Positions 1 to 63,600 of a stretch of 63,600 nt of DNA are shown here, in pieces. The position numbers were made by a program, and so were the translations under genes. Numbering within the stretch: position 1 is the stretch's first letter; each line of letters opens with the position of its first letter. The DNA lies in the NCBI GenBank assembly GCA_002497765.1, contig DAET01000045.1, positions 36,326-99,925 of the forward strand, written 5' to 3'. The DNA is from Euryarchaeota archaeon UBA486. Its GTDB lineage: Archaea; Thermoplasmatota; Poseidoniia; Poseidoniales; Poseidoniaceae. Below the pieces are notes generated by a model. That model ran no database searches, was not told where the DNA came from, and saw nothing but the letters and a program-made list of their open reading frames with translations.

Positions 1-375
1 GTGGAGGTTGATGTCTTCCATCGGGAGAACTTGGGCGTGACCGCCTCCGGCTGCACCGCCTTTGATGCCGAACACTGGCCCCATGGAGGGCTCTCGAATC
101 ACGCAGGTGGCGGACTGGCCGATGCGGCACAAGGCTTGGGTGAGGCCAATCGTGGTGACCGTTTTTCCTTCACCGAAGGGTGTGGGGTTGACGGAGGTCA
201 CCAAAACGAGGCTGCCTTGCGGCTTTGAAAACCGCTCTTTGAGGGCGGTCCAGGTGACTTTGGCCACCCCGTTCCCCATGGGCATCAATTCGTGTGCAGA
301 GATGCCGAGCTTCCACGCAACCGCTTCAATCGGTTCCATGTTGGCGGCGCGTGCGATTTCAAGGTCGGAGGCCAT
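1..375 (-). CDS. fhs: Formate--tetrahydrofolate ligase, N-terminal 125 codons (gene runs off the window start)
   Basis: Not in the ORF track. My translation of the reverse strand from ATG at 375: MASDLEIARAANMEPIEAVAWKLGISAHELMPMGNGVAKV...VTSVNPTPFGEGKTVTTIGLTQAL...IREPSMGPVFGIKGGAAGGGHAQVLPMEDINLH. The P-loop TPxGEGKT-T-IGL and EPSxGPxFGIKGGAAGGG are FTHFS hallmarks. It is in frame to position 1. The + strand ORFs 1..228 and 62..493 are antisense artefacts. Confidence 0.8.
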   Translation of the reverse strand, partial: MASDLEIARAANMEPIEAVAWKLGISAHELMPMGNGVAKVTWTALKERFSKPQGSLVLVTSVNPTPFGEGKTVTTIGLTQALCRIGQSATCVIREPSMGPVFGIKGGAAGGGHAQVLPMEDINLH

Positions 376-465
376 TGCTTCGGTGCGGCTCAATGGGTCT
401 TTGAAACCGTCGCCCGCTCAAGGCGAGCAGAGGCGGGTTTCGCCACCACATGTGAAGCGTGGGCT

Positions 466-1857
466 TCACTCGTCCTTCATCGTGCCCAGGTAGTCTGGGA
501 GGTCAACGCCGGCCATCTTGGCCACGTCATGGACCGGAGGCAGGCTCTGGATGAGGGAGGAGACAAAGTTGGAGGTTGCTCCACCTTCGCCGCCGTTGTT
601 GCCGGAGTCCCACACGGTGATCTTGTCGATCTTGAGGTTCGCAATGGCTTCGGTTTGTCGGGCCACGAGTTCCTCGATCTTCTCAACCATCAGCAGCGTA
701 GCAGCGGCCTTGGCGTCGCCGCCAGCGCTGGCGACGAGTCTGGCATAACCTTCTGCTTTGGCTTCAAGCACAGCACGCTGCCCCTCTGCTTCGGCGTTGT
801 AGGCAGCCAGGGTGGCGTCAGCCTGACCTTGGGCGATGCGGCGTTGGCGCTCGGCCTCGGCCTCGGCTGCGATTTCGATTTGCTGCTTCGAGACTTCCTC
901 ACGGGCGATTTCCTCGGCTCGCAGGCGCTGACCTTCAAACTCGTACTGCGCCTTCTCGATCTCGACCTGGGCCTTGCGCTTGGCGACTTCCGAACGCTTG
1001 AGGGCCTCGGCTTCCTTCTCAGCGAGGTCGGCGTTGAAGCTGGCAATGTCAGCACGGGACAGGTTTTCACCTTCAACGGCCTTGGATTCTTGCTGTTGAA
1101 CGAAGACACGTCGGTCGGCTTCTGCTTCTTTCTGACCCTTGTCCGATTCGGCTTGGTTTCGAGCGACTTCAATTTCTCGCGTACGGTCGGCTTGGGCCTG
1201 TCCGACGGCACCCTGGCGGGTGGCGTTGGCACGGTCCACATCGGCCTTGGCGATGGCTTCGGCAGCGGCCTTGGCACCGATCGACTTGATGTAGTCGGCT
1301 TCGTCGGTGATGTCCGTGATGTTGACGTTGATGAGGTAGAGACCAATCTTGTGAAGTTCGGTGTCGACGTTGTTGACCACTTGGCTCAAGAACGCTTCAC
1401 GGTCGCCGTTGATTTCCTCAATGGTCAATGAGGCGACGGTCAAACGAAGTTGACCGAAGATGATCTCCTTGGCCATGTCTTCGATTTGGGCGACCGGCAA
1501 GCCGAGAAGACGCTCCGCAGCGTTCTGCATGATGGAGGGCTTGGTGTCGATACCGATGGTAAAGGTCGAAGGCACGTTGATGCGGATGTTTTGCATCGAC
1601 AGAGCGTGCTCGAGGTTGATGTTGATGGTCATCGGTTTGAGGTCGAGGAAGCCATAGTTCTGGATGAGCGGCCAGACGATTTTTCCGCCACCGTGGTAAC
1701 ACTGTGCGGCGCCAGCGCCCTTCGTGTTACCATACACGACGAGAATCTGGTTTGAGGGTGCGAGTTTGTACCTTCGCGTTGCGAGGTAAACCGTTCCAAC
1801 GAGGACGAGGACGAAGAGTCCCAGACCAATCACGACAATAGCACTTGAATCTGCCAT
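466..1857 (-). CDS. Flotillin-family SPFH/Band-7 membrane scaffold protein
   Basis: 463 aa. N-terminal TM (IVVIGLGLFVLVLVGTVYL), an SPFH core (PSTFTIGIDTKPSIMQNAAERLLGL; EINGDREAFLSQVVNNVDTELHKIGLYLINVNITDITD), then a long Glu/Ala-rich coiled coil (AEAEAERQRRIAQGQADATLAAYNAEAEGQRAVLEAKAEGYARLV), as in YuaG/FloT/YqiK flotillins. Confidence 0.9.
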   Translation of the reverse strand: MADSSAIVVIGLGLFVLVLVGTVYLATRRYKLAPSNQILVVYGNTKGAGAAQCYHGGGKIVWPLIQNYGFLDLKPMTININLEHALSMQNIRINVPSTFTIGIDTKPSIMQNAAERLLGLPVAQIEDMAKEIIFGQLRLTVASLTIEEINGDREAFLSQVVNNVDTELHKIGLYLINVNITDITDEADYIKSIGAKAAAEAIAKADVDRANATRQGAVGQAQADRTREIEVARNQAESDKGQKEAEADRRVFVQQQESKAVEGENLSRADIASFNADLAEKEAEALKRSEVAKRKAQVEIEKAQYEFEGQRLRAEEIAREEVSKQQIEIAAEAEAERQRRIAQGQADATLAAYNAEAEGQRAVLEAKAEGYARLVASAGGDAKAAATLLMVEKIEELVARQTEAIANLKIDKITVWDSGNNGGEGGATSNFVSSLIQSLPPVHDVAKMAGVDLPDYLGTMKDE

Positions 1858-1905
1858 GGTGGGAGGAGTGCTTACCCCTTTAATACATTTGAGTCGGCAG
1901 TCCCG

Positions 1906-2541
1906 TCACTCTTCTTCCACAACGCCAGCGGAAACGCTGAGTGGCCGAACGATGAGCATCTCTGCGATGTTCCCGACCACCTCTACAAATTTTCCAGTTT
2001 GAATGGTCAAGCTCTCGTCCTCTGCTACAGCTTCGCAGGTCCGCAAAGCATCTTGGAATTCGACCTGGATTTGACCGGACTGTCCGGCACGAATGGTTCT
2101 GTAGACCGTCCCCTTCGCGCCAATGGCGTCGTTGTGTCGGACGGTTCCGTCGCTCTCGAGGCTCATCATGACCTGGAACACCTTTCCAACGAGCCACATC
2201 GAAATGACACCCGCTACCCCGCCGACGCCGACAGCGATGATGTTGTGCTGGTCAGCCTGTGAGGTGGCGAGGCCAAAAATACCGAACATCATGACGAAAC
2301 TGAGAATGCCTTGAACGGTCAACATTTGGAACGAACCCTCGGCTGAATCCATGCCGAAATCAACGTCGATGCCGACGGCATCAAGCGCACCGTCGGCCAC
2401 GCCACCGATCAGCACCAATCCAAAGTAAATGATGAACAAAAGCGTGCCAGCGATGGCCATGCCAGCAAAAACAACGTCCAGGCCGCTGATGCCTCCGAGA
2501 CCCAGCAATTCCAACAAATCAGTAAACAGCGACATCGTCAA
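1906..2541 (-). CDS. NfeD/YqiJ-like membrane protein (multi-TM N-terminus, OB-like soluble C-terminus)
   Basis: 211 aa. Several hydrophobic helices, then a C-terminal GAKGTVYRTIRAGQSGQIQVEFQDALRTCEAVAEDESLTIQTGKFVEVVGNIAEMLIVRPL resembling the NfeD OB-fold. It lies directly upstream of the flotillin gene, the classical NfeD-SPFH pairing. Confidence 0.6.
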   Translation of the reverse strand: MTMSLFTDLLELLGLGGISGLDVVFAGMAIAGTLLFIIYFGLVLIGGVADGALDAVGIDVDFGMDSAEGSFQMLTVQGILSFVMMFGIFGLATSQADQHNIIAVGVGGVAGVISMWLVGKVFQVMMSLESDGTVRHNDAIGAKGTVYRTIRAGQSGQIQVEFQDALRTCEAVAEDESLTIQTGKFVEVVGNIAEMLIVRPLSVSAGVVEEE

Positions 2542-2831
2542 GCACCTTTGCGTTTCTCTTTGCCCTCTTGCACATCAATGTTCTGCCGTTTCTTTGGTCG
2601 ACGAATGTAGTTGATGTAGTAGTGGCCGTAGACCACCGGGCCAATGGAGCCACCCACGATCAGGCCACCAAGCCATCCGGGAACGTCAAGTGCAACCACG
2701 ACCATGAGGATGAAAAAAAGAACGATGAGCATGGATGCTTTTTCGAGCATCAAGAGGTAGGCCCGCTCTCCCTCGTTTTCGGTACCGGGTGCTCCGGATT
2801 TCAAAAAAAGCAGGTCGAGCATGCCGGGCAT
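2538..2831 (-). CDS. Small membrane protein (hypothetical), 4-nt overlap with the NfeD-like gene
   Basis: 97 aa with two hydrophobic segments (MLIVLFFILMVVVALDV, WLGGLIVGGSIGPVVYG) and a basic C-terminus (RRPKKRQ...KEKRKGA). Its stop overlaps the downstream start. No recognisable family. Confidence 0.45.
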   Translation of the reverse strand: MPGMLDLLFLKSGAPGTENEGERAYLLMLEKASMLIVLFFILMVVVALDVPGWLGGLIVGGSIGPVVYGHYYINYIRRPKKRQNIDVQEGKEKRKGA

Positions 2832-2844
2832 TCAATTCTCACAC

Positions 2845-3150
2845 TCAAAGCGCACCGAGAATCACTTCAAACACGAAGATGATGAAAATGTACATGCCGA
2901 CGATGAAACCGAGCGGTTGGTCTTCGTTCGCGAGGTTGCTCATCAGCCCCTCTTCTCGATCTTGCATGGTGGATTCCCGCGATAATTTGTCGTTCTTTTC
3001 CACCGAATAGACGAGGTAAGCAATGGTGGCGATGATGACGCCCCATGAAGCACCAAACACCGTTCCGAGGGCCTCGTTGAATTCAGACCACATCTTCAGG
3101 GTCATGTAGGTGCCCAGGCCTGCAGTCATGAGGGCGACGGCTTTTCCCAT
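2845..3150 (-). CDS. Small membrane protein (hypothetical)
   Basis: Track ORF 2845..3519 shortened to the internal Met (MGKAVALMTAGLGTYMTLKMW...). The upstream 123 codons are Arg/Gln-rich, overlap the aroE-like gene on the opposite strand and look non-coding. The 101-aa product has hydrophobic N- and C-terminal helices. Confidence 0.45.
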   Translation of the reverse strand: MGKAVALMTAGLGTYMTLKMWSEFNEALGTVFGASWGVIIATIAYLVYSVEKNDKLSRESTMQDREEGLMSNLANEDQPLGFIVGMYIFIIFVFEVILGAL

Positions 3151-3231
3151 GGAGGGTGGAGTGCACACTCCCTCTTGAAGGTTCACACGACGATACGGCG
3201 GCTTTTTGTGGTGTGTGGCCGTGGAAATATC

Positions 3232-4209
3232 ATGCCAGCAATTCGATACGGAATTGCGGGCCGCCCGGTTGACCACAGCCTTTCTCCTCTGCTCACGGCC
3301 CTGGTCGCTCGTCATTTGGGGATCGCTCTGAGCGACAAACAATTGACCATGGAGTTGGTTGACGTTGACAACCTTCCCGATGCCTTGGCTTGGGGTTATG
3401 CAGGGGCAGTTCCTCAACCGATTCCCTGGGTCTACACGGGTGCTGTTTTCGGAAAGTTTCGAACCAAAGCGCTGCTCAAAAAAGCACTGGAGGCTGCCAG
3501 CGAGGTGAACGATGTCCACCCGTTGCTGGTTGGCATTGAAGGTCCCCTTTCAACCCCCAAAACCCTGCCTTCGACGCTTCCCACACGGATGTTCGAAGAG
3601 GAAATTTGGCTCAATTTGACGGCGCCGCTCAAGCATCAACTTGATTCCGGTGCCGTGGTGGCCGTTGACGATTCCATGGCCAACAAATGCGTGAATGCGC
3701 TCCGGTGGGACGGCCGTGGTTGGTGGTGTGCTGGTTTGGACGGTACCGGCGTTGTCGACGTGCTTCACCATCATGGATTGACGCCCGGTGAAGATGTTCT
3801 CGGCTTGGTCGGTGGTGGCGGCGCAGCCCGTTCAACAGCAGCCGCATGGGCAAGTTTGGGCGGCCGGGTCCACCAACTCAAAAGCCGGCGAATGTTCGAG
3901 GACGGACCGTGGATGGATGCCATCACCGACAAGTCTCCTGACATGGTGGTGGATTTTGACAACGACGAGCCCGTATCAGAGGGGGTTCGTCTGTTGCGTT
4001 CATCGTACCGTCCCATGGAAGGGACCGTCGAAGAACGCGCAAAGGCAATTTCGGGCAACGCCCTTGACGGTCGCTGGTTGCTCGTCGCTCAGCATCTGGC
4101 CTGCTGGCGTGTCTTGTGGGCACCCGAACGGGCACACGAACTCCCTTCGCTTGGCTTGTTGTTGACGCGCTTGCTTGAGGCCGAATGTTTGCTGGCTTCG
4201 TATGCATGA
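3232..4209 (+). CDS. aroE: Shikimate dehydrogenase-like protein (AroE family) with a large internal insertion
   Basis: Start moved to MPAIRYGIAGRPVDHSLSPLL (GxxGxPxxHSxSP motif). It has NLTAPLKH (NxTxPxK catalytic Lys), CVNALRWDG..WWCAGLDGTG (the NTDG-like Asp region) and a dinucleotide loop LVGGGGAARSTAAA. The spacing between the first two motifs is ~65-70 aa longer than in typical AroE. Confidence 0.6.
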   Translation: MPAIRYGIAGRPVDHSLSPLLTALVARHLGIALSDKQLTMELVDVDNLPDALAWGYAGAVPQPIPWVYTGAVFGKFRTKALLKKALEAASEVNDVHPLLVGIEGPLSTPKTLPSTLPTRMFEEEIWLNLTAPLKHQLDSGAVVAVDDSMANKCVNALRWDGRGWWCAGLDGTGVVDVLHHHGLTPGEDVLGLVGGGGAARSTAAAWASLGGRVHQLKSRRMFEDGPWMDAITDKSPDMVVDFDNDEPVSEGVRLLRSSYRPMEGTVEERAKAISGNALDGRWLLVAQHLACWRVLWAPERAHELPSLGLLLTRLLEAECLLASYA

Positions 4210-4259
4210 GACAGAAGACTCTTTGATTCACGAACCCGACTGGGTGGCAAGGGGTCCGC

Positions 4260-6995
4260 ATGCAACGTCTGCACTTCGCACTGGTCGGCATCGTCGTCCT
4301 CTCTTTGTGGGCGCCGTCTGGACTTGCCCTGCTCGAGGAGGAGACCTCCTTTGAGCCGTCGCATCAAGGGACTGATTTTCCCATCGGCTGGACTGAGTTT
4401 AATCTCGGTGGTCCATTTTCTCCTGAAGTTCGAATGGTCTATCCGGCCATGTTCGACGGCCAAGACAAGGAGATGGCGGGTAACGGGCCGTTCTCATGGC
4501 TCATTTTTGTCGGTGATTCCGGTGAAGCCCTCGACGGCTACGACTTGTGGACCGATGAACTGGTCAAGCGTGGCTTCATCGTGGTGATCACCCAAGCCTT
4601 CTCGGACGAAACCGATGTTGAGGCCACGCTGGAGCGCTTTGTCGACATTCAAGATGCGATGTTGCAGCAAAACCAATCCAACATCCATGTCTTGGGTTCG
4701 GTGGGGAACATCGACCTGGATCACTGGGCTGTTTCTGGTCACGGAAAAGGTGCAACAGCGGCTTATTTGGCGTTCCCGTTTTGGGACCAAACCCCCGTTG
4801 CCACCACCGTCCACCCGCCTCGGGCTGTGTTTGGGTTGGGCGTTGATTTTGAAGAGCTTGAACCCTCGTTCGAGTGGGACGATGTCGCCACGCCCTCCTT
4901 CCCGCAACCGAACACGGGGCTGTTCATCACGGGCACGGTGGATGAAGTTGCACCGTCTCAACAAGCCATGGAACGCGTCGAGGGACTCGGTGGTGTGGCT
5001 TGGCATTGGATTCACCTGCTTGGTGCAGACCATTATCAGTTCCAAGACACGCGGTCCATCTTCGAAAATGACGGTGATGCCACCATGAGTCAAACGGCCC
5101 AAATCGAACTTTCAGCAGAACACGTGGTGGCTTTCCTCGACACCGTTCTTCACGGCGACCACGCACGGTTCAGAGATGCGTTCAACCGTGGTGAGGGGGC
5201 GCAAATTGTCAGCGACCCGAATGCCTACGTGGACGAGAACCTCGAAGCGGCTTCGTTCCTTCGTTGGGTCTCAACATCAGCGAGCTACAACGCATCAACG
5301 CCATTGAATGGGACGCAGAATTTGACCCTCGCAGTGGAATGGACGCTACGAGACGGGACGTCCTTTGAGGACCTTCCCGCTGGGTGGGATGTGAACCTCA
5401 CATGTGGTTGGTCCAACGGTCCTTGGGAAGCCATAGGGACGCTGGCTCCCAACGGCACGGCCACCTGTGTCTACCCGATGGCGCCCGTTGCACCTGGACT
5501 TCAGAAAGCATGGCTTAAACTTCAGGTGGAAGGTGCTCCGGCGACCTTTGGTGCAGCCGTGTTCCGCGACAACACGCCAATCGTCCCCGTGTCTCCAAAA
5601 CCGGTGGTCTACGTTCCTCAACACAACACCCGAACGGTTGAGGCCCTCAGCATCGGTTCTGACCCCGACGGCCAGCTGGTTCGCATCGTGGATGCCACCT
5701 TGTCAGGTGACGACGCCTTCCATTTCCGAGTGGATGTTGCAGAACACGGGCTGAACATGTCCGTTAGTCACGCCTTGGATGAGGAATGGTTGGGTGAGTG
5801 TGTGCTTGATGTCACGCTCCGGAGTGACGGAGAGACGGTGGATGAATATTCAACGCAACTTCGCGTGGTGATGACGCCCGTGAACGACCCTCCTGTGAAG
5901 CAAGGAACGATTCCGATTCAAGAGATGAACGAGGATGGACCCAGCGTGGTCTACGACCTCGGTGATGTGGTTTCCGACCCGGAAGGGGAGCCACTTGAGG
6001 TGTTCATTTCAGGCCTGAAAAGTGGTGAACAAACGCCCGTTCACTTCAGCATTGAGGGTGAACGAATCACCTTAACACCGCTGCCGAACGCACACGGGGC
6101 AACGGTGCTCCAGATCCTGCTAAGCGATGGCGAGAACCCGTCGTTGATGGTTGAGGTGCCCGTCGTGGTCAATCCCGTGAACGACCCGGTCATTGTGAAC
6201 GCCTCGCAGTGGACCAACCTCTCGTTCGCTGAAGACACGACGTTCACCTTGGCGCTGGCTCCTTTGGCGTACGATGTTGACGGTGACGACTTGATGTGGA
6301 CGCTCGAAGGAAACCTCGATGCGTTCCAAGTCTCATTGACGAACGGCACCGTTGAGATGACACCGCAGCAAGATGTGTTCGGTGTCTTTGAGGGCGTTTG
6401 GTTGAACGTGTCCGATGGGACATCCACTCACGCACACAACATGACGGTCACCGTGGAACCGGTGGGCGACCTTCCCTTCGTCTCCATCGAATCTGTCCAA
6501 GGTCTGAGTGGCTCCACAGCGAACATGTACTGGTCGGTCGTCGACGTTGACGGCGAGGTCAACACCCAAGCGAACGTCTCGGTGGACGGAGTCATCGTGG
6601 AGGTGAACCACTCCTGTCTGAGTAGCGGAACGGGTGCCTATCAGTGCGTGACGCTCCTGCCCGTTCCGGCCGACACTTCCACCTCGCTCTATGTCGAACT
6701 CGAGATTTACGATGTGGAACTAGACCGCAGCGTCATTGCGAACAAGGTGGTTGACCTTTCCTCTGTCGGTGATGGCGGCAATGAAACGTCGGCTGGAGAG
6801 GACATCGGAGGCTCCGGTTCGATGGCGGTCGTCGCCGGAATTGGCATGTTACTCCTCCTCGTTGGGACCGGAGCGGTTTTGGTAAGCCGTTCGCGAAAGG
6901 CAGCGACTGAATCAAGCGCTCCCTCGGCGATATCGGATGAGCCTCCCGCCTCATCTGGGACGGGGTTGCTCGCTCGGGCAAAGCAGTTGAAGTGA
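4260..6995 (+). CDS. Type-I anchored surface protein A: signal peptide, alpha/beta-hydrolase-like head with substituted nucleophile, cadherin-like repeats, C-terminal TM
   Basis: 911 aa. Signal-like N-terminus (LHFALVGIVVLSLWAPSGLALL). Dienelactone-hydrolase/cutinase-like pattern (VYPAMF...PFSWLIFVGDSGE..DGYDLWTDELVKRGFIVVITQ...IDLDHWAVSGHGKGATAAYL). Repeats carry VNDPPV / VNPVNDPVIV / VEPVGDLPFV boundaries typical of cadherin-like domains. C-terminal TM (MAVVAGIGMLLLLVGTGAVLV) plus a short basic tail. Confidence 0.75.
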   Translation: MQRLHFALVGIVVLSLWAPSGLALLEEETSFEPSHQGTDFPIGWTEFNLGGPFSPEVRMVYPAMFDGQDKEMAGNGPFSWLIFVGDSGEALDGYDLWTDELVKRGFIVVITQAFSDETDVEATLERFVDIQDAMLQQNQSNIHVLGSVGNIDLDHWAVSGHGKGATAAYLAFPFWDQTPVATTVHPPRAVFGLGVDFEELEPSFEWDDVATPSFPQPNTGLFITGTVDEVAPSQQAMERVEGLGGVAWHWIHLLGADHYQFQDTRSIFENDGDATMSQTAQIELSAEHVVAFLDTVLHGDHARFRDAFNRGEGAQIVSDPNAYVDENLEAASFLRWVSTSASYNASTPLNGTQNLTLAVEWTLRDGTSFEDLPAGWDVNLTCGWSNGPWEAIGTLAPNGTATCVYPMAPVAPGLQKAWLKLQVEGAPATFGAAVFRDNTPIVPVSPKPVVYVPQHNTRTVEALSIGSDPDGQLVRIVDATLSGDDAFHFRVDVAEHGLNMSVSHALDEEWLGECVLDVTLRSDGETVDEYSTQLRVVMTPVNDPPVKQGTIPIQEMNEDGPSVVYDLGDVVSDPEGEPLEVFISGLKSGEQTPVHFSIEGERITLTPLPNAHGATVLQILLSDGENPSLMVEVPVVVNPVNDPVIVNASQWTNLSFAEDTTFTLALAPLAYDVDGDDLMWTLEGNLDAFQVSLTNGTVEMTPQQDVFGVFEGVWLNVSDGTSTHAHNMTVTVEPVGDLPFVSIESVQGLSGSTANMYWSVVDVDGEVNTQANVSVDGVIVEVNHSCLSSGTGAYQCVTLLPVPADTSTSLYVELEIYDVELDRSVIANKVVDLSSVGDGGNETSAGEDIGGSGSMAVVAGIGMLLLLVGTGAVLVSRSRKAATESSAPSAISDEPPASSGTGLLARAKQLK

Positions 6996-8591
6996 TCACA
7001 GCGGGATGTTGCCGTGCTTCTTTGGCGGCGACCACTCTCGCTTCGACTTGAGAATGTTGAGCGCCCGGCACAGACGGAGGCGACTTTCTTGGGGCTCAAT
7101 GACGTCGTCCAACCAACCGTTGCGCGCAGCGACGTAAGGGTCGCCGAACTTTGCTTTGTATTCGTCCACCAGCCGCTGGCGAACGCCTTCCTTTTCTTCA
7201 TCGGGGACGGCGCCGATCTCTCGTCGGTGGATGATGTTCACCGCACCTTCAGCCCCCATGACGGCGAGTTCGGCCGTGGGCCAGGCCACGTTGTAGTCGC
7301 TTTGCAGGTGCTTGCAGGACATAGCGAGGTAGGCGCCGCCGTAGGCCTTGCGAGTGACGAGGGTCAGTTTGGGGACGGTGGCTTCGGCATAAGCGAACAG
7401 GAGTTTGGCTCCGTGACGGATGATGCCGCCCCATTCTTGAACGACACCGGGGAGGAAGCCTGGCACGTCTTCAAAGGTGAGCAGCGGGATGTTGAACGCA
7501 TCGCAGGTGCGAATGAAGCGAGCCGCTTTGATGGACGCATCGATGTCAAGGCAGCCTGCCAGGACCTTAGGTTGGTTGCCAACGACACCGACGGTGGAGC
7601 CGTTCATGCGAGCAAAACCGATGATAATGTTGTCAGCGTAGGAGGGAAACAGTTCCATGAAGACGCCATCGTCGACCACTTCTTCCACCACCTTCACCAT
7701 GTCGTAGGGCTTGTTGGGGTTGTCCGGCACCATGTCCTGAAGCGCTTCATTGAGCCGGGTTGTGGGGTCGCCAGTGGCGAGAACCGGCGGGTCGGCCATG
7801 TTGTGATCTGGCAGATACGACAGAAGGGTGGCCGCCAGTTCGCAGGCATCTTCCTCGTCATCGGCGATCAGCGAGGCAATGCCCGAGCGGGAGGCGTGCA
7901 AGTTGGCACCTCCCAGCCCTGCCGCGTCCACTTCGCCGCTGATGACTTCCGGGGTTTCGAGCGGAGAGGACAAAAACAGCTGCCCGTGCTCTTCGCCAAG
8001 GATGGTGAAATCGGACAAGGAGGCCGCCAAAGCTGACACACCGACCACGGGCCCCAAGACGACGCTGATCATCGGGATGCGTCCGCTGCACTGGACCAAC
8101 CGGTCCAGCATCTCCCCGGTCCCCGCCAGGGAATTCACGCCGTCCTGTGCTCGCTGTCCGCCGCCGTCCCACATGGCGATGAGGGGGGCTTTGGCTCGCT
8201 CGGCCATCTCGACAATTTTGGCGATCTTCAGGGCGTGCATTTCGCCCATGCTTCCGCCGTGAACGCTGAAGTCCTGGGCAAAACAGTAAACGCGTCGACC
8301 TTCAATGGTGCCGTGCCCGGCCACCACGCCATCGCCGAGGGTTTGGTGCAGGAACATGTTGTGGTCGTCGGTACGGTGGGTGACGAAGGTATCCACTTCG
8401 AGGAACGAACCTTCGTCCAGCAGCAGGCCAATCCGGTCGCGTGCCGTGCCTCGGCCACTGGAACGAATGGCTTCTTGACGCTTGAGTCCACCGCCGAGGC
8501 GAGCCGTTTCGCGCTTGGCTCGCAACTCTTCAAGCGCATGGTTCGGGCTGTTGTCCACGGCGTTTCCACTCCTTTTCGGTTCTTGATTCAA
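6996..8591 (-). CDS. pccB: Acyl-CoA (propionyl-/methylmalonyl-CoA) carboxyltransferase beta subunit
   Basis: 531 aa. HGGSMGEMHALKIAKIVEMAERAKAPLIAMWDGGGQRAQDGV, GFARMNGSTVGVVGNQP and TFEDVPGFLPGVVQEWGGIIRHGAKLLFAYAEATVPKLTLVTRKAYGGAY are classic carboxyltransferase 12S/PccB signatures. Confidence 0.9.
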   Translation of the reverse strand: MNQEPKRSGNAVDNSPNHALEELRAKRETARLGGGLKRQEAIRSSGRGTARDRIGLLLDEGSFLEVDTFVTHRTDDHNMFLHQTLGDGVVAGHGTIEGRRVYCFAQDFSVHGGSMGEMHALKIAKIVEMAERAKAPLIAMWDGGGQRAQDGVNSLAGTGEMLDRLVQCSGRIPMISVVLGPVVGVSALAASLSDFTILGEEHGQLFLSSPLETPEVISGEVDAAGLGGANLHASRSGIASLIADDEEDACELAATLLSYLPDHNMADPPVLATGDPTTRLNEALQDMVPDNPNKPYDMVKVVEEVVDDGVFMELFPSYADNIIIGFARMNGSTVGVVGNQPKVLAGCLDIDASIKAARFIRTCDAFNIPLLTFEDVPGFLPGVVQEWGGIIRHGAKLLFAYAEATVPKLTLVTRKAYGGAYLAMSCKHLQSDYNVAWPTAELAVMGAEGAVNIIHRREIGAVPDEEKEGVRQRLVDEYKAKFGDPYVAARNGWLDDVIEPQESRLRLCRALNILKSKREWSPPKKHGNIPL

Positions 8592-8595
8592 ACGC

Positions 8596-9978
8596 TCATT
8601 CCCTCAGCGTTTCTCGATGTTCTCCACACAGGTTGGACGCCAGCGCGCCGTTGATGTCCATGTTTTGTGAAAGCACCCAGTGAAGTTTGGCGACCATGGT
8701 TTCCGGTGTCGAACTGACGCCGTGGCCCAGCAGCCCCATCGCCTGCTGTTTGCGTCCTTTGGAATAGACGTTCATGTCAACCGGGCCGTGAATGCATTGG
8801 TTGACGATCACGACGGGAAGTTCTCGGTTGACGCATCGTGTCAAAATGCGCCACAGCAGAGCGTTCTCCGGAGCGTCGTTTTGCGGGTCATCAATGGGAA
8901 GGTGGCCCAAGCCCGTGCCGTGGAGGACAACGCCTTGAACGCCAGTGGCGACGACCGCTTCGATGTGCTCTGCGTGGAGCCAGGGGCCTGCAATGAACTG
9001 CGCGATTCGCTGCCCGGTCTCGTAGGTTGTTGGTTGCTGTGCCAAGGGGCGAGATGATGGCTGTTCAAGGGCCGAAGCATACCACGGCAGGGTCTCGGTT
9101 CGGAACCCCTCGTGGGTGAGCGTGAGCGTGGCAAGCGGTTGACCGTTGACGGCGTGAAATGCATCTCGACGGGACGAGTGCATCTTCCGGAGCGCGAGGC
9201 CGGAATGAACCGCCATCACACCGTCGCTTTGGCCGTGGTGCATGACGACGGAGACGCTGTCGCCCGCATCCCCGGTGGGCAGGGGGCCGTTGGCAGCCCA
9301 ATGCACGGCCGCGAGGAGGTTCTCGGTGGCGTCGGATGAACCTCGGTCGCTCGACCGTTGGGATCCGACCATGACGATGGGCCCAGCGGGGCGCGAACCA
9401 TCTCCGGCGAAGGCGAAACTGAGGGCTGCCGACGTGATGTGGAGTGTGTCGGTCCCGTGGGCAACAACAACGCCTCGGCAACCGTCTGCGAAAGCATCGG
9501 CGCATGCAGCGGCGATGATGTTCCAGTGCTGCGGTCGAATGTCATCGCTGAACATGTTGCCAATTTTGACCGCATCAAGTTGGGCAATGGCGGCCAGTTC
9601 AGGAATGGCATCCAACATTTCCTCGGGTTCAAATTTTGCCTCCACAGCTCCCGTGGCGTAATCGACTTTCGAAGCGATGGTTCCACCGGTGTGAATCAGG
9701 CGAACCCGGGGCAGGTCGCTGTCTGCTTGGGGTGCATGAAGTTCGGCTGAGGACAAAGCGGCCTTTGTGGGAAGTTCCTCCCATTGCTGGACGGCCTCGG
9801 TGGGGTAGGACACGTTGTAGCCGTTGTCAAGTTTGAGCGAAAGATGTCCTTTGGCAGCGGGTGGAAGCACCAAGCCGGTGTGTTCCACCGTCTCGTTGTG
9901 CGTGTTCACCGTGGCTTTGACGCGAACCCCGGGGTTAGGCAACGCCACCATGCACGGAAACGGGCGGACTCGCCCCAT
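8596..9978 (-). CDS. gatD: Glutamyl-tRNA(Gln) amidotransferase subunit D
   Basis: 460 aa. GatD N-terminal domain (LSLKLDNGYNVSY) plus an asparaginase-type core (RVRLIHTGGTIASKVDYATGAV; VVVAHGTDTLHITSAALSF). An alternative start at Met10 (9951) is possible. Confidence 0.9.
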   Translation of the reverse strand: MGRVRPFPCMVALPNPGVRVKATVNTHNETVEHTGLVLPPAAKGHLSLKLDNGYNVSYPTEAVQQWEELPTKAALSSAELHAPQADSDLPRVRLIHTGGTIASKVDYATGAVEAKFEPEEMLDAIPELAAIAQLDAVKIGNMFSDDIRPQHWNIIAAACADAFADGCRGVVVAHGTDTLHITSAALSFAFAGDGSRPAGPIVMVGSQRSSDRGSSDATENLLAAVHWAANGPLPTGDAGDSVSVVMHHGQSDGVMAVHSGLALRKMHSSRRDAFHAVNGQPLATLTLTHEGFRTETLPWYASALEQPSSRPLAQQPTTYETGQRIAQFIAGPWLHAEHIEAVVATGVQGVVLHGTGLGHLPIDDPQNDAPENALLWRILTRCVNRELPVVIVNQCIHGPVDMNVYSKGRKQQAMGLLGHGVSSTPETMVAKLHWVLSQNMDINGALASNLCGEHRETLRE

Positions 9979-9990
9979 GAATGAATCGCT

Positions 9991-12432
9991 TCATTGAGAC
10001 AGGTCCTTGACTTTCTCAACGAGGTCCATTCGGCGCAGTCGCCAAATTCCGATGGGTGTCATGGCAACAGCGATGACAATCACGCCTGCCATGAGTTGAT
10101 ACGCGACGCTGGGCACGACAACGATGGCGACGAAGAACTGCCACGATGAGAATGAAGCGGCAAGGCCAACGGCGCCGCCGTAAGCAAACGCAACGCCAAC
10201 CAGTCCACCGATGATACCGATGAGGAGGCTCTCAAACAAGAGCATGAAGCCCAGGCTCCGGGTTGATGCGCCCAAGACTCGGAGGGTGGCGAGTTCGAAA
10301 TCTCGCTCGGCCACGTTCATGATCATCGTGTTGAACATGACGGCAATGGTAAACATCAGACCGAGGTACATCATGGCTTGGAAGATTTGCGTTTGCTGTT
10401 CAATGAGGCTGTTCATGCCATCGATGAGGGTTTGACGCTCAATCACGCCCATGGAGATTTCAGCCAGCGAGGCGTCAACAGTCACGCCTTCGGGCAGTGC
10501 GAGGTACATCGATGTTGCATCAACGCCCAAGGCCTCGCCAAGGTCTGCACGGAGGAAATACATCGTGCGAACCAACTCACCTCGCGTGGTGCCCACGACC
10601 GTGATGTCGTGTTCTGCACCGTTCAACAGAACAGTGTGTTGCTCCCCCACGCTCCAACCAAGGAACACCATGGAGCCTTCGTCCATCATGACCTCACTCG
10701 GGCCGTTGCTCGGTTGCGGTCGTTCGCCTTCAATGACGTTGACGTTCCGCATGCCGTTCTCGTAAGAATCAAAGCCGACAAGCGTGAACACTCGTTCCAG
10801 ACCGTCTGCGTCATCCACTGCGCCGAGCGGCATTTCAATGAGTGGCTCGTAGGTTGCTCCGCGTTCGTTGGCCCACTCGATGATGCTGGCTTCGCCACCT
10901 TCGCCGATGTACACTTGGGCGTCCCACGATTGCTGTTCTTCGAGCCCGCCGACGATGGTGTCTTGCAATCCCGCCGACATCATTTGGACCGAACCGAAGA
11001 GCATCAGCGAGATCCCCACAGCCAGGAAGGTCATCATCAGGCGAATCGGTTTTCGCACGCTGGAACGAATGGAGAGGCCCAGCGTGGTGGGCATCCACGA
11101 GGTCAATCGACGCAGCAGCGATGAACCCACCCGCATTTGATTCTGCCCGCTCAAGACCTCAAGCGGGTCAAGGCGGCTAGATTTCCATGCAGGGAAGGCC
11201 CCCGACAGAAACACCACCAGCATGGTCGGTAGCATGACGGCCGTGTACAATTCCAAAGGTACCTCTCGTTCGGTGATGGGAAGCCCGACAATGCCCTCGT
11301 AGAAATCAAGCATGCCGTTGACACCCCACGGCCCCATCAGCGCGCCCAAGCCGCAGCCGATAGCACCGATGACGAGGGGCGCGATGAGGTAGCCAGTCAT
11401 GAGCGACGTTCGGTTCACGCCCAGTGTGCGCAGCACAGCGATTTCCTTGGCTTGGCTCTGGACCAAGCGTTGCAAACTCAGCACGATGGTGATGGAGGCG
11501 ATGGCGGCGATCATCACCGTGAACGGAATGCTGGTTCGCTTGGCGCCTTCGAGGTCTTGACGCATGATTTCAACCGGCTCGTTTTGTCCTCGGTCCCTCA
11601 CCCTACCGTCCAGTTCAGCGACGTCGAGCGCATCGGACACGAGGGCTTTGACAGCGTCGATTTCATCGCCCTCGTAACCTTCGGTGTCGGGCAGGTCAAA
11701 CGAAGGTGTACCTTCAACGTCCAAGAGGAGGGTGTTGCTGCTTCCAAGTGAGGTGTTGGTCAGGCGGGCCATGCCACTGTCGGAGAGGTAGCCAACAACG
11801 TATTGCCCCGCTTCCGGAGGGAACAAGGAGCCTTCGGGGGCCATGAACACGTGCAGCGGGTGATACCCGATGCCGACAATCGTGAACTCCGCTGAGGTGG
11901 TACCGGCGCCGATGACGACTGCGTCGCCCAGCGAGAGGTCAAGGGCTTCGACCACGTGCGCATCGATGACAATCTCGTCCGCACTGGACGCCACGCGGCC
12001 TTCGCTGTGCTCGTCGGGCATCCAGACCTTGTCGGCGTTGGCGTCTTCTGGGATGCCGTGCCAGAGGGAATTGATGATGTGGGTGCCGCTTTCATTGGTG
12101 TGGAACATGGTGCCTTGCACGATGCTTCGCCCTTCACACGAGTCGAGGGCTGCGCCGGTGGAAGGCCACGAGGAACCTAACGCACCGCAGAACGTTGCCA
12201 CTTCTTCGCTGGTCCAACTTGCACTACGGTTGTCAATCCAAAGGTCGGCCAGGTTAGCGCCTTCCTCATCGTCCCCCTGGAGGGTTTCGTACATCCCGTC
12301 CAAATTGTGCGAATACCCGCCAAAGGTGATGCCCGCAAACACGCCAACAGAAACCATCAGGACGACGGCCAACAAGCGAAGTTTGGTACGCCAAAGGCTG
12401 CGTGCCAAACGTTTGTTGAGGAGCGCTGACAT
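9991..12432 (-). CDS. ABC transporter permease with two FtsX-type domains (MacB/YbbP-like)
   Basis: 813 aa. N-terminal TM, a large extracytoplasmic domain, a 3-TM FtsX block (KEIAVLRTLGVNRTSLMTGYLIAPLVIG), a second extracytoplasmic domain and a second FtsX block (RDFELATLRVLGASTRSLGFMLLFESLLIGIIGGLVG). It sits directly downstream of the ATPase gene. Confidence 0.8.
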   Translation of the reverse strand: MSALLNKRLARSLWRTKLRLLAVVLMVSVGVFAGITFGGYSHNLDGMYETLQGDDEEGANLADLWIDNRSASWTSEEVATFCGALGSSWPSTGAALDSCEGRSIVQGTMFHTNESGTHIINSLWHGIPEDANADKVWMPDEHSEGRVASSADEIVIDAHVVEALDLSLGDAVVIGAGTTSAEFTIVGIGYHPLHVFMAPEGSLFPPEAGQYVVGYLSDSGMARLTNTSLGSSNTLLLDVEGTPSFDLPDTEGYEGDEIDAVKALVSDALDVAELDGRVRDRGQNEPVEIMRQDLEGAKRTSIPFTVMIAAIASITIVLSLQRLVQSQAKEIAVLRTLGVNRTSLMTGYLIAPLVIGAIGCGLGALMGPWGVNGMLDFYEGIVGLPITEREVPLELYTAVMLPTMLVVFLSGAFPAWKSSRLDPLEVLSGQNQMRVGSSLLRRLTSWMPTTLGLSIRSSVRKPIRLMMTFLAVGISLMLFGSVQMMSAGLQDTIVGGLEEQQSWDAQVYIGEGGEASIIEWANERGATYEPLIEMPLGAVDDADGLERVFTLVGFDSYENGMRNVNVIEGERPQPSNGPSEVMMDEGSMVFLGWSVGEQHTVLLNGAEHDITVVGTTRGELVRTMYFLRADLGEALGVDATSMYLALPEGVTVDASLAEISMGVIERQTLIDGMNSLIEQQTQIFQAMMYLGLMFTIAVMFNTMIMNVAERDFELATLRVLGASTRSLGFMLLFESLLIGIIGGLVGVAFAYGGAVGLAASFSSWQFFVAIVVVPSVAYQLMAGVIVIAVAMTPIGIWRLRRMDLVEKVKDLSQ

Positions 12433-12441
12433 GGAACCACC

Positions 12442-13149
12442 TCAAGCTTCTTGGTCGTTGGCCAGATGTTCGTCCGAGACAATTTTTCCACTGTCGATGC
12501 GAATCACCCGGGTGGCGTAGCGAACGAGTCCCTCGTCGTGGGTCACAAACACCGATGTGATGTTTTCCTGCTTGCAAGCGCTCACCAGGGCCTCCATGAC
12601 TTTGTTGGAGGTCTCTGTGTCCAGGTTGCCCGTCAATTCATCCCCCAGCAATAACGTGGGTCGCTTGGCAATGCTTCGAGCGATGGCCACGCGTTGCTGC
12701 TGACCACCGCTGATCTCTCCGGGAAAACGGTCCACTTCAGCGTCCAAGCCGACAAGGCCGAGCAATTCCTTGGCCCGTGCAGGGTCCTTTTTGCCTGCAA
12801 GTTCCTGGATGAGCAGAATGTTTTCGAGAACCGTCAGGTCTTGGAGGAGGTTGAAGAACTGGAACACATATCCAATGTTGTCTCGTCGAAACGACGTCAT
12901 TTTTTCGGATTGGTTGCGAGGCACTTCCTCTCCGAGGAAACGGTAGGAGCCACCCGTTGGGCTGTCGAGGGCGGAAAGGCAGTTGAGCAGGGTGGTCTTT
13001 CCGGAGCCCGAGGGGCCGAGCAAAATGACCCGCTCACCTTCATGAATCTCAAAACTCACACCATCAAGCGCCTTGACAACTCCAGCGGGTGTTTCGTAGT
13101 GCCGTTGAAGATTTTTCATCTGCAGCAATGGGTCTGACATGTCGCTCAT
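12442..13149 (-). CDS. ABC transporter ATP-binding protein (MacB/LolD-type)
   Basis: Track ORF 12442..13254 shortened to MSDMSDPLLQMKNLQRHY because the 35-codon extension runs into the tRNA gene. Walker A GPSGSGKTTLLN, signature ISGGQQQRVAIARS, Walker B LLLGDELTGNLD. Confidence 0.9.
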   Translation of the reverse strand: MSDMSDPLLQMKNLQRHYETPAGVVKALDGVSFEIHEGERVILLGPSGSGKTTLLNCLSALDSPTGGSYRFLGEEVPRNQSEKMTSFRRDNIGYVFQFFNLLQDLTVLENILLIQELAGKKDPARAKELLGLVGLDAEVDRFPGEISGGQQQRVAIARSIAKRPTLLLGDELTGNLDTETSNKVMEALVSACKQENITSVFVTHDEGLVRYATRVIRIDSGKIVSDEHLANDQEA

Positions 13150-13201
13150 CTTCGCCCACCCGTTGCGACATTTTGAGTCTTCACCCACGGGGTGCAATGA
13201 A

Positions 13202-13332
13202 TGGTGCCGGGAGCGGGGCTCGAACCCGCGACCTTCGGATGTCTCAGACACCACAAGGGGCTTTGCACGTCATACGATCGCCTTGAAGGCTGCCCTATGA
13301 GTCCGACGCGCTACCAACTACGCCACCCCGGC
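13202..13332 (-). tRNA. tRNA with CAU anticodon (elongator Met, or Ile2 if C34 is modified), intron-containing, CCA genomically encoded
   Basis: Folded by hand from the reverse strand: acceptor GCCGGGG/TCCCGGC (G7-U66), D-arm GCGT-AGTTGGTA-GCGC, anticodon stem TCGGA/TCCGA, loop CT-CAT-A(intron)A, variable AGGTC, T-arm GCGGG-TTCGAGC-CCCGC, discriminator A, CCA. G1-C72 argues against an initiator. Confidence 0.85.
13241..13295 (-). other. 55-nt tRNA intron at the canonical 37/38 position with a bulge-helix-bulge splice motif
   Basis: Intron sequence, written as DNA: GGGCAGCCTTCAAGGCGATCGTATGACGTGCAAAGCCCCTTGTGGTGTCTGAGAC. The central 4-bp helix CTCA/TGAG is flanked by 3-nt bulges TA|G (5' site) and AC|A (3' site). 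The outer helices are the anticodon stem and GGCA/TGTC. Both cleavage sites fall after the second bulge nucleotide. Confidence 0.75.
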
Positions 13333-13454
13333 CTATCCTGTGGGTGCGCCCTTCCCTCTTTGAAGAAATCGGAAGTGGGGCTTGCGAACAACACATCCAC
13401 GAGAGACGGTTTCCAACCGATGTGTTCTAACACTTGCTCGGTTCCGCTTCGGTC

Positions 13455-14363
13455 ATGGTGGACCTCAAAACGGCCATGGCGGCGGCGCAAGCCGAGCGCA
13501 TGAAACGTGATGGGGCCAAGAACGCTGAGAAAAAGAAACGTCGCTCCGGGGCCGACCTCGGCATTGAACCGTTTGACCCGGTGAAGCATCACGGCAAAGA
13601 GCGAGCCGACACGGCATCCATGTGGCTGGTCATCTTCTACGCCTTCATCGTCACCATGATGATGCGCTACATCTTGATGCCGTCCACGACTTTGGACAAG
13701 ACGGACGTGCTCTACATTTTGCCGCTGACCATGCTCATCCTCATTCCTCAAATCCACCGCATGGTCATGCCCGAGCGCTTCAAGGAACACTACACGAAAG
13801 GAACCTGGTTCCGGGCCTTTTTCCTCTACACCTTCACCTTCCTCTCCCTCTCGTTCCTTGTGGTCAATCCTCCCTTTGGCGACATCGTGGCGCCGCAGCT
13901 GGCCGACGAATGGGCCGTGGTCATCGAACACGACGGCAACTACACCTTCGCCGACAAGGTGAACGGCGGTGAAAACGAATGGACGCTGGATGAAGGAGAG
14001 TACGTCATGGGTGGCGCCTGGCTTTTGTTTGGTCTTGCGGACAATGTGGACGACACCGGCGCAAACGTCACCGTGGTTCACAGTTTCCAGAACACCAAAA
14101 CGACCCTGGATTCCAATGCAACGTTCTGGGATGACCATGGCACCGATGTGGGTACGTGGCGAACGGCCAACAACAAGTCCGCTCCAATCCTTCTGCCTCA
14201 CGCTGATTTGGACCAACCGTTTGCCATCTTCCTTGGCGAGGGCTTGGCCGTTGGCGACCATACAATTGAAGTGGAAATTGTTGAGCAGGGGGACCCCTGG
14301 GAAAACACTCGGACCTACACGTGGACCTTTGCGGTCAACCCGCCCGACGTTTCAACCGAGTAA
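13455..14363 (+). CDS. Hypothetical polytopic membrane protein with an extracytoplasmic C-terminal domain
   Basis: Track ORF 13434..14363 starts at TTG. The first ATG gives MVDLKTAMAAAQAERMKRDG... It has a basic N-terminus and three or four hydrophobic helices (SMWLVIFYAFIVTMMMRYILM, VLYILPLTMLILIPQI, WFRAFFLYTFTFLSLSFLVV), then a ~170-aa soluble region. No family recognised. The antisense ORF 13311..14261 was rejected. Confidence 0.55.
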   Translation: MVDLKTAMAAAQAERMKRDGAKNAEKKKRRSGADLGIEPFDPVKHHGKERADTASMWLVIFYAFIVTMMMRYILMPSTTLDKTDVLYILPLTMLILIPQIHRMVMPERFKEHYTKGTWFRAFFLYTFTFLSLSFLVVNPPFGDIVAPQLADEWAVVIEHDGNYTFADKVNGGENEWTLDEGEYVMGGAWLLFGLADNVDDTGANVTVVHSFQNTKTTLDSNATFWDDHGTDVGTWRTANNKSAPILLPHADLDQPFAIFLGEGLAVGDHTIEVEIVEQGDPWENTRTYTWTFAVNPPDVSTE

Positions 14364-14597
14364 ATCAGCGTGCTGACGAACGATCTCGTTCAACACACGG
14401 TCGATTCGCTGTCGGTCGAACCACTCCTGGCTGATTCGTCGCTCCATTCGACGGCGCCGGGCGCGAACGAGCGGTGCGAGCACGGTCCAACACAAGGCCT
14501 CCTCAAGGCGGAGCATGATGGGGTTCATGGTCGGCCGTTGGAACCAACCTACTGCTTCCTTTCGGGGGCCCGTTCGTGAAAACTGAAAGTGAATCAA
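14352..14597 (-). CDS. Possible small basic protein translationally coupled to rfcS (hypothetical)
   Basis: 81-aa ORF whose ATG overlaps the rfcS stop as ATGA (14594-14597). It is Arg-rich (VRARRRRMERRISQEWFDRQRIDRVLNEIVRQ). No family recognised. Spurious ORFs are common in GC-rich DNA, hence the low confidence. Confidence 0.25.
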   Translation of the reverse strand: MIHFQFSRTGPRKEAVGWFQRPTMNPIMLRLEEALCWTVLAPLVRARRRRMERRISQEWFDRQRIDRVLNEIVRQHADLLG

Positions 14598-15550
14598 GCA
14601 CGCAAATGTTGGACGATTTGAGCGGTCAGCGCATCCAGTTGAATCTGTTCACCGCCGCCCTCGACCAAACGGTAGTCGATTTCAGCCATCCATTCCGTCA
14701 AGGCAAGTTTCGACCGTTCTTCGAGGAAATCAGCGCTGTAGAGCTCACGGTGAAGTTGATTCACAAAATCCGTACCGGCCAGCCCGAACTGGTCGAGCAG
14801 TTCACGCAACCTTCGGCGGGCGACGTGAAAGCCATCGTCTCGGCACGCCATCAAATACTGGTGGAGGGCTTCCGGGGGCGCTGTGGCTGAGGTTTCATAC
14901 ACCAGTTCTCGGCTCACGGTCGTGTTCAAGGCGGCAGCCACTTGGAGTGCCGTCAGCGCTTTGCGCAGGTCACCCTGGGAGATTCGAGTCAAGGCTTCAA
15001 CAGCTCCTTCGCCCAAGGTCAAGGCTTCAAGTTCGGCGACGTGGACAACTTGGGAGGCCACGTCGGCATCGGAGAGCGGTCTGAATCGGAAGACTGCGCA
15101 CCGGGATTGAATCGGTTCAATGATTTTGGAAGAGTAGTTGCAAGAGAGAATGAAGCGGCAGGTTTCCGCATACTGCTCCATGATTCGGCGGAGTGCACCT
15201 TGCGCATCGTTGGTCAGGGCGTCGGCCTCATCGAGGAAGATGATCTTGAAGGCTGCACCGCCGTAGGGCTGCGTTCGAGCAAATTGCTTCACCTTGGTTC
15301 GGATGCTCTCCAATTTACGCTCATCAGAGGCGTTCATCTCCAGCAGGTTCTGACGAAAATCTTGCCCAAAGATGTCCTTGGTCAGCGCCATGGCAGCCGT
15401 CGTTTTTCCAGTTCCCGGAGGTCCAGCGAAGAGCAAATGAGGGAAATTCTTGTTTCCAGCGTAGGTCCCTAGACGCTGCACAACAGCGGCTTGTCCTTTG
15501 ATTTGGGTCACCGATTGAGGGCGGTGTTTCTCGACCCAAAGTTCGCTCAT
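14594..15550 (-). CDS. rfcS: Replication factor C small subunit
   Basis: Track ORF 14594..15823 shortened to MSELWVEKHRPQSVTQIKGQ (the conserved RFC box II start). Walker A GPPGTGKTTAAMAL, Walker B IIFLDEADALT, SRC motif IQSRCAVFRF. The 91-codon N-terminal extension has no RFC similarity. Confidence 0.9.
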   Translation of the reverse strand: MSELWVEKHRPQSVTQIKGQAAVVQRLGTYAGNKNFPHLLFAGPPGTGKTTAAMALTKDIFGQDFRQNLLEMNASDERKLESIRTKVKQFARTQPYGGAAFKIIFLDEADALTNDAQGALRRIMEQYAETCRFILSCNYSSKIIEPIQSRCAVFRFRPLSDADVASQVVHVAELEALTLGEGAVEALTRISQGDLRKALTALQVAAALNTTVSRELVYETSATAPPEALHQYLMACRDDGFHVARRRLRELLDQFGLAGTDFVNQLHRELYSADFLEERSKLALTEWMAEIDYRLVEGGGEQIQLDALTAQIVQHLRA

Positions 15551-15665
15551 GCTCCCCGTTCTCGTTGACGAGCCTCCTTCAACATTCGCATCCACGGGGG
15601 AAGGAATTTGACGAGCAAAATTTTCGTGTCTTGAGGGGTGGTCATGCCATATAAGGGAAAAGTCC

Positions 15666-15673
15666 CTATAATG
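15666..15673 (+). promoter_or_regulatory. TATA-like box (CTATAATG) 26-33 nt upstream of the giant gene ATG (leaderless arrangement)
   Basis: Sequence ...gtccCTATAATGgggagtggtgtaagggttgagtcccATG. A second TATA-like element, CATATAAGG, lies ~15 nt further upstream in the divergent rfcS/giant-gene intergenic region. Confidence 0.35.
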
Positions 15674-15698
15674 GGGAGTGGTGTAAGGGTTGAGTCCC

Positions 15699-18600
15699 AT
15701 GCGTAGCGTACGAATTGTTTCTCCCCGGGCCACCGCGCTTTTGCTCGTGTTGATGTTTATTTTCGCCGACCTCTCGCTTCCGCAAACCATGGAAGGTTGG
15801 TCCGAACTTGAAGACGAACCCACGGTCCACCGCGCAGTTTCCTATCACGCCATTCACGCTGACACCTACATCACGGCTTCCGCCCCCACCAGCACGTACA
15901 ACACCTCAGCCACCGGGACACTGGCCGATGGACCCGCGCAGGAATCACGCTTGCTGTTGCGGTTCCCAATGAATTACACGGCAAGCGACACCATCCACGA
16001 GGCGAGCATCGATTTGGAGTGTACCACCGATGCCCTCGGCCCTACTGAATTGAAGGCCTACGTGGCTCACATGGACCGGTTTTGGAACGGTTCCTTTGCT
16101 TCTTGGGTGGCCTATGCCAGCAACCAACTCTGGTCCGAAGCCGGCGGTGAAGCTGGTGCTGACCGAGGTGACTGGGAACCTCCGGCCTTGCTTTCGGGCA
16201 ACGGGACTCTCACCCTCAACGTCACCTCCATTGCGCAACAAGCGGCTCGCTCCAATTCGGCCTACCTCTCTGTCATCGTCGCATCCTTCGGGGCCACCTA
16301 CGACTGTAGCATGTCTGAGGACACCGTGGCGGCGAACCGACCCGAGTTGACGTTGGATGTCAGTGCGGGTTCCGCAGCGACCAGCGGCGCAACGGTGTCG
16401 ACCGACCTTCCCGTGGACGAAGGCGCGCCGTGGATGGAATCTGACTTCCTGCTTCAACCCGTCACCACCCCTGCGTTGTCCTACGACATGAACAGCGGGA
16501 CGGACGTCGAGATTCAACTCAGCAACGCAGATGATTGGCGTTCTGCCACCGACGAGGCTTGGCATTTCTCCACGCTGTGGTCCACCTTCGCGTCCACCGG
16601 AACGTCCGGTGCCTACAACCTCCCATCCAACCTCGCACTGACCAACGGCACCGCCATGCACATGCGTGTACGAGCCGTGGACAGCAACGATCAGTGGGGC
16701 GCATGGGATTCAACCAGTTTCCTCTTGCCCAACCTGAACGTGGTCGATAACGGCGACGGCACGGCCACCATGACGCTCGGCCCCACCGACACTGGCCTGG
16801 AGCAGGATTTCCTGCAGGACACCTTCGTCAACGAAACCAGGAAGACCTACAATTATGGCGCTGATGCCTTGGTCGAATCCAGCATGACCTCCAGCAAGGA
16901 ACGTTTGATTCACTTCCGAACGTCACTCAACCAACTCGGCCTCCACGACAACCTCACCATCGTCAACGCTGAACTCAAACTCACCCGTTCCTCCTACAGC
17001 GGCGATCCGGTGGTTTCGGTCCACGGCATGGAAGAATCCGGTCTCTGGGCAGAGGAAGAAGTCACGTGGAACCAAATGTCAGCAGGTGGCGTACAGTGGT
17101 ACGACGGTGGCCGTTCAAACGGCACCGCTACCATGGCGTTGGCGGACGGCAACCAAACCAGCAACAGTTTCACGTTTGACCTTGACCACGCTGTTCAGAA
17201 CTACCTTGACGGTGGCGATGAAAACCCTCTCGATTTGATGGTCGCTGTGCGAGGTAAGTTCGAATCCTACACCAACAATGAAGGCATCTTTTTCCACTCG
17301 GCAGAAGCTGCCAATCCAAGCGATGCACCTTCGTTTTCCATTACGTACGAATGGGGCAGCGGGGCACCACCCGCCTCGGTGAACCTCACCGCACCTGCCG
17401 ATGGCCTCGCTGTGTGGAACAAAACCGGTGACAACCTCTCGGGCAACACCCAGCCCACGCTCAACTGGTCGCAACCCGCCACTGGCGATGACATCGTGTT
17501 CGAACTCGCCACGGACGAGGACTTCCGACTTCGACAGATGCGCGTTGACACCCGTGTTGACAACGACTTCAGCCCCACAGATGGCACGCTGGCCATGACC
17601 GGTTCCAAGACCCTTGAGGTGGGGAACATGTACTTCTGGCGCATGGCCACCGTCGACAGTGACAATCACTACGGTGAGTGGGTCAGTTCGAGTTTCCTCG
17701 TCTCCTCTCTGGAGAGCATCTGGCTGGGCGGCGACCGCTACGAATTCAACTTGAAGCACGGCAACGGCTCACAGGACAATCAATATCCCGAGTGCATGGA
17801 CACCTACATCGACAGCGCCGCACCCAACGATAATTACGACGGCGATTCGGAGATGACCATCGATTACAGCCCCTTCGGCGGTGAGATCACGGCCCTGTTG
17901 GGTTGCAACTTGGTGTCCAACCTCCTGCCCGACGGCTATGCGGTCGAGTCGGCTCACCTTCGCATGTCGTTGACTTCAACGACTTTTGGCACGCCGACCA
18001 TCGGTGTGTGGGAAAGCAATCAGAACGACTGGAACGCCGAGGACGCCACCTGGTCCAGCTACGATGGTTCTAACACGTGGGCCACGGCCGGCGCCAAGGG
18101 TGCAGAGCGCGGTTCGCTGCTCGACAGCGTTTCGGTTGGATCGTCGTTCTCCGAGGGCGATTCGGTCGAATGGAACGTCACCCTTGCGGTTCAGAACGCC
18201 ATGCGTGAAGACCGTCGAGTGGACTTCATCGCCGGCATGCTCGGCGCGGGGTCTGGCGGTGCACGAACAGCCTACTTCAGCACGGCCGAGGACTCGATGT
18301 CCAGCCGACCTGAACTCTCCTTTGTCTACGTCCCAGGCTCCGACGCTCTCCCGTCCAATCCTGCCCCGGCCCTGCCACTGAACGGCTCTTGGTCCATCGG
18401 TACAGGCGTTGATTTGACGCCCATCAGCCAGCCCGAACTGGATTGGAATTTCGGGGGGACCATGGCGCTCGCTGGCTACATCGTTCAACTGGACACACAA
18501 GCCGACTTTTCATCGGTGAACAGCCTCACCTACACGTCGTGGAACGATGCAGGATTTGACGTCACCAACACCTCTTTCACGCTCCAGTCCGACCTCGATG

Positions 18601-21600
18601 AAGGGAAGACGTGGTTCTGGCGTGTCCGCGCCGTTTCGGCCACCAACCAAATCGGCAACTGGTCCAACGTTTACCACTTCCAACTCCCCGACCTCAACAC
18701 CGTTGTCTACAACGCCACCAAGGCTTCGGTTGAACTCCGCCACCACGGCGCCCTGCCTCACCTCAGCACACCCCACTTGGTCGACACCTACGTCGTTGAG
18801 AACGGTTCAGGTTCCGATAACACCCAAGAGAATTCCACCACGCTGGTCGTGGGTGAAACCTCCACTGGCTACCAAGCGGCGGCGTTGATTCGTATTCCGC
18901 TCAGTGAAGTGCCCCAGCCGAGCGGTGCCCGTGTGACCGGTGCCGAGTTGAGCCTCTTTGCCGAATACGGGTCGGTTGAGGACGAACCCGTGGCCATCCG
19001 CCCCGTGCTGCAACCCTGGACCACCTCTGCCAACGCCACGACGTACGACGGCACCAATGCCTGGGCGCAGCGCGGTGGCCGTGCCATTGGGACGGACATC
19101 GGTGGCTACGTTGACCTCGTTGCCAGCGTCGAAGACGACTGGATGGACTTTGACGTGACGGAAGCCGTGCAGGCTGCGTTGGCCGCCGGACAGAACCACG
19201 TCTCGCTCATGGTTTACACCTCGAGCCAAACCACGGACGAAATCACGTTCACGTCGACCGAGGGAAGTGCCAGCGAACGACCGTATCTCACCTTGACCTG
19301 GGAAGACGGCACCGTGGCCACCCCGACCGTCAGTGGCGTAAACGCTGCGCCAACCAGCGGCTCCATCGTGTGGGACACCGCCTCCCACGCCCTTCAGGCG
19401 GACCGCTCGCCCACCTTCTCGTGGTCCTACAGCAGCTCGACTGCTGCCACAGGGTGGCGCGTGTTCATCCAGGCCGACGCCAGCAACGACATGGCCGGGC
19501 TCTACACCTACGACTCCCGAACCACGCCTGGCGCCTTTGACACCACCAACCTGACCTTCACACCCCCACAAGACCTGACCTTCGCTCAGGAAATTCGCTG
19601 GATGGTCCAACCGATGAACAACGGCATGCTGGGCCCACGAAGCACGTCGACCATCTTCTACCTCCCCAACGATGTCGGTGAGGAGATCAACAGCACGCAC
19701 GCTACGCTTTCCATCCAAGAGGGCTCCATCATCCCGTCCACCGCTTACCCAACGGTCACCTCCGACACCTACCTTGACACCGGCAACATCTACGCCAACC
19801 GTGGTTCCTCTTCCAGCCTCTTCGTTGGCCGAAGCCAAGTGTCCACAAACAACCCCAGCCTCCGTTCGATGTCACTGGTCAACATGGATTTCAGTTCGCT
19901 GCCCATGCCAGGAACCTACGAAGTGGTGAACGCCAGCCTTGAATTCACGGCCACCAACGTGTACCAGAATACCTTTGTCGCCGTCGGTGAGACCATCTCG
20001 GCGTGGACGGAATCCTCCGTGTACGCCTATCCAGCTGGAAACAATTCGACGTGGGCGTCCACGGGTGGGTACTCAGGGGATGATTTTGACATCCCATTCA
20101 ATCCAGCCCAGTGGGTCAACAGCACCGGAACTGCGGCCTTCAATGTCACGGCGCTTGTTCAGCACGCGCTGGCCAACAACATGGCTGAACTCAACGTTGT
20201 CCTCTTCCCTGTGGAGCGAGACAATGGCGTCAATGGACGTGTCCAGTTCGCTTCAAGTGAAGCCACCAACATTGACGTTCGTCCACGCCTCAACCTGACC
20301 TACCGGACCAGTGCCGCTTGGACGCCGTCGTCTCCAACCGGTCTCCTACCTGCGGATGGAAGCACCTTGTGGAACACTTCACAACCCCGTCCATCCGGTT
20401 TGAACGACAGCGATTTCTCGTGGACAACCTCGTACTCGAACGAAACTCAATTGGTCGCTTGTGCCAGCGATGATCCCCTCTTCCTGGATGAAGAGAAGAC
20501 AAACTGCTACAATTCAAACGATATTCTCGCAGGTCTTTACGACAACATAACGATCGACCTTGCCAACAATACGGTGAACAGTGCCGAATTGGGGAAGGGT
20601 GATTATTGGCAGTATTGGCGTATTCGTGCCGATCAGGGCGAACGAATCGGTGAATGGTCCTCGATCAACAAGTACCGCGTCCCCAACGACCAGGGCAGCG
20701 ACGACGGAAACGGGAATCACACCGTCAATTTGTCCCGAGGATCGATTTTCGAAACCACCGGCCTCTTGCCCATGGTTGAGGATGTTGAGATCGACTCCAA
20801 CGCTACGGTGAACCGTGGTTCCTCCAACACCATGGTGCTCGGCGTCAACAGTTTGGGCACAGGACAGAGCAGTATTTTGATGGAGTTTGACCTCAGTAAT
20901 ATCCCGTGGCCGTCCGCCATGACGCCAACGCAGATGATGCTCCGGATGTACCAGCCGGGCGTTTTGGGTACTTCGTCGACCACGATTGCGGCCTACCCGT
21001 GCAGCGGCTTCACGGAATCAAGCGTCGTCTGGGCTACGGCACCTACGTGCTCCACCAGTGAAATCACCCGATCGACCCTCACGTTGAACAACCCCTTCGG
21101 TTGGATGGAGTGGGATTTGACCAGCCTTGCGCAAGCCAACATTGCGAACGGTAACACCACGATGACGTTCAAGCTCGCCATGATTGGCAGCACCGGTTCG
21201 TCTCACAGCTTCTACTCCTCGGAATACTCCGACGCCACCTACCACCCGCATCTTGTCTTGGACTACGTGGACAACGTGAACGGCATCGTCCCACCTGCAC
21301 AACCCACCTTGACCTCCCCGGCTGACGGCCAGGTGCTCTACGCCGAGAACGACGGTTTGCTGACGCCATCGACCCAACCTGCTTTGACATGGACGCCCGT
21401 GAGCGGTGCGACGGGCTACATCGTCACCATCGCCAACGAGAGCGGTGTCTACAAGTTCCGCTCGTGGGAGGATTCAGAAATCACGAACACCACCTTCCGC
21501 TTCGAAGACAACCTCACCGAAGGTCAACTCTTCTCGTGGTGGGTGCAGGGCGTGAACCAGTCCATTCCAGGGCCCTCCTCTTCCCGCTGGAGCTTCGCCG

Positions 21601-24600
21601 TTGGTGCTCCCGACCACACTTACAACAACGACTACACCTACACTTACAGGTTCCAGACCGGCAGTGAAATCGCCGCCTTCGGTCACACCAACGTCCAGGA
21701 CACGGCCGTTTACAGCGAGTACGCCGACACCAATTTTGCCGGCGAATCGACCATCAGCGCGGGCAGCTACTGTGGAACACTTTGGGCCGACGAATGCCGA
21801 ATCAACATGGCGTTGAACGCCGCTCAGGTGCCGTTTGCTCAGTACCAACAGGTCCACTCGGCTTCGCTTGGGCTCTACGTCGAATCATGGACGTCCGTCC
21901 AGGGTGCGACGTCAGTCTCCTTCAACGTCCACCCCATCACCAACACGAACTGGGGTGCAGCCTCCGCCACCTGGAACGGTACCACCGCTGGTGGCACGTG
22001 GGGTGCACCCGGTATGCAAGCAGGTGTGGATTACGGCGATGCCGTGTCCACCACCGTCGTCAACGTTGACACCACGGGCTGGATTTGGTTTGATGTCAGT
22101 ACACCGGGCATGACCATCACCAGCGAACAAGCATGGGTGATCATTGCCACCCCGAACAACGGCTACGCCCACGCCTCGTTCTACTCCGGCTCCGCCACCA
22201 ACGTCAATTTCCGACCTCAAATGCAATTCAACACCACGAACATCACCAGCGTGGCCATCAGCCCGTCCGGTACGCCGACCACCGACGCAGACTCGGCGGT
22301 GAACTTCAATTCCGTGGCGTACGACCACCAAACCATGGTTCAGTCGCCGCCCATGACGTGGACGTCCTCCTCTGGCAGCATCGGCAGCAACGGATTGTTC
22401 ACGCCCAATACCGCTGGTGTAACGACCATCACGTCGTGCTTTGGCCTTGTGTGCGGTACTCAGAACATCACGGTCACGCCCGGCGCACCTGTTGACCTCA
22501 TCGTGACGCCGCTGACGGCGACCATCACGGCCGATGAAACGTTGACCATCAACGCTCAGATGGCTGACCAGCACGGCAATTTCCTCACGGGTGAAACGAT
22601 TGACATCACGCCGTCCAACGGGACCATGATGGGGACGACGTTCATGCCCTACACCGCTGGTTCGCACACCATCACGGTGTCTCACCCAGCCAGTGGTCAA
22701 CAGGTGTCTGTGGACGTGACCGTCCTTCCAGGTGCGCCATCCTCTCTCGTGATGAGCGGCTGTGGAGGCACCGTGCCTGCCGGTGTATGGTGCGACATTA
22801 CCCTTGAGCTGTACGACCAGTTCGGAAATGCACTCGCCCTCAGTGAAGCTGGCAACCTCACGTGGACCACCACCAACGGGAACTACTCGGAAATCAACGA
22901 TCAGTACTTCCCCGACCACGTTGGCGTTTGGACGTTGAGCGTGAGTTCGGTCTCCGGCGTAGCCGCTGAGATGAACATCACCGTCGGACATGGCGCCATT
23001 GACTTCCTCGAATTGAATGCTTCAGCGACCTCCATCACCGCCGACGACCGTGTCTACATCAACACCACTCGGGTTGACGTCCGAGGAAACCGATTGGCAG
23101 TGGTGCTCCCGGCGGACAACTGGACCAAGACCTCCGACGGGCAACTCACACCCGGTGCCCCAGCCATCTGGGACCCGGTGAAGACCGGTGCGAAGATCCT
23201 CGAGGCCCGGTACGAAACGACCCTGACGCAGATCACCATCGACGTGGCCAAGGGGAAGATTCAGACTCTGCGCATCGAAGTGGACGACGTCGACTCCACA
23301 TGGGCGCACTTCGATTTGACCGCCGATGACACGCTTGATGCCGATGTGTTTGCCATCGATGCCAAGGGCAACCAGTGGGCCATCGTCGTAAACTGGACCC
23401 TTGACCACCCAACGATGGGCGACTCCTCGAACTTCCTCGAGGTGCTCACGGGCGACACGACCACGTTCACGCCGTACTTCGCCAGCGAAGACCCCTACAC
23501 CATGACGGCCACCTACGACGACGGCACCACCGTTCATGCCGTGAGCATCAACATGACCGTTGACCACGGGTTCTTGCACACGGTGAGCATTGAAGGCACG
23601 GCCAACGACCCCGACCGAAGCACCGGTGCGGTGTTTGAACTGACCTCGGACTACGCCGTTGATTTCCTATCGGACCTCTACGACGCTGACAACAACCGCA
23701 TCACGTCCGACGGATTGACTTGGGTTGAGGTCAACGTTGCTACTGGCGATACCGAGGACATCACGACCCAACTGTTGCTGGACGGCATGCGATGGGAAGC
23801 CACCATGGTCGGCGAATGGCGTATTGAGGCCTACCAGGTCAGCGGTACTGGCTTCAACGTTAGCGACAGCATCACCATCACGGTGGTTCATGGCGAAGCC
23901 GTCACCGTTAGCGCCGACGTGTCTTTGAGCACGCCGACGGCCGGTGATCGTGTCGACATACAAGTGACCGGAACCGACGCGGATGGCAATCAGTTCCCAC
24001 AGAACGTTGAGTGGACCGAGAACGGTGAATCCGTCCCGACCCTGAGCGTCATCACGACCTCCGAGGGCACCTACACCTACGATGCGGAAGTCGCCGGCGT
24101 TCACACCCTGCAGTACGCTGTCGGTGGAGCGGTCTCCACGACCGAAATCACGGTCTCAGCTCAAAGCATCGTTGCACGACTTGAGGTGAACCTCTCTGCC
24201 GATACCGTCGAGCAGCTGGAGAGTTTGGACGTTAGCATCCGAGCCTTCGACGCCTTTGACAACGAAATCGACGTGCCCGGTAGTATTCAGGTTGAATCCA
24301 CGGGCCGGGGAACCGCCATGATGACCTCCTCCGACTTCTGGACCATCACGACCCTCGATGATGGCCCACAAACCATCACGGTGAGCGTTGGTGCGGTTCG
24401 TGTCAACGCGGAAATCAACGTCGAAGGCAACCTTGCCGGCTTCTTTGAGGCTGGCGGAACCCTCTACTACGTTGGTGCAGGTCTGCTTGCCATTGTTGCC
24501 GTGGTTCTCCTCGGCCTTCTCGTGATGTTCATGCGTGGTGGAAGCACCGATGATTGGGATGACGAGGATGAAGACGACGATGATGATGACGACGCTCCCT

Positions 24601-24854
24601 CCGGCCCGACGGGTCGTGCTCCCGGTCCGAGTGGTCCTGCGCCTGGTCCAAGCGGTCCTGCGCCTGGTCCAAGCGGTCCTGCGCCCGGCCCCACCGGTCC
24701 ACCTGCTGAAGAAGCCCCCGTTGAGGAGGCCGAAGAAGAAGCTGAGATCGAGACGAGTGTTGACGAAGACGGCACAGAATGGTGGGAAGACGAAGACGGT
24801 ACCTGGTGGTACCGCCTAGCCGGCGAGGAAGAGTGGCAAGAGTACAACGAATGA
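15699..24854 (+). CDS. Giant (3,051 aa from first ATG) type-I anchored surface protein B: 7 x [CBM-like beta-sandwich + FN3-like] super-repeats, Ig-like array, TM, acidic/Pro-rich/Trp-rich tail
   Basis: Track ORF 15690..24854 starts at TTG. The first ATG (15699) gives MRSVRIVSPRATALLLVLMFIFADLSLPQ, a signal peptide. It is one uninterrupted 9.1-kb frame rich in N-x-S/T sequons. TM GLLAIVAVVLLGLLVMFM lies at aa ~2923-2948 of the track ORF. The tail is DDWDDEDEDDDDDDD...(APGPSGP)n...DGTEWWEDEDGTWWYRLAGEEEWQEYNE. Confidence 0.85.
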   Translation: MRSVRIVSPRATALLLVLMFIFADLSLPQTMEGWSELEDEPTVHRAVSYHAIHADTYITASAPTSTYNTSATGTLADGPAQESRLLLRFPMNYTASDTIHEASIDLECTTDALGPTELKAYVAHMDRFWNGSFASWVAYASNQLWSEAGGEAGADRGDWEPPALLSGNGTLTLNVTSIAQQAARSNSAYLSVIVASFGATYDCSMSEDTVAANRPELTLDVSAGSAATSGATVSTDLPVDEGAPWMESDFLLQPVTTPALSYDMNSGTDVEIQLSNADDWRSATDEAWHFSTLWSTFASTGTSGAYNLPSNLALTNGTAMHMRVRAVDSNDQWGAWDSTSFLLPNLNVVDNGDGTATMTLGPTDTGLEQDFLQDTFVNETRKTYNYGADALVESSMTSSKERLIHFRTSLNQLGLHDNLTIVNAELKLTRSSYSGDPVVSVHGMEESGLWAEEEVTWNQMSAGGVQWYDGGRSNGTATMALADGNQTSNSFTFDLDHAVQNYLDGGDENPLDLMVAVRGKFESYTNNEGIFFHSAEAANPSDAPSFSITYEWGSGAPPASVNLTAPADGLAVWNKTGDNLSGNTQPTLNWSQPATGDDIVFELATDEDFRLRQMRVDTRVDNDFSPTDGTLAMTGSKTLEVGNMYFWRMATVDSDNHYGEWVSSSFLVSSLESIWLGGDRYEFNLKHGNGSQDNQYPECMDTYIDSAAPNDNYDGDSEMTIDYSPFGGEITALLGCNLVSNLLPDGYAVESAHLRMSLTSTTFGTPTIGVWESNQNDWNAEDATWSSYDGSNTWATAGAKGAERGSLLDSVSVGSSFSEGDSVEWNVTLAVQNAMREDRRVDFIAGMLGAGSGGARTAYFSTAEDSMSSRPELSFVYVPGSDALPSNPAPALPLNGSWSIGTGVDLTPISQPELDWNFGGTMALAGYIVQLDTQADFSSVNSLTYTSWNDAGFDVTNTSFTLQSDLDEGKTWFWRVRAVSATNQIGNWSNVYHFQLPDLNTVVYNATKASVELRHHGALPHLSTPHLVDTYVVENGSGSDNTQENSTTLVVGETSTGYQAAALIRIPLSEVPQPSGARVTGAELSLFAEYGSVEDEPVAIRPVLQPWTTSANATTYDGTNAWAQRGGRAIGTDIGGYVDLVASVEDDWMDFDVTEAVQAALAAGQNHVSLMVYTSSQTTDEITFTSTEGSASERPYLTLTWEDGTVATPTVSGVNAAPTSGSIVWDTASHALQADRSPTFSWSYSSSTAATGWRVFIQADASNDMAGLYTYDSRTTPGAFDTTNLTFTPPQDLTFAQEIRWMVQPMNNGMLGPRSTSTIFYLPNDVGEEINSTHATLSIQEGSIIPSTAYPTVTSDTYLDTGNIYANRGSSSSLFVGRSQVSTNNPSLRSMSLVNMDFSSLPMPGTYEVVNASLEFTATNVYQNTFVAVGETISAWTESSVYAYPAGNNSTWASTGGYSGDDFDIPFNPAQWVNSTGTAAFNVTALVQHALANNMAELNVVLFPVERDNGVNGRVQFASSEATNIDVRPRLNLTYRTSAAWTPSSPTGLLPADGSTLWNTSQPRPSGLNDSDFSWTTSYSNETQLVACASDDPLFLDEEKTNCYNSNDILAGLYDNITIDLANNTVNSAELGKGDYWQYWRIRADQGERIGEWSSINKYRVPNDQGSDDGNGNHTVNLSRGSIFETTGLLPMVEDVEIDSNATVNRGSSNTMVLGVNSLGTGQSSILMEFDLSNIPWPSAMTPTQMMLRMYQPGVLGTSSTTIAAYPCSGFTESSVVWATAPTCSTSEITRSTLTLNNPFGWMEWDLTSLAQANIANGNTTMTFKLAMIGSTGSSHSFYSSEYSDATYHPHLVLDYVDNVNGIVPPAQPTLTSPADGQVLYAENDGLLTPSTQPALTWTPVSGATGYIVTIANESGVYKFRSWEDSEITNTTFRFEDNLTEGQLFSWWVQGVNQSIPGPSSSRWSFAVGAPDHTYNNDYTYTYRFQTGSEIAAFGHTNVQDTAVYSEYADTNFAGESTISAGSYCGTLWADECRINMALNAAQVPFAQYQQVHSASLGLYVESWTSVQGATSVSFNVHPITNTNWGAASATWNGTTAGGTWGAPGMQAGVDYGDAVSTTVVNVDTTGWIWFDVSTPGMTITSEQAWVIIATPNNGYAHASFYSGSATNVNFRPQMQFNTTNITSVAISPSGTPTTDADSAVNFNSVAYDHQTMVQSPPMTWTSSSGSIGSNGLFTPNTAGVTTITSCFGLVCGTQNITVTPGAPVDLIVTPLTATITADETLTINAQMADQHGNFLTGETIDITPSNGTMMGTTFMPYTAGSHTITVSHPASGQQVSVDVTVLPGAPSSLVMSGCGGTVPAGVWCDITLELYDQFGNALALSEAGNLTWTTTNGNYSEINDQYFPDHVGVWTLSVSSVSGVAAEMNITVGHGAIDFLELNASATSITADDRVYINTTRVDVRGNRLAVVLPADNWTKTSDGQLTPGAPAIWDPVKTGAKILEARYETTLTQITIDVAKGKIQTLRIEVDDVDSTWAHFDLTADDTLDADVFAIDAKGNQWAIVVNWTLDHPTMGDSSNFLEVLTGDTTTFTPYFASEDPYTMTATYDDGTTVHAVSINMTVDHGFLHTVSIEGTANDPDRSTGAVFELTSDYAVDFLSDLYDADNNRITSDGLTWVEVNVATGDTEDITTQLLLDGMRWEATMVGEWRIEAYQVSGTGFNVSDSITITVVHGEAVTVSADVSLSTPTAGDRVDIQVTGTDADGNQFPQNVEWTENGESVPTLSVITTSEGTYTYDAEVAGVHTLQYAVGGAVSTTEITVSAQSIVARLEVNLSADTVEQLESLDVSIRAFDAFDNEIDVPGSIQVESTGRGTAMMTSSDFWTITTLDDGPQTITVSVGAVRVNAEINVEGNLAGFFEAGGTLYYVGAGLLAIVAVVLLGLLVMFMRGGSTDDWDDEDEDDDDDDDAPSGPTGRAPGPSGPAPGPSGPAPGPSGPAPGPTGPPAEEAPVEEAEEEAEIETSVDEDGTEWWEDEDGTWWYRLAGEEEWQEYNE
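15858..22235 (+). repeat. Seven diverged ~325-aa (~980-bp) protein super-repeats inside the giant gene
   Basis: Recurring DTY-type openings are at track-ORF aa 57 (ADTYITAS), 377 (DTFVNE), 704 (DTYIDS), 1032 (DTYVVE), 1359 (DTYLDT), ~1698 (DVEIDS) and 2004 (DTAVYS). Each is followed by N-x-G...L-x-VG...[LI]-x-x-FDLS/IPLS...A-x-L-x-L and closes with (R)P-x-L-x-[LF]-x-Y (RPELTLDV, RPELSFVY, RPYLTLTW, RPRLNLTY, HPHLVLDY, RPQMQFN). FN3-like modules lie between them and end MHMRVRAV..WGAW, YFWRMATV..YGEW, WFWRVRAV..IGNW, IRWMVQPM, YWRIRADQ..IGEW, FSWWVQGV. Confidence 0.7.
22245..24425 (+). repeat. Array of roughly eight Ig-like (bacterial Big-type) domains in the giant protein
   Basis: ~85-95-aa units recur with the pattern ITVTPGAPVDLIVTP..ATITADETLTINAQMADQHGN.L, VTVLPGAPSSLVMSG, ITVGHGAIDFLELNA..TSITADDRVYINTTRVDVRGN, TVVHGEAVTVSADVSL..AGDRVDIQVTGTDADGN, TVSAQSIVARLEVNLSADTVEQLESLDVSIRAFDAFDN. 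Confidence 0.6.
24618..24701 (+). repeat. Four in-frame 21-bp tandem repeats encoding (APGPSGP)n in the cytoplasmic tail of the giant protein
   Basis: gctcccggtccgagtggtcct / gcgcctggtccaagcggtcct / gcgcctggtccaagcggtcct / gcgcccggccccaccggtcca. The two central units are identical. Confidence 0.85.
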
Positions 24855-24866
24855 GGAGGCTTTGAG

Positions 24867-27461
24867 GTGACCTTTCCAAGGGCTTGCGTTGCGTTGGTTG
24901 CGCTGGTCCTGTTGGGAACCCTGTCAGTTCATGCACCGGAGATGCTCGAAGAAGCCCCGCCTGCGATGCGCTCGGGAACGCCCGACCGTGTGATCATCGA
25001 TTCACCACCGACTTCGGTTTCAGCCGACGAGGTGGTCGTGTTTGAAGCCATCATCTACGACCCTGTCAACAATGTCTTGGCGGGCGACATTCACTGGTCA
25101 GCGAGCAACGGCAGCATTTCCGATGACGGGTTGTTTTACCCGTGGTCGGCCGGTTTGGTGGAAATCACCGCCGAACACAACGGGCTCGTAGCCCGCCACA
25201 ACATCAGTGTCGAAGCCGGTGTTCCCACCTCCATTGAAATTACTCGGTTGAGCCTGGGGGTGCTCGAGCCCACGACCCTCACAGCGGATGTACTGGACGG
25301 TCGTGGCAATCGGATGCCCGGTCCAGCCACCATGGTTTGGGACATTGATGGTGTCTATGCAGGGCTCGGCGAGCCCACGTGGACGGCAGAAGAACTCGGC
25401 GATGTCTCTGCACGCGTACGATTCAATCAACTGGAGGCACGAGCCACCATCACCGTAACGGCAGGTGCGCCGTACGCCTTTGTGTTCGAACAACCGCTGA
25501 TGGTTCGTGCTGGCACTCTTCAGAGCATCACGCCCAGTTTGGTTGACATCAACGGCTATGAAATGCCCCTTTCGGCGGTTGGGCCTTTGGCGTGGTTTGC
25601 CGAGAACGGTTCGTTCAACGCCCAGGGAGAATACCTGGCAACCAACACTGGGAAATGGCTGATCACCGTTTCCTCAGGCAACATCACGGGCAGCGGTACG
25701 CTGCAGGTGATTCCCGGTGATGCCGTAGCGTCCACGCTCAAGGTGGCGAATGAACCCGAGACCTACATGGCGGGCGAGTCGTATGAATTGGTCTTTGAAC
25801 GCCGAGATGTGAACGGCTACATCGGATTTGTTTCCCCTTCCATTCACGCGCTTTCGGCTTCATCGGGCGGGCTTTCCGTTGATGACGAAGGACGGGTGTT
25901 TTGGAACCCATCCGGCATTGGTCAAGCCACCATCACGGGTATGGACGGGACGGTTTTAGCCATGCTCGAGCTTGATGTCATGCATGGTCGGGCGATCGAC
26001 CTTGCCTTCCAGCTTGAACCACGGCAACCCTCTGCCGGAGAGCAGGTTGTTTTGCAGCTGGTCGCTGAGGATGTCAAGGGCAACCGATGGGTGGTGGACG
26101 GGAACATCACCATGGGCACGGGTGCCGCCGATGAACTCACGGACGATCTGACATATTCGCTTATTCAGGCTCAGTCCGCCCGCTCGTGGAAGTTTGACGG
26201 GAGCTGGTTTGACAACACCACGGGCGCCATGTTCACGGCCGACGTGTCGTTTGATGTTCAACCCGGTCGATTGGCCTTTATCGAACTCGAGGGGGAAGGA
26301 AGCCGCGTGCCTGCAGACGGTTCGCTGGACCTTAACCCGATGTTCTTCGATGCATACGGCAACGAACTCGAACCCATTGCCCTGAATTGGAGTTTGAACG
26401 GCAACGATATCACGCTCGAGATGCTGCTGAACGACGGCCGATGGACCGCAACCAGCGTTGGCGGGCATGAACTCCGTGTCAACGCTGATGGTGTCTTCGC
26501 TACCGTAAGGTTGACCGTTGTGGCCGGCAACGCCCACGGCCTCATCACCGATGCCGATGAAGGCCTTGTGGTGAATGCTGGACTACCCCACGACCTGTTC
26601 ATTCAGGTGGTTGATGTCCACGGCAACATTGCGGAATCGACCTCAGTCACGTCCTCACTCAACACATCGCTGGGTGAGCTTGAGGCCTCACCAACCGGTC
26701 TTGGCTACTGGCAGTTCACTGGAAAGCAGGTCGGCACCTACGAACTCGTGCTGGAGGACGAGGGAGCAGTCCACACCATCCCGTTGACCATCGAAGCCGG
26801 CTCGCCCGTTCGGATTCAGGCGACCATGAGTCGAGATGGCATTGCTGAAGGCGACGTGGTGTTGCTCAATGCGTTTGCCACCGACGTCTACGGCAACACG
26901 CTGAGCATTCCAAAGGCGAACACCAGCGTTTCCTGTACTGCAGGCCCGGCCTCGTTTGTCACCAACGGAACATGGGAAGTCGACGTGGAAAACGGCGGTA
27001 CTGACCGCTCGTGCACGGTGCGTTGGAGCGGTTTGCTTGCTCAAACGTTCTACGATGTCGATGAAGTCTTGTTGGGGGGCGCTGTTGGGTCAACGAATAC
27101 GGCCATGACCATGGCAGCGGTGCTTCTCTTCCTGTTGCTTGCCGTCCTGGTCACCCTGACCCGAAAGGCTGCAGAGGTTTCGAAAGAAGGCTGGGTGGAA
27201 GACGCCTTTGATGATGAGGACGACGACGATGAGGAGGATGAGATGCTTGGTAGTGCCGTTCAAGACGACACGCCGCTCCACGAGCGGCATGGGCTGACAC
27301 TGGAATCCATGAAAGCTCTGGCGGAAGAGGCCGGTAAGGTGGGGGTCATGCAGGCCACACCGTCCACCACGCAAGGACAAACCGGCTGGTATGTTGATGT
27401 CTCCGAGGAATTGCAATACTGGGAAGTCACGCCTGACGGCGAGTGGATACGGCATGAATGA
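24867..27461 (+). CDS. Type-I anchored surface protein C: signal peptide, Ig-like domain array, TM, acidic tail with Trp/Tyr-rich C-terminus
   Basis: 864 aa. GTG start 12 nt after the giant gene stop, preceded by GAGGAGG (24854-24860). Signal ACVALVALVLLGTLSVHA. Repeated Ig-like units (ISVEAGVPTSIEITR, ITVTAGAPYAFVFEQ, LQVIPGDAVASTLKV, LDVMHGRAIDLAFQL, VRLTVVAGNAHGLI, LTIEAGSPVRIQATM). TM AAVLLFLLLAVLVTL. Tail DDEDDDDEEDE...TGWYVDVSEELQYWEVTPDGEWIRHE. Confidence 0.8.
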   Translation: MTFPRACVALVALVLLGTLSVHAPEMLEEAPPAMRSGTPDRVIIDSPPTSVSADEVVVFEAIIYDPVNNVLAGDIHWSASNGSISDDGLFYPWSAGLVEITAEHNGLVARHNISVEAGVPTSIEITRLSLGVLEPTTLTADVLDGRGNRMPGPATMVWDIDGVYAGLGEPTWTAEELGDVSARVRFNQLEARATITVTAGAPYAFVFEQPLMVRAGTLQSITPSLVDINGYEMPLSAVGPLAWFAENGSFNAQGEYLATNTGKWLITVSSGNITGSGTLQVIPGDAVASTLKVANEPETYMAGESYELVFERRDVNGYIGFVSPSIHALSASSGGLSVDDEGRVFWNPSGIGQATITGMDGTVLAMLELDVMHGRAIDLAFQLEPRQPSAGEQVVLQLVAEDVKGNRWVVDGNITMGTGAADELTDDLTYSLIQAQSARSWKFDGSWFDNTTGAMFTADVSFDVQPGRLAFIELEGEGSRVPADGSLDLNPMFFDAYGNELEPIALNWSLNGNDITLEMLLNDGRWTATSVGGHELRVNADGVFATVRLTVVAGNAHGLITDADEGLVVNAGLPHDLFIQVVDVHGNIAESTSVTSSLNTSLGELEASPTGLGYWQFTGKQVGTYELVLEDEGAVHTIPLTIEAGSPVRIQATMSRDGIAEGDVVLLNAFATDVYGNTLSIPKANTSVSCTAGPASFVTNGTWEVDVENGGTDRSCTVRWSGLLAQTFYDVDEVLLGGAVGSTNTAMTMAAVLLFLLLAVLVTLTRKAAEVSKEGWVEDAFDDEDDDDEEDEMLGSAVQDDTPLHERHGLTLESMKALAEEAGKVGVMQATPSTTQGQTGWYVDVSEELQYWEVTPDGEWIRHE

Positions 27462-27934
27462 ACCCTGAACAACCAATGCGGGGATTCAAAACGGGGAGAC
27501 CCCTCTCACCACCCATGAGCACCGCTGACCTCGTCGACCGTCTCAACGAAGCTTTGGGTTGGGAACTGCGCGCCATGACCATGTATGCACACTACGCCGC
27601 CAACGTTCAGGGCATTCATCGCCTCCAACTCGACCCGATGTTCAACGAAGAAGCCACAGAATCATTGGCCCACGCTGACGTTGTTCGCCGGGCCGTTGTG
27701 AAACTCGGTGGCGTGCCGGTGACGGAACGCAATGCACACCCTATCATGCACACCACCGACTACAAGGCCATGCTGGAACGCTCCCTTGAGACCGAGACCA
27801 AGGCTGCCGAGGTGTATGCTGGCATCATTACGTTGCTTGAGGAGGTCGGCGACCAAGAGATGTACGACGCCATCGAGCAAATTTACTTCGCAGAATTACG
27901 AAGTTTGGAGAACCTTCGGTTGATCCTCGCCTGA
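27458..27934 (+). CDS. Ferritin-like / Dps-family four-helix-bundle protein
   Basis: 158 aa. LVDRLNEALGWELRAMTMYAHYAANVQG...EEATESLAHADVVRRAVVKLGG...ERSLETETKAAEVYAGIITLLEE...YDAIEQIYFAELRSLENL shows the E...E/H spacing of ferritin-like di-iron bundles. The start overlaps the upstream stop (ATGA). An alternative start, MSTADLV, is at 27518. Confidence 0.6.
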   Translation: MNPEQPMRGFKTGRPLSPPMSTADLVDRLNEALGWELRAMTMYAHYAANVQGIHRLQLDPMFNEEATESLAHADVVRRAVVKLGGVPVTERNAHPIMHTTDYKAMLERSLETETKAAEVYAGIITLLEEVGDQEMYDAIEQIYFAELRSLENLRLILA

Positions 27935-27969
27935 GTGTTCTGCGTTCTCTCTCCACATGGAGAACAGCA

Positions 27970-29367
27970 TCAGTTGTCGTCGTTGACTTCACTTCCGTCT
28001 CGGCTAAGGAAGGCATTCAGGGGTGTGGTGCCTTCTCGGGGCTTGACATTTCGTTGCCCGTAGGCATACCATGCGATGAGGCCAAGGAGGATGGCTCCGC
28101 CCCCGCCAAACAGGGCTTTCTTCCCCATCAACACCAGCATGAAGATGCCCGCTACGGTGCCGTAGATTTGAGGCAGCGGGTACAAAGGAGACCGGTAGGG
28201 AGGATTCCATTCGTGCTTTGGAGCCGCACCACGGAGCACGACGACCGTCAGATTCAGGACGATGAACACCATGAGAATGAACCCAGAAGCCAATTCTGCG
28301 ATGACGTGAACGTCGAATGAATAGATGGAGATGGCCATCAGCAGACCGGTGAGCAAAATGGGCCAGTGCGGTGTCTTGTATCGCTCGTTGAGTTCACCGA
28401 GAGGGGCTGGGAGCACGCCGTCCTTGGCCATGGCGTAGAGGAAGCGCGACGATGACAGGACACCGGCAAGGGCCATGGAGGCCATGGCGATGATGGCAAC
28501 CAACGAGGCGATCAGCACCACGGTGGTGCCTGCAACCGAGTCGGCAAAGACCGAGATGGGGTTTTCGACGGCATGCGGCGGGGTTCCGGTCATGAAAGCA
28601 CCGGGGTCCATCACAGCGGCCATGATGTAGGCCACGATGGCGTAGAGAAGGGTGGCGATCACAAGGGACTGGATCATCCCTCTCGGGAGGTTCGTTTCTG
28701 GGTCCAGGACTTCGCCACCGATGGCGCCGACTTTGATGGCTCCGGAAAAGGCGACGAACACGAGGGCGGCTGCCGTCCCCATGCTCAAAGTGACGGGTTG
28801 GAAATTTTCGACGGGTCGGCCAAGGTCCAGGTCAGAGGAGAACAAGGCCATGATGCACAACACGACGACCATGGCCATGGCACCCGTTACGATGGGGATT
28901 TGCACTTTTTTGATGGCCTTTACACCGGTCAGGTTCACGAGAAGAATGAACGCAAGAAGCACCATTGCAATGGCATTCGCGTTGACGTTATCAATGCCGT
29001 AATGGTCGGTGACCACTTTCATGTAGGCTGCGAATCCGACGAGGGCGAAGGCAGACTTCAACATAAACGAGGCAAACAAACCCAAGCCGCTGATGGTGCC
29101 AACGAGGTAGCCATAGGTGCGTTCTGCGTAGACATAGAATCCTCCGGATTGCGGCATGGCACTGGCCAATTCAGCCTTCGAGTAGGCGCTGGCGATCACC
29201 ACGCTGCCGGCCAAGATGAAGGCGAACCACATCCCGGGCCCCACCACTTCGTGGGCGAAAGCAGGGAGGAGGAAAATGCCCGATCCCAACATCGACGACA
29301 GTGAAAGAATCACGAGTGTTTTCAGACCGATGGTGCGGGCCATCTCAACTGCTTTCTCAGCGCCCAT
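27970..29367 (-). CDS. APC-superfamily amino-acid/polyamine permease
   Basis: 465 aa, ~12 predicted TM helices. N-terminal GLKTLVILSLSSMLGSGIFLLPAFA matches the APC consensus (GxG IF). Confidence 0.85.
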   Translation of the reverse strand: MGAEKAVEMARTIGLKTLVILSLSSMLGSGIFLLPAFAHEVVGPGMWFAFILAGSVVIASAYSKAELASAMPQSGGFYVYAERTYGYLVGTISGLGLFASFMLKSAFALVGFAAYMKVVTDHYGIDNVNANAIAMVLLAFILLVNLTGVKAIKKVQIPIVTGAMAMVVVLCIMALFSSDLDLGRPVENFQPVTLSMGTAAALVFVAFSGAIKVGAIGGEVLDPETNLPRGMIQSLVIATLLYAIVAYIMAAVMDPGAFMTGTPPHAVENPISVFADSVAGTTVVLIASLVAIIAMASMALAGVLSSSRFLYAMAKDGVLPAPLGELNERYKTPHWPILLTGLLMAISIYSFDVHVIAELASGFILMVFIVLNLTVVVLRGAAPKHEWNPPYRSPLYPLPQIYGTVAGIFMLVLMGKKALFGGGGAILLGLIAWYAYGQRNVKPREGTTPLNAFLSRDGSEVNDDN

Positions 29368-29473
29368 ACAAATTCCCCGAATTCTGGTAAGCCTTGGGCT
29401 TGTATCACCTCGTATGGGAAGCCTGTCCTTGAACTCTTGTCCGATTACGGCCGAGGTTCGCCGGATTCCGGAA

Positions 29474-30928
29474 CTATTCTCCCAAATGCACGATGACCTT
29501 CATCTCGACGGCAATGGGCGTCGGAAGGGCATCGATGGCCAGGGTGGTTCGCGTGGGACCCACCAGCCCCAACGTCTCGGCCCACACCTCGTTGTAACCG
29601 GCGAAGTCGCGCTTCATATCCACGAGGAAGGTCGTTACATCAACGACCTGGTCAAACCGGGCACCGGCCTCCTCAACGATTCGTCGAACGTTTTCGACCA
29701 CGGCGTGGGTCTGTGCTCTGATGTCGTAGTCGAGCGGCTCCCCGTTCTCATCATGAATCGGTCCCCCTGGAATCGAGTTGGTGCCGGGTTGACGAGGCCC
29801 AACGCCTGAGAGGTAGAGCATGTCGCCGACTCGCCGAGCGTGAGGGTAGGCGCCCACCGGCTTGGGAGCCGCCGTTGTGTTGACCGAACCCTCGGCTTCA
29901 GTGGGGTCCCAAAGAGCCGGTCCGTTGGCCTCGGGGGTGGAGCGTTCCGAGGTTCCAGCTCCGCCGTCGGCGATTTCAGAGGCCGCCTGTTCGATGTTCT
30001 CATCGGTTTCCGTGCCGGTGTCCAAGACCCCACGCTCACCGTGGAAGTATTCGACATCGTCTTCGTCGTATTCTTTGTCGCCAACACCCGTGGATGTGGG
30101 GTCGACGTGGACCACAGCACCGCCTGCTCCGTGAATGGCCTCGTAGGCCAGGATCTTGCCGGTCAGGTCGTTGCGGTTTCCGTTCATCGCTGAGAGCCAC
30201 CACATGGGCTTGAAAGCCACGACTTTTTGGACGCGAATTTGCTGGTGAATCGTTCGAGACAACTGCCCAACGTCTTCGAGGCGGCCTTCTTCGAGGAATT
30301 CCAGAATCTTGCGGTTCCATTCGTCGTCCTTGAGCGAGTGGATTTTGTCATCGGCGGGTTCGATGAAATCCGTGAACATGCGGTTGGAGAGCGACATGGC
30401 CGTGATGGCGACGGCTCGCCGACCTTGGGATTTGATCACATCCAAGCATGATTTCGCCAGGACGGTGGTTTCACTTCGGTTGGCGTACATGTTGGAGGAC
30501 ACGATGACGGCAGGGATGGAATTGTCCGGGTTGAGCAGCGTCAATGCGACGACGGAGCCGACATCGATGGGGAAGCCCTTGTAGTTGACACACCGGCTTT
30601 GAAGTCCTCGGTTTCGGTTGGCGTCGTCCCACGCATGGGCAAATTCAGCGTCGATGTTGAAGGAATAGGGAATGGAGCCCAAATCGTGGAAGTCGTGGTC
30701 GACCATCACCCACTCGGGGTTGGGGTCGGCTTGGATTTGATGGCCGATGATGGAGGGCCACGTTGTAGAGTAGATGATGAGCAAATCCGCTTCAAGGTCG
30801 CGAATGGTTTGTGCAGCCTCGTCGTAGGCATTGCGCAGCGCTCGCCAACCGGGGTTCATGTCCGGGGCAAGCACCGTGTGCGGATGAACAGGGACCACGA
30901 ACGAGGCTACCACGCCACCTTCGCTCAT
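29474..30928 (-). CDS. Fusion protein: non-catalytic LigB-type extradiol dioxygenase alpha-like domain + acidic linker + RidA/YjgF (deaminase-type) domain
   Basis: 484 aa. The N-terminal ~290 aa are paralogous to the upstream dioxygenase but lack its His residues (STTWPS vs SPHWQT; MSLSNRMF vs NSLSHRHF). The linker is DEDDVEYFHGERGVLDTGTETDENIEQAASE. The C-terminal ~125 aa (PKPVGAYPHARRVGDMLYLSGVGPR...THAVVENVRRIVEEAGARFDQVVDVTTFLVDM...PTRTTLAIDALPTPIAVEMKVIV) are RidA/YjgF/UK114-like. The ATG overlaps the upstream stop (ATGA). Confidence 0.7.
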   Translation of the reverse strand: MSEGGVVASFVVPVHPHTVLAPDMNPGWRALRNAYDEAAQTIRDLEADLLIIYSTTWPSIIGHQIQADPNPEWVMVDHDFHDLGSIPYSFNIDAEFAHAWDDANRNRGLQSRCVNYKGFPIDVGSVVALTLLNPDNSIPAVIVSSNMYANRSETTVLAKSCLDVIKSQGRRAVAITAMSLSNRMFTDFIEPADDKIHSLKDDEWNRKILEFLEEGRLEDVGQLSRTIHQQIRVQKVVAFKPMWWLSAMNGNRNDLTGKILAYEAIHGAGGAVVHVDPTSTGVGDKEYDEDDVEYFHGERGVLDTGTETDENIEQAASEIADGGAGTSERSTPEANGPALWDPTEAEGSVNTTAAPKPVGAYPHARRVGDMLYLSGVGPRQPGTNSIPGGPIHDENGEPLDYDIRAQTHAVVENVRRIVEEAGARFDQVVDVTTFLVDMKRDFAGYNEVWAETLGLVGPTRTTLAIDALPTPIAVEMKVIVHLGE

Positions 30929-31827
30929 GCCTGTTCCTCCTCATGTGCATAGCAGGGCCATTCAACCACCGCATTTCCAGTCCCGATGATGGTGCCGTAG
31001 CCGTGCAGAATAGCAGGGTAGTCGGGCACGTCAAGGGTGGACAGCAACCAAGAAAGTCCGCCTCCATCACTTTCTGCGATGGCTTGTTCGGTGAACTCGG
31101 GCATTTCATCGAGAATGCGTTGCGCCTGTCCGCTCCGCATGTAGTCGATCATCCGCATGTCCCACAAATGCATGGCATGGCTCGTAATGTGCTCTTTGCT
31201 CATGTCTTCAGGCATTTCGGATTCGGTCGTGAAGTGTCGGTGCGAAAGCGAATTGCTGGCCAAAACGACCACCTTTTTCCCCGAGGCTTCGATAGCCCGT
31301 CGGGTCACTTTTCCAAGTTCCATCATGATTTCTTGCATGACTTCCACGGAGTAGTAGGCCGTGGAGCGATTGCTGGAAATGACCACCAGCGGTTTGTCCC
31401 AATCAGGGTTGAACAAGTGGCCGGTCGTGATCGTGCCGTAATCAACACGAAAATCCGGGTTTTCCATCATCTTCACGGGAAGGCCGGCGGCTTCGGCTTC
31501 GTCATGGATGGCTTTGGCGAGGTCAACATCCACGTTCATGTCGTAATGGTAGCGGAAGAGGTTCGGGAAGATGGGGTCGACGGAAAGGCCCTCAAAATGA
31601 GGCAAGCCAAGGAAGTGGGTTCCGACATAGGTTTGCCAGTGGGGTGAGAGCAACACGATGGCATCGTAGTCCTTGTCGGCCAGCGAGGCTCGAAGCCGTT
31701 CGTAGCCCCAGCGGAGTTGCTCCCAACCGCCTTCGGCCACCGGTTCGTTTTGGGGCGGGTTTTCTGCGTACACCAAGTGGGGTGGGTGGGGAGCGATGCA
31801 ACCAGCCACGATGCGACCTTTGCCCAT
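30925..31827 (-). CDS. Class III (LigB-type) extradiol ring-cleavage dioxygenase, catalytic beta subunit (AmnB-like)
   Basis: Track ORF 30925..31926 shortened to MGKGRIVAGCIAPHPPHLVYAENPPQNEP. Metal/catalytic His motifs are APHPPH, LLSPHW and LASNSLSHRHF, plus GYGTIIGTGNAVVEW near the C-terminus. Alternative starts are at 31926 and 31899. Confidence 0.75.
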   Translation of the reverse strand: MGKGRIVAGCIAPHPPHLVYAENPPQNEPVAEGGWEQLRWGYERLRASLADKDYDAIVLLSPHWQTYVGTHFLGLPHFEGLSVDPIFPNLFRYHYDMNVDVDLAKAIHDEAEAAGLPVKMMENPDFRVDYGTITTGHLFNPDWDKPLVVISSNRSTAYYSVEVMQEIMMELGKVTRRAIEASGKKVVVLASNSLSHRHFTTESEMPEDMSKEHITSHAMHLWDMRMIDYMRSGQAQRILDEMPEFTEQAIAESDGGGLSWLLSTLDVPDYPAILHGYGTIIGTGNAVVEWPCYAHEEEQA

Positions 31828-32014
31828 GGCCCAATGCAGGGCGGCGAGGTTTAATTCATCATCGGCACCTTTCGTCCGTTTCGGGGGACGAGGGGTCATA
31901 AACGACCTGCGGTGAGGTAGACCCATGGAGGCGTCCGCCGAGGAAACAACGTCCCTTCAGGTGGAGGCCCTGCCTCCCCGTTCGGCGACCTGGCGGGAGA
32001 CCTTTGACAACGTG

Positions 32015-32416
32015 ATGGCGCCCACTGCTTTTGGCATGGGCGCAGGTGCGTTGTGGGAAGCCCTCGCCATGCCCCACCTTTCCTACGGCTTGCCGAACCC
32101 ACCGCAAGGCGGATTGCTCCTCATGCTGTTGTTCGCTCCACTGCTTCATCGTCTGCTAACCAATCACCCGCAGAGCCGCTGGAAAGAGTATCTCGGTGGT
32201 GCTACGGCGCTCGCCTTCCCGTTGCTGCTGATTTGGTCGACCGGATTTGGTGGCTTTGTGTGCGGTGGCTATGTCACCGTGGTGGTGTGGATTTGGGTCA
32301 GCACGTCGTGGTGGCGTTTCCATCTCCCGCCGTTTCGGTTGGCCATCTGGCACACCATGGGCGTCAACATCGGCGCTCTCGGTGGGTCGCTGCTCTACTT
32401 CAGCATGATGGCTTGA
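32015..32416 (+). CDS. Hypothetical membrane protein
   Basis: Track ORF 31925..32416. Its first ATG overlaps the divergent dioxygenase ORF, so the internal MAPTAFGMGAGALWEAL start is preferred. It has four hydrophobic segments. The stop abuts the panB stop with zero intergenic bases. Confidence 0.4.
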   Translation: MAPTAFGMGAGALWEALAMPHLSYGLPNPPQGGLLLMLLFAPLLHRLLTNHPQSRWKEYLGGATALAFPLLLIWSTGFGGFVCGGYVTVVVWIWVSTSWWRFHLPPFRLAIWHTMGVNIGALGGSLLYFSMMA

Positions 32417-33238
32417 TCACGACGTGTACGATTCCTCGTCGTTGGGGAAGTCACCCGAGCGCACGTCGCTGCAGTAGGACTTGATGGCACCATCGATCTC
32501 TTCGGCGAGGTTGAGGTAGCGGCGCAGGAAACGGGGCGAGAAGTCCATGGTGATGCCCAAGAGGTCGTGAAGGACGAGCACCTGACCGTCAACATCCGGT
32601 CCCGCTCCGATGCCGATGGTGGGAATACTGAGAGCCTCGGATACTCGCTTGGCGAGTTCCCGTGGAATTTTTTCAAGCACGATGGCGAAGCAGCCCGCTT
32701 CCTCGAGAACTTTCGCATCGGCGATGAGCTTCTCAGCCTCCTCGTCCTCCTTGGCCCGAACAGAGTAGGTGCCGAATTTGTAGATGGATTGTGGCGTCAG
32801 ACCCAAGTGCCCCATGACAGGGATGCCTGCGGTCAAAATGCGCTGAATCGACTCAACGATTTCGGCGCCGCCTTCCAGTTTGACGGCGTGGCCGCTGGAT
32901 TCCTTCATGATTCGAATGGCCGACTCAAGCGCTTGGCGTGAGTTCCCCTGGTAGGTTCCAAACGGCATGTCAACCACGAGAAGGGCGCGGTCAACAGCTC
33001 GCTCAACGCACTGAGCGTGGTAAATCATGTGGTCCAAGGTCATCGGGACGGTGGTGACCTGACCGGCCATCACGTTGGAGGCGGAATCGCCCACGAGGAT
33101 GACATCGACACCGGCTTGATCGACCAGGCGGGCAAGGGAGTAGTCGTAAGCGGTGAGCATGGTGATTTTTTCACCTGCTCGCTTCATTTCCTGAAGCGTG
33201 TGAGTGGTGACTTTCCGTGCTTCACTGTAGACGGACAT
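32417..33238 (-). CDS. panB: 3-methyl-2-oxobutanoate hydroxymethyltransferase (ketopantoate hydroxymethyltransferase)
   Basis: Start moved to [62 protein letters not shown] and GHLGLTPQS are PanB hallmarks. Confidence 0.9.
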
Positions 33239-33281
33239 GCATCTTCCACCGCCCTCGGTGTTTTGAACGCGTCGCCTGCGG

Positions 33282-34010
33282 TCATTCTTCTTCATTGGCG
33301 AACCCGTGAACGTGGTTTCTCAGTTCATGGATGGCTTCACCTGCCGTGGAACAAGCGAGCAGTTGCTGCCGCGCTTCCAAATCGTTGAGGCACAGGGCTG
33401 CGATGTTGTAAATGGAGCCCTTCTCAGCGTTGATTTGCTCCTCACAGATGGAGGTCACCCACTGATTCAAGATGGCGGCATCCACGTTCAAGCCACGACC
33501 TGCTCGCACAACCACATTGCGGGTCAATGTACGGAGGAAGGCTTGGTCCCCCTCGTCAAGTTCTCCTGTTTCGTCGAGGTAGCGCACTTTGGCTGAGATG
33601 TAGAGTCGGCTGTGTTCTGCGTCGTCGGGAAGGTGTTCGAGGAGCGTTTCAATGTCGGGCGCCACTCCGTCCTCGATGAGGCTCGCCATGGAGGGGTCGG
33701 AAAACGGCGGCAATGCTGGTTCAATGATCTCCTCAACGAAAAAACGGCGGCCGCCGGTGATGGTGATGAAATGGTTGACGCCTCGTGTTTCGTGCGTCTG
33801 TATAATCGCTTCACATCCGTGTCGACGTGGACCGTCCCAACCGTTGGTCGGCTCGAACGGGTCGTTCATCACCAGGCCGAAGGGGCGCTCGTCGAGGATG
33901 CAGCTGTCGAGCATTTGGCGGTAGCGTGGCTCAAACACACGCAACTCTTGGTGTTCGCCAGGAAACAGCACCATGGGCAGGACGAAGAGCGGCAGCGGTT
34001 CTTCGTCCAT
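33282..34010 (-). CDS. LON N-terminal (substrate-binding, PUA-like) domain protein
   Basis: 242 aa. [32 protein letters not shown]...RPFGLVM is the canonical start of the Lon N-domain. There is no AAA+ or protease part. Confidence 0.7.
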
Positions 34011-34048
34011 GCCTTCAGGTCTTCAGGGAAGCATTTGAACATGTGTTC

Positions 34049-35500
34049 TCAGGGTTGCTGAACACAAATGTTGGTCAATTCCGAAAAGAAATTCACCGAC
34101 CATGCGCCACCTTCTCGGCCAACACCGGATTGCTTGACACCGCCGAAGGGCGTTCGCAGGTCTCGGTTGAGCCAGGTGTTCACCCAAACAATGCCGGTGT
34201 CAAGTCGCTGAGCGAAGCGATGACCCCGCTCGGTGTCCGCCGTCCAGACTGAACCTGCCAGCCCGTATTCTGTAGCGTTGGCCATCTCAACGGCTTCGTC
34301 CTCGGTGTGAAAGGCATGAAGCGTGACCACCGGCCCGAAAATTTCCTCGGTGGCCGTGCGAGAGGTGTGGCTCAAGCCTTCGATCACGGTTGGTCGCAAA
34401 AAAGCGCCTTGTTGAGAAACGCCCTCAACGGGGGCATCGCCCGAGGTCCCACCGGTGAGGACTCGCCCGCCCTCCTCGACAGCCAGTCGGATGTACGACT
34501 CCACCTTGCCTCGATGGTCGTGAGAAATCACCGAGCCCATGCTGGTCTGTTCTTCGCTCGGGTCGCCCACCGTGATGCTTTCGACGGCTTCGGTAAATTT
34601 CGATTTGAACAATTCGTAGATGGAGGCGTCCACTAAAATTCGTGAACCACAAAGACACACTTGGCCCGAATTGGTGAACGATGCACGCACCAGACCGGCC
34701 ATGATCTCGTCAAGCGGCGCATCGTCCAACACGACGGTCGCATTCTTGCCTCCCAATTCAAGGGAGAGCTTCTTGAACATGGGGGCGGCGGTGGCGGCGA
34801 CGATTTTCCCTGTGGCCGTGCCACCGGTGAACGAAACACCGCGAATGTCGGGATGTTCGACGATGGCCTGGCCGACGTCTGGTCCAAGGCCGTGGACGAG
34901 GTTGAACACCCCGCTGGGGAAACCAATGCGCTCCATCACCACGGCAAGGTGGTTGGCCGTCAGGGGGGTGAGTTCCGAGGGTTTCGCCACGATGGTGTTG
35001 CCCATCAGCAAGGCCGGGGCCACTTTCCACGAGAGCAGGTAGAGCGGAAGGTTCCATGGCGTGATGAGACCGACGCAGCCGATGGGTGAGCGATGAAGGT
35101 GATTGATGGCGCCGTGGTCGGTGAAGGTCGGGTCACTGTGCTGTGCCCCGAATTCAGCAAAGAAGCGAAAATTGGACACCGACCGAGCCGCATCAACTCG
35201 CCGTGCGAGGGCGATGGGTTTGCCCGTGTCCTTGCTCTCAAGTTGAGCGACGGTTTCACGGTCATCTTCCAGTGCATCGGCGATTCGGTGCAACCATGCG
35301 ATGCGCTCATCCATGGTGGTGGCGGCCCAAGCAGGGGCTGCTCGGAGGGCGGCCGCCGTCGCTGCCTCGACGTCGTCTGAGGATGATTTGGGCAGGGTGG
35401 TGATGACCTCGCCCGTGGCTGGATTCACCGTGTTGAGGGTGGTTCCGTTCTGGGCGGGAACGAAGGCGCCGTCAATGAAATTGAGCACCGGGTCCATCAT
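34049..35500 (-). CDS. NAD(P)+-dependent aldehyde dehydrogenase (muconate-semialdehyde dehydrogenase-like)
   Basis: Start moved to MMDPVLNFIDGAFVPA. That ATG overlaps the upstream stop as ATGA (35497-35500). Motifs: ITPWNLPL, SFTGGTATGK, LELGGKNA (catalytic Glu), FTNSGQVCLCGSR (catalytic Cys), EEIFGPV. Confidence 0.85.
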   Translation of the reverse strand: MMDPVLNFIDGAFVPAQNGTTLNTVNPATGEVITTLPKSSSDDVEAATAAALRAAPAWAATTMDERIAWLHRIADALEDDRETVAQLESKDTGKPIALARRVDAARSVSNFRFFAEFGAQHSDPTFTDHGAINHLHRSPIGCVGLITPWNLPLYLLSWKVAPALLMGNTIVAKPSELTPLTANHLAVVMERIGFPSGVFNLVHGLGPDVGQAIVEHPDIRGVSFTGGTATGKIVAATAAPMFKKLSLELGGKNATVVLDDAPLDEIMAGLVRASFTNSGQVCLCGSRILVDASIYELFKSKFTEAVESITVGDPSEEQTSMGSVISHDHRGKVESYIRLAVEEGGRVLTGGTSGDAPVEGVSQQGAFLRPTVIEGLSHTSRTATEEIFGPVVTLHAFHTEDEAVEMANATEYGLAGSVWTADTERGHRFAQRLDTGIVWVNTWLNRDLRTPFGGVKQSGVGREGGAWSVNFFSELTNICVQQP

Positions 35501-36615
35501 ATCACGTCCGGCTCGTAATTCCAGCGGTCTTGGTCGGGGTCCCACTCGTCCCATGTCGGCACGGTTTCGAGGACGTCAACGTAGTGTTCGGGCACAATGC
35601 CCGGCACGATGAAGGCTTTCTGCCGATGCAGCGGGTAGGGGTTTCGAAGGTTGATGCCCAGTACCCCCAGCAGGGCGCGGGCGACGTACCACGTGGCTTG
35701 GGAGTTCCAACCGTGGGCGATTTTCACCACAATGCCGAGTCCTTTGGGGAAGTCGGGATGTTCGATGGCCATGCCGAGTAGGCCGTCTGCGCCTTCCTTG
35801 GCAATCACCGTTCCTTCGCCGGCCTTCAAAATTGTGGAATCCAGCCGGTTGAAGCCGCCCACCAGGTCAGGGTGCCGGACCATCGCTTCCCAAATCCAGT
35901 CTTCGTCTTTGTCCCGCACAAGTCCGGCGTAAATCTGTGCCAGTTCAGCCACGGTGTTGGACACGGTGGGCAGGCCGCACCCGTCCTTAGCGATGCGGAG
36001 CGGCGACCAATCCTCACCGAGGTAGGTGCGCAACTGCTCCATGTAGGCGTGGAACACTTCGTGGTTGGGGAGGGTGTAGCCAGCACGATTCCAGCCCTTC
36101 TTCCGGCATCCACGGAGAATGGCGGCGTGTTCCCCAGAACACGTGTGGAACCAACGGCGAGGGCGGCGAACTTGACGACCAAACTGAATCAGCGGAACAT
36201 CCAGCGGCGTGAGCATGAGCGGCCACTCGGGTTCGGAGAGAAGGGATTGCGCCGCAGCGACGTGCTCGGTGTCACCGTTGTGGGAGGCCACGGCAATCGC
36301 TTTCTGTTCCCACGAACAATCCTCGAGTTCCTCGGTGAAAGCTTTGAGCATGAAGGGTTTCATCATCGAGCGGCCATAACACAACACGTTACCGCCAAAG
36401 GAATGGATGACTTCGTCGCCGTGAGCCCATGCCACTGCACCATGAATGGTGGTCTCTGAGACGCCGTTTCTTCGGTAGTCCACCAGCGGTTCCCACGCCA
36501 CTTCACGCCCGGTGGGAATCCCTTCGACTTGCTCGCCCAAGGGGGAGTCTGGGTACATCGCCGAACCCGGTTTGCCGGGCTGAACCGCCGAATACGTGTC
36601 GTGATGGATGCTCAT
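35497..36615 (-). CDS. Asparaginase-II family (Rhizobium etli-type) amidohydrolase-like protein
   Basis: 372 aa. GRSMMKPFM (S-x-x-K), ASHNGDTEH, HTCSGEHAAI and AKDGCGLPT match, from memory, the motif set of the PF06089-type asparaginase family. The start codon directly follows the LLM gene stop (TGAATG). Confidence 0.65.
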   Translation of the reverse strand: MSIHHDTYSAVQPGKPGSAMYPDSPLGEQVEGIPTGREVAWEPLVDYRRNGVSETTIHGAVAWAHGDEVIHSFGGNVLCYGRSMMKPFMLKAFTEELEDCSWEQKAIAVASHNGDTEHVAAAQSLLSEPEWPLMLTPLDVPLIQFGRQVRRPRRWFHTCSGEHAAILRGCRKKGWNRAGYTLPNHEVFHAYMEQLRTYLGEDWSPLRIAKDGCGLPTVSNTVAELAQIYAGLVRDKDEDWIWEAMVRHPDLVGGFNRLDSTILKAGEGTVIAKEGADGLLGMAIEHPDFPKGLGIVVKIAHGWNSQATWYVARALLGVLGINLRNPYPLHRQKAFIVPGIVPEHYVDVLETVPTWDEWDPDQDRWNYEPDVI

Positions 36616-37866
36616 TCAATCATCCTCCAGCATGGATTCGACCAAGGGGACGACCTGTTGCATGTAGGCAGTCATGTTCCGACAAACCCTGTCCGAGTCG
36701 TGATTGAAGAAGTCAAACCAAGCCATGATGCGATCCTCTGGGTGGAAACGCTCAACCATTTGCTGCGCCACTTCCTCCACGTTCCCGATAAGAGCGTTGT
36801 TGGCTGCCCGGCTGACCTTGTTGGGGTCGATGGTGCCTTCGAGGGCATTCCAGTAGGCGCTCAATGCCTGGTCGGCTTCAGCTTGGGCGGCTTTGGATTG
36901 TTCTTCCGGGGTGAGTCCTTCTTCTGCGTTCAAGAACACAAAACTGGTTCGCGGCATGTCGCCCCGGTTCCACGCACCACCATCGGCGTGGTACACTTCT
37001 CGCATGCGCTCGTGCGTTGCATCAATGACCTCTGGTGAAGTGATGGAGAGGTTGAACACTTTAACGGGCAGGATCGTGTTCACGAAGGTCTGGGCGCGTG
37101 GGTCGTGGGTGCCTGCCACCAGCCGAAGCAAGTCTTTTCTGAACTCGGTCGGAACGATCTTGAGGTCCTCAAAGACGTAGCGAGGTGGGATTTCAATGGT
37201 TTCAGGCCGATGGTCAAGCGCTTCAAATTCTACTGCGGCGTTTTGCACCGCCACCCAGTCCTCGTCGCTACGGAAATTGTCGCGTGTCAGGACGGTGGAG
37301 CGGATCATCTCGGAATTGATGACATCGCCACGGAGCAAGCGAAGGAAAATCTCTGCGGCTTCCATGAAGATTTGTCCGCGAAGGGCTGGCCACGCCGCTT
37401 CTTCGATGGCGTTGCGTGGCACAACACCGTACGGACGCGCCATGAATTCGAATCGGCCGGCTGAAAATCCAACGTGCAGGCATCGGTGCTCGTTCTCATC
37501 AAGGCCGTGCAGGCTCAGCAGGTTGGCCATGCGTTCGGCCTGAGCGATGGGGCCGCCCGAGGCGAGGATGGAGACCACAGCGCTCCCAATTTCGATGTTG
37601 TTGGTTCGCCGGAACGACTCAAGCGCAAGCTGTGGAAAATCCGTGCACAGGCCAACTTCCCCTTTCCAGTGGGGGACCACCGGCTTGGTGTTGGATTTCT
37701 GCGTCTCCGTCGACAAGTGTGCCTGAGCAATCCAACCCACGCCAAAGCCGAGTTCATCGGCGCAAGCCAACTGCTGGAAGTAGTTCCGTAGCATGGTGGC
37801 TTCGTTGGGAATGTGCCCGTGTTCGTCGGGCGTCTGCGAGATGGAGAAGAAGATGTCATGCTCCAT
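36616..37866 (-). CDS. LLM-class (luciferase-like) flavin-dependent oxidoreductase/monooxygenase
   Basis: Start moved to MEHDIFFSISQTP. TIM-barrel LLM pattern (ELGFGVGWIAQAHLS...; IGSAVVSILASGGPIAQAERMANL; GLHVGFSAGR). ~416 aa, longer than typical LLM proteins. Confidence 0.7.
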   Translation of the reverse strand: MEHDIFFSISQTPDEHGHIPNEATMLRNYFQQLACADELGFGVGWIAQAHLSTETQKSNTKPVVPHWKGEVGLCTDFPQLALESFRRTNNIEIGSAVVSILASGGPIAQAERMANLLSLHGLDENEHRCLHVGFSAGRFEFMARPYGVVPRNAIEEAAWPALRGQIFMEAAEIFLRLLRGDVINSEMIRSTVLTRDNFRSDEDWVAVQNAAVEFEALDHRPETIEIPPRYVFEDLKIVPTEFRKDLLRLVAGTHDPRAQTFVNTILPVKVFNLSITSPEVIDATHERMREVYHADGGAWNRGDMPRTSFVFLNAEEGLTPEEQSKAAQAEADQALSAYWNALEGTIDPNKVSRAANNALIGNVEEVAQQMVERFHPEDRIMAWFDFFNHDSDRVCRNMTAYMQQVVPLVESMLEDD

Positions 37867-37917
37867 GGCCACGCACCGGTCTGTCCACGGGGCCATGGCT
37901 CATAATGATGGTGAGCC

Positions 37918-38766
37918 TCAAGATTCGGATGAATCCTCAGCCGGTTGGTTTCTGAGTTCGGTTAGGTCATGGATTCGCTGACGCAAGGGAGCAGGTGCCG
38001 GGCTGTTCGCAGCAATGAACTCGTGGAGGGCGTCGGACAGCACGAGCATGGCCGTCTCGTAGTCCTGCTCAATTTCAGCCAAATCGGCGAGGCCCCATCG
38101 GGCCACAAGTTGACCCGAGAGGATCTCCATGGACTTGGCCAAGTCAAGGGACCGTTCGAACAAGTCTCGCGCTGCACCGAATTCACCGATGGTCGCCTGG
38201 CAGTGGGCGAGGTCAGCCAAGGCTTCCATCTGCCCCACATCGTCCTTCATCGAGATGAGGAGTTCCAGTCGTTCGGTGCCAACGGCGATGGCCGTGTCCT
38301 CGTCATGCTGACGCTTGGCAACGGTCATCAGCAAGGCCATGCCGTAGGCCATCCCCTCCTTGTCCTCGATGGTTTGTCGAATCCGGAGGGCGTGCTGAGC
38401 GGTGGCCCGTGCCTCGTCGAGTTGTCCATCCGCAAGGTAGAGCAAGGCTACGTAGTGGTTGACTGCAGCGGTGAGGGACGATGCTCCTTCCATGCGTTCG
38501 GCATCCTCCGCGAGGCGGAGGTAGCTCTCAAGGCTGGCTTCAACCACTTTCAGGGCTTCAAAACGGGCCCAACCTTGCTCCTCATCCGTCTTGGCCACGA
38601 TACTGGCGTGCTCGAGCAACTTTTCCACGAGGTCCGAATCTTCCAATTCTTGGGCCAGAGGGATGAGGCGGAGGGCGAGCGAGGTGTTGATGTGGTCCAT
38701 TGACCCACCGCCGGTGAGCATGCCGAGAACCTGAGAAGCCATTTCCGGCGACATGTCGGTTTCCAT
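37918..38766 (-). CDS. TPR-like helical repeat protein (hypothetical)
   Basis: 282 aa, acidic, all-helical, with repeating ~40-aa units of the type A..HYVALLYLADGQLDEARATAQHALRI / ALADLAHCQATIGEFGAARDLFERSLDLA. Confidence 0.55.
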   Translation of the reverse strand: METDMSPEMASQVLGMLTGGGSMDHINTSLALRLIPLAQELEDSDLVEKLLEHASIVAKTDEEQGWARFEALKVVEASLESYLRLAEDAERMEGASSLTAAVNHYVALLYLADGQLDEARATAQHALRIRQTIEDKEGMAYGMALLMTVAKRQHDEDTAIAVGTERLELLISMKDDVGQMEALADLAHCQATIGEFGAARDLFERSLDLAKSMEILSGQLVARWGLADLAEIEQDYETAMLVLSDALHEFIAANSPAPAPLRQRIHDLTELRNQPAEDSSES

Positions 38767-38775
38767 GGTTTCACC

Positions 38776-39591
38776 TCAAATGGAGCGCAAGCGGCCACCG
38801 TCCACGGCCAAACTCACGCCACGGATGCCACCTGATGCAGGGAGGCAAAGGTACGTGATGGCGCTGGCGGTCTCGAGGGGGTCGATGAGCCGGCCGATGG
38901 GGACCTGCCCCAACCAACCCTCTCGAACAGCCTCGGCGGATTTGCCCGTCCGCTCCTGGATGGACGCCGAGAGGTTGCCGAGCCGTTCAGTATCGGTGAA
39001 TCCCGGCAGAACGTTGTTGATGGTGATGCACGGGGCCAACTCGTTGGACATGGATTTGGCCCACGAGGCCATGGCTCCGCGAAGGGTGTTCGAAAGGCCG
39101 ATGTTAGGAATGGGCTCCTTGACCGAGGTGGAGATGATCTGGACGATTCTTCCGTAGCCTGCGGTCTCCATGCCCGGGACAGCTGCCTTGACGAGGGTAT
39201 GTGCGGCGTGAAGATGGCGCCTAAACGGGGCGTCAAAGTCCTCGACGACGTTGTTCAAGAGTGGACCGCCGGGTGGGCCGCCTGCATTGTTGATGAGGAT
39301 GTGAACGGGGCCCAAAGTTTCGGCAGCCGATGCGAAGGCTCCGGCCAACCCATCGGTTTCTTCGAGGTCCAACATGAGGGCTTGGTGCCGTCCATCACCA
39401 AGGCCGGCGAGTTCTTCGCACAGCGCGGTCAGCGCTGCGCCGTTTCGGGCGCAAACGGTGATGTCTGCTCCAGCCTTCGCCATCATTTTGGCCGTTGCTT
39501 CACCGATGCCTTTGCTGGCACCACAAACAAAGGCGTGCTTCCCCTTGAGGGCGGTTGATGAGAACGGGTAGTCGTCTCCGAGGAGGTCCAT
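38776..39591 (-). CDS. SDR-family oxidoreductase (BKR-like atypical subgroup)
   Basis: 271 aa. GKHAFVCGASKGIGEATA (Rossmann loop) and LINNAGG are present. The usual YxxxK region reads LSNTLRGAMASWAKS: Lys is retained and no Tyr sits at the canonical position. Confidence 0.8.
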   Translation of the reverse strand: MDLLGDDYPFSSTALKGKHAFVCGASKGIGEATAKMMAKAGADITVCARNGAALTALCEELAGLGDGRHQALMLDLEETDGLAGAFASAAETLGPVHILINNAGGPPGGPLLNNVVEDFDAPFRRHLHAAHTLVKAAVPGMETAGYGRIVQIISTSVKEPIPNIGLSNTLRGAMASWAKSMSNELAPCITINNVLPGFTDTERLGNLSASIQERTGKSAEAVREGWLGQVPIGRLIDPLETASAITYLCLPASGGIRGVSLAVDGGRLRSI

Positions 39592-39691
39592 GCATCGGCG
39601 AAATCGCCACAGGTCATAGCCCTTGGGTTGAACCCAGCCGTATGAGGGGGCTACGGTGTTGGCGCTTCAGGTGCCATGGGCGGGCTTCCGC

Positions 39692-40438
39692 TCACAGCCA
39701 GTCGAGGACGGTGTTGAGTTGGACCAACCAGTCATCGGAGGCCACGTCGATGATGTCGTAGTGGTCGCCGGGCAGCCACACTTTCTGCACGTCGGCCCCC
39801 TTGGCCTTCATGACTCGGGCGTAGGTTTCCGATTGTCCGAGCGGCACGTCCACGTCATGCTCACCGTGGAAGAGCAAGACGCTCGTAGTGGGAGGGTGGT
39901 CGACGGGGTTGAGTTGCCGCCATACCGCTTCGTTTTCTTCGGGTGATGAACCAATCCATCGACGCACGGCGTCGCCCTCGTCTGAAAGTTTGGCGTGATC
40001 GGCGCCGATGAGGTCGGTGATGGGGGCTTGGGCAATGGCGAGCCAGGGACGGCGCTCAGCTTTGGCGCCCATCAACAAGGCCAATTGACCACCGGCAGAG
40101 TGACCCATGACCATGGAGCGCGTGATGTCGATGCCTGGAATCAGCGAAAGGTGCCCCCACGCCCTCAACACATCGGAGAGGGTGTCCATCCACACGCCAT
40201 CTTCCTCGGGAGACCACCGCTTGTATTCGACGTTCCATGCGGCAACACCGGCTTCTGCAAGGTCCTCGGCGATGGGTTGCATCAAGTCGAGGGTGTACTG
40301 CTCTTTCCAGAAGCCACCATGGATGAGCATGACGCACGGGATGCCTTCGTCCTTCTGAAACGGTGAGGGGTCATCGGGCATGTAGAGGTCGGCGATTTGC
40401 CACGCCTCTGCGCCCCATTGGACTCGGTCAACCGCCAT
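39692..40438 (-). CDS. Alpha/beta hydrolase (esterase / arylformamidase-like)
   Basis: 248 aa. Oxyanion motif MLIHGGFWKEQY, nucleophile elbow GHSAGGQLAL, C-terminal FHGEHDVDVP (Asp/His region). The HGG[FY]W + GHSAG combination occurs in kynurenine formamidase-type and HSL-type esterases. Confidence 0.75.
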   Translation of the reverse strand: MAVDRVQWGAEAWQIADLYMPDDPSPFQKDEGIPCVMLIHGGFWKEQYTLDLMQPIAEDLAEAGVAAWNVEYKRWSPEEDGVWMDTLSDVLRAWGHLSLIPGIDITRSMVMGHSAGGQLALLMGAKAERRPWLAIAQAPITDLIGADHAKLSDEGDAVRRWIGSSPEENEAVWRQLNPVDHPPTTSVLLFHGEHDVDVPLGQSETYARVMKAKGADVQKVWLPGDHYDIIDVASDDWLVQLNTVLDWL

Positions 40439-40523
40439 GTCATCGTCTCAAGTCGTTGGGCTATCATGCTTGTGTCCCTCCTTGAGGGGAAAGGGCTTTC
40501 ATACGCCCAACCATACACAAACC

Positions 40524-43436
40524 GTGCATCGGTGGTTCGTGGTACTGCTTCTGCTGGTGCTCGCACCGTTTTCAGTGATGGTGGAAGCGACCGAAGGCCG
40601 TTCCACGGTGATCACCCTTGAGCTCCAACGGCATGACTGGACTTCCGATGAGGTTGTCGAACTTGACCTCCGACTGCGCAACGCACCGTTCAACGAACAA
40701 CTTCGGGCCGAATGGCTGTTGAGTGACCAACAAGGGGACCTCTTGAATGGAACATTGCGGTTTGGCGCCACCGGGACCTTCACGGTGATCGATCTTGACC
40801 TTTCAGCGTTTTACCGTGGGTCGCACTTTCACAAGCTTGAGGTCCTGGTGTACGACTCATCCGACGCCCTGTTGGGTACTGCTGATGTTGAATTTGTGGT
40901 CTTTCAGCAGGTGAAAATGGTCAACGCCGGTTCACTGCTTGCGTTTGGCGATTCTCTCTCCGATATGGGGAATGCCAAAGCGTCCATCCTCAACACACCC
41001 GATGTACCTCCGTACTGGCAAGGACGATTTTCCAACGGGGAGGTGTGGCTTGGTGGCTTGTACGATGCCTATGGTCTGACCAGCAGCATTGGGTCAGGAT
41101 TGGCCTCGACTGGGTCAAATCGCGCCTTCGGAGGTGCACAAACAGGCTCAGGCTACGCCTACTTGCTCATCCCCAATGTCGGGACGCAAATCACAAGTTA
41201 CCTCGCCAACGTTCAGGCTTCGATACCGAGCAATGCCGTCGTGAGTCTGTGGGCAGGTGGAAACGATTTCTTGTACGGTTCAGCGAACGCTGACACCATC
41301 GCCACCAACATGGAGGCTCACATTCGACAGCTCGCTGGAGCGGGCGCACGCACGTTCGTCATCCCCAACTTACCGCCCCTCGAAGACACCCCCGAAATCC
41401 AAGGGCGCTCAGCCTCTCAACAGACCACGATTCGTAACGAAGTCATCGACTACAACAACCAACTGGCCACCATCATTGTCAACTTGAGAGCCGAGTTGGG
41501 CATCACCGTTCACGCAGTGGACGCATGGTCCATTTTTGGCGATATCACTGACAACAAACAAGCCCTCGGGCTCACCAATGTGCAGGATGCAGCGTGCTCG
41601 GGAGGAAGCACCCTTCTGCCCCTCCCGATTTGCAACAGTGGAAGTTCAATTGCTTCCAACGTGGATGAATACGTGTTCTTTGACAAAGCACATCCAACGC
41701 GAGTGATGCACGACATCATCGCCCGATATGCCATCGAAGCCGTGGGAGAAGCAGATACTGATGGTGACGGCGTGGTCGACACCAGCGACGGATGCGATTG
41801 GACGCCAACCGATGAACAAGCCGATGCAAGCGGTTGCGCGTGGAGTCAACGAGACGACGACTCAGACGGTGTGGTGAACGGTCTGGACACCTGCCCGGGC
41901 ACCATCGAAGGTCAATCGGTGGATGCGGACGGTTGCTCGACTTCACAACGAGATTCCGATGGGGATGGTCTGAACGATGCGTTGGACCCATGCCCGTTCA
42001 GTCCCAACGCGTTTGACCATGACGGCGACGGTTGTGCCGATGCTGAGGACAACGATGACGATAACGACGGCGTTCCCGACGAGGTGGATGCTTGCCCTCA
42101 AGGCCTGCTGAATCCTCACCAAGCAGACTTGGACGGTGATGGTTGTGCCGATGCAGAGGACAATGATGTCGACGGTGACGGTCTTTCCAACAACGACGAA
42201 TCCAACGCCAACACCGACCCGAGAGACGAGGATACGGATGATGATACATGGCTGGATGGCGAGGATGCCTTCCCCCTCGACGCCACGGAATGGAAGGACA
42301 CGGACCGAGACGGGTGCGGTGACAACGCGGACCGTTTCCCGTTTGATCCGAGTGAGTGCAATGATGCAGATGAAGACGGGTACGGTGACAACGGAGACGC
42401 GTTCCCGACCGACGACACCGAGTGGAGCGACTTGGACAGCGATGGCGTGGGTGATAATGCCGATGCTTGCCTGTTGGAGTACGGATTGTCAGTCGCCCCT
42501 CCTGGCTGCCCCGACAGGGACGGTGACGGTTACGCCAACACAAACGATGCCTTCCCCAACGACCCGACGGAGTGGTCGGACAGCGACGGCGATGGCTACG
42601 GCGACAACACCGACCTGTTCCCTTCAGATTCCTCGGACTGGGCCGACCAAGACAACGATTCGTACGGCGACAACCGTGATGCGTTCCCGTTTGACCCGAC
42701 CGAATGGAACGATACTGATGGCGAGGGCGTGGGTGATAACAGCGACCGTTTCCCCTCCGATGCTTCGGAATGGAACGACACCGATGATGACGGGTGCGGC
42801 GACAACAGCGATGTCTTCCCCCTTGATCCGGAGGAGTGTTATGATTCGGATTTTGACGGTGTTGGCGATGAGGCGGACGTGTTTCCAAACGATGCCCGAG
42901 AGTCGCAGGATTCCGATGGCGACGGTATAGGGGACGTTGCCGACCGCTTCCCGGACGATCCAAACGCCGCCTTCGACTCAGACGGTGATGGCGTGGCCGA
43001 CGCCTACGATGCGTTCCCTGAGAGTGCAACGTTTTCCTCGTGGTTGGGCATGCTGAGTTGGTTGGGTGCCATGTTGGTTCTCTTCGGCGGTGCAGCAGTC
43101 ATCTACGGGCGGCGTCAAGCACAGCACCCTGATTCATTGATGGACCATGAAGCCGAACAATGGGGCTTTGAGCCCTCCAATCGGCCGACGAGTCCTCCAA
43201 CCTTTGCATCATCCGTTCCTCCTTGGCCAACCGAGACGCCAGAGGTCCAACCATTCCATCAGCCGGCGACATCCGGCCATGTGCCCCCTCATTCCACTCC
43301 TCTCCCGGCAGAACAACCGCCCGAGGTGGAGCAGACAATCCCCCAAATGCCCGATGATGTCGCCACGACGGTGGATGACGCAGGCCTCGCCGACGCTTGG
43401 GATGCGTTGGATGCTGGCTGGTCTGATTCAAATTGA
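40524..43436 (+). CDS. Type-I anchored surface protein D: signal peptide, beta-sandwich, GDSL/SGNH lipase-esterase domain, long acidic Ca-binding (TSP3-like) repeat array, TM, Pro-rich tail
   Basis: Track ORF starts at ATG 40437, which overlaps the divergent hydrolase start. The in-frame GTG at 40524 gives (M)HRWFVVLLLLVLAPFSVMVEA, a clean signal peptide. GDSL block I is LLAFGDSLSDMGN, block III WAGGNDF, block V FFDKAHPT. Then come Dx[DN]xDGxxDxxD repeats. TM WLGAMLVLFGGAAVIYG. Confidence 0.8.
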   Translation: MHRWFVVLLLLVLAPFSVMVEATEGRSTVITLELQRHDWTSDEVVELDLRLRNAPFNEQLRAEWLLSDQQGDLLNGTLRFGATGTFTVIDLDLSAFYRGSHFHKLEVLVYDSSDALLGTADVEFVVFQQVKMVNAGSLLAFGDSLSDMGNAKASILNTPDVPPYWQGRFSNGEVWLGGLYDAYGLTSSIGSGLASTGSNRAFGGAQTGSGYAYLLIPNVGTQITSYLANVQASIPSNAVVSLWAGGNDFLYGSANADTIATNMEAHIRQLAGAGARTFVIPNLPPLEDTPEIQGRSASQQTTIRNEVIDYNNQLATIIVNLRAELGITVHAVDAWSIFGDITDNKQALGLTNVQDAACSGGSTLLPLPICNSGSSIASNVDEYVFFDKAHPTRVMHDIIARYAIEAVGEADTDGDGVVDTSDGCDWTPTDEQADASGCAWSQRDDDSDGVVNGLDTCPGTIEGQSVDADGCSTSQRDSDGDGLNDALDPCPFSPNAFDHDGDGCADAEDNDDDNDGVPDEVDACPQGLLNPHQADLDGDGCADAEDNDVDGDGLSNNDESNANTDPRDEDTDDDTWLDGEDAFPLDATEWKDTDRDGCGDNADRFPFDPSECNDADEDGYGDNGDAFPTDDTEWSDLDSDGVGDNADACLLEYGLSVAPPGCPDRDGDGYANTNDAFPNDPTEWSDSDGDGYGDNTDLFPSDSSDWADQDNDSYGDNRDAFPFDPTEWNDTDGEGVGDNSDRFPSDASEWNDTDDDGCGDNSDVFPLDPEECYDSDFDGVGDEADVFPNDARESQDSDGDGIGDVADRFPDDPNAAFDSDGDGVADAYDAFPESATFSSWLGMLSWLGAMLVLFGGAAVIYGRRQAQHPDSLMDHEAEQWGFEPSNRPTSPPTFASSVPPWPTETPEVQPFHQPATSGHVPPHSTPLPAEQPPEVEQTIPQMPDDVATTVDDAGLADAWDALDAGWSDSN
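42252..43022 (+). repeat. ~11-12 tandem 20-23-aa acidic repeats (D-x-D-G-x-G-D-N-x-D-x-F-P-x-D-x-[ST]-E-W-x-D), thrombospondin-type-3-like Ca-binding motifs
   Basis: Examples: DTDRDGCGDNADRFPFDPSECND, ADEDGYGDNGDAFPTDDTEWSD, LDSDGVGDNADA, RDGDGYANTNDAFPNDPTEWSD, SDGDGYGDNTDLFPSDSSDWAD, QDNDSYGDNRDAFPFDPTEWND, TDGEGVGDNSDRFPSDASEWND, TDDDGCGDNSDVFPLDPEECYD, SDFDGVGDEADVFPNDARESQD, SDGDGIGDVADRFPDDPNAAFD, SDGDGVADAYDAFPE. Looser Cys-containing variants precede them (41748-42250). Confidence 0.75.
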
Positions 43437-43489
43437 ATGTCCCACGCTGAAGGCAGCGGCTGAAGTTGCCGTTGATGTTTCCGGCGCTT

Positions 43490-44896
43490 TCAGGGGCAGT
43501 ATCGACGAAGATCGCGTGGAAAGAGGACCGTTTCACGGACGTTCTTCGCTCCTGTCAGCTTCATCAAAATCCGCTCAACGCCGAGTCCCCAGCCCGCATG
43601 GGGCGGGACGCCATGGCGGAATCCAGCGACGTAGAATTCGAATTCTTCTGGGTCGAGGTCCATCGTTCGGAGGTTCTCGACGAGCACGTCAATGCGATGT
43701 TCCCGCTGACCGCCAGAGGTCATCTCGTCCCTGCCAAAGTTGAGGTCAAAGCCACGGGAGAGTTGTTCGCCCGTGCTTCCGATCTCACCTTCGATTTGGT
43801 GGATGTAGAACGGCTTCAGGGACATGGGCCATCGTGGGAGGAAGTAGAACTGAGGCAAATCTTCGGCCAGCAGGTCCGAGTTCTCAGCGTCAATGTCATC
43901 GCCCCACTCAATGGTGCCGCCTTTTTCCTTGATGATGCGAATGGCATCGTCGTACTCGACACGCGGGAACGGAAGTTCTGGGACGATCACCTCCACCGGC
44001 TCCTCACCTTGCTCGGCACGGTAGGCGTTGATGGTGGCGATGAGGGCTTGGGATTCTTCCTCTTCTGCCACTGACTTCCAAATGTGGTGGAGCATGCGCT
44101 CAAGGACACCCATCACGTCGTCGTCGTTGGCCCACGAACACTCGATGTCAAACGAGATGAATTCTGCAAGGTGGCGGTAGGTGTCGCTCTTTTCTGCACG
44201 GAATGCTGGACCGATTTCAAACACCCGCTCAAGGCCACCGCTCATGCAGAGTTGCTTGAACAACTGAGGCGACTGGTTGAGGAAGGCAGGGCGGTCAAAG
44301 TACTGCATGGGAAACAGGTCAGCGCCGCCCTCGGTGGCGGTGGCGACGATCTTTGGCGTATGGGTTTCGAGGAATCCTTCGGAAATGAGGTGTTCTCGAC
44401 CGAACTGGAGGACCTTGCCTCGGAGGCGGAACATGGCGTTCACGTGCGCTCTTCGCAAGTCAAGGAATCGGTTATCGAGTCGTGTGTCCAACTCCACCTT
44501 CACGGTGTCCGTGACACCCAACGGCAGCGGTGCTTCGGCACGGGCGATGACGTTAACCGAGGTCGCCAGTACTTCATACGCTGGCGGCGGTGTGGGCTCG
44601 CCTTCCTTGACCTTGGGCGGACGCTTGAGGGCCACGGTGCCGGTGAACTGAAGGGTGGATTCTCGGGTCATGCGCTGGACTGTGTCGAGGGCCTCTTCGC
44701 CCACGTTGTCCGCCTTGAGGAACACTTGAGCCGCTCCCGTTCCGTCTCGAAGGTCAACGAAGCAGATGGCGCCCTTCCCTCGATTGGCTTCCATGAAGCC
44801 GATGACGGTCACTTCGGTGTCGACGAGGTCGGCTCCGTTGGCTTGGAGTTCGCCGAGGGTGTGGGTTCGGTATGCGGTGGGGACCCAAGTGGTCAT
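43490..44896 (-). CDS. aspS: Aspartate--tRNA ligase (archaeal/eukaryal type)
   Basis: Track ORF 43490..45145 shortened to MTTWVPTAYRTHTLGEL. OB anticodon-binding domain, NQSPQLFKQ, class II motif 2 FRAEKSDTYRHLAEFISFDIE, GGQREHR, motif 3 GWGLGVERI. The 83-codon extension would overlap the divergent surface-protein gene. Confidence 0.9.
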   Translation of the reverse strand: MTTWVPTAYRTHTLGELQANGADLVDTEVTVIGFMEANRGKGAICFVDLRDGTGAAQVFLKADNVGEEALDTVQRMTRESTLQFTGTVALKRPPKVKEGEPTPPPAYEVLATSVNVIARAEAPLPLGVTDTVKVELDTRLDNRFLDLRRAHVNAMFRLRGKVLQFGREHLISEGFLETHTPKIVATATEGGADLFPMQYFDRPAFLNQSPQLFKQLCMSGGLERVFEIGPAFRAEKSDTYRHLAEFISFDIECSWANDDDVMGVLERMLHHIWKSVAEEEESQALIATINAYRAEQGEEPVEVIVPELPFPRVEYDDAIRIIKEKGGTIEWGDDIDAENSDLLAEDLPQFYFLPRWPMSLKPFYIHQIEGEIGSTGEQLSRGFDLNFGRDEMTSGGQREHRIDVLVENLRTMDLDPEEFEFYVAGFRHGVPPHAGWGLGVERILMKLTGAKNVRETVLFPRDLRRYCP

Positions 44897-45081
44897 GCCC
44901 GGTGGGCAGTGGCGAAGAACATGAAGCATTCGCTCCGTCCAGCACCCTATGGCGACCGCCGAACATTCACGGAATGAACACCAAACCTGCTCGCTGTTGG
45001 CCGCTTCAAGAGGGCAAAAGTCAGACGGTCGGAAGTGGGATGCTCCCGAAGTCTCTTGAACAGCGTCGCCTTGGTTGAGCC

Positions 45082-48000
45082 ATGTCCACCCGCGCTGGTC
45101 GTGCCGTGTGTTGTGTCCTCGTCCTCTTGATGATGAGCCTCTCACCCATGGTGGCGCCAGCGTCGGCGCATTCCTCCATCTTGTTGAGCGTCGATGTCCA
45201 ACACGCCGTCCTCGAGCCCGGTCAAAGCATCAACATCACCCTCTCCATCGAGAACAATGCGACGGCCATTGAGTCGTTCAATGTCAGCATCGACGAGGGT
45301 AACCTGGCTTCGGTGTGGACGGTCCTTCCCGTGGATGACACCGTCGACAACGTCTTCCCGACCTGGACCAAGAACACCACCTTGGTCGTGAGACTGGCCG
45401 AAGGCGCCACGGTGGCGGACAGCGGTTCGTTCACGGTCAACGTGACCGAACCGGACAGCGGCTCCACTTCCATGATTACCGTGTTGGTGTCCGTGGCGCC
45501 CGCCTACCATCCATCCCTGAGCGTGGACGGCTCGCCCCTCGTGAAGATCGGAGCGGGTGAAAGCACGGACATCGCGTTCACGGCCCACAACCTCGGAACA
45601 GTGACCGATACGTTCCTCCTCGACGTGGAAGTTCAACCCGACCTCGCATCATGGTGGGCCAACCACACCAACACCAGTACGAGCAACAATTCTGGGAATT
45701 CATCCGGCGGCGACCCCTCGGACAACAGCACCGGTAACGGCACGGGCTCAAACGGGACCAGCACCACCTCCCTCTCCGTCCTCATGATGGGCAACAGTTA
45801 CACGGGCGCCAACAACTTGGCCACGCTCGTTGACGGCATCATGGATGCTGACGGCTACAACGCCACCTTGGGTTCGCTGAACGGAGGTGGGATGAAACTG
45901 CCAGATCACTGGTCCAATGTGAACACCTCCGGCAACCAGTGGAACACCACGCTACGAGGGTCATCTTGGGATTACGTGGTGTTGCAAGACCAGAGTCAAG
46001 TTCCTTCGTTCTACTCGAGCAACAGCATGTGGCAAGACAGCAAGAATGCGTCCGTTTCCCTCAGTGATGCCATTGCTGACGCAGGCGGTGAAACGGTCCT
46101 GTTCATGACATGGGGCTACCGTGACGGCGACTCCCTGAACAGTTTCAACAACAACTTCACAACGATGCAGGAGCGGTTGACGGAAGGCTACACCCGCTAC
46201 GCAGAGAACATTTCCAATGCCGGCCACGCTGTCTGGATCGCACCGGTCGGCCTGGCGTTCAAAACCGTTCACGATGGCGTCGTCGCTGCAGGTGATGACC
46301 CCACGGCCTCGGGGAACCTGTTCTACGACCTCTACACCTCCGACGGCAGCCACCCATCGCTTTCAGGCTCTTACCTCGCTGCGTGCGTGTTCCACGCCAC
46401 GATGACGGGAGAAACCTGCGTGGGAAGCACCGATGCCGTGAACCTCAACGCCAACGTCAAATTGGCGCTTCAGCAGGCAGCCGACGACACCGTGTTCAAC
46501 CAAACCACAGGAATGTCATACTATCCATGGGAGGTCTCGGGCACTGCAGCCTTCGGTCTTGGGTCCTCTGTTCCGCAAGGTTGGTACATTCAATGGCAGG
46601 ACGACGAACTCTCCAACATCGCCGCCGGTGGCTCTGCTTCGGCGACCCTCTCCATCACCGTTCCATCGGACGCAGCCCCTGATTTCTACGGCTACCGACT
46701 GACGATTGGTTCCACCAACGGAAACATCACCTCGTCCACCGTCATGGTGGTGGAAGTTGAATCTGAGCCCTCGGTCTCCACCGCCTTCCTACGGCAGGAT
46801 GATGTCTTCCTGCCAGGCTCAAGCACGCTCACCGGTGTGCAGGTGGAGAACACAGGCAACACGGCGCTTGACATCGATTGGGCGTTGGTCGCTTCTGCTT
46901 CATCGGGAACACATCCTTGCACGGGATCGTTGGTTTCAGCCATGTCGACCGGGTTGGCGGCGGGTGGTGTCGAGGAAGTTGAGATGATCATTGATGTCGA
47001 CGAAAACGTCGACAGCACGGCCTCGTGTTCGTTCACCCTCACGGCCAGCCACAACGTGGATGGCGCAACCGAATCGCTGGATGTGTATGACTTCACGATT
47101 GAAGTGGACGAGGCTGTCAACTTCTCCCTTGCAGGTCCCCTCGCTGCGGTTGAAATCGTTCCAGCGGAAGGAGCCAACTACGAGGTTCGTTTGACCAACC
47201 ACGGAAGCGATGAGGCCACGTTCTTCCTTGACGTTGAAGGCTCGACTGGCCTGACCACCGTGCTCGTCAGTTCTTCAGGCATCACCGTGGCGGCAGGAGA
47301 AGTCGGCACGTGGACGGTGAACACCAAGGGTGATGCTTCCCTCTCCGGCATGCTTCAGCAGGCCTTCTCAACCTCATACAACGGCGAGACCGCTGCCCTT
47401 CAGGTGGATGTTCACTTGTTGGAGGTGGACGGTGCATCACTGCTCCCACCCAGCGAGGACCGTGTGCTCGTAGCACCCGGCGAATCCTCGACGATGGGAC
47501 TCACGCTTGTGAACGATGGGACCTCCAACCTGACGTTGCTCCCCACCCTTTCGGGCTTACCCGTCGGCGTGGACGTCGCCCACGAAATGAATGAGATTCC
47601 CCTTGCACCCGGTGCACAACAGGAACTCAACATCACCTTCTCCGCGACCACCGGTGCGACGCCTGCATCCTCCCCGGTGGTGCTCACCTACCAGGACGGG
47701 TTGTTCAGCATCTCGTACAGCTTTGATGTGGTGGTTATTGATCGGGAGGAAGTCGTGGTGAACAGCGTTCAACAGCGTATGTTTGCCAGTCCGCTGACGA
47801 CGTCCTCGATGAACGTTGAAGTGGTCAACCTGGGCACGGCGTCTGACCTTTTCCTCGTGGAATGGTCAACGGAAAGTCAGGGGAACTGGTTCGAATTTAC
47901 GGTCTCACCCACCTCGTTCCAACTCGCACCCGGTGCCTCGCAACAGGTCACCATCACCGTTCGTGAAGCTTCCACCGGTGCGCCGGACAACGGCGTGGTC

Positions 48001-49101
48001 TACACCCTGCGCAGCGTCTCAACCTCCAACGAAGCGGTGAGCGATGCCGTCAACATCACCATTGAGCCGGTGTTGGCAGGGGCGACCCTTGATGTCCGTG
48101 TCGACAAAGACGCTGCAGGGCCCGGTGAATCCGTGTTTGGCTCGGTTGTGCTGACCAACACGGGCAACACTGAGGACACGTTCAGCATCACCACCATCGG
48201 GGAAGATTGTGGTCTTGATGCTTCAGTCACGGTTGGTGCAGGCCTGTCTTCCGAGGCGCTCGGATGGTCGTGTGTTGTCGCCAACGATGCCGCAGCAGGC
48301 CAGCGTGGGGTGTCCTTCCGTGCCGTGAGTGCTGTACGCAGCAATGTTGCTGTTCAACAGGTTGCGCTCTACACCGTTGAGGTGGATTGGCCGGGCGATT
48401 CGCTTGTCGCCCTTTCGGTTTCGGAAGGACAGGTGTCGTTGGGTGTCGACAGTTCTACCTCGGTCATTCTCACGGTGAGCAACCTCGGCAACGCCGAAGT
48501 TTCAGGCACGCTGGACGCCTACGGACGGAACACCGGCCTCGTGCTGCTGGAATGGCAACGCATGAGCGATGATGTTGTGACGAGTGATTTCTCGTTGACG
48601 TCCGGCTCGAGCGTTGATTTCTTGCTGACCATCACTTCAAACACCGCTCGCAGTGCTACATCTGAAATCGTGGTGAGTGCAACCTCGACCGGCGGAGGCG
48701 TCTTGACCACCGATGAGTCGGTTCCCCTTCCAATTACCATTGAAGGGCCGGCCCTGCCGCCCAACGGCCTCTCGTTGCCGCTTGGCGTGGAAGTCAGTCA
48801 AACGGCGGCCCTCGGCGCCATGGGCGCTGGGTGGTTGTTGGCGATTGTTGCGATTCAACTCCTTCGCCGCCGTCCCCGTGGAGATGACGCATCGAGCGGC
48901 GAGGTTGACGATGAAGAAGAGGACGAGGTTGAAGAGGAAAAGGAGTTGCCTGAACTCGGCTACAACGAATGCCGATTGGACGGGGAATCCAAGGTCAACT
49001 GTCCAACCTGTGATGCTCGTCTGGGTGTTCCACGAGGGAGCACGCCGCCGTTCCGCTTCACCTGTCCCCAGTGCGAAAACAAGATTCGTGTGGTTGAGTG
49101 A
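45082..49101 (+). CDS. Type-I anchored surface protein E: signal peptide, CARDB/NEW3-like beta-sandwich domains, inserted SGNH-like esterase domain, TM, acidic tail ending in a zinc ribbon
   Basis: 1,339 aa. Signal VCCVLVLLMMSLSPMVAPASA. Many ~100-aa beta-sandwich units have the V.N.G......L pattern (FTAHNLGTVTDTFLLDVEV, VQVENTGNTALDIDW, VRLTNHGSDEATFFLDVEG, LTLVNDGTSNLTLLP, VEVVNLGTASDLFLVEW, VVLTNTGNTEDTFSITT, LTVSNLGNAEVSGTLD). The esterase-like insert is at aa 230-446. TM GAGWLLAIVAIQLL. Tail DDEEEDEVEEEKE...CPTCDARLGVPRGSTPPFRFTCPQCENKIRVVE. Confidence 0.8.
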   Translation: MSTRAGRAVCCVLVLLMMSLSPMVAPASAHSSILLSVDVQHAVLEPGQSINITLSIENNATAIESFNVSIDEGNLASVWTVLPVDDTVDNVFPTWTKNTTLVVRLAEGATVADSGSFTVNVTEPDSGSTSMITVLVSVAPAYHPSLSVDGSPLVKIGAGESTDIAFTAHNLGTVTDTFLLDVEVQPDLASWWANHTNTSTSNNSGNSSGGDPSDNSTGNGTGSNGTSTTSLSVLMMGNSYTGANNLATLVDGIMDADGYNATLGSLNGGGMKLPDHWSNVNTSGNQWNTTLRGSSWDYVVLQDQSQVPSFYSSNSMWQDSKNASVSLSDAIADAGGETVLFMTWGYRDGDSLNSFNNNFTTMQERLTEGYTRYAENISNAGHAVWIAPVGLAFKTVHDGVVAAGDDPTASGNLFYDLYTSDGSHPSLSGSYLAACVFHATMTGETCVGSTDAVNLNANVKLALQQAADDTVFNQTTGMSYYPWEVSGTAAFGLGSSVPQGWYIQWQDDELSNIAAGGSASATLSITVPSDAAPDFYGYRLTIGSTNGNITSSTVMVVEVESEPSVSTAFLRQDDVFLPGSSTLTGVQVENTGNTALDIDWALVASASSGTHPCTGSLVSAMSTGLAAGGVEEVEMIIDVDENVDSTASCSFTLTASHNVDGATESLDVYDFTIEVDEAVNFSLAGPLAAVEIVPAEGANYEVRLTNHGSDEATFFLDVEGSTGLTTVLVSSSGITVAAGEVGTWTVNTKGDASLSGMLQQAFSTSYNGETAALQVDVHLLEVDGASLLPPSEDRVLVAPGESSTMGLTLVNDGTSNLTLLPTLSGLPVGVDVAHEMNEIPLAPGAQQELNITFSATTGATPASSPVVLTYQDGLFSISYSFDVVVIDREEVVVNSVQQRMFASPLTTSSMNVEVVNLGTASDLFLVEWSTESQGNWFEFTVSPTSFQLAPGASQQVTITVREASTGAPDNGVVYTLRSVSTSNEAVSDAVNITIEPVLAGATLDVRVDKDAAGPGESVFGSVVLTNTGNTEDTFSITTIGEDCGLDASVTVGAGLSSEALGWSCVVANDAAAGQRGVSFRAVSAVRSNVAVQQVALYTVEVDWPGDSLVALSVSEGQVSLGVDSSTSVILTVSNLGNAEVSGTLDAYGRNTGLVLLEWQRMSDDVVTSDFSLTSGSSVDFLLTITSNTARSATSEIVVSATSTGGGVLTTDESVPLPITIEGPALPPNGLSLPLGVEVSQTAALGAMGAGWLLAIVAIQLLRRRPRGDDASSGEVDDEEEDEVEEEKELPELGYNECRLDGESKVNCPTCDARLGVPRGSTPPFRFTCPQCENKIRVVE

Positions 49102-49176
49102 TCGTCGGCGAACCAGCAGACAGCTGGAGGTTTTGCTCCGTAGAAAAGCGCCTCCTCAACCTCGGGTTTTGCCGCT

Positions 49177-50025
49177 TCACAATCGCTGGGCGACCAGCAG
49201 AAACGCCGTGTGGCCAAACGGACCGTTCACGGGCCGCATACCGCCTTTTGATGCGCGGCCCCATTCGCGTTCCATCAGCTCACCGGCCCATTCCACGGTC
49301 AAACCGGCTGCTTCACAGGCTTCCCACGCCCGCTCGAGTTGGGACGATACCGGACAATAGCAGGCCAAGCGGCCGCCAGGAAGCAGCAGTGCTGCGGATG
49401 CTTCAATGGCGGGGGGATGGTCGGGAAGGTCAAGGATGATGGCGTGAAACCCTTCGACGAGTTCGCCCGCCTCTGCAGCCCGCTCTTCTAACGTGCCCTC
49501 GAGGTGGTGATGCGCGGGATGTTGACTCCACGAAGCGCTGGCACGACGCAGGTTTTCCAGCGCCACATCAGCATGTTCTGCACGGGGTTCAACGGTCACG
49601 TGGACGCCGTCCTTTCCGAGGACACGCTGGATGTAGAGTGAAAGGCCACCGCTTCCGATGCCCGCTTCGAGCACCGCATCGTTGGGGCCAAGGCCGAGTT
49701 TGGTGAGGAAAAATCCGGCGTCCTTGCTGCCAATGGTTTGGGCGCGTCGAACCATGCCTTTGCTGAGTTCCGGAAGGCGAACAGGCATCCGTTTCAGTTC
49801 TTTTTGGCCGATGATGACGGACTGGCCGATGGTGATGTCGTGAAGTGTTTGGCGTGGGTTAAACACGCCGAGACCCTTGATCTTCTGTTGCTGATCAACC
49901 AGTTCAACGACGTAGGTTTTCCCGTTTTCCTCGATGAGGACAGCCCATTCTGTTGAGGTCACAACTACGCCCACTGGGCGCTTCCTGTTAAGGTTCTCCA
50001 CGCTGGTATTATCGCTGGACTGCAA
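49177..50025 (-). CDS. trmI: tRNA (adenine-N1)-methyltransferase (m1A57/58), TrmI/Gcd14 family
   Basis: 282 aa. N-terminal beta domain, then SAM motif I VLEAGIGSGGLSLYI, GKDGVHVTVEPRAEHADVALENL and AIILDLPDHP. The architecture is typical of archaeal TrmI. Confidence 0.8.
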   Translation of the reverse strand: MQSSDNTSVENLNRKRPVGVVVTSTEWAVLIEENGKTYVVELVDQQQKIKGLGVFNPRQTLHDITIGQSVIIGQKELKRMPVRLPELSKGMVRRAQTIGSKDAGFFLTKLGLGPNDAVLEAGIGSGGLSLYIQRVLGKDGVHVTVEPRAEHADVALENLRRASASWSQHPAHHHLEGTLEERAAEAGELVEGFHAIILDLPDHPPAIEASAALLLPGGRLACYCPVSSQLERAWEACEAAGLTVEWAGELMEREWGRASKGGMRPVNGPFGHTAFLLVAQRL

Positions 50026-50064
50026 GGACTTCGCAAGATGGTGGTTTAGACATCAGTCCGTTTG

Positions 50065-50074
50065 TTTCATATAC
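50065..50074 (+). promoter_or_regulatory. TATA-like box (TTTCATATAC) 22-31 nt upstream of the surface protein F ATG (leaderless arrangement)
   Basis: tttgTTTCATATACtctctgtttcgtgctattaacATG, in the 70-nt divergent trmI / protein F intergenic region, one of the few AT-rich patches in the window. Confidence 0.35.
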
Positions 50075-50095
50075 TCTCTGTTTCGTGCTATTAAC

Positions 50096-53000
50096 ATGAA
50101 CACCGCTGTGCGTAGCCTCGCCTTTGCCATCGTCGCCATCTTCCTCGGAAGCCTTGCTTCCGGAATGATGGGTGAACTCTACCAAACACCACTTGAACTC
50201 GAAGACGAGCCGGTGGTTCAACAGAACTCCCAAGCCACCAGTCCCGGGCACGTTGTCTTCGGTCAGTACATCTCCTCGGACAACTGCGGCCACTGCTCCA
50301 AGACGGGCGGTGGTTCGGATGCTCATCACTCCATCAAGCAGAACCACCCCGATGAGTATGTCTACGTCACCTACATGTCGGCCTCCTTCGGCCAAACCAA
50401 CACCGCTCGTGCCGGCAACGTCGCTCCTTACAACTGGGCGTGGACCACCGGCGGTGCACCGGACGCCTACTTCGGCGACCGAACCGACAAGCGCCAGAGC
50501 GGCGCCAACAGCCAGTACACCACCTACGATAGCCTGTTCTCAAGCGGCGGCGGCATGCACAGCACCGTCAACGATTACGGTATGTCGGCAGCGATCTCAC
50601 AAAACGGAGGCTCCTACGACATCAGCATCTCTTACAAGTACAAGGGCTCGGGAACCCCAGCCTCCAACATGAAACTCTATGCCGCCCTTGTGGACAAGGA
50701 CTGCACGGGTTATTCCTATTCCTCGGGTATCCCCCACGGCTACAACTGCTGGATGGCTTGGTTGACCACCGGTGATACCTACAAGTCGAAGAGCGGTGGC
50801 ACTGGAACCGCCTTCCACAGCGTTTCCGTTTCCTCAACTGAAGCCACAGAGTCGTGGACCTCTGTTCCCACCTCCGTCGTTCCTGGCGGCATCAACAAAG
50901 CCATTGTCGTTGCTGCTTTGATGAGCGGCAACCAAGTTTCCGTTGGCGGCAGCAGCCCCCACGTCTACCACGCCATCGACTCAACGATGGGCCCCAAGAT
51001 GGACATCGGTGTGTCGGGCATGATGGTCACCAACGACCAAGGCACCCCCTCCTACGTCCGTGGCGACACAGTGACACTGCAGGCGGATGTGAAGAACACC
51101 GGCGACTTGGACTACACCAACGGTGGCTCGCTCGAATTCTATTACAAGAACGGCGCCACCACCACGGCGATTGACACCGTTTCCATCCCGACCTTGAACG
51201 TGGCTCCTGGCTCTCCGTTCCTCACGGGCACGGCCACGTTCGACACCTCCAACTTGCCAAGCAACGTTTGGTCCACCAACTTCGGTGCTCGCCTCGTCGG
51301 CGTCACCGGCGACATGACCGGGAGCAACAACGTGGCTGAAATCGGTGTGGACCACGACCGTGTCCCGCTCGTGAAAACCCCGCAGGTGATCGGCTCTGAT
51401 GTCGTTCAGCGTGGGGACTATGTCACCGTTCTTGCCAAGGGTGATGCCAACGACAATGTCGACACCATCGACAGCATGAATTTCGAGGTTGAAGTTTCTG
51501 CTGCTGGTGCCAACCTGTGGGACGGAAGCATCGTCTCCGGCGGTAACATCCTCTACCGGGACACGGCCCAGGAAGGACGAGAATACATCGTCACGCCCAG
51601 CATGGCCATGAGCGCCGGTGACTACGACGTGCGCGTTCGCACCGTTGACAGCCGCGGCCAAACCAGCGACTGGACGGTCTCCGAAGACATGTTCGAACTG
51701 GCTAACGGTCGCCCCATCATCGTGGCTGATCCCGTGCCGACCGTCATGTGCGACTTGAGCACCAAGGTCAGCATGGACGGCCACGTGAGCGACCCGGAAA
51801 CGCCTTTGGGCGACCTCATCATCTCGTCGACCAGCGATAACTTCGTCGCATGGCACCCAGCCACCGAAGAAATCGAGGTTCTCTTCCCGTACGACAACGG
51901 TTGCCCGCTCGGCCAGAAGGGCATCGAAATCCGTGTGGATGACGGTGGCGACTACTCCGACAGCGGCGAACTTCCCTACGGTACGCTCCTGTTCAATGTC
52001 ATTGAGAACGGTCAGCCTCGCTGGGGCGGTCTGCCCATTCAGATGGTCGACGAAGGCAGCAGCGGCATCCTTTCCCTCGCCGAGTACCTCTCCGACACCG
52101 ACGACACCGGTCAACCCGTTGACATCTCGACGCTCTCGCTTCAGATCATGGACAATTCAAACCCCGAACTCGTCACCGTTGAGCTCCGAGGCAACACCCT
52201 CGGCTACGAAACGGTTGACGACGACGTCAACGGCGAAACGGTGGTCACCCTCCGTGCCAGCGACGGTGAGCAATACTCCGACCAAACGGTCACCATCCGC
52301 ATCAACCCCATCAACGACGCACCTCGCCTCGACATGACGGACATCGAGGAATTCTCCTTGAAGACGAACCGCCAGAAGGTCATCAACCTCAACAGCCGCT
52401 TGACGGACGTTGACAGCCCGCAGGGCACATACTGGGTCAACAACCCACAGTCGACCGAGACAGGCTCTGCTCGTTTGGTCACCGGGGACTTGATCTTGAA
52501 CTTCGAGGAAGTTGGCATCCACACAGTCACGATTTCCACGACCGACGGCTACGCCACGAACAGCTACGAAATCACCGTCAACGTCTTTGACGCCCTCCCA
52601 TTCTACATCTCGAAGATCGATGATGGCTCCGGCCACCTCTATGTTGACATGGTGAACTACACCTACGAGACCCAAACGCCAACCGCATCGTTTGCCTTGA
52701 CCGATGGTGCGCCATCCTTCACTGTCATCTCGGTGACCTGGTCCCTGTGCAACGAGTTGTCCGGTACCTGCGACGGTTTCTGGGAATACGATTTGGACAT
52801 GTCCCGATCCAGCACCGGCTGGATCCAAGAGATGAACATCCCATCTTCCTACGGTGATGGTGGCTTTGCTCGCACCAACGGTATGCGGGACATGGATTAC
52901 ATCGGCCTCACCGTCCGTGCCGTTGATGACCTCGGCCAGGAGTACAAGACCAGCGACACCACGAAGTGGATGACGACCGAGGAACTTCCAACGCCTACTG

Positions 53001-53590
53001 ACATGGAAGAGGAACTCCTTGACTGGCACGTGGCCAAACTCGTGGCTGAAATCGCCGAAGTTGAGGCACAATTGGCTGATGACGCCAACCAAGCGGACAA
53101 GGTGTCCCTCGAAGCACGGTTGGCTGAACTCAACACCGACTTTGACCTCGCCTGCGACGACCCACGTGCAGATTGCCCGACCGAAGAAGTCCAGAGCAAC
53201 GGCGCAGATGACGCTGAAGGCGGCCTCAACATGAACATCATCCTCATCGTGATTGGTGTCCTCATCGTGGCAGCCCTCCTTGGTTTGATGTTCATGCGTG
53301 GAGGCGGTGGCCAGCCCGAGGAAATGAAGTGGAACGCCGAAGCTCTTCCCATCCATGACACCGTGGCCAACTCCATGTACGGTGGCGCTGGTGAGATCTT
53401 CCAGCAACCCGTGGCGCCCGTGGCGCCCGCACCGGCTCCTGCCGTTGCACCGGTTCCTGTTGCCGCTCCTGCTCCCGTGGTGGCGCCTGCTGCTCCACCC
53501 TTGCCCCCCGGTGGCCTGCCCGCTGGCTGGACCATGGAACAGTGGAACTACTACGGTCAGCAATACCTTGACCAACTGAACCAACAGTGA
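50096..53590 (+). CDS. Type-I anchored surface protein F: signal anchor, thioredoxin-like domain with CGHC, CARDB- and cadherin-like domains, coiled coil, TM, Ala/Pro-rich tail with Trp/Tyr-rich C-terminus
   Basis: Track ORF 49934..53590 shortened to MNTAVRSLAFAIVAIFLGSLASG because the extension overlaps trmI. NCGHCSK is at 50282-50302. CARDB-like TVTLQADVKNTGDLDYTNGGSLEFYY. Cadherin-like boundary IRINPINDAPRL. Coiled coil EEELLDWHVAKLVAEIAEVEAQLADDANQADKVSLEARLAELN. TM IILIVIGVLIVAALLGLMFM. Tail ...PVAPVAPAPAPAVAPVPVAAPAPVVAPAAPPLPPGGLPAGWTMEQWNYYGQQYLDQLNQQ. Confidence 0.8.
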   Translation: MNTAVRSLAFAIVAIFLGSLASGMMGELYQTPLELEDEPVVQQNSQATSPGHVVFGQYISSDNCGHCSKTGGGSDAHHSIKQNHPDEYVYVTYMSASFGQTNTARAGNVAPYNWAWTTGGAPDAYFGDRTDKRQSGANSQYTTYDSLFSSGGGMHSTVNDYGMSAAISQNGGSYDISISYKYKGSGTPASNMKLYAALVDKDCTGYSYSSGIPHGYNCWMAWLTTGDTYKSKSGGTGTAFHSVSVSSTEATESWTSVPTSVVPGGINKAIVVAALMSGNQVSVGGSSPHVYHAIDSTMGPKMDIGVSGMMVTNDQGTPSYVRGDTVTLQADVKNTGDLDYTNGGSLEFYYKNGATTTAIDTVSIPTLNVAPGSPFLTGTATFDTSNLPSNVWSTNFGARLVGVTGDMTGSNNVAEIGVDHDRVPLVKTPQVIGSDVVQRGDYVTVLAKGDANDNVDTIDSMNFEVEVSAAGANLWDGSIVSGGNILYRDTAQEGREYIVTPSMAMSAGDYDVRVRTVDSRGQTSDWTVSEDMFELANGRPIIVADPVPTVMCDLSTKVSMDGHVSDPETPLGDLIISSTSDNFVAWHPATEEIEVLFPYDNGCPLGQKGIEIRVDDGGDYSDSGELPYGTLLFNVIENGQPRWGGLPIQMVDEGSSGILSLAEYLSDTDDTGQPVDISTLSLQIMDNSNPELVTVELRGNTLGYETVDDDVNGETVVTLRASDGEQYSDQTVTIRINPINDAPRLDMTDIEEFSLKTNRQKVINLNSRLTDVDSPQGTYWVNNPQSTETGSARLVTGDLILNFEEVGIHTVTISTTDGYATNSYEITVNVFDALPFYISKIDDGSGHLYVDMVNYTYETQTPTASFALTDGAPSFTVISVTWSLCNELSGTCDGFWEYDLDMSRSSTGWIQEMNIPSSYGDGGFARTNGMRDMDYIGLTVRAVDDLGQEYKTSDTTKWMTTEELPTPTDMEEELLDWHVAKLVAEIAEVEAQLADDANQADKVSLEARLAELNTDFDLACDDPRADCPTEEVQSNGADDAEGGLNMNIILIVIGVLIVAALLGLMFMRGGGGQPEEMKWNAEALPIHDTVANSMYGGAGEIFQQPVAPVAPAPAPAVAPVPVAAPAPVVAPAAPPLPPGGLPAGWTMEQWNYYGQQYLDQLNQQ

Positions 53591-53646
53591 TGGAGTCTTT
53601 TTGACCCCTCGCCGGATTTGTTCGAAAAGCATACCCCTAAAGGGGA

Positions 53647-55737
53647 GTGAGGAGAGGAAGTATCGTGGCCGAAGAAACCGTGACCCCTTCCGATGAAGCC
53701 CTTGATGAGGGCCAACCCGGTGTTGAGGAGGTTACCGATGTGGCCGAGGAACCCACCACCACGGTGTGGTCTCCCGAGCCCACAGGTGCGGATGAAGTTC
53801 TCAATCAATCGGTTGAGGATTGGATTGCCGAGGTCGCGTTTGAGTCCACCGCCGATGTTCCCATTCCCGACCGTCTGGTCGACCAGGTCATCGGACAGGA
53901 AGCCGGTTCTGTCGTCATCAAGAAGGCGGCCGAACAGCGACGCCACATGCTGATGATCGGCGACCCTGGAACGGGCAAGTCCATGCTTGCTCGGTCCATG
54001 ACCGACCTGCTTCCTAAGGACGCCCTCGAAGACGTGCTCGTCTATCCTAACGAGGATGACGAGAACGTGCCTCGGGTCCGTACCGTTCCCGCCGGTCGAG
54101 CCGAACGCATCGTCAAGGTACAGAAGGAGGCCATTCGCCAGCAGCGAGAGAAATCCCAGCGCATGTTGTTCATCGCGTTTGCCGCCATCGGTTTTCTCTT
54201 GCTCATTGCCGCCCTCCAGTCCGGTGATCTGTTCACCCTTCTCTTCGGTGGTTTCCTCCTCGTCTTCGGTTACATGTTCATTCGAAGTCGTCTCGGTGCC
54301 GTGGATGACAGCCGCATTCCTAAGGTGCTGGTGAAGCACGATCTCAACGAGCTGCCGCCCTTCGTGGACGCTACTGCTACGCTGTCTGGTTCACTGCTTG
54401 GCGACGTTCGCCACGATCCCTTCCAGTCAGGTGGCATGGAAACACCTGCCCACGACCGTGTTGAGCCCGGTGCCATCCACCGAGCCCACAAGGGTGTTCT
54501 CTACATCGACGAAATCAACCTGCTTCGCCTTGAGGAGCAACAAGCGCTGCTCACGGCCATGCAAGACCGTGCCTTCCCCATCTCAGGTCGGTCGGAGCGT
54601 TCCTCCGGTGCCCTGACCAAGACCGAGCCTGTGCCGTGTGATTTCATTCTCATCGCTGCAGGGAACCTCGACGCCATTCAAGGCATGCACCCCGCACTGC
54701 GAAGCCGTATCCGTGGGTACGGCTACGAGGTCTACGTGAACTCTGAGATGCCCGACACCTCTCGCAACCGCCGCCGACTCATTCGTTTCATCGCACAAGA
54801 GGTGCTGAGAGATCAAGACACGGTTCGTGAAATCCCTCACTTCGACAAGAGTGCCGTGGCCATCATCCTTCGAGAAGCACAACGCCGTGCTGGTCGCCGA
54901 GGCAAACTTTCCTTGCGCCTCCGTGAACTCGGTGGATTGGTTCGCATCGCTGGTGATCTGGCCGTGGAAGCCGGTGCTCCGTTGACATCTGCCGAACACG
55001 TGCTCGGTGCACGCAACATCGCCAAGCCACTTGAGCAGCAAGTCGCTGATCGCATGATCGAACGTCGCCAGGACTACGCCATGCTGGTCAACAGCGGTCA
55101 GCGCGTGGGCCGCGTGAACGGCCTGGCTGTGCTCGGTGCCAACTCCGGGCTTTCGGATTTCAGTGGCATCATGCTTCCCGTCGAAGCCCTCGTCACCCCG
55201 TCGCAAGGCGGTGGTGGAAAGATTCACGCCACCGGCGGCCTTTCCGATCTGGCCAAAGAAAGCGTGACCAACGTCAGCGCCGTCATCAAGAAACTCACGG
55301 GCAAGGACATCTCGGACTACGATATTCACATTCAGTTCGTGGACACCCACGGTGTTGACGGCGATTCAGCGTCCATCACCATCGCCACCGCTATCATCTC
55401 TGCGCTGGAAAACATCCCCATCCGCCAAGACCTTGCGATGACTGGTTCTCTTTCCGTGCGAGGCGAAGTGTTGCCCATCGGTGGTGTCACGGCCAAGATC
55501 GAGGCCGCTGCTCGTTCCGGCGTCAAGACCATCGTCGTGCCCAGGGCGAACATGCAGGACGTGCTCCTTGACGACCGCTTCGAGGACATGGTGGAGGTCG
55601 TCGCTGTTGACACGCTTGACGAAGTCATGCAGTATGCTCTTATCAAGCACGAACAAAAGGCAGGTCTCGTTGAGCGTCTTGAAGCCGTCATTGACCGCTT
55701 GACCCCTGAAGTTCAGAGCAAGATTTCACTGGTCTGA
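53647..55737 (+). CDS. lonB: Archaeal membrane-bound Lon protease (LonB)
   Basis: 696 aa (GTG start). Walker [15 protein letters not shown]. Two TM helices are inserted in the AAA+ module ([39 protein letters not shown]). Walker [11 protein letters not shown]. Protease Ser [19 protein letters not shown] and Lys [11 protein letters not shown]. Confidence 0.9.
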
Positions 55738-55771
55738 GAAACACCTCTCCCTGCGGGATTATTGGGGTCGC

Positions 55772-55780
55772 TTACTAATA
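55772..55780 (+). promoter_or_regulatory. TATA-like box (TTACTAATA) 24-32 nt upstream of the MFS transporter ATG
   Basis: ggtcgcTTACTAATAccatccgggccttggaacgaacaATG. Same spacing as the other candidate leaderless promoters in this window. Confidence 0.35.
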
Positions 55781-55803
55781 CCATCCGGGCCTTGGAACGA
55801 ACA

Positions 55804-57165
55804 ATGTCCGATGCAAATCATCGCGATGCGGGGAAGGGTGCCTTGGTGGTGCTGTTCCTTGTCACGATGATCGATATGATCGGTTTTGGCATCATCATTC
55901 CCTTCCTCACCTATCTCGTTCAAGACCTTGCAGCCGAGCAAGGCGTCGCTCGAATCGGGTTGTGGGTCGGCCTTCTGATGACGGGCTATTCCTTTGGTCA
56001 GTTCCTGTTCTCACCGATCTGGGGCTCGCTTTCTGACCGCATCGGACGACGTCCTGTGCTGATGATCGGCTTGGTGGGCAACACGGTGTTCTTCACCGCC
56101 TTCGGACTCTCCTCAACCTTGCTTTTTGCCCTCGCCATGCGATTCCTCGCAGGGGTGTCCAACGGCAACATCGCCGTTGCACGTGCCTACATTGGGGATG
56201 TGAGCACCCCCAAGCAGCTCGCCACTCGAATGGGGCTCATCGGAGCAGCCTTTGGTTTGGGCTTCACCATTGGACCGTTCATCGGCGGCGAATTCTCCAG
56301 CCCGGCTGACCGTTGGGGTGTCTTTGCCGATACCGTGTTCGAGACCTTCCCCTACCTGTTGCCGTGCGTCATCGCCAGTGTTCTTTCCACCGGCTCCTTG
56401 GTGCTGGCGTACTTCAAACTGCCAGAATCCATTGATGTTGAAGCAGCACAACCCACAGAGAGCGTTTCGTGGGGTCGCCAGTTCATTGACATGACCCGTA
56501 ATTCCGTGGCGATGTTGGGTAAACCCGGCATTGGTGCCATGATTTGGGTGGCCACACTGTTCATTCTCGGATTCACCATCATGCACTCGGTGTTCATTCT
56601 CTACACGGAGATGGACGCTGCATCAGGAGGTCTCGGTTTCTCCGAACAAGACAACGGCCGCATGTTTGCCATGATCGGTTTGTTGGGCATCTTCACCCAA
56701 GGTGCACTGATCGGTCCGCTCACCCGGCGATTTGGAACCCGTCGCTTGATTCCGATGTCCATTCTCCTCACCGGTCTTGGCTTGACCTTGATTCCCTACA
56801 CGCAGGCCAGCATGGCATGGCTCCAACTGTTCTTTGTCGTCACCTGCATCGCCATCGGTAACGGGGTGTTCCAACCGTCCACGAGCACCTACCTCACGCG
56901 ACTGGCAAGGAAAGACGGATACGATTTGGGTGTCGTGATGGGCGCTCAAGAGTCCCTGAGTGCGTTTGCGAGAATCTTTGGTCCCCTCGGGGGCGGTATC
57001 GTTTGGGAATTGACCGTGGGTCGTGAATTTCCTTGGGACTACCATACGGTCTTCCACGTGTGCGGTTTGTTGATGGTGATCTCTGCCGTGCTGACCCTCC
57101 GTATCCCTCGCTTGCCAGAGATTAACGAGGCGGAATCCATGCCATCTGCCCCTGAGATGAATTGA
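55804..57165 (+). CDS. MFS transporter
   Basis: Start moved to the first ATG (MSDANHRDAG). 12 TM helices, with MFS motif A between TM2/3: GSLSDRIGRRPVLMIGL. Confidence 0.85.
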   Translation: MSDANHRDAGKGALVVLFLVTMIDMIGFGIIIPFLTYLVQDLAAEQGVARIGLWVGLLMTGYSFGQFLFSPIWGSLSDRIGRRPVLMIGLVGNTVFFTAFGLSSTLLFALAMRFLAGVSNGNIAVARAYIGDVSTPKQLATRMGLIGAAFGLGFTIGPFIGGEFSSPADRWGVFADTVFETFPYLLPCVIASVLSTGSLVLAYFKLPESIDVEAAQPTESVSWGRQFIDMTRNSVAMLGKPGIGAMIWVATLFILGFTIMHSVFILYTEMDAASGGLGFSEQDNGRMFAMIGLLGIFTQGALIGPLTRRFGTRRLIPMSILLTGLGLTLIPYTQASMAWLQLFFVVTCIAIGNGVFQPSTSTYLTRLARKDGYDLGVVMGAQESLSAFARIFGPLGGGIVWELTVGREFPWDYHTVFHVCGLLMVISAVLTLRIPRLPEINEAESMPSAPEMN

Positions 57166-57190
57166 AGACCCCACCGGTGGTCGCCCATTT

Positions 57191-58630
57191 ATGGAAACCA
57201 CCACGCCAGCGTGGACAAGTGAGAATTTTCGTCAGCGGGTAACCCTGCTATCTCACGCTGCGGTCATCATGACCCTCGTTACCGTTTGGCTGATACAACT
57301 GGTCGATGTGTTGCAACCATTGTTCATTGCCTTGGGCATTTATTTTGTTCTCAAACCGGGTGCAGACTACCTTTCTGCCAAAGGATTCCCCATCATGTTG
57401 TCGTACATCACGATGCTCATGTTGGCCATCCTTATCGTGCTTTCAGCCGGTTTCTTCGCCTACCAGCAGGCGGATACACTGCTCAGCGACGAGGAGCGAA
57501 TGGACGAATACACCGAGTTGTTGGACGAGCGATGGAACGACGTCAAAGGCATGCCCCTCATCGGAAAATCCATTCTTGATTCGGGAGCAACGCTCGACGG
57601 TACGTTGGATGAGGACCTCGCCAGCATGGGATTGCTCGAAGGCGACTCGGGGGTATCGGAGGCCATCAGCGGGTTGCTGTCAAGCGTGGGGATGTTCTTC
57701 GTTACCGGTGTGACGGTGCTGTTCTTCTTGCTCTTCATCATCTTCGAAGCCAGTCTGTTGCCCGGACGAATTGAGCGTGCTTATCCAGGAGGTGCAAGCG
57801 AACGTGTCCACATGATCCGGGATCAAATCGAAGCCAGCGTCAACACCTACGTGGTCGTCAAGACCGGTGTTGGTTTTGGAACCGGTGTGTGTGCAGGACT
57901 GGTCATGCTGCTCTTTGGGATTGACCTATGGTTCACGTGGGCCTTGCTCACCTTCTTGCTGAACTACGTTCCCTACATTGGTTCATTGTTGGCCACCATC
58001 CCACCGTTGATTCTTGGGTTCATCCTCCTCGATCCCACCATGTTGCTGATCCTAACCGTCCTTTTGTTGACCAATCAGCAACTGTGGGGCAACGTCATTG
58101 AGACCCGTTGGGCCGGTCGAGCCCTTGACATCTCTCCCGTGTTGTTGTTGGTCGTCACCGCCTTTTCGTTCTGGGTCTGGGGCATCATCGGCATGATTCT
58201 CTCCATTCCGCTCGTCGTCATTCTCAAGATCGTTCTCGAGAACATCGATGCCACCCGTCCGCTGGCCATCTTGCTCTCCGAGCGGGCGCCGACCCTCGAG
58301 GAGGCGTGGCGTGAGGCAATCAAAGACGGTCGTATCACGGCCTATGAGGAGCGCATGTTGAACGAACTTCAAACCGTCCTTGGCTACACGGACGGTCAGG
58401 TGAAACTCATTTCGGCCCGCATTGCGGCGGAGTACGCCTTGCGCAGAGGCCGCTTGAGCGTGGATCAAATCGAGTTGATCCGTGTTGGTATCGACCACAT
58501 GCCGCTCCCGCAGAAATGGAGCGACCAGCTCGAAGAAATCGTTACGGAGGGGAAGCTCTCCGTGAAAGAGCGGTTGTTCCTCGGACGTCTCGTGTTTGCC
58601 TTCGACGACGACAAAACCGAAGAAGAGTGA
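57191..58630 (+). CDS. AI-2E family (PerM/UPF0118) transporter with a ~130-aa C-terminal soluble extension
   Basis: 479 aa. The signature region is LLTFLLNYVPYIGSLLATIPPLILGF. The final ~130 aa are hydrophilic/helical (ITAYEERMLNELQTVLGYTDGQVKLISARIAAEY...KLSVKERLFLGRLVFAFDDD). Confidence 0.8.
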   Translation: METTTPAWTSENFRQRVTLLSHAAVIMTLVTVWLIQLVDVLQPLFIALGIYFVLKPGADYLSAKGFPIMLSYITMLMLAILIVLSAGFFAYQQADTLLSDEERMDEYTELLDERWNDVKGMPLIGKSILDSGATLDGTLDEDLASMGLLEGDSGVSEAISGLLSSVGMFFVTGVTVLFFLLFIIFEASLLPGRIERAYPGGASERVHMIRDQIEASVNTYVVVKTGVGFGTGVCAGLVMLLFGIDLWFTWALLTFLLNYVPYIGSLLATIPPLILGFILLDPTMLLILTVLLLTNQQLWGNVIETRWAGRALDISPVLLLVVTAFSFWVWGIIGMILSIPLVVILKIVLENIDATRPLAILLSERAPTLEEAWREAIKDGRITAYEERMLNELQTVLGYTDGQVKLISARIAAEYALRRGRLSVDQIELIRVGIDHMPLPQKWSDQLEEIVTEGKLSVKERLFLGRLVFAFDDDKTEEE

Positions 58631-58631
58631 A

Positions 58632-58907
58632 TCAAAGCACTTCGGTCAAGATTCGCTCGAGTTCGGTGTTGATGGTCAAAATCAGTGTGCCAAACTCAGG
58701 TGGAATGTTGGGGTCCTCGTAGAGTTCCTCCAGTTTTGACTGGGCCATAGCAATGCGGACATCGAGTTTCTTGCCTTTGTTCAGGAGCCATTGTTCACAG
58801 GCTTCTTTCGCTTGACGGCGAATGTTTCGTGGGACTTTGGGGTCATCGATTTGGTTGATGACCGTGGCAACTTGTTCTAATCGTTCTTCGATGTTCATGT
58901 CGGTCAC
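58632..58907 (-). CDS. UPF0147-family small archaeal protein
   Basis: 91 aa. INQIDDPKVPRNIRRQAKEACEQWL...DVRIAMAQSKLEELYEDPNIPPEFGTLILTINTELERI matches my recollection of the conserved VPRNIRR / DPN-P core of UPF0147 proteins. Confidence 0.55.
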   Translation of the reverse strand: MTDMNIEERLEQVATVINQIDDPKVPRNIRRQAKEACEQWLLNKGKKLDVRIAMAQSKLEELYEDPNIPPEFGTLILTINTELERILTEVL

Positions 58908-58973
58908 CTTGTTTCACGCATCTTTTCGCTGGTCGGCGGCCGTCTTTAAGTTGATGGCCGCCTTGGTTGAACC

Positions 58974-59969
58974 ATGGAGGCGACCAACGAGGCCATCTTG
59001 GGATGGACAAGGGTCGCCGTCCTGTTGCTCGGTATGGGTTGGGCTGCATGGATGGATCACCGAGAGCGGAGGGTGGCCAACGAACACTGGATTGTTTGGG
59101 CCAAACCTGCCATTTTCATTTGGGCCCTCGATTTAATGGTCCAGGGTGCCGACTGGACGATTTACCTCACGGCTGCGGCCGTCGTGGCTTACGCCAGCGT
59201 GTCGGTGTTTGGTCGCCCGACCATCAAGGACGCCCTCAACGGTTCATGGATGGATCGCACGTTCCTGTTTTGGTACGCAGCCGGTGCAGTGGGTGTGGTC
59301 GCTGGCGCCCTTCGCTATCAGGCCACCACCCCGGTGGAGGTGTTGCTTGACAACGGTGATGCCCTCGGGATGCTTTGGTGGCGAACAGCCGCCCTGTTCC
59401 TGGTCATCTTCTTCATCGACATGGCGTGGAGATTGCGGTTGCTGCACGGCGGGGCTGACGCCAAAGCACTGATGTGGGTGAGTTTGGTGTTTCCCACATG
59501 GGCTTCGGTGCCGTTGCCCTTCGGCTCGGTCGGTGAAACCACTGTGGTGGCGCTTCCTGTGAGCATCTCGCTGCTGATTTGGGGCGGTCTCGCTTTCCTG
59601 TTCATCCCGTTCATCATGCTGGTGCTCAACACCAGTCGCGGCGATGTCAAGCGCCTCGGTGATCTCCGCATGGCCTGGCACGCCTCGATGATGGCCGTTG
59701 ATGAGGTGGCCAAGCGACACGTGTGGTTGCTCACCGATACGATGGAAATGCCCACGGGTGAACATCGAGTGGTTCACGCTGCGAGGGCGCCACGAACCAC
59801 CCCCTCCACAGAGGAACTGGAAGAACGTCTGCAGTCACTCAAGGGCCATGGCGTGGACCGTGTCTGGGTCAGCCACAAAATGCCGTTGCTGGTGTTCTTG
59901 TTCCCTGCGGTGCTTCCGCTGGTGTTGATTGGCGACCCGACCACACTGCTGTTGCAGTGGATTGGATGA
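58974..59969 (+). CDS. A24-family aspartic peptidase-like membrane protein (archaeal prepilin/preflagellin peptidase type)
   Basis: 331 aa, polytopic. First catalytic-type Asp context AAWMDHRERRVANEHW (D..R.[VI][PA]N), second LLHGGADAKALMWVSLVFP (G-x-[GA]-D-x-K). It has a FlaK-like extra C-terminal region. No pilin or archaellin genes are visible nearby. Confidence 0.55.
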   Translation: MEATNEAILGWTRVAVLLLGMGWAAWMDHRERRVANEHWIVWAKPAIFIWALDLMVQGADWTIYLTAAAVVAYASVSVFGRPTIKDALNGSWMDRTFLFWYAAGAVGVVAGALRYQATTPVEVLLDNGDALGMLWWRTAALFLVIFFIDMAWRLRLLHGGADAKALMWVSLVFPTWASVPLPFGSVGETTVVALPVSISLLIWGGLAFLFIPFIMLVLNTSRGDVKRLGDLRMAWHASMMAVDEVAKRHVWLLTDTMEMPTGEHRVVHAARAPRTTPSTEELEERLQSLKGHGVDRVWVSHKMPLLVFLFPAVLPLVLIGDPTTLLLQWIG

Positions 59970-59974
59970 AACGA

Positions 59975-60124
59975 TCAGTTGCCCTTGCGCTCGATGTTCT
60001 TCGGACGAAGCCCTTTGTAGCCGCACTTTCGGCAGCGAGTGGCACGAACGGCATTACGAGCATTGCAGCGCATGCAAATCTTGCGGTGAAGCAAGCGGGC
60101 TTCTGCTTCGGGGAATCGTGCCAT
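59975..60124 (-). CDS. rpl40e: Ribosomal protein L40e
   Basis: Below the ORF-track size cutoff. My translation: [49 protein letters not shown] (49 aa). It has the C-x2-C...C-x2-C zinc ribbon and the [20 protein letters not shown] start typical of archaeal L40e. Confidence 0.85.
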
Positions 60125-60145
60125 GGTCGGGCGACCGAATCCCCC

Positions 60146-60152
60146 TATTTAA
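60146..60152 (-). promoter_or_regulatory. TATA box (TTAAATA on the minus strand) 22-28 nt upstream of the rpl40e ATG (leaderless)
   Basis: Plus strand ccccCTATTTAAccg. The reverse complement reads GGTTAAATAGGGGG, immediately upstream of the ATG at 60124. Confidence 0.4.
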
Positions 60153-60205
60153 CCGCAACCACCCGGTTTGGGTATGTTCAAGACGGGCCGCACGATGGGC
60201 GAACC

Positions 60206-60967
60206 ATGAACGTCGTGAGGTTGCCCGGCATCCATCACGATGGCAACGTGGTGTTGGTCGCGGGCTCGTTGGGCAACTTGCTCATCAACGCAGGGACGTC
60301 GTGGTACCAGGCCCTCCAGGTGGAGCGCATCACAGGCCAACTCGGACAGCGCCCCCTTGACCGCATCTTGCTCACCTCGCGTCGCTTCCCCGTTTCGGGC
60401 GGGGCCTCTCATGTGTCGGCTGCTTTTGGCGATGCCCCGGTCCACATTCACAGCGACGGTCAAGCCGCCCTCGAAACAGGGGATTTTTTCACCACCTGGG
60501 CCAATCGATATGACTCGGACATGCCCCGTACCCTTACCGAACCGTTGTCTGAAGAGGACGTGTTTCCCATGGGCGACGGGGAGGTGGTCCCCCTGCATCT
60601 TCCCGGACACACCAGCGACGGCATGGGGTTCCATATTCCGCATCTCTCCACCCTCGTGGTCGGTGCATTGCTGCCGCGGGCCGACCGGCCCACCCGCTGG
60701 GACATGCCCGGTGGTTCGCTGGTTGATGTGGTGGCGAGCTTGAAGCGCATCAAGCGAATGAACCTCACCTCCATAGTGCCCTTGCAGGGGCCGGCCATCC
60801 GTGGCCTCGGGCATGTTGCCGAAGTCCTTGACCGTCACTTGGCGTTCTTTGAGGAGGCTGTGGCCAACGACGGCCGTCCACCGGCTTCATGGGACCGACC
60901 GGCACCAACAGCGGTGTGGCTCACGCCCCGCTCACCCTGGCCGCTTGAGGAACATGAGTCGGTTTAG
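60206..60967 (+). CDS. Metallo-beta-lactamase-fold protein with a degenerate metal-binding motif 2
   Basis: Track ORF 59957..60967 shortened to MNVVRLPGIHHDGNVVLVAG because the extension overlaps rpl40e. MBL-like order: NLLINAGTS..., RILLTSRRFPVSGGASH where HxHxDH is expected, then HLPGHTSDGMGFHI. Confidence 0.6.
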   Translation: MNVVRLPGIHHDGNVVLVAGSLGNLLINAGTSWYQALQVERITGQLGQRPLDRILLTSRRFPVSGGASHVSAAFGDAPVHIHSDGQAALETGDFFTTWANRYDSDMPRTLTEPLSEEDVFPMGDGEVVPLHLPGHTSDGMGFHIPHLSTLVVGALLPRADRPTRWDMPGGSLVDVVASLKRIKRMNLTSIVPLQGPAIRGLGHVAEVLDRHLAFFEEAVANDGRPPASWDRPAPTAVWLTPRSPWPLEEHESV

Positions 60968-61527
60968 GCGGGGTAGGGCAAGTAGTAGGTGTCGCTGAGG
61001 CGTCGCTGGCGTCGTACTGGGTAGGCCTCCGCCGTGTTCTTGACGTCGTGGGAAGTTCCATCCCAGGCTCGTACATGGTGAATCCACCCACTACGGACGT
61101 GAACGAGTTCGCCTTCAAGATGGAGGCTCGAAACAGGACCGTCGATGGAAAAGACGTGCTCGCATCGTTCCGTGCGGGTGTCGCACAGCGACCATACCGC
61201 ACCGTGTTGGGTTCCAACCAGGAAGTGAAAGGCGCCGTTTTCAACGAGCGTGATGGCACGAATGCCACCAGACTGCAGGGTGAATTTGGCCACCACCTCC
61301 AGTCTCGGGAGCGTGAGCACGAGAACGTCGCCAGCAGCGGTGCCCACGGCAGCAGCATCCACGGGGCCCATGGGGCCGCGAAGGGCCAACAGGACGGTGG
61401 GCAGGTCATCCAGCGTCGTCCGCGTCGGTCGGCCTTCGAGGGGTTTCCAAGCGACGCTCCCGTCGTTCATTGCAATGAGCGTACCGTCATTGGTGGTGAG
61501 GCTGCGGACGATGGTTCGTTGTTGCAT
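60964..61527 (-). CDS. Hypothetical protein (possibly beta-propeller-like)
   Basis: Start taken at MQQRTIVRSLTTNDGTLIAMNDGSVAW. Repeated short beta-strand/turn patterns (DGTLIAM.DGSVAW, AGDVLVLTL, GAFHFLVGTQHGAVWSL, DGPVSSLHLEGELVHV). No family recognised. Confidence 0.35.
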   Translation of the reverse strand: MQQRTIVRSLTTNDGTLIAMNDGSVAWKPLEGRPTRTTLDDLPTVLLALRGPMGPVDAAAVGTAAGDVLVLTLPRLEVVAKFTLQSGGIRAITLVENGAFHFLVGTQHGAVWSLCDTRTERCEHVFSIDGPVSSLHLEGELVHVRSGWIHHVRAWDGTSHDVKNTAEAYPVRRQRRLSDTYYLPYPA

Positions 61528-61661
61528 GACACACAGGAACCGCTGAAGGTACACCTTGGTTTTGCACACCCTTCACAAAAGAAGTGAAAGTGAAAACAAC
61601 GGTCGCTTGGAGTGTAGCTCGGGTTGGAGTTGATGTTCGTGGGCGAAGGGAAACGGCAACA

Positions 61662-61937
61662 TCAGTACATGTCGTCGTTCTTGTTTTCCTTCTTCCACTT
61701 GCGGTAGCAGGACTTGCAGACTCGAACGCGACCCTTGCGCATTTCGTAGCCGCTCGAGCCCCACATGTCGATGGCATCGTCCACCGAGAGGGAACGTCCA
61801 CCGTGCGATTTGTCGGCAAAGTTCTCGCAGCCTTTGACGCCGCAGGGGATCTCCCCTTCCTTCTTGGTGGTCTTGGCTTTGGTGTCTTCTTCGCCGGCGT
61901 CTTTGCGGTGCTTTCTCGCCTTGGCTTTGAATCCCAT
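61662..61937 (-). CDS. Small Lys-rich zinc-ribbon protein (hypothetical nucleic-acid binder)
   Basis: 91 aa. Basic N-terminus MGFKAKARKHRKDAGEEDTKAKTTKKEGE, then C-x4-C (CGVKGC) ... C-x2-C (CKSC) and a basic C-terminus YRKWKKENKNDD. It lies 36 nt downstream of tfb on the same strand. Confidence 0.5.
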   Translation of the reverse strand: MGFKAKARKHRKDAGEEDTKAKTTKKEGEIPCGVKGCENFADKSHGGRSLSVDDAIDMWGSSGYEMRKGRVRVCKSCYRKWKKENKNDDMY

Positions 61938-61973
61938 GTCACGGGGTCGTTGGCCCCGTTCATCAAGGTTCGC

Positions 61974-62984
61974 TCACTGAAGGTTCTGGTACTGACGAAT
62001 CTTGTCAAGCAACCCATCGATGAGGCGTAGCAATCCACGGAGGGTGACCTCCGAGACGTTTGCAACAGCGCAGACCTCGGATTGGGTTCGTGGCGTGCCG
62101 GCTGCCGTGGCTGCCTTGTAGATGAGGGCCGCTGCGACACCCATCGGTTTCTTCCCCTGCCACACGTCGTCGTGTGGCTTGATGGTGTTCCAGAGGTCAT
62201 CGAGCGGCGTACGAATGGACGGTTCAAGGCCCAGGTCGGACATGAACTTGTCAAAGTACTCGTCGGGCGCCGTGATCTTGTGCATGTTCAAGCGGCGTGA
62301 GACTTGGCGGATCAAGCGAGAGAGGTCCTTTTCCGTGATGTCAAAGGCTTCGGCGACCTCGGGAATTTGTCGGGGCAGGCCTTCTTGGCGAGCCACGAGG
62401 TAGGTGCAGGCTGCGGTGACACCGGCGATGGAGCGACCGGTAACGAATCCTTCACCGGATAGGCGACGGTAGAGGCGAGCCGCCTCTTCTTGCAAGGGCG
62501 CTGGCAGTCCAGAGCGGTCCCGAATGAACTGGTTGGCCTTCACGAGGTTGCGCTCGCGGCTCTTGCGGGTCTTGGAGCGCTCGTCGATGACACGGCGCCG
62601 CCGCCAGTCTCGTCGAGCCTGCGAGCTCATGCCGTGGCGTGAGGCGATGCCGGTGTTGAGGTCTCGAACGTCGATGGTGGTGTTGAGGCCCTTGTCGGCG
62701 AGAGTGTAGGTCATGGGGCGACCGACACGGGACCGGTCTTCGCCGTTGTCTCGGTTGGTCCACTCTGCGCCGGGGTCAGGAACGTTCTCTTCAGCTACGA
62801 GGCCGCAGTCGCCGCAGGTGATCTCGCCGCGAGTAATGTCAAAATCCCAGTTGACAGCACCGCACTCCTCGCAGGGACGGGTGTGGCCGTCGAGGGTTCG
62901 TCGACCGCTACGGTCGTTGTTCAATCCAGGGAGGGCTGAACCTGGTGCAGCGGTGGTTTGAGTGGCGCGGGTGTTTTGCTTCAT
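61974..62984 (-). CDS. tfb: Transcription initiation factor IIB (TFB)
   Basis: 336 aa. N-terminal zinc ribbon CEECGAVNWDFDITRGEITCGDCGLV, B-reader/linker, and two cyclin folds (GRSIAGVTAACTYLVARQEGLPR; GKKPMGVAAALIYKAATAAGTPRTQSEV). Confidence 0.95.
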   Translation of the reverse strand: MKQNTRATQTTAAPGSALPGLNNDRSGRRTLDGHTRPCEECGAVNWDFDITRGEITCGDCGLVAEENVPDPGAEWTNRDNGEDRSRVGRPMTYTLADKGLNTTIDVRDLNTGIASRHGMSSQARRDWRRRRVIDERSKTRKSRERNLVKANQFIRDRSGLPAPLQEEAARLYRRLSGEGFVTGRSIAGVTAACTYLVARQEGLPRQIPEVAEAFDITEKDLSRLIRQVSRRLNMHKITAPDEYFDKFMSDLGLEPSIRTPLDDLWNTIKPHDDVWQGKKPMGVAAALIYKAATAAGTPRTQSEVCAVANVSEVTLRGLLRLIDGLLDKIRQYQNLQ

Positions 62985-63019
62985 CTTCTCAACTCCTTGT
63001 TTAGTAGTGGTGGCCGATG

Positions 63020-63030
63020 TTATATAAATT
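63020..63030 (-). promoter_or_regulatory. TATA box (AATTTATATAA on the minus strand) ~36-46 nt upstream of the tfb ATG
   Basis: Plus strand gatgTTATATAAATTcgt, in the most AT-rich intergenic region of the window. A GGAG (reverse complement of aactccttgt) lies between it and the ATG at 62984. The element is near-palindromic and could also act on the + strand. Confidence 0.45.
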
Positions 63031-63238
63031 CGTGGTTTCCTTGCAGATACTTAATCACGCTCAGTGCACCGCTTTCCGAACATCTTCCTCCGGTTTTCAC
63101 ATGGAAGGTTTACCTGTGAGAATATAAATGGTCGTTCACCTTCACGCCGACTTTTTTCTCACCAGCGTGGCTGAGGTTGACGCGTGGACATCACAGGGTT
63201 CAAAGGCGGCCCGCGGTGCCGTGACAGTGGAGAACATC

Positions 63239-63600
63239 ATGCCAGCCACCGTGATTTTGGGGGCCCAGTGGGGCGATGAAGGCAAGGGAAAACTGGTCGA
63301 CCGCTTGGCTGAACAAGCCACGTGGGTGGCCCGTTTTCAGGGTGGAAACAACGCCGGACACACCGTCGTGCTCGGTGAACAGGTGCTGAAGTTTCACCTG
63401 CTCCCCTCCGGCATCACCCGCAAGGAATGCCACCTCGTGCTCGGCGATGGGATGGTCATCGACCCGTGGGTGCTCCACAAAGAACTGACCGACTGGCAGG
63501 CCACGGCTGGTGAAGACCCACGCGGCGACCGCCTCTACGTCAGCGAGCGAGCCCACATCATTCTCCCTTACCACCGCTACATGGACAGCCTTGACACCAA
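63239..63600 (+). CDS. purA: Adenylosuccinate synthetase, N-terminal 120 codons (runs off the window end)
   Basis: Not in the ORF track because there is no stop in the window. My translation: MPATVILGAQWGDEGKGKLVDRLAEQATWVARFQGGNNAGHTVVLGEQVLKFHLLPSG... It has the GAQWGDEGKGK P-loop and GGNNAGHT. The minus ORF 63200..63574 is its antisense artefact. Confidence 0.85.
   Translation, partial: MPATVILGAQWGDEGKGKLVDRLAEQATWVARFQGGNNAGHTVVLGEQVLKFHLLPSGITRKECHLVLGDGMVIDPWVLHKELTDWQATAGEDPRGDRLYVSERAHIILPYHRYMDSLDT

Follow-up and report, generated by a model that had tools for sequence, protein, structure and literature searches.

Seven CBM96/DNRLRE modules in a giant, predicted membrane-anchored surface protein from Marine Group II archaea

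What does a marine archaeon do with a protein of 3,051 residues? The question is raised by one gene in the window, the stretch of 63,600 nucleotides analysed here, which had been taken for archaeal DNA and does belong to Poseidonia (Marine Group II). An earlier note had described positions 15858-22235, corresponding to aa 57-2182 of the giant ORF, as seven super-repeats that pair a CBM-like with an FN3-like module. That account stands for the two-thirds of the protein that it covers, but it missed an Ig-like stalk, a transmembrane anchor, a cytoplasmic tail and a paralogous neighbouring gene. With these parts included, the gene is real and its product, judged by its topology signals, a membrane-anchored surface protein, and it is relevant to Marine Group II biology.

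15667..15672 (+), TATAAT, candidate archaeal TATA box by sequence reading and consensus scan, about 27-30 nt 5' of the ATG at 15699
15699..24854 (+), giant gene, 3,051 codons from ATG and then a stop; the homologue P0001 starts with MRSVRIV
15699..15785 (+), predicted N-terminal signal peptide with a basic n-region, hydrophobic ATALLLVLMFIFA and conserved FADLxLPQ, by hydropathy and orthologue conservation

The mechanically called ORF (15690..24854, +) begins with TTG at 15690 and has a 3,054-aa translation. ATG 15699 is the probable start of a 3,051-aa product, a length that had been given before and is confirmed by P0001, a 99%-identical homologue of the same length that starts at the position matching this ATG. 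Were the candidate TATAAT the TATA box, the mRNA would be leaderless or near-leaderless. Judged from sequence, the signal peptide may be cleaved off upon export.

15849..16367 (+), CBM96/DNRLRE module 1 (aa 54-226), by HMM matches, unit alignment and motifs
16383..16730 (+), FN3-like module 1 (aa 232-347), by motifs, with the fold assigned via alignment to unit 3
16809..17354 (+), CBM96/DNRLRE module 2 (aa 374-555), by HMMs, alignment and motifs; also the best Disaggr_repeat match
17370..17705 (+), FN3-like module 2 (aa 561-672), by alignment and motifs
17787..18335 (+), CBM96/DNRLRE module 3 (aa 700-882), modelled (AF2 pLDDT 91), with Foldseek matches to 7VBO and 8WAB and a profile match to 7VBO
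18351..18689 (+), FN3-like module 3 (aa 888-1000), modelled, with Foldseek and profile matches
18771..19307 (+), CBM96/DNRLRE module 4 (aa 1028-1206), the stretch that DNRLRE_dom matches best, with a TGFb_propeptide-like match
19323..19667 (+), FN3-like module 4 (aa 1212-1326), by alignment and motifs
19752..20309 (+), CBM96/DNRLRE module 5 (aa 1355-1540), by HMMs, alignment and motifs
20325..20684 (+), FN3-like module 5 (aa 1546-1665), by alignment and motifs
20769..21272 (+), CBM96/DNRLRE module 6 (aa 1694-1861), the stretch that Pfam CBM96 matches best, also by alignment and motifs
21291..21605 (+), FN3-like module 6 (aa 1868-1972), by alignment and motifs
21687..22241 (+), CBM96/DNRLRE module 7 (aa 2000-2184), by HMMs, alignment and motifs, with no FN3 module after it

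When one 325-aa unit was searched with phmmer against the whole protein, the other units were found near full length (E = 1e-8 to 1e-17), a repeat signal well beyond chance. The motifs on which the super-repeat had first been recognised were located at most about 3 aa from the positions originally given. Module openings were found at aa 58, 377, 704, 1032, 1359 and 2004, with DVE at ~1698, and the closing RPxLxLxY-type motif in six units (aa 218, 547, 874, 1532, 1853 and 2176). Similarly, the FN3-like modules showed PxLxW at aa 261, 589, 915, 1241 and 1897, and FWRVxA...GxWS at aa 649, 976, 1303, 1642 and 1949. The count of six FN3 modules was also right, the seventh unit being a CBM96 module without FN3. 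Pairwise protein identity between the ~325-aa units is 17-25%, and since no DNA-level repeats were detectable among them, the DNA copies are indeed highly diverged, as had been noted by eye.

Pfam CBM96 (PF24517) matched seven stretches of the protein (E = 4.7e-50, 170.1 bits, cutoff 26), as did NCBIfam DNRLRE_dom (NF033679; E = 1.7e-96, 320.9 bits, cutoff 34). The AlphaFold (AF2) model of super-repeat unit 3 reached a pLDDT of 91; of the seven units this one alone was modelled, and the folds of the others were assigned by alignment to it. The Foldseek search that had been proposed for one super-repeat returned 7VBO as top match (E = 2.9e-8, target TM 0.73) and 8WAB as second (E = 3.7e-8, TM 0.72-0.76, 16% identity), both of them experimentally characterised polysaccharide-binding DNRLRE modules. 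A profile-sequence comparison of a CBM96 module with 7VBO aligned almost the whole domain (E = 1.8e-7), so that curated HMMs, profile match and predicted fold all agree on the family named in the earlier note. The FN3-like spacers were likewise recovered, the part of the unit 3 model from residue ~189 to 300 matching 2dn7 (target TM 0.65, 19% identity) as well as many tandem-FN3 receptors. In the model the unit 3 spacer adopts a seven-strand FN3-type beta-sandwich, and the spacers are FN3-like by predicted fold. Titin FN3 matched the profile with E = 0.0044; Pfam fn3 (PF00041) gave no match at E <= 1 in the giant protein, and its orthologue P0047 has a precomputed PF00041 match.

22257..24434 (+), stalk of eight Ig-like beta-sandwich domains (aa 2190-2915), AF2 pLDDT 88, all-beta, with generic multi-Ig arrays as Foldseek matches
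24468..24536 (+), single C-terminal transmembrane helix (aa ~2927-2949), by hydropathy and kept in orthologues
24537..24851 (+), cytoplasmic tail of 105 aa with an Asp/Glu run, (PGPSGPA)n and a conserved Trp-rich end DGTEWWEDEDGTWWYR...EEWQEY
24612..24700 (+), DNA tandem repeat, 21-nt unit x 4.2, encoding PGPSGPA, the only one in the gene
24867..27461 (+), adjacent co-directional gene of 864 aa with signal peptide, Ig-like array, transmembrane helix and acidic tail with a Trp-rich end

A Pfam scan of the stalk gave weak matches to Filamin and Big_1. The tail is acidic and Pro-rich and matched no Pfam family; the copy number of its PGPSGPA repeat varies between orthologues, and its last ~30 residues (DGTEWW..DGTWWYR...EW.EW) are kept down to 34% overall identity. 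The giant protein as a whole is acidic (pI 4.05) and Thr/Ser-rich and contains 59 N-x-S/T sequons versus 37 +/- 5 expected, which suggests that it may be glycosylated. The Ig-like array of the neighbour is collinear with the stalk of the giant (BLASTP, 25% identity over 704 aa, E = 3e-36) and its tail closes with a related Trp-rich end; its product is probably a partner or paralogue of the giant.

The protein belongs to a Poseidoniales family of ~3,000-aa proteins, which fall into about 15 clusters at 50% identity and keep a length of 3,030-3,086 aa from 99% down to 33% identity. The combination of CBM96-FN3 super-repeat, eight-Ig stalk, transmembrane helix and Trp-rich tail was found only in this family. 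The gene pair is kept in orthologous loci, where the synteny still holds at 49% and 37% identity, the RFC small subunit lying upstream and a ~865-aa paralogue downstream; the neighbourhood holds housekeeping genes, namely those for the RFC small subunit and a GatD-type asparaginase. Each module best matches the module at the same position in other genomes in 546 of 546 cases (294/294 CBM, 252/252 FN3), and dN/dS is 0.05-0.09 across CBM, FN3, stalk and tail, the tail by itself ranging over 0.03-0.15. Positional orthology of the units and so low a dN/dS mark the array as an old one maintained by purifying selection, in agreement with the earlier view. The novelty implied at the time was overstated: 5,277 proteins of a representative library match at E <= 1e-10, many with 3-8 CBM96-type stretches, and partial homologues already go by the name 'DNRLRE domain-containing protein' at NCBI. 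Large surface proteins with multi-DNRLRE arrays are common and the domain types were previously known.

Our preferred reading, with a probability of about 0.5, is that the giant protein of Poseidonia (Poseidoniaceae) is a fibre on the cell surface, non-enzymatic and anchored in the membrane as a type-I protein, and that its distal array binds extracellular polymers multivalently. After Sec export the C-terminal transmembrane helix would keep the protein in the membrane, the eight Ig-like domains would serve as a stalk, and the seven CBM96/DNRLRE modules with their six FN3 spacers, the distal two-thirds, would point outward. If extended, the 21 beta-sandwich domains could span many tens of nanometres. 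The array would most likely act by multivalent lectin-like binding of extracellular polymers, for example algal or particle polysaccharides or glycoconjugates, and its CBM96 modules would be seven non-equivalent putative binding sites, since every module had an identity of its own before the family diversified and has retained it. The 105-aa tail with its conserved Trp-rich end and the paralogous stalk-only neighbour of 864 aa suggest that the two proteins may cooperate at the envelope.

A ligand of the fibre would be recognised by other means than the lysine-rich groove that the founding member of CBM96 uses. In 7VBO, mutagenesis showed that K10, K22, K25, K27, K31, R36 and Y159 bind alginate (PMC9971899). 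The equivalents in all seven archaeal modules are A, S, T, D, E, G or hydrophobic residues, except that module 2 has Arg at the R36 position, and none of the seven has a basic, extended type-B groove; this residue mapping is approximate because the alignment identity is only about 16%. The modules have pI values of 4.0-4.4, and Lys makes up 0.8%. In the same ~16% identity alignment the groove-equivalent columns vary above the mean of each module, and the core-equivalent columns are conserved. The label 'glycan-binding' had thus been assumed from the family name and is not borne out at the level of residues; with the basic groove absent, the modules acidic and the groove columns variable, glycan binding by the array stays putative.

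Adhesins are usually variable, so that a protein of constant length, strictly conserved and encoded in a housekeeping neighbourhood, would be an unusual one; a structural envelope role fits these features equally well. The giant protein and its 864-aa paralogue would then be core envelope glycoproteins of an S-layer-like structure or surface canopy, their transmembrane-anchored Ig-like arrays forming or inserting into the surface layer, and the CBM96/FN3 array would be an outer coat that contacts proteins or own-cell glycans instead of catching external substrates. We regard this as possible but rather unlikely. An apparent core gene of fixed length, held in synteny beside the RFC small subunit and GatD-type asparaginase under strong and uniform purifying selection, would be expected for such a component, and the lack of conservation in the putative ligand groove is consistent with it. 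The acidic, Thr/Ser-rich and sequon-enriched composition is as in archaeal surface glycoproteins, and known archaeal S-layer glycoproteins are likewise built as Ig-like arrays held by a C-terminal transmembrane anchor. The bacterial S-layer proteins Sap, EA1, SbsB and SbsC are among the Foldseek matches of the stalk, but what the stalk matches is Ig arrays of a generic kind, and archaeal S-layer proteins do not rank near the top. It was in cell-surface and S-layer-type proteins of archaea that DNRLRE domains were first noted (PMC2447325; PMC9971899); however, 3,051 aa far exceeds typical S-layer subunits, and the NCBIfam scan returned DNRLRE_dom alone, with no PGF-CTERM/archaeosortase or equivalent sorting signal, the protein having a 105-aa cytoplasmic tail instead.

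Improbable in our view is a receptor whose ectodomain senses a particle, cell or virus and whose Trp-rich tail relays the signal or anchors to the cytoskeleton or a signalling protein. The C-terminal ~30 residues conserved at 34% overall identity, the related Trp-rich end in the neighbour and the purifying selection on the tail would suit such a function, but the tail matches no known domain, its intracellular partner is putative, and the reading is compatible with the fibre and the envelope component rather than exclusive of them. A carbohydrate-active lyase or hydrolase like Dp0100, PL8 lyases or the Methanosarcina disaggregatase is effectively refuted, although CBM96/DNRLRE modules are usually described as appendages of polysaccharide lyases and disaggregatase (PMC9971899, PMC13260240): Pfam/NCBIfam scans of the 3,054-aa translation and the scan of the stalk gave no catalytic domain, the chain is essentially all beta-sandwich (7 CBM96, 6 FN3 and 8 Ig-like modules besides signal peptide, short linkers, transmembrane helix and tail), and the marginal Disaggr_repeat match (36.8 bits, cutoff 33.9) lies over CBM96 module 2 and is for that reason a cross-match of related families.

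Compared with known systems, the non-enzymatic fibre that we favour shares its modules with bacterial lyases. 7VBO is TM6-N4 of the alginate lyase Dp0100 from Defluviitalea phaphyphila and the founding member of CBM96 (PMC9971899). The archaeal modules belong to the same Pfam/NCBIfam family, have the two-sheet beta-sandwich with one short helix, and conserve its hydrophobic-core positions and the W-x-E-x-x-x-T-W motif. TM6-N4, however, is a single ancillary module of an enzyme and binds alginate by a basic groove, whereas the archaeal modules are acidic, lack the groove in all seven copies and stand in a chain without an enzyme domain; with no catalytic family and all-beta models, they are not CBMs in the CAZy sense, in which a catalytic module lies alongside. 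8WAB, a chondroitin-sulfate-binding CBM of a chondroitinase annotated as DNRLRE in UniProt (PMC12611786), is the second-best match to the unit 3 model. In contrast to the archaeal modules it is attached to a bacterial lyase, and its ligand is a polyanionic glycosaminoglycan; the likeness considered here is one of fold.

Among giants in public metagenomes, P0076 (2,839 aa, seven Disaggr/DNRLRE stretches) and P0075 (3,615 aa, PKD x12 and CBM96) likewise combine multiple CBM96-type modules in a single giant chain that is presumably extracellular, but their partner domains are PKD and phosphodiesterase and they are not collinear with the Poseidoniales family. The enzyme disaggregatase has three DNRLRE copies at its C-terminus. 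The Methanosarcina mazei disaggregatase and the Methanosarcina DNRLRE surface proteins are, like the giant, archaeal and extracellular with repeated DNRLRE domains (PMC2447325). In contrast to the catalytic region plus repeats of the disaggregatase type, the giant has seven copies alternating with FN3, a transmembrane-anchored Ig stalk and no catalytic part, with no other disaggregatase domain besides the marginal Disaggr_repeat.

Haloferax volcanii csg and Nitrosopumilus maritimus SLP are S-layer glycoproteins with Ig-like arrays and a C-terminal membrane anchor. The giant resembles this class in being acidic and rich in N-glycosylation sequons and in its C-terminally anchored Ig-like array. 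It differs in that no sequence or specific fold match to it was found, that a PGF-CTERM signal is absent, and that it has a cytoplasmic tail and 13 extra distal domains, whereas the size and build of its 864-aa neighbour are about those of archaeal S-layer glycoproteins.

The seven-unit array in the giant, a 3,051-aa predicted surface protein, is real. The region 15858-22235 in which it had been placed corresponds to aa 57-2182 of the ORF, and the motif positions listed for it were right to within ~3 aa wherever our pattern search detected the motif. Self-BLASTP of the entire giant returned the identity match only, and phmmer with single units was used instead; a single ~325-aa unit aligned the other units of the giant nearly end to end (E = 1e-8 to 1e-17). 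The seven units are mutually 17-25% identical in the protein alignment and no repeats among them were detectable at the DNA level, the sole tandem repeat in the gene being a 21-nt unit present four times in the part encoding the tail. The DNRLRE/CBM96-like assignment of the earlier note was correct, as Pfam CBM96 (PF24517, E = 4.7e-50) and NCBIfam DNRLRE_dom (NF033679, E = 1.7e-96) each matched the giant in seven stretches.

Unit 3 (aa 700-1027) was modelled with an alignment that combined 20 orthologous segments with the five other CBM96-FN3 units, which gave a mean pLDDT of 91 and a pTM of 0.84. The top Foldseek match of this model in the PDB was 7VBO (E = 2.9e-8, target TM 0.73), the alginate-binding founding member of CBM96 (PMC9971899), and the next was 8WAB (TM 0.72-0.76), a chondroitin-sulfate-binding module that is DNRLRE according to UniProt (PMC12611786). 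Below these followed many FN3-containing receptors, including the lone FN3 domain 2dn7 (TM 0.65). A profile search with the same alignment found 7VBO with nearly the whole domain covered (E = 1.8e-7) and titin FN3 (E = 0.0044), and phmmer with unit 3 as a single sequence gave nothing meaningful in the PDB, only SepF at E ~0.8. Based on the Foldseek and profile matches, the proposed pairing of a CBM96-like beta-sandwich with an FN3-like spacer stands, and the CBM96 fold and family of the modules are secure.

Features of the window discussed here (coordinates, strand, description)
4260-6995, + strand: cadherin/Big_9 protein, 911 aa, predicted surface protein
13205-13332, - strand: tRNA, Rfam match of 56 bits spanning 128 nt
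14594-15823, - strand: RFC small subunit, mechanical ORF of 409 aa with GTG start, overlapping the start of the giant
15667-15672: TATAAT, ~27-30 nt upstream of the giant's ATG
15690-24854, + strand: the giant, one ORF
24612-24700, + strand: 21-nt tandem repeat, 4.2 copies, encoding PGPSGPA in the cytoplasmic tail of the giant
24759-24851, + strand: Trp-rich C-terminal motif of the giant, last ~31 codons
24867-27461, + strand: neighbour, 864-aa type-I membrane protein, 13 nt downstream of the giant
40437-43436, + strand: GDSL lipase with TSP3 repeat, 999 aa, predicted surface protein
45082-49101, + strand: Ig-like/DUF4886 protein, 1,339 aa, tail ending in a zinc ribbon, predicted surface protein
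49934-53590, + strand: protein without Pfam match, 1,218 aa, predicted surface protein

The TTG at 15690 is merely the first mechanical start of the giant, and translation from the ATG at 15699 gives 3,051 aa, the same length and the same N-terminus (MRSVRIV...) as in a 99%-identical database homologue. The TATAAT upstream would fit an archaeal TATA box with a leaderless mRNA. As the RFC small subunit is called at 317-318 aa in orthologous loci, its true start here is probably near 15550, and the two divergent genes would then probably share an intergenic promoter region of ~150 nt. The gene content of the window is archaeal, with the RFC small subunit, a GatD-type asparaginase and an intron-containing tRNA; the intron is presumed from the length of the Rfam match, and ARAGORN predicted zero tRNAs in the window although Rfam detects one. 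Close relatives of the giant gene are found in MAGs named Poseidonia, Candidatus Poseidoniaceae or Poseidoniales, i.e. Marine Group II. The window is unusually rich in large predicted surface proteins, as besides the giant and its neighbour four others have a signal-like N-terminus, a C-terminal TM helix and a cytoplasmic tail.

The homologue search yielded 48 proteins with identities from 99% down to 33%, of which 46 have 3,030-3,086 aa and two are partial, and the full-length homologues align collinearly with the giant. The gene was present in 43 species representatives, with ~3,050 aa and the same neighbourhood in each. We compared all modules of the window protein with those of six divergent orthologues (49-34% identity), and in every case the best match of a module in another genome was the module at the same position (294/294 for CBM96 and 252/252 for FN3). 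These 546 positional matches imply that the seven-fold array is older than the divergence of the family and was not homogenised. Pairwise dN/dS against species-level relatives was 0.05-0.09 and similar across CBM96, FN3, stalk and tail, the cleanest comparison being with locus L008 (dS 0.8, omega 0.06). The description of an old, selectively maintained array was thus confirmed, and recent duplication or concerted evolution is ruled out by this perfect positional orthology and the lack of DNA repeats. As the scan of the genome collection with a single sequence reaches close relatives only (at least ~64% identity), the range it shows within Poseidoniales is a minimum. In one MAG two loci matched unit 3, with 98% identity on JAYQOB010000006.1 (L047) and 64% on JAYQOB010000002.1 (L007); either the MAG has a true second paralogue or its bin is mixed. 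Another locus (L021, NZEQ01000063.1) carries an 85%-identical copy of the archaeal gene in a MAG labelled as Verrucomicrobiales bacterium, most likely a binning error.

The N-terminus of the giant has a signal-peptide-like segment, and the array is followed by a stalk (aa 2190-2915) modelled as eight consecutive Ig-like sandwiches (pLDDT 88), a single TM helix (aa ~2927-2949) and a 105-aa tail, in which an Asp/Glu run and PGPSGPA repeats precede the Trp-rich end (DGTEWWEDEDGTWWYR...EEWQEY). The protein thus comprises 7 CBM96, 6 FN3 and 8 Ig-like domains, in total 21 beta-sandwich domains on a type-I membrane anchor. In Foldseek the stalk matched generic Ig arrays (nucleoporin gp210, GhpA, titin, DSCAM, bacterial S-layer proteins), which does not discriminate adhesins from S-layer proteins. 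The PGPSGPA repeat differs among orthologues in copy number and even presence; it is absent in the homologue P0044, and P0045-P0047 have other Pro-rich sequence in its place. Orthologues with as little as 34% identity still have the Trp-rich motif DGTEWW.....G.WWYR.....EW.EW; a Pfam search of the cytoplasmic tails, including this end, matched no family, and the motif could be a small intracellular docking domain.

The neighbour consists of a signal peptide, an Ig-like ectodomain, a TM helix and an acidic tail, whose Trp-rich end is conserved too (GWYVDVS.E.QYW.V..DG.W). Its whole ectodomain is collinearly homologous to the stalk of the giant (25% identity over 704 aa, E = 3e-36), and the giant can be read as a neighbour-type stalk protein carrying 13 additional distal domains. 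Neighbours from different genomes are mutually 43-50% identical but only 21-25% identical to any stalk, which makes the duplication ancient. The pair of giant and neighbour is syntenic in the whole family, and the gene order of RFC small subunit (upstream, divergent), giant, ~865-aa protein and amino-acid permease is the same where the giant is only 49% or 37% identical.

Glycan binding by the modules, as suggested in the earlier note, does not yet hold. Both characterised relatives of the modules, 7VBO and 8WAB, bind polyanionic uronic-acid polymers. Alginate binding by 7VBO requires a basic groove made up of K10, K22, K25, K27, K31, R36 and Y159 (PMC9971899). In an alignment of 7VBO with the seven modules of each of seven genomes, these residues were kept in no module, the one exception being an Arg at the position of R36 in module 2; at ~16% identity the individual equivalences are approximate. 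All modules have a pI of 4.0-4.4, and among 47 orthologues the groove-equivalent columns have an entropy above the mean of each module, while columns matching the hydrophobic core of 7VBO are conserved. Judged from these residues, the known CBM96 binding mechanism is not present, and binding via a different site or in a cation-bridged mode is possible.

The best-supported reading, to which we give a probability of about 0.5, is that the giant forms a glycosylated surface fibre without enzymatic function, in which the CBM96 array at the distal end would bind external polymers multivalently. The ectodomain is acidic (pI ~4.05), Thr/Ser-rich and poor in Lys (0.8%), with 59 N-x-S/T sequons where 37 +/- 5 are expected from composition. 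The main rival, which seems somewhat less probable, is that giant and neighbour together have a structural role in the envelope or an S-layer-like one; the apparent core-gene status of the giant, the uniform purifying selection and the lack of groove conservation speak for it. The conserved tail may act as a receptor or coupling element, which is compatible with both the fibre and the envelope. A fuller scheme, which we consider rather improbable in its entirety, is that the giant and its stalk-only paralogue jointly build the Marine Group II cell envelope. The paralogous eight-Ig stalks would assemble together at the membrane, with their conserved Trp-rich ends holding them from the cytoplasmic side, and the giant would add a canopy on the outside, made of seven acidic CBM96 modules that differ in function; algal polysaccharides or glycoproteins would be captured by this canopy on the cell surface in a mode other than the basic groove, e.g. 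cation-bridged or via an aromatic platform. An enzymatic role is effectively excluded, as Pfam and NCBIfam scans found no catalytic domain anywhere in the giant.

Marine Group II are the most abundant planktonic archaea of surface oceans and are uncultured, and the giant is of moderate interest because of this ecological importance and lack of cultures. The gene seems to be part of the core of the Marine Group II lineage; the genome, of which it occupies ~9 kb, is probably small (one homologue lies on a 1.5-Mb contig). [quoted passage not shown] The seven long-separated modules are also a natural panel for ligands of acidic CBM96/DNRLRE domains.

The earlier note was supported in part. Its domain identity, spacers and antiquity stand up, and the implied novelty, like glycan binding, does not yet, since large proteins with multiple CBM96 modules are many and the NCBI DNRLRE name is in place. 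No description of the giant was found in the literature on Marine Group II (DNRLRE, CBM, S-layer, adhesion), and partial homologues are already named 'DNRLRE domain-containing protein' by NCBI. A profile search of 1.84 billion representatives gave 18,489 proteins with E <= 1e-3, of which 5,277 reached E <= 1e-10. The ~3,000-aa seven-stretch family makes up ~15 clusters at 50% identity; three to eight CBM96-type stretches also occur in many unrelated large proteins. DNRLRE domains in archaeal cell-surface proteins were described in 2004 (PMC2447325). Neither the types of domain nor the overall plan of a giant surface protein made from beta-sandwich repeats is new. The giant is a lineage-specific protein of a known kind. 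Among the unrelated large proteins with CBM96-type stretches, a PKD-rich one of 3,615 aa has CBM96 modules and another of 2,839 aa has seven Disaggr/DNRLRE stretches.

What the first reader, a model, noticed from the sequence alone, without database searches (positions are those of the whole stretch)
24534..24851. Modular cytoplasmic tail on the giant protein, with the C-terminal module shared by neighbouring surface proteins
After the TM the tail reads RGGSTDDWDDEDEDDDDDDD, then (APGPSGP)x4, then EEAPVEEAEEEAEIETSVDE, then DGTEWWEDEDGTWWYRLAGEEEWQEYNE-stop. Protein C ends ...TGWYVDVSEELQYWEVTPDGEWIRHE-stop. Protein F ends ...LPAGWTMEQWNYYGQQYLDQLNQQ-stop. All three place a G-W, an aromatic pair and a final [EQ]-[WY] within the last ~25 residues. 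The spacing resembles the three-stranded WW-type meander (LPxGW ... YY ... W). B and F also share the membrane-exit sequence LLGL..MFMRGG, including an identical 16-nt DNA string, tgatgttcatgcgtgg (about 24520-24535 and 53287-53302). This implies a homologous anchor module on otherwise unrelated ectodomains. The dense acidic tract immediately inside the membrane is unusual for a stop-transfer region. I hypothesise that the terminal module is a docking or sorting signal for an unidentified cytoplasmic partner that positions, sorts or turns over these giant proteins. To my knowledge no such system has been described in archaea.
Basis: partly seen in the sequence, partly recalled or inferred. Interest (0 to 1): 0.75.

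Follow-up and report, generated by a model that had tools for sequence, protein, structure and literature searches.

The report
Cytoplasmic end-modules on archaeal surface proteins
The last 34 residues of a giant surface protein of a marine Poseidonia archaeon are an undescribed, tryptophan-rich mini-domain that many unrelated surface proteins of this uncultured order carry at their exact inner end; this suggests an unknown link between the cell's coat and its interior, but the two neighbouring proteins carry different end-modules, not the same one.

Summary
The sequences are as described. Window = Poseidonia (Marine Group II). Protein B (15690-24854) is a type-I giant with this tail: TM, acidic tract, a run of about five seven-residue Gly/Pro-rich units (three exact APGPSGP), acidic linker, then ETSVDEDGTEWWEDEDGTWWYRLAGEEEWQEYNE-stop.

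That last module is a real domain family. A 34-position profile found 143 clusters among 1.84 billion representatives (2 are repeat junk). In nearly all, it sits at the exact C-terminus. Carriers include:
- CBM96 giants, FG-GAP/VCBS proteins and TSP3/propeller proteins, each with a TM 79-282 residues upstream and an acidic juxtamembrane tract;
- a few soluble proteins;
- a TM2-domain protein, found by a separate local scan.

All named members are Poseidoniales. AlphaFold predicts a four-stranded beta-meander (pLDDT 92). Pfam, PDB and literature searches gave no match. It is not a detectable WW domain.

The "one shared module" claim fails. The family HMM scores B at 60 bits, C at -1.2 and F at 0.9. 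C's end is a separate conserved module kept across genera. F's end (PPLPPxGLPxGWTMEQWxYYGQQYL) is a second widespread end-motif. The shared 16-mer is an isolated micro-identity.

Best reading: cytoplasmic docking or assembly modules on flexible acidic tethers, with the partner unknown. This is a new domain family; its function is inferred.

The parts
15690..24854 (+). Gene B: 3054-aa type-I surface giant. It has a signal-peptide-like N-terminus, five CBM96 modules, an Ig-like stalk, one C-terminal TM helix and a 106-aa tail.
   Evidence: The ectodomain has 59 N-x-S/T sequons and the tail has none.
24477..24533 (+). Single transmembrane helix AGLLAIVAVVLLGLLVMFM.
   Evidence: Hydropathy 2.91. 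It is followed by R.
24534..24593 (+). Juxtamembrane acidic/aromatic tract RGGSTDDWDDEDEDDDDDDD.
   Evidence: The same type of tract occurs in 49 TM-anchored carriers, with a median of 12 acidic residues in the first 25.
24594..24704 (+). Run of about five seven-residue Gly/Pro-rich units (three exact APGPSGP). Four to six units in the Poseidonia orthologues read.
   Evidence: TRF reports a 21-nt period with 4.2 copies. The repeat is absent from distant giants such as P0097 and P0158.
24705..24749 (+). Second acidic linker AEEAPVEEAEEEAEI. This is the least conserved part of the tail.
   Evidence: Pairwise identity is 0.57-0.69 here, against 0.82 for the whole protein.
24750..24851 (+). B-type end-module ETSVDEDGTEWWEDEDGTWWYRLAGEEEWQEYNE. 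It is a 34-aa Trp-rich beta-meander at the exact C-terminus.
   Evidence: Profile search found 143 clusters at E<=1e-3. Local HMM score is 60 bits. AlphaFold pLDDT is 92 with four strands. D5, G8, W11, D14, W19 and W29 are invariant.
24867..27461 (+). Gene C: 864-aa type-I protein. Its whole ectodomain is paralogous to B's membrane-proximal stalk. The B-C gene pair is conserved across genera.
   Evidence: BLASTP gives 25% identity over 703 aa, E 3e-36. Synteny is seen in L001-L014 and L022/L023.
27261..27458 (+). C-type conserved tail: helix TPLHERHGLTLESMKALAEEAGK plus the beta-rich end GVMQATPSTTQGQTGWYVDVSEELQYWEVTPDGEWIRHE.
   Evidence: Near-invariant in orthologues. Synonymous to non-synonymous codon differences are 1803:214. 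It is kept in a 44%-GC lineage. AlphaFold pLDDT is 67, with a helix plus four strands.
49934..53590 (+). Gene F: 1218-aa type-I protein with a cadherin/Big_9-like ectodomain. TM at 53237-53296.
53495..53587 (+). F-type end-motif PPLPPGGLPAGWTMEQWNYYGQQYLDQLNQQ.
   Evidence: 117 of 120 hits carry G[LI]PxGW[TS]x[ED]QW, in all but three of them ending 9-17 residues before the C-terminus, behind different anchors.
24523..24538 (+). 16-nt string TGATGTTCATGCGTGG, encoding (L)MFMRG. It is identical to 53286-53301.
   Evidence: The identity does not extend further.
53286..53301 (+). Second copy of the 16-nt string, at F's membrane exit.

Best explanation
What is shown:
- The last 34 residues of B are a small domain that AlphaFold predicts to fold on its own. 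It is a four-stranded, Trp-rich, very acidic beta-meander. Consensus: GISVDEDGTEWWEDEDGVWWYREPGEEDWAEYEE.
- Poseidoniales place it at the free C-terminus of a long, flexible, strongly acidic cytoplasmic tether.
- It is attached to many unrelated surface proteins, one multi-pass membrane protein and a few soluble proteins.
- C and F carry other conserved end-modules of their own.

What is inferred:
- The module is a protein-protein docking or assembly unit. It would couple the carriers to a common cytoplasmic partner, or to each other.
- The type-I surface proteins of this organism would then follow a 'tail code': TM, basic stop, acidic tether, then one of several terminal modules.
- The partner and the consequence (positioning, clustering or turnover) are unknown.
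For: It is a real family and always terminal:
- 143 clusters at E<=1e-3 among 1.84e9 representatives, of which 2 are junk.
- In most of them exactly 12 residues follow the WW[YF]R core before the stop.
- The last residue is D or E in 87%.

It is promiscuous:
- Carriers include CBM96/DNRLRE giants, FG-GAP/VCBS proteins of about 1400 aa, and WD40+TSP3 and SBBP+TSP3 proteins.
- A TM2-domain protein carries a divergent copy, E 4e-4 among 4422 C-termini.

It is cytoplasmic:
- The ectodomain has a signal-peptide-like start and 59 sequons, against 0 in the tail.
- R/K residues follow the TM.
- The same module ends soluble proteins with no hydrophobic segment: a TPR protein and the 'MARKKGGFGRF' family of about 240 aa.

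It folds: AlphaFold gives pLDDT 92 from only 8 sequences.

Selection:
- The module is conserved while the linkers drift.
- It occurs in both MGIIa and MGIIb.

The tail modules are distinct and stably kept:
- The B-C gene pair keeps its two different ends in a distant 44%-GC lineage.
- The F-type motif is a separate widespread family.
Against: - No partner has been identified and nothing here tests binding.
- The structure comes from a shallow alignment of a 34-residue peptide.
- Foldseek and PDB matches are all non-significant.
- Most clusters are unnamed metagenome fragments, so the restriction to Poseidoniales rests on the named minority.
- B's module is only moderately more conserved than B as a whole: rank 696 of 3025 windows, and 736 synonymous against 423 non-synonymous codon differences.
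Confidence: 0.55

Rival explanations
1. Homotypic assembly. The module behaves like a single beta-propeller blade, and several tails (plus the soluble carriers) close into a ring. This would cluster the surface proteins under the membrane.
For: - The best Foldseek matches are single blades of Pizza/PknD NHL propellers (TM-score on the query 0.75, rmsd 1.3 A).
- PDB profile searches independently pick propeller repeats: 3hxj PQQ-like at E 0.015 and Pizza6 'VAVDSAGTVWVTD' against 'ISVDEDGTEWWED'.
- From the strand register, Trp residues should lie on both faces of the sheet (inference).
- Soluble 'tail-only' carriers exist.
Against: - All of these matches are non-significant (E about 1).
- None of the 141 clusters has the module in tandem, as real blade families usually do.
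- Net charge is strongly negative, which disfavours self-association without counter-ions.
- No multimer model could be run.
Confidence: 0.15
2. A WW-like reader of proline-rich motifs. The aromatic sheet binds polyproline-II segments in the same set of tails, such as B's own PGPSGP repeats or the PPLPP that precedes the F-type motif. This would build a multivalent sub-membrane network.
For: - Its size and aromatic pattern (W..G.WW[YF]R..W..[YWF]) resemble WW domains.
- Pro-rich tracts sit in the same tails: (APGPSGP)n in B and a near-invariant PPLPP in the F-type.
- B-type and F-type tails co-occur in this window.
Against: - No Pfam WW hit.
- hhalign against a WW alignment gives 0.2% probability.
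- No WW domain appears among the 50 best Foldseek matches shown.
- W-to-W spacing is 18 rather than 20-22, and there is no terminal Pro.
- Most carriers (the 1400-aa family, P0097, P0158) have no Pro-rich tract in their tails.
Confidence: 0.12
3. A C-terminal recognition tag for turnover or quality control. A protease or unfoldase (Lon-N-type reader, proteasome/PAN, JAMM system) would read it to remove or process the giant proteins.
For: - The strict position at the free C-terminus, with a terminal D/E, is typical of C-terminal tags.
- A Lon substrate-binding-domain protein is encoded in the window.
- The soluble carrier is paired divergently with a JAMM/MPN+ protease in both MGIIa and MGIIb.
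Against: - Tags are usually short and unstructured, whereas this one is predicted to fold confidently.
- The adjacency to JAMM concerns only the soluble family.
- No cleavage motif such as GG is visible.
Confidence: 0.1
4. A non-functional compositional by-product of an acidic, Trp-tolerant proteome (low-complexity drift).
For: The tails are compositionally extreme, with net charge -33. Linker segments do drift.
Against: - Six columns are invariant and four more nearly so, in a 49-sequence alignment and in 100 distinct 34-residue modules.
- The distance to the stop codon is fixed.
- 141 clusters are significant against 1.84e9 proteins.
- C's module shows synonymous to non-synonymous differences of 1803:214.
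Confidence: 0.02

Closest known systems
WW domain (PF00397)
   Same: About 35 residues, an all-beta antiparallel meander stabilised by conserved Trp, an aromatic pair on the middle strand, and used as a portable protein-interaction module.
   Different: - No HMM or profile-profile similarity.
- Four predicted strands instead of three.
- Trp spacing of 18.
- No C-terminal Pro.
- Strictly C-terminal position.
- Extremely acidic.
- Ligand unknown.
Single blades of NHL/PQQ-type beta-propellers (Pizza designs, PknD sensor domain, 3hxj)
   Same: Four-stranded meander with a V-D-x-x-G-x-x-W-x-x-D strand-turn-strand signature. These are the best structural and sequence matches found.
   Different: - The matches are not significant.
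- The module is 34 aa.
- It is never repeated in tandem.
- It is cytoplasmic and terminal.
SHOCT (PF09851) and similar short promiscuous C-terminal domains
   Same: About 30 residues, predominantly C-terminal, combined with many unrelated architectures, function unknown; the authors' test of an oligomerisation role did not support it (PMC3581485).
   Different: - SHOCT is alpha-helical and mainly bacterial.
- There is no sequence relation.
- The module here is beta and is so far found only in Poseidoniales.
C-terminal sorting signals (PGF-CTERM/archaeosortase, LPXTG/sortase, PEP-CTERM)
   Same: A conserved signal at the extreme C-terminus of many unrelated secreted or surface proteins within one lineage.
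   Different: - Those signals consist of a motif, a TM helix and a few basic residues, and are cleaved.
- Here the TM is followed by 79-282 acidic residues and a folded domain.
- The module also ends soluble proteins.
Cytoplasmic-tail docking motifs of eukaryotic adhesion receptors (integrin beta NPxY-talin, PDZ-binding C-termini)
   Same: This is a 'works like' analogy only. Single-pass adhesins with FG-GAP, cadherin-like or TSP3 ectodomains carry short cytoplasmic tails with a conserved docking element.
   Different: There is no homology. Archaeal partners are unknown. The comparison rests on inference.
GYF domain (considered for the F-type motif)
   Same: The spacing M-x-x-W-x-x-x-G-aromatic in GWTMEQWNYYG recalls GPF....M..W...GYF (recalled from memory).
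   Different: - No Pfam hit.
- The motif is about 20 residues.
- It lacks the preceding beta-hairpin of GYF.

Membership tests
WW domain (PF00397) | Match to the family HMM or profile | tested here: not met
   No Pfam hit at E<=10 for the three tails or for 49 module variants. hhalign against a WW alignment written from memory gives 0.2% probability for B-type and 0.3% for C-type.
WW domain (PF00397) | Two signature Trp residues 20-22 apart, with a Pro three residues after the second Trp | tested here: not met
   In B-type, W11 to W29 is 18 residues, and the position of the Pro is taken by Y/W/F. C has a W-to-W spacing of 20 but no Pro. F has only 5 residues between its two Trp.
WW domain (PF00397) | Three-stranded antiparallel sheet | tested here: inconclusive
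   AlphaFold gives four strands (2-4, 10-13, 19-22, 30-31) at pLDDT 92. No WW domain appears among the 50 best Foldseek matches shown.
WW domain (PF00397) | Binds proline-rich ligands | not testable with these tools
   No binding assay or multimer prediction was available.
Beta-propeller blade (NHL/PQQ type) | Four-stranded antiparallel meander | tested here: met
   AlphaFold model. Blade matches have a TM-score on the query of 0.75 and rmsd 1.3 A.
Beta-propeller blade (NHL/PQQ type) | Significant sequence match to a repeat family | tested here: inconclusive
   3hxj at E 0.015 with the shallow profile. Pizza6 at E 1.6 with the 49-sequence profile. No Pfam NHL or PQQ hit.
Beta-propeller blade (NHL/PQQ type) | Four to eight tandem copies closing a ring in one chain | tested here: not met
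   One copy per protein in all 141 genuine clusters. The only multi-stretch hits are repeat junk (P0033, P0133) or a fragment.
Archaeosortase/sortase-type C-terminal sorting signal | Signature motif, then a TM helix, then a short basic C-terminus at the very end of the protein | tested here: not met
   The TM is followed by 79-282 residues (median 117) with median net charge -33.
SHOCT (PF09851) | HMM match and a two-helix structure | tested here: not met
   No Pfam hit. The predicted structure is all-beta.
B-type end-module family (defined here) | C's and F's termini score as members | tested here: not met
   HMM scores are B 60.3, TM2 tail 19.4, F 0.9 and C -1.2 bits. The distant C orthologue scores 2.1 bits. 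hhalign of B against C gives 2%.
GYF domain (for the F-type motif) | HMM match and a beta-beta-alpha-beta-beta fold of about 60 aa | tested here: not met
   No Pfam hit. The conserved block is only about 25 residues.

The most novel reading that the evidence does not exclude
Poseidoniales have an order-specific, so far undescribed system that couples the surface coat to the cytoplasm. In it, a 'tail code' of terminal modules sits on acidic tethers: the B-type Trp-rich meander, the C-type module and the F-type PPLPP-GWTMEQW motif. These modules would assemble with each other or with a sub-membrane scaffold, for example as blade-like rings or through WW-like binding of Pro-rich segments. The assembly would organise the giant adhesins of these archaea, functionally like integrin-talin coupling in eukaryotes. 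The soluble 'MARKKGGFGRF' carrier and its conserved JAMM protease neighbour could be regulatory parts of the system.
Probability: 0.15. Interest if true: 0.85.

Novelty: new variant of a known kind. Interest (0 to 1): 0.58.

Why it matters
Marine Group II archaea are among the most abundant archaea in the surface ocean, and none has been cultured. Their giant surface proteins are thought to mediate attachment to particles and algae.

A conserved module restricted to this order, sitting at the inner end of most of these proteins, is the first concrete handle on how the coat is organised from inside the cell. It yields:
- three searchable profiles (B-, C- and F-type) for counting carriers in MAGs;
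- a short list of testable partners;
- a very small, Trp-rich beta fold that may interest protein designers.

This is not a single shared module but several distinct end-modules that have each been kept over long evolutionary time.

Tried and rejected
- **Word-indexed homologue searches with short tails** returned only short orthologous fragments and no new contexts. The full HMMER scan was needed.
- **Pfam** on whole proteins, tails and 49 module variants gave no tail hit.
- **PDB sequence and Foldseek searches** gave only non-significant propeller-blade or unrelated matches.
- **WW membership** was rejected.
- **B-C module homology** was not demonstrable. This holds even though C's ectodomain is paralogous to B's stalk, and even with a distant C orthologue as an intermediate. 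Only W[WY]xDxDG[TV] is shared, scoring 2.1 bits.
- **The 'homologous anchor' idea** was rejected, because DNA and protein identity stop at the 16-mer / MFMRGG.
- **P0033 and P0133** (multi-stretch hits) are translated repeat junk.
- **The window itself** has no soluble carrier, JAMM neighbour or second B-type or F-type copy.
- **Literature searches** for the motif strings and for tail modules in Poseidoniales found nothing.
Full report
**Origin and gene models**

The window is 58% GC. Protein C (24867-27461) finds 14 loci in GTDB genomes at 70-97% identity. Nearly all are titled Poseidonia, Poseidoniaceae or Poseidoniales. The window therefore comes from a Marine Group IIa archaeon.

- B is 15690-24854 (3054 aa). 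It has a signal-peptide-like N-terminus, five CBM96 matches and Ig-like repeats.
- C is 864 aa.
- F is 49934-53590 (1218 aa) and is cadherin/Big_9-like.

**Checking the observation**

| Segment | Coordinates | Sequence |
|---|---|---|
| TM helix | 24477-24533 | AGLLAIVAVVLLGLLVMFM |
| Acidic tract | 24534-24593 | RGGSTDDWDDEDEDDDDDDD |
| Gly/Pro repeat | 24594-24704 | APSGPTGR-(APGPSGP)x3-APGPTGPP; 21-nt period, 4.2 copies |
| Acidic linker | 24705-24749 | AEEAPVEEAEEEAEI |
| End-module | 24750-24851 | ETSVDEDGTEWWEDEDGTWWYRLAGEEEWQEYNE, then stop |

C and F end as quoted. The 16-mer TGATGTTCATGCGTGG is at 24523-24538 and 53286-53301, with 0.01 expected by chance.

**Topology**

- B's ectodomain has 59 N-x-S/T sequons in 2929 residues. 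Its tail has none.
- The tails of B and C have net charges of -33 and -21.
- One to three basic residues follow the TM.
- The strongest evidence is independent of topology rules. The same end-module terminates proteins with no hydrophobic segment at all: a 631-aa TPR protein and an acidic family of about 240 aa that begins MARKKGGFGRF.

The module therefore works in the cytoplasm.

**B's end is a real domain family**

In 14 congeneric loci the module is kept as VDEDGTEWWED[DE][DE]G[TA]W[WY][YF]R..GEEEW[QH]EY.E, while the linkers vary. The Gly/Pro repeat varies between 4 and 6 units.

A 34-position profile was scanned with full HMMER against 1.84 billion cluster representatives:
- 143 proteins scored at E<=1e-3. 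Two of them, P0033 and P0133, are translated repeat junk.
- In almost every remaining hit the match ends at the last residue.
- In most of them the core G.EW...WW[YF]R is followed by exactly 12 residues and the stop.
- D5, G8, W11, D14, W19 and W29 are invariant. E10, G17, W20 and R22 are nearly so. Position 32 is W, Y or F. The last residue is D or E in 87%.

Carriers of the module:
- CBM96/'DNRLRE' giants of about 3000 aa, in several genera.
- A family of FG-GAP/VCBS proteins of about 1400 aa.
- WD40+TSP3 and SBBP+TSP3 proteins.
- A PKD/FG-GAP protein on another lineage's contig, broken there by a frameshift.

Of 54 clusters of at least 200 aa, 49 have a TM helix 79-282 residues upstream (median 117). 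They have a median of 12 acidic residues among the first 25 after the membrane, and a median tail charge of -33. A fiftieth has a weaker TM. Four are soluble.

A local scan of 4422 ORF C-termini also found a divergent copy, DDHGFEWLQYNGENYYRQVGSNAEWTKY-stop. It sits on a multi-pass TM2-domain protein (18 bits, E 4e-4).

Every member that carries a name is from Poseidoniales, covering both Poseidoniaceae and Thalassarchaeaceae. Many clusters are unnamed.

**Structure and relation to known families**

AlphaFold2, given only eight sequences, predicts a four-stranded antiparallel meander with strands at 2-4, 10-13, 19-22 and 30-31, at pLDDT 92.

- Foldseek against the PDB gives no significant hit. 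The best matches are single blades of Pizza and PknD NHL-type propellers (TM-score on the query 0.75, rmsd 1.3 A, E about 1). No WW domain is among the 50 best matches shown.
- Profile searches of PDB sequences pick a PQQ-like propeller (3hxj, E 0.015) and Pizza6 (VAVDSAGTVWVTD against ISVDEDGTEWWED, E 1.6). These are consistent leads, not proof.
- Pfam has no match for the tails or for 49 module variants.
- hhalign against a WW alignment gives 0.2% probability.
- The Trp spacing is 18 and there is no terminal Pro.

The module resembles WW domains in size and design, but it is not a detectable member.

Full-text searches for the motif strings and for tail modules in Poseidoniales found nothing. 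The main genomic survey of the order discusses adhesion, thrombospondin and flotillin genes; a search of its text for 'C-terminal' and 'transmembrane' found no occurrence (PMC6461757).

**C and F do not carry the same module**

| Sequence scored against the 127-sequence family HMM | Bits |
|---|---|
| B tail | 60.3 |
| TM2-domain protein tail | 19.4 |
| F tail | 0.9 |
| C tail | -1.2 |

Among 898 window ORFs only B is hit. hhalign of B against C gives 2%.

C's end is conserved in its own right:
- GVMQATPST.QG.TGWYVDVSEELQYWEVTP.GEWIRHE is essentially invariant in all orthologues, while the acidic tract before it is hypervariable.
- It ranks 10th of 835 windows for conservation.
- Synonymous to non-synonymous codon differences are 1803:214.

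AlphaFold gives a helix plus four strands, but only at pLDDT 67. Foldseek finds nothing.

C's whole ectodomain is collinear with, and paralogous to, B's membrane-proximal stalk (25% identity over 703 aa, E 3e-36). The B-C gene pair is also conserved in a distant 44%-GC lineage. There C ends GVMQATPDTEQGKSGWYVDTDGTLLEFEVTADGQWIKVE. That variant shares W[WY]xDxDG[TV] with the B-type, but it still scores only 2.1 bits. A very old common origin of the B and C ends is therefore possible but not demonstrable. What is demonstrable is that the two distinct ends have been kept side by side across genera.

F's end is a second widespread family:
- 117 of 120 hits carry aGPPLPpxGLPxGW[TS]MEQWx[YH]YG[QH]QYL[DE], with the G..QW core ending 9-17 residues before the stop in all but three.
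- It occurs behind several different anchors and linkers.
- It has no Gly-turn or hairpin pattern, and I infer it is helical after the Pro-rich lead-in. Its structure could not be predicted.

The shared membrane exit MFMRGG is conserved in close orthologues of both B and F. However, identity stops at the 16-mer. More distant relatives have other R-G/S-G exits. It is not a homologous anchor module.

**Other tails in the window**

- 45082-49101 ends in an acidic tract plus a CxxC...CxxC zinc ribbon.
- 40437-43436 (GDSL lipase + TSP3) ends ...DAWDALDAGWSDSN.
- 4260-6995 has a short plain tail.

The general design is: TM, basic stop, acidic tether, then one of several end-modules.

**Mechanism**

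Shown: a conserved, confidently predicted, strictly C-terminal cytoplasmic mini-domain on an acidic tether, combined with many architectures.

Inferred: it docks carriers to a common cytoplasmic partner or to each other.

Three more specific versions cannot be separated here:
- homotypic, blade-like assembly;
- WW-like reading of the Pro-rich segments present in the same tails;
- a terminal tag for turnover.

One contextual hint is that the soluble 'MARKKGGFGRF' carrier is divergently paired with a JAMM/MPN+ protein. That protein has an exact HxHx7Sx2D motif and a Prok-JAB match at E 2.9e-4. The pairing holds in both MGIIa and MGIIb, although the other neighbours differ.

**Verdict**

The claims of a single module shared by B, C and F, of WW membership, and of a homologous anchor are not supported. 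This is a new domain family of a familiar general kind, and its function is unproven.

Noticed in passing
L017-L019 7182-7952 (-) and L020/L021 7169-7939 (-): A 256-aa protein with an exact JAMM/MPN+ motif (HTHPNAPALPSGAD; Prok-JAB E 2.9e-4) is divergently paired with the soluble B-type-module carrier. The pairing holds in both MGIIa and MGIIb (53% and 41% identity), while the other neighbours differ.
   Followed up: partly
L017-L019 5633-7147 (-): A TM2-domain multi-pass membrane protein ends in a divergent B-type module (DDHGFEWLQYNGENYYRQVGSNAEWTKY-stop; 18-19 bits). It lies next to the JAMM gene and the soluble carrier.
   Followed up: partly
window 24867-27101 versus 22290-24476: C's entire ectodomain is a collinear paralogue of B's membrane-proximal Ig-like stalk (25% identity over 703 aa, E 3e-36). 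The B-C gene pair is conserved in a 44%-GC lineage (L022/L023).
   Followed up: yes
window 45082-49101 (+), last ~50 codons: Another type-I surface protein has an acidic juxtamembrane tract followed by a cytoplasmic CxxC...CxxC zinc ribbon (Zn_ribbon_FGT1_2, E 1.7e-4) as its end-module.
   Followed up: partly
window 40437-43436 (+), C-terminus: An anchored GDSL-lipase/TSP3 protein ends in a Pro-rich tail and ...DDAGLADAWDALDAGWSDSN, a further W-acidic end of unknown conservation.
   Followed up: no
P0355, P0363, P0368 (F-type hits): In P0355 and P0368 the GWTMEQW motif is internal and is followed by about 40 residues ending in LLDDFDL or LLDDLDF; P0363 lacks the motif but ends in a similar LLGDLDL. 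This looks like a different acidic-hydrophobic C-terminal motif.
   Followed up: no
Tails of P0058, P0114, P0118, P0075, P0090, P0116 and soluble P0085/P0091: The linkers of the FG-GAP family and of the soluble carriers share a second short motif (K/S-x-LDEL-K/R-x-x-G, or PLPVGxxLDEFED). The whole tail, not only the end-module, may therefore be a unit.
   Followed up: no
window 35497-36615 (-), C-terminus: An Asparaginase_II-family enzyme carries a conserved W-acidic C-terminal extension, TVPTWDEWDPDQDRWNYEPDVI. It is not a B-type module (-1.9 bits).
   Followed up: partly
L006 (NZEQ01000011.1): A contig with the Poseidonia B-C locus (77% identity to C) is deposited under a 'Verrucomicrobiales bacterium' MAG. 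This is probably a binning error.
   Followed up: no
L003, L013, L015: The giant gene is broken into several ORFs by frameshifts in these assemblies. Short 'proteins' in the databases (for example P0009 and P0010) are really C-terminal fragments of giants.
   Followed up: partly
P0160, N-terminus: The soluble TPR carrier also begins with SPDGKWLWTGSEWIPAPP, a second small Trp-rich motif at the opposite end of the protein.
   Followed up: no

Follow-up and report, generated by a model that had tools for sequence, protein, structure and literature searches.

A RidA-family domain tethered to the non-catalytic subunit of a putative 2-aminophenol 1,6-dioxygenase-type enzyme in Poseidoniaceae archaea

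What would a marine archaeon do with an aromatic ring-cleavage dioxygenase of which one subunit runs on into a RidA-type deaminase domain? The question is raised by two adjoining genes in a 63.6 kb stretch of the genome of Euryarchaeota archaeon UBA486 (Poseidoniaceae), the whole of which is referred to here as the window. Both genes lie on the minus strand, as read from the sequence and the ORF calls (Table 1), and chance resemblance to the families discussed below is ruled out by E-values of 3.7e-108, 9.2e-41 and 1e-25 against solved structures. A previous, sequence-only reading had described two translationally coupled LigB-family paralogues with the catalytic subunit first, an aldehyde dehydrogenase 3 kb upstream on the same strand and a permease just downstream. 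These claims hold: the ATGA overlap can be read directly, the first gene has the iron ligands that the second lacks, and both neighbors are in place; “upstream” and “downstream” are correct on the minus-strand reading only, a strand that had gone unstated. Reading out the ORF ends of eight Poseidoniaceae species loci gave the 4-nt overlap each time, and L087 and L090, which are of the Bdellovibrionota type, have it too. The dehydrogenase-dioxygenase-permease order is kept in 96%-identical relatives and, as judged from tblastn positions, in most of 80 species-representative genomes.

Table 1. Features of the dioxygenase locus, in window coordinates.
Feature	Position	Strand	Remarks
amnB-like gene, catalytic beta subunit, class III (LigB-type) extradiol dioxygenase	30925..31827	-	300 aa from conserved ATG
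Stop/start overlap (ATGA) of amnB and fusion gene	30925..30928	-	translational coupling; + strand reads 'tcat'
Fusion gene, AmnA-like + tether + RidA	29474..30928	-	484 aa
AmnA-like domain of fusion (residues 1-278), non-catalytic dioxygenase paralogue	30095..30928	-	matches to solved alpha subunits
Acidic tether of fusion (residues 279-352)	29873..30094	-	20 Asp+Glu vs 3 Lys+Arg
RidA/YjgF domain of fusion (residues 353-484 plus stop), 2-aminomuconate-deaminase-like kind	29474..29872	-	PF01042 5.7e-24
Aldehyde dehydrogenase, AmnC/NbaE (2-aminomuconate-6-semialdehyde dehydrogenase) type, 483 aa	34049..35500	-	4u3w_A, 4i1w_A
Class-3-asparaginase-like amidohydrolase	35497..36615	-	PF06089 1.4e-47
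Divergent luciferase-like (LLM) oxidoreductase, likely start Met11	36616..37896	-	family matches to PF00296
Short-chain dehydrogenase/reductase (SDR), head of module	38776..39591	-	PF13561, PF00106
APC-family amino-acid permease, directly downstream of fusion	27970..29367	-	PF13520 7.4e-40

The maximal ORF of the first gene spans 30925..31926, and its extension beyond the ATG at 31827 is not conserved among relatives, which start with MGKGRIV. The product matches the Pfam LigB family (PF02900; 8.9e-24, 84.4 bits against a cut-off of 26.3), and its top three solved matches are AmnB/CnbCb/ARO beta chains (8ihg_A, 3.7e-108; 3vsg_B, 1.7e-104; 7txy_B, 4e-93), whereas homoprotocatechuate dioxygenase 8iq8 is reached at 3.6e-09 only. 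Among characterised enzymes, aminophenol dioxygenases are thus nearer to it than those acting on protocatechuate, homoprotocatechuate or DOPA. Alignment with 3vsg_B and 8ihg_A shows that His13, His62, Glu251, Tyr129 and His195 (CnbCb numbering) are all kept; according to Li et al. 2013, His13, His62 and Glu251 reportedly form the 2-His-1-carboxylate iron site of CnbCb and His195 is its catalytic histidine. Judging from these residues and from 53-55% identity to the beta chains of solved 2-aminophenol and 2-amino-5-chlorophenol 1,6-dioxygenases, the gene encodes a true AmnB-type catalytic subunit, as had been proposed, and is placed outside the DODA- and MEMO-like clades. The solubility and assembly of characterised AmnB depend on its AmnA partner.

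In the product of the second gene, Pfam recognises LigB at residues 20-268 (1.5e-07) and Ribonuc_L-PSP at residues 352-481 (5.7e-24), both above the Pfam cut-offs. The N-terminal half is AmnA-type (7txy_A, 9.2e-41; 3vsg_A, 2.6e-40; 8ihg_B, 1.2e-37) and non-catalytic, with the ligand positions replaced (His13 by Val, His62 by Thr, His195 by Asn, Glu251 by Gln). The pair is thereby like AmnBA/CnbCab of Pseudomonas, Comamonas and Burkholderia (8ihg, 3vsg), in which the subunits are paralogous LigB-type proteins encoded in beta-then-alpha order and the His/His/Glu iron site and catalytic His are found in beta and missing from alpha; the likeness of gene order to the bacterial 2-aminophenol pathway thus stands as first described. 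The alpha subunits are 29-31% identical. What sets the window's pair apart is the alpha subunit, which continues at its C terminus into an acidic extension and a RidA domain, together with the host, a planktonic archaeon rather than a nitroarene degrader, and the neighbors: where those systems have lower-pathway genes of the amnDEFGH type, an SDR, a luciferase-like enzyme and an amidohydrolase are found here.

The extension through an acidic linker into a full RidA domain, also noticed in the sequence-only reading, is found as described. In the tether of about 75 residues, two conserved segments, the acidic motif GDKEYDEDDVEYFHGERGVL (residues 283-302, nt 30023-30082) and GPALWDPTEAEGSVNT (residues 336-352), flank a hypervariable stretch (residues 303-335). 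Across the window protein and 120 close relatives, column identity is 0.97 in the acidic motif as against 0.52-0.56, with indels, in the variable part; part of the tether is under strong constraint. The same motif occurs in the tails of unfused AmnA proteins (P0126, P0279). The tether is predicted to be largely disordered, the AlphaFold model having pLDDT < 50 at residues 282-351.

The C-terminal domain scores 84.9 bits against PF01042 (cut-off 27.3) and 84.1, under the cut-off of 106.25, against NCBIfam TIGR00004. Taken alone, it matches the 2-aminomuconate deaminase AmnE best among solved structures (6izh_A, 9.6e-27), compared with 6.9e-19 for the next match, a generic RidA. The carboxylate-binding arginine of the RidA/YjgF/UK114 family is Arg105 in E. 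coli RidA. Arg460 of the fusion aligns with Arg117 of AmnE, Glu475 is kept and both are invariant in the fusions, so the conserved arginine and active-site residues are present. The fused domain shares with AmnE the long Lp2 loop insertion of 11-13 residues that generic RidAs are without, and it groups with AmnE in a neighbor-joining tree that has no support values and two outgroups only. Its assignment to the deaminase type rests on the E-value, the shared insertion and the gene context, since it is 42% identical to AmnE and 40% to generic archaeal RidA. The enzymes known as AmnE, AmnD or NbaF are like it in RidA fold, catalytic Arg and Glu and loop, and differ, besides the modest identity, in being free-standing rather than covalently joined to a dioxygenase alpha subunit and in Arg56 of AmnE, which is Glu here. 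This arginine holds the AmnE hexamer together (PMC6742747) and bears on quaternary state, not catalysis.

One alternative is a frameshift or assembly artefact joining two genes, in favor of which is the fact that Bdellovibrionota encode AmnA and RidA separately. It is ruled out by the recurrence of the fusion, at full length and in a 470-488-aa frame, in the best 120 homologous protein clusters (independent at 90% identity and drawn from many assemblies) and in at least 80 Poseidoniaceae species genomes (the best 80 species-representative loci), including a long-read-polished 955-kb contig and CM001443.1. With the strongly conserved motif also lying in frame in the tether, an artefact is practically inconceivable. 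The fusion is not confined to archaea: it is also carried by a T2SS-bearing bacterial locus (L084), and by two taxonomically unassigned loci (L086, L089). We found no description of such a fusion, or of the module described below, in the published literature.

The amnB-fusion pair forms the distal end of a seven-gene module consisting of an SDR, a luciferase-like oxidoreductase, an aldehyde dehydrogenase, AmnB, AmnA, a class-3-asparaginase-like amidohydrolase and RidA. The Bdellovibrionota version (L087, L090) is a single operon in which AmnA and RidA have genes of their own, with another gene between them. Within Poseidoniaceae, a block of LLM oxidoreductase, amidohydrolase and dehydrogenase lies within 10 kb of amnB, even where inverted, in every locus with an upstream flank long enough to show it. 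The LLM stop codon TGA is directly followed by the amidohydrolase ATG, and the dehydrogenase start overlaps the amidohydrolase stop by ATGA at 35497-35500. The LLM oxidoreductase is 42% identical to its L084 counterpart and 47% to that of L090, with 9 of 11 family members matching PF00296 (best 7.2e-07), and an SDR homologue (35-49% identity) heads the bacterial operons L084, L087 and L090. Bdellovibrionota and other bacteria also have the module, which has probably been exchanged horizontally. No component has an NCBIfam equivalog match above cut-off. The module partners, above all the asparaginase-II-like amidohydrolase, were absent from the sequence-only reading.

This amidohydrolase is the most conserved module member, at 72% identity to bacterial copies in L090 and L091. 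It adjoins amnBA in every lineage examined except L086, where a hydrolase of the PF04199 cyclase/arylformamidase family takes its place beside the fusion, and in L091 it is the sole partner of amnBA; no other member is as tightly linked to the pair. Its best solved matches are class 3 L-asparaginases of Rhizobium etli (ReAIV/ReAV; 7os3), with which it shares the PF06089 family signature, both Ser-Lys tandems and both zinc-site cysteines of ReAV, whereas the match is weak (1e-16) and the zinc ligand Lys138 is Glu here. Its substrate is probably not free asparagine, given that the gene sits in an aromatic ring-cleavage operon. The permease, in contrast to these partners, is tied to the module only in Poseidoniaceae, where it lies downstream in most loci; several of them (e.g. 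L037-L041, L048-L049, L051) gave no match, and neither did the unassigned and bacterial loci. Its identities fall in separate clusters of ~45-50%, 62-64% and at least 85%, which speaks against a single conserved orthologue.

All of the best solved matches of the aldehyde dehydrogenase are 2-aminomuconate-6-semialdehyde dehydrogenases (AMSDH; 4u3w_A, 3.3e-140; 4i1w_A, 2.8e-137). It keeps the equivalents of the catalytic residues Glu268 and Cys302 and of Arg120 and Arg464, the arginines that bind the distal carboxylate of 2-aminomuconic semialdehyde. Its best NCBIfam model is the equivalog TIGR03216 (2-hydroxymuconic semialdehyde dehydrogenase), at 549.9 bits under a cut-off of 693.25. In other organisms, AMSDH-like dehydrogenases are themselves fused to RidA domains, a tie between RidA and the product of the dehydrogenase; in one such protein (P0127), the dehydrogenase portion is 55% identical to that of the window, and the RidA domains independently joined in this way are 46-56% identical to the fused domain here. 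As the sequence-only reading had it, the lower pathway is not in the window: no gene for 4-oxalocrotonate decarboxylase, 2-oxopent-4-enoate hydratase, 4-hydroxy-2-oxovalerate aldolase or acetaldehyde dehydrogenase was found among 47 ORFs scanned against Pfam (every non-shadow ORF of at least 170 aa, the two giant surface proteins apart, together with two shorter ORFs), nor within 10 kb of either the fusion or the unfused equivalent at L001-L003, L084, L086, L087, L090 and L091.

On these grounds the sequence-only reading is supported overall, and the product of the locus is probably a heteromeric extradiol dioxygenase, dependent on Fe(II) and of the type represented by 2-aminophenol 1,6-dioxygenase, with a tethered deaminase, at the end of a module for an amide-masked substrate. 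AmnB would carry the active site, and its partner would supply both the non-catalytic AmnA subunit and a RidA-family enamine/imine deaminase domain on an acidic, largely disordered tether. The proposed reactions are the three nitrogen-specific steps of a modified meta-cleavage route: 1) an o-aminophenol would be ring-opened to a 2-aminomuconic semialdehyde; 2) the AmnC-type dehydrogenase would oxidise the semialdehyde to 2-aminomuconate; and 3) 2-aminomuconate would be deaminated to 2-oxohex-3-enedioate (4-oxalocrotonate) and ammonium. The tether may fix stoichiometry and keep the deaminase close to the dioxygenase, a role made more credible by the dehydrogenase::RidA fusions elsewhere. The classical amn pathway leaves the module unexplained, having no role for the amidohydrolase, the luciferase-like enzyme or the SDR, and these partners point to a substrate other than plain 2-aminophenol; most likely it is a natural o-aminophenol with its nitrogen or carboxyl masked as an amide. 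Of the earlier idea that the fusion links ring cleavage to deamination and so brackets an unstable intermediate, the joining of the domains stands, while the bracketing is conjectural: steps 1 and 3, which the fusion connects, are not consecutive, and this counts against the proposal. With a half-life of ~160 min, 2-aminomuconate is fairly stable (bioRxiv 10.64898/2026.06.05.730449), so channelling to the deaminase is not obviously needed. Also weighing against the scheme are the near-equal identity of the RidA domain to AmnE and to a generic RidA, the lack of lower-pathway genes near the copies examined and the lack of equivalog matches above cut-off.

Fusions usually join consecutive steps, and a RidA domain tethered to the dioxygenase could instead act before the dehydrogenase, hydrolysing the imine tautomer of 2-aminomuconic semialdehyde to 2-hydroxymuconic semialdehyde, which the dehydrogenase would then oxidise. 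This order would forestall cyclisation to dead-end picolinate, which overtakes the semialdehyde within minutes and makes its rapid removal a recognised problem of the pathway (PMC10470539). The comparative stability of 2-aminomuconate and the best NCBIfam model of the dehydrogenase, named for the hydroxy compound (550 bits), favor it as well. Also on this side, 4-amino-3-hydroxybenzoate catabolism in Bordetella sp. 10d reportedly includes a deaminase whose substrate is a derivative of 2-aminomuconic semialdehyde. The order is nonetheless unlikely, because the best solved matches of the dehydrogenase and of the RidA domain are aminomuconate semialdehyde dehydrogenases and 2-aminomuconate deaminase, the dehydrogenase::RidA fusions put RidA after the dehydrogenase, and the Bdellovibrionota RidA gene is parted from amnA by another gene.

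The gene set itself could be read as degrading a hydroxylated N-heterocycle or an anilide, not a carbocyclic aminophenol, with an end resembling the Rut pyrimidine pathway, whose parts are a luciferase-like enzyme, an amidohydrolase, a RidA-family protein and a reductase. The luciferase-like enzyme would hydroxylate the ring, the AmnBA-like enzyme open it and the dehydrogenase oxidise the aldehyde, after which the asparaginase-like enzyme would hydrolyse the amide so formed, RidA deaminate a small enamine (e.g. 3-aminoacrylate) and the SDR reduce the semialdehyde that this yields. All seven genes are thereby given a role, whereas the classical scheme covers four only, and the conservation of the amidohydrolase between archaeon and bacterium, its sole partnership in L091 and its replacement by another hydrolase in L086 are in keeping with such a role, as is the match of the standalone RidA of L090 to RutC (1.2e-14). 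Yet the kinship of AmnB to characterised aminophenol dioxygenases with identical active-site residues, the two arginines kept in the dehydrogenase for the distal carboxylate of 2-aminomuconic semialdehyde, and the far better match of the fused domain to AmnE than to RutC (9.2e-07, NCBIfam) make this improbable, and no particular heterocycle is directly indicated. It is very improbable that the domain is a general scavenger of reactive enamines (e.g. 2-aminoacrylate) fused by happenstance, without a dedicated pathway role. Its full RidA signature, including the arginine, and its near-equal identity to generic archaeal RidA would allow this; however, RidA is constant in the gene set, fused or separate, across the archaeal lineage and several bacterial ones, the AmnE loop insertion is shared, and related RidA domains have been independently fused to AMSDH-like dehydrogenases. 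A fungal 2-aminomuconate deaminase acts on 2-aminomuconate much faster than on 2-iminopropanoate or 2-aminoacrylate (bioRxiv 10.64898/2026.06.05.730449).

The preferred scheme, cleavage followed by oxidation and deamination, has two further relatives among known systems. The ARO bacterial microcompartment of Actinobacteria (7txy) physically organises the same early enzymes, AmnAB and the semialdehyde dehydrogenase, and, as here, its lower-pathway genes are often found elsewhere (PMC10470539); it differs in using a shell and encapsulation peptides where a covalent tether is found here, and no shell genes are present with the module. By analogy, this suggests that physical organisation in both cases may be a response to the unstable semialdehyde. 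The late kynurenine steps of Burkholderia, Pseudomonas fluorescens and fungi use the same kinds of dehydrogenase (AMSDH/NbaE) and 2-aminomuconate deaminase, whereas there a cupin dioxygenase and a decarboxylase make the semialdehyde from 3-hydroxyanthranilate. Neither of these two enzymes is encoded near the genes of the window, which specify a LigB-type two-subunit dioxygenase instead.

A tentative and rather doubtful possibility is that the module serves an as yet unrecognised natural aromatic-N compound while the fusion self-assembles a shell-free multi-enzyme cluster. The dioxygenase is a two-fold alpha2beta2 assembly with alpha at the periphery and RidA is a three-fold trimer, so that a fusion joining them could build such a cluster, to which the conserved acidic motif possibly recruits the dehydrogenase. 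Such a compound, present in seawater and prey biomass, might be an o-aminophenol masked as an amide or else a hydroxylated N-heterocycle. If this is true, the cluster would confine the unstable semialdehyde, doing by covalent tether what the ARO microcompartment of Actinobacteria does with a shell, and the archaeal host and predatory Bdellovibrionota would consume the compound for carbon and up to two ammonia per molecule. The host is one of the most abundant surface-ocean archaea, in which an aminophenol-type ring-cleavage enzyme is joined to a domain that would release ammonia.

The sequence-only reading described two paralogous LigB-family genes as translationally coupled, the second continuing into a RidA domain. 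This holds for the open reading frames, for the coding-strand ATGA at 30925-30928 in which the AmnB stop overlaps the fusion-gene start, and for the Pfam matches; the strand, which that reading left unstated, is minus for both genes. Pfam assigns one LigB domain to the catalytic subunit (AmnB), and to the fusion protein (AmnA::RidA) a LigB domain at residues 20-268 followed by Ribonuc_L-PSP/RidA at residues 352-481. Among all solved structures, AmnB best matches the beta chain of 2-aminophenol 1,6-dioxygenase (8ihg_A, 3.7e-108), with the beta chains of 2-amino-5-chlorophenol 1,6-dioxygenase (3vsg_B) at 1.7e-104 and of an actinobacterial ARO dioxygenase (7txy_B) at 4e-93, while a homoprotocatechuate dioxygenase matches at only 3.6e-09. 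In alignment, AmnB is 53-55% identical to the 8ihg, 3vsg, and 7txy beta chains and retains His13, His62, Glu251, Tyr129, and His195 (CnbCb numbering, 3vsg_B). These residues are reported (Li et al. 2013) to be the iron ligands and the catalytic base. An extension of the AmnB N-terminus to 31926 was considered and rejected: the reading frame cannot reach upstream in loci L010 and L027, and in the other 6 species loci the match starts at the same MGKGRIV.

Features of the window (window-relative positions)
Feature	Position	Strand	Remarks
GatD-type asparaginase-domain protein	8596-9978		25 kb from the module
Giant surface protein	15690-24854		3054 aa
Giant surface protein	24867-27461		864 aa
AmnA::RidA fusion gene	29474-30928	minus	484 aa
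AmnB	ORF 30925-31926, start ATG at 31827	minus	300 aa, begins MGKGRIVAG...
Small hydrophobic membrane protein	31925-32416	plus	163 aa; divergent from amnB; no family match
Aldehyde dehydrogenase	34049-35500	minus	
Class-3-asparaginase-like amidohydrolase	35497-36615	minus	
Divergent luciferase-like oxidoreductase (LLM)	36616-37896	minus	PF00296 matched by 9/11 family members
TPR protein	between the SDR and LLM genes	minus	
SDR	38776-39591	minus	farthest upstream of the module genes
Very large predicted protein	40437-43436		
Very large predicted protein	45082-49101		
Very large predicted protein	49934-53590		

Residues 1-278 of the fusion protein match alpha chains best (7txy_A 9.2e-41, 3vsg_A 2.6e-40, 8ihg_B 1.2e-37) and have the four catalytic positions occupied by Val, Thr, Asn, and Gln; characterized alpha subunits likewise lack the catalytic residues. 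A search with only the C-terminal 145 residues puts AmnE, a 2-aminomuconate deaminase (6izh_A), first at 9.6e-27, ahead of a generic archaeal RidA at 6.9e-19, and these residues share with AmnE an 11-13-residue insertion in loop Lp2 that generic RidAs lack. This half of the protein, first read as a complete RidA domain, keeps the catalytic Arg460 (aligned with AmnE Arg117) and Glu475. Its placement among deaminases of the 2-aminomuconate kind is supported but, because it shares 42% overall identity with AmnE and 40% with the generic RidA, the subfamily call is not proven. Arg56 of AmnE, a hexamer-forming residue (PMC6742747), is replaced by Glu in the window domain.

The tether between the two domains (residues 279-352) has 20 acidic and 3 basic residues and is predicted to be disordered, with AlphaFold pLDDT < 50 at residues 282-351; the model, built on a six-sequence alignment with a mean pLDDT of 62, is used for no more than showing that two domains are folded and the tether between them disordered. 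When the window protein is compared with 120 close relatives, the motif GDKEYDEDDVEYFHGERGVL at residues 283-302 shows 97% column identity; beyond it, column identity drops to 52-56% in a hypervariable, indel-containing stretch, after which comes a second conserved element, GPALWDPTEAEGSVNT. Since the acidic motif GDKEYDEDDVEYFHGERGVL also closes AmnA proteins that occur unfused in Bdellovibrionota-type operons (P0126, P0279), the motif is a trait of this AmnA clade, where it is probably a docking element.

A frameshift or assembly artefact is ruled out as the origin of the fusion by independent assemblies, by species-wide loci, and by the conserved in-frame tether motif, so that the fusion proposed from sequence alone is real. 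The best 120 homologous clusters, from many independent assemblies, are all 470-488 aa long and contain both domains, and the fusion is full length in all 80 loci that represent the best 80 of 453 confirmed matches (one genome per species). Within these best 80 of 453, identity to the window fusion is 74-99%, the original Marine Group II genome CM001443.1 is included, and all labels but one read Poseidoniales, Poseidoniaceae, Poseidonia, or unclassified archaeon. Locus L019 (NZEQ01000011.1), titled 'Verrucomicrobiales bacterium ARS100', carries the Poseidoniaceae syntenic block in full, its proteins sharing 46-94% identity with those of the window (most 74-94%; fusion protein 86%), and is probably a mis-binned archaeal contig. 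In a search of 50%-identity representatives, more distant full-length fusions appeared at 38-49% identity (P0121, P0123, P0129), of which P0123 is bacterial because its contig carries a type II secretion gene. A further protein, P0128 (571 aa), was left out since both halves look frameshifted or garbled.

The window itself is archaeal, as its genes for GatD, LonB, TFIIB, RFC, and an A24 peptidase of archaeal type show, and it shares 99% identity with a Poseidoniaceae MAG. It also encodes two adjacent giant surface proteins. Both begin with a signal-like sequence, contain Ig/CBM-like repeats, and have a membrane helix near the C-terminus followed by an acidic tail on the cytoplasmic side. Similar Trp-rich motifs close the two tails (...WWYRLAGEEEWQEYNE and ...WEVTPDGEWIRHE), and the tail of the first protein contains a (PGPSGPA)n repeat. 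Three further very large predicted proteins comprise a GDSL lipase with thrombospondin type 3 repeats, an Ig-like-repeat protein with a zinc-ribbon-like end, and a third of 1218 aa with no Pfam match.

The aldehyde dehydrogenase of the semialdehyde type that the sequence-only reading placed upstream on the same strand is confirmed as such: its seven best solved matches are all 2-aminomuconate-6-semialdehyde dehydrogenases (AMSDH; 3.3e-140 to 4e-134), and it retains the catalytic Cys302 and Glu268 together with the substrate-carboxylate arginines Arg120 and Arg464. From the identities of dioxygenase, dehydrogenase, and RidA domain it follows that three consecutive enzymes of a modified meta-cleavage route are encoded. 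Elsewhere, RidA domains 46-56% identical to that of the window are fused to an AMSDH-like dehydrogenase (P0127, P0169, P0218), in hosts that are probably eukaryotic microbes. In P0127 (locus L093), the dehydrogenase, 55% identical to the window enzyme, is followed by three tandem RidA domains, amounting to a covalent trimer. In P0169 (L092), the dehydrogenase is apparently split into exon-like pieces and a NadA gene lies 3 kb away, which suggests that the contig is eukaryotic. The candidate eukaryotic LigB::RidA fusion P0122 (EukProt, Diplonema japonicum transcriptome; 430 aa) was rejected, as its alignment shows three tandem RidA domains, 52% identical to the archaeal domain, and no LigB domain. 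AmnA-like domains also occur in other fusions: P0177 (1034 aa) has its AmnA-like LigB domain in one chain with a branched-chain amino-acid ABC permease domain and an alpha/beta hydrolase, and P0201 joins permease and LigB domains, their sources being Rhodospirillaceae MAGs and a JGI metagenome.

The dioxygenase pair belongs to a wider module that the sequence-only reading had missed. The luciferase-like, amidohydrolase, and dehydrogenase genes are translationally coupled in the window, and a LON-substrate-binding-domain protein, PanB, and the divergent small membrane protein lie between dehydrogenase and amnB. Among the 80 Poseidoniaceae loci, this three-gene block lies within 10 kb of amnB wherever the upstream flank suffices, also where the block is inverted. 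The membrane protein sits at this position in every Poseidoniaceae locus with a flank long enough to include it, at identities down to 32-40%, and is absent from the bacterial versions of the module. One of these versions is a single operon of SDR, LLM, amidohydrolase, dehydrogenase, AmnB, and AmnA::RidA in a bacterium with a T2SS gene nearby (L084). AmnA and RidA are separate in a Bdellovibrionaceae MAG (L090), in the order SDR, LLM, dehydrogenase, AmnB, AmnA, amidohydrolase, RidA, and in the bacterial locus L087, which has the same order with no LLM and whose amidohydrolase has close homologues labelled Bdellovibrionales. Smaller sets are found in a MAG labelled Acidobacteria (L091; AmnB, AmnA, and amidohydrolase only), on a short contig (L089; amidohydrolase, AmnB, AmnA::RidA), and in a MAG (L086; GCA_023250635.1, JAHFAI010000119.1) where AmnB and AmnA::RidA accompany a PF04199 cyclase/arylformamidase-family hydrolase. 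The L086 fusion has a short linker, and among the other genes of its contig is one for a ubiquitin C-terminal hydrolase family protein (PF00443), unusual for a prokaryote. Between the window and L090, the amidohydrolase shows the highest identity of the set (72%), followed by AmnB (65%), AmnA (57%), RidA (54-56%), SDR (49%), LLM (47%), and dehydrogenase (46%). A neighbor-joining tree, without support values, places unfused bacterial AmnA among fused AmnA. The gene orders suggest that amnA and the RidA gene could fuse once the amidohydrolase gene ceased to part them.

Both Ser-Lys tandems and both zinc-site cysteines of Rhizobium etli class-3 asparaginase (ReAV) are present in the module amidohydrolase, whereas Glu takes the place of the zinc ligand Lys138. 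The C-terminus of the module amidohydrolase ends in a Trp/Asp-rich motif, PTWDEWDPDQDRWNYEPDVI, also present in the L089 homologue. The GatD-type protein of the window, subunit D of the archaeal Glu-tRNA-Gln amidotransferase, is unrelated to this class-3-like enzyme and not to be confused with it.

Ring opening, oxidation, and deamination by the enzymes of the module is a fairly likely account of these genes. AmnB and the AmnA domain would form an iron-dependent dioxygenase that opens the ring of an o-aminophenol to give 2-aminomuconic semialdehyde, which the dehydrogenase would convert to 2-aminomuconate; the tethered RidA domain would then release ammonium from the enamine/imine by hydrolysis, leaving 2-oxohex-3-enedioate. 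In RidA proteins the active sites sit between trimer subunits, so the tethered domains must trimerize. Such trimers would gather several dioxygenase tetramers in a putative larger assembly. In the characterized dioxygenase two alpha-beta dimers are paired via beta, with alpha peripheral, and in characterized aminophenol dioxygenases neither subunit is soluble alone (PMC10470539). 2-Aminomuconic semialdehyde cyclizes spontaneously to picolinate within minutes (PMC10470539), and we keep as a rival the direct action of RidA on this semialdehyde. Against that order, the fusion of RidA to the first enzyme in some lineages and to the second in others argues that dioxygenase, dehydrogenase, and RidA work together and that RidA follows the dehydrogenase.

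The textbook pathway has no place for an amidohydrolase, a luciferase-like enzyme, or an SDR, and the module in the window has all three. A second rival, also kept, is that the module degrades a hydroxylated N-heterocycle with a Rut-like ending. The best reading joins the three enzymes to the aminophenol route, in which they would convert a natural amide-bearing precursor into the aminophenol or process an amide after ring opening. As had been seen from the sequence, the decarboxylase, hydratase, and aldolase of the lower pathway are missing from the window: no gene for 4-oxalocrotonate decarboxylase, hydratase, aldolase, or acetaldehyde dehydrogenase occurs among its genes, or in the 10 kb around any of the copies examined. 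In place of lower-pathway genes, the constant neighbor is the SDR, present in the window, L084, L087, and L090.

NCBIfam gave no equivalog-level name for any module component, and these proteins already bear automated labels such as '2-aminomuconate deaminase' or 'RidA/aromatic ring-opening dioxygenase'. The earlier statement that neither the fusion nor this pathway in planktonic archaea had been described stands, in that full-text searches of the literature yielded no description of the fusion, the module, or a Marine Group II aminophenol pathway; the fusion is also unlisted in the text and available supplements of an archaeal fusion/fission survey (PMC11237513). According to a 2023 paper (PMC10470539), degraders of nitrobenzene and chlorobenzene were until then the only bacteria shown to use 2-aminophenol meta-cleavage; the paper adds an actinobacterial microcompartment that apparently relies on those early steps too. 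The domains are thus known, the fusion is new, and the surrounding gene set is new and unexplained.

Tethering of a deaminase to the helper subunit of a dioxygenase is a new organization for a pathway with unstable intermediates, and a step missing from the textbook pathway is indicated by the asparaginase-like amidohydrolase, an invariant partner. Since every component is a small soluble enzyme suited to expression in E. coli, these questions are directly answerable. The upper pathway is conserved, under purifying selection, in every Poseidoniaceae (Marine Group IIa) species genome recovered, as well as in predatory and other bacteria, and this conservation implies that the ocean contains a natural substrate, probably a widespread one, of aminophenolic or related nitrogen-containing aromatic type. 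For an ecologically dominant uncultured archaeon, the module provides a concrete and testable handle on diet.
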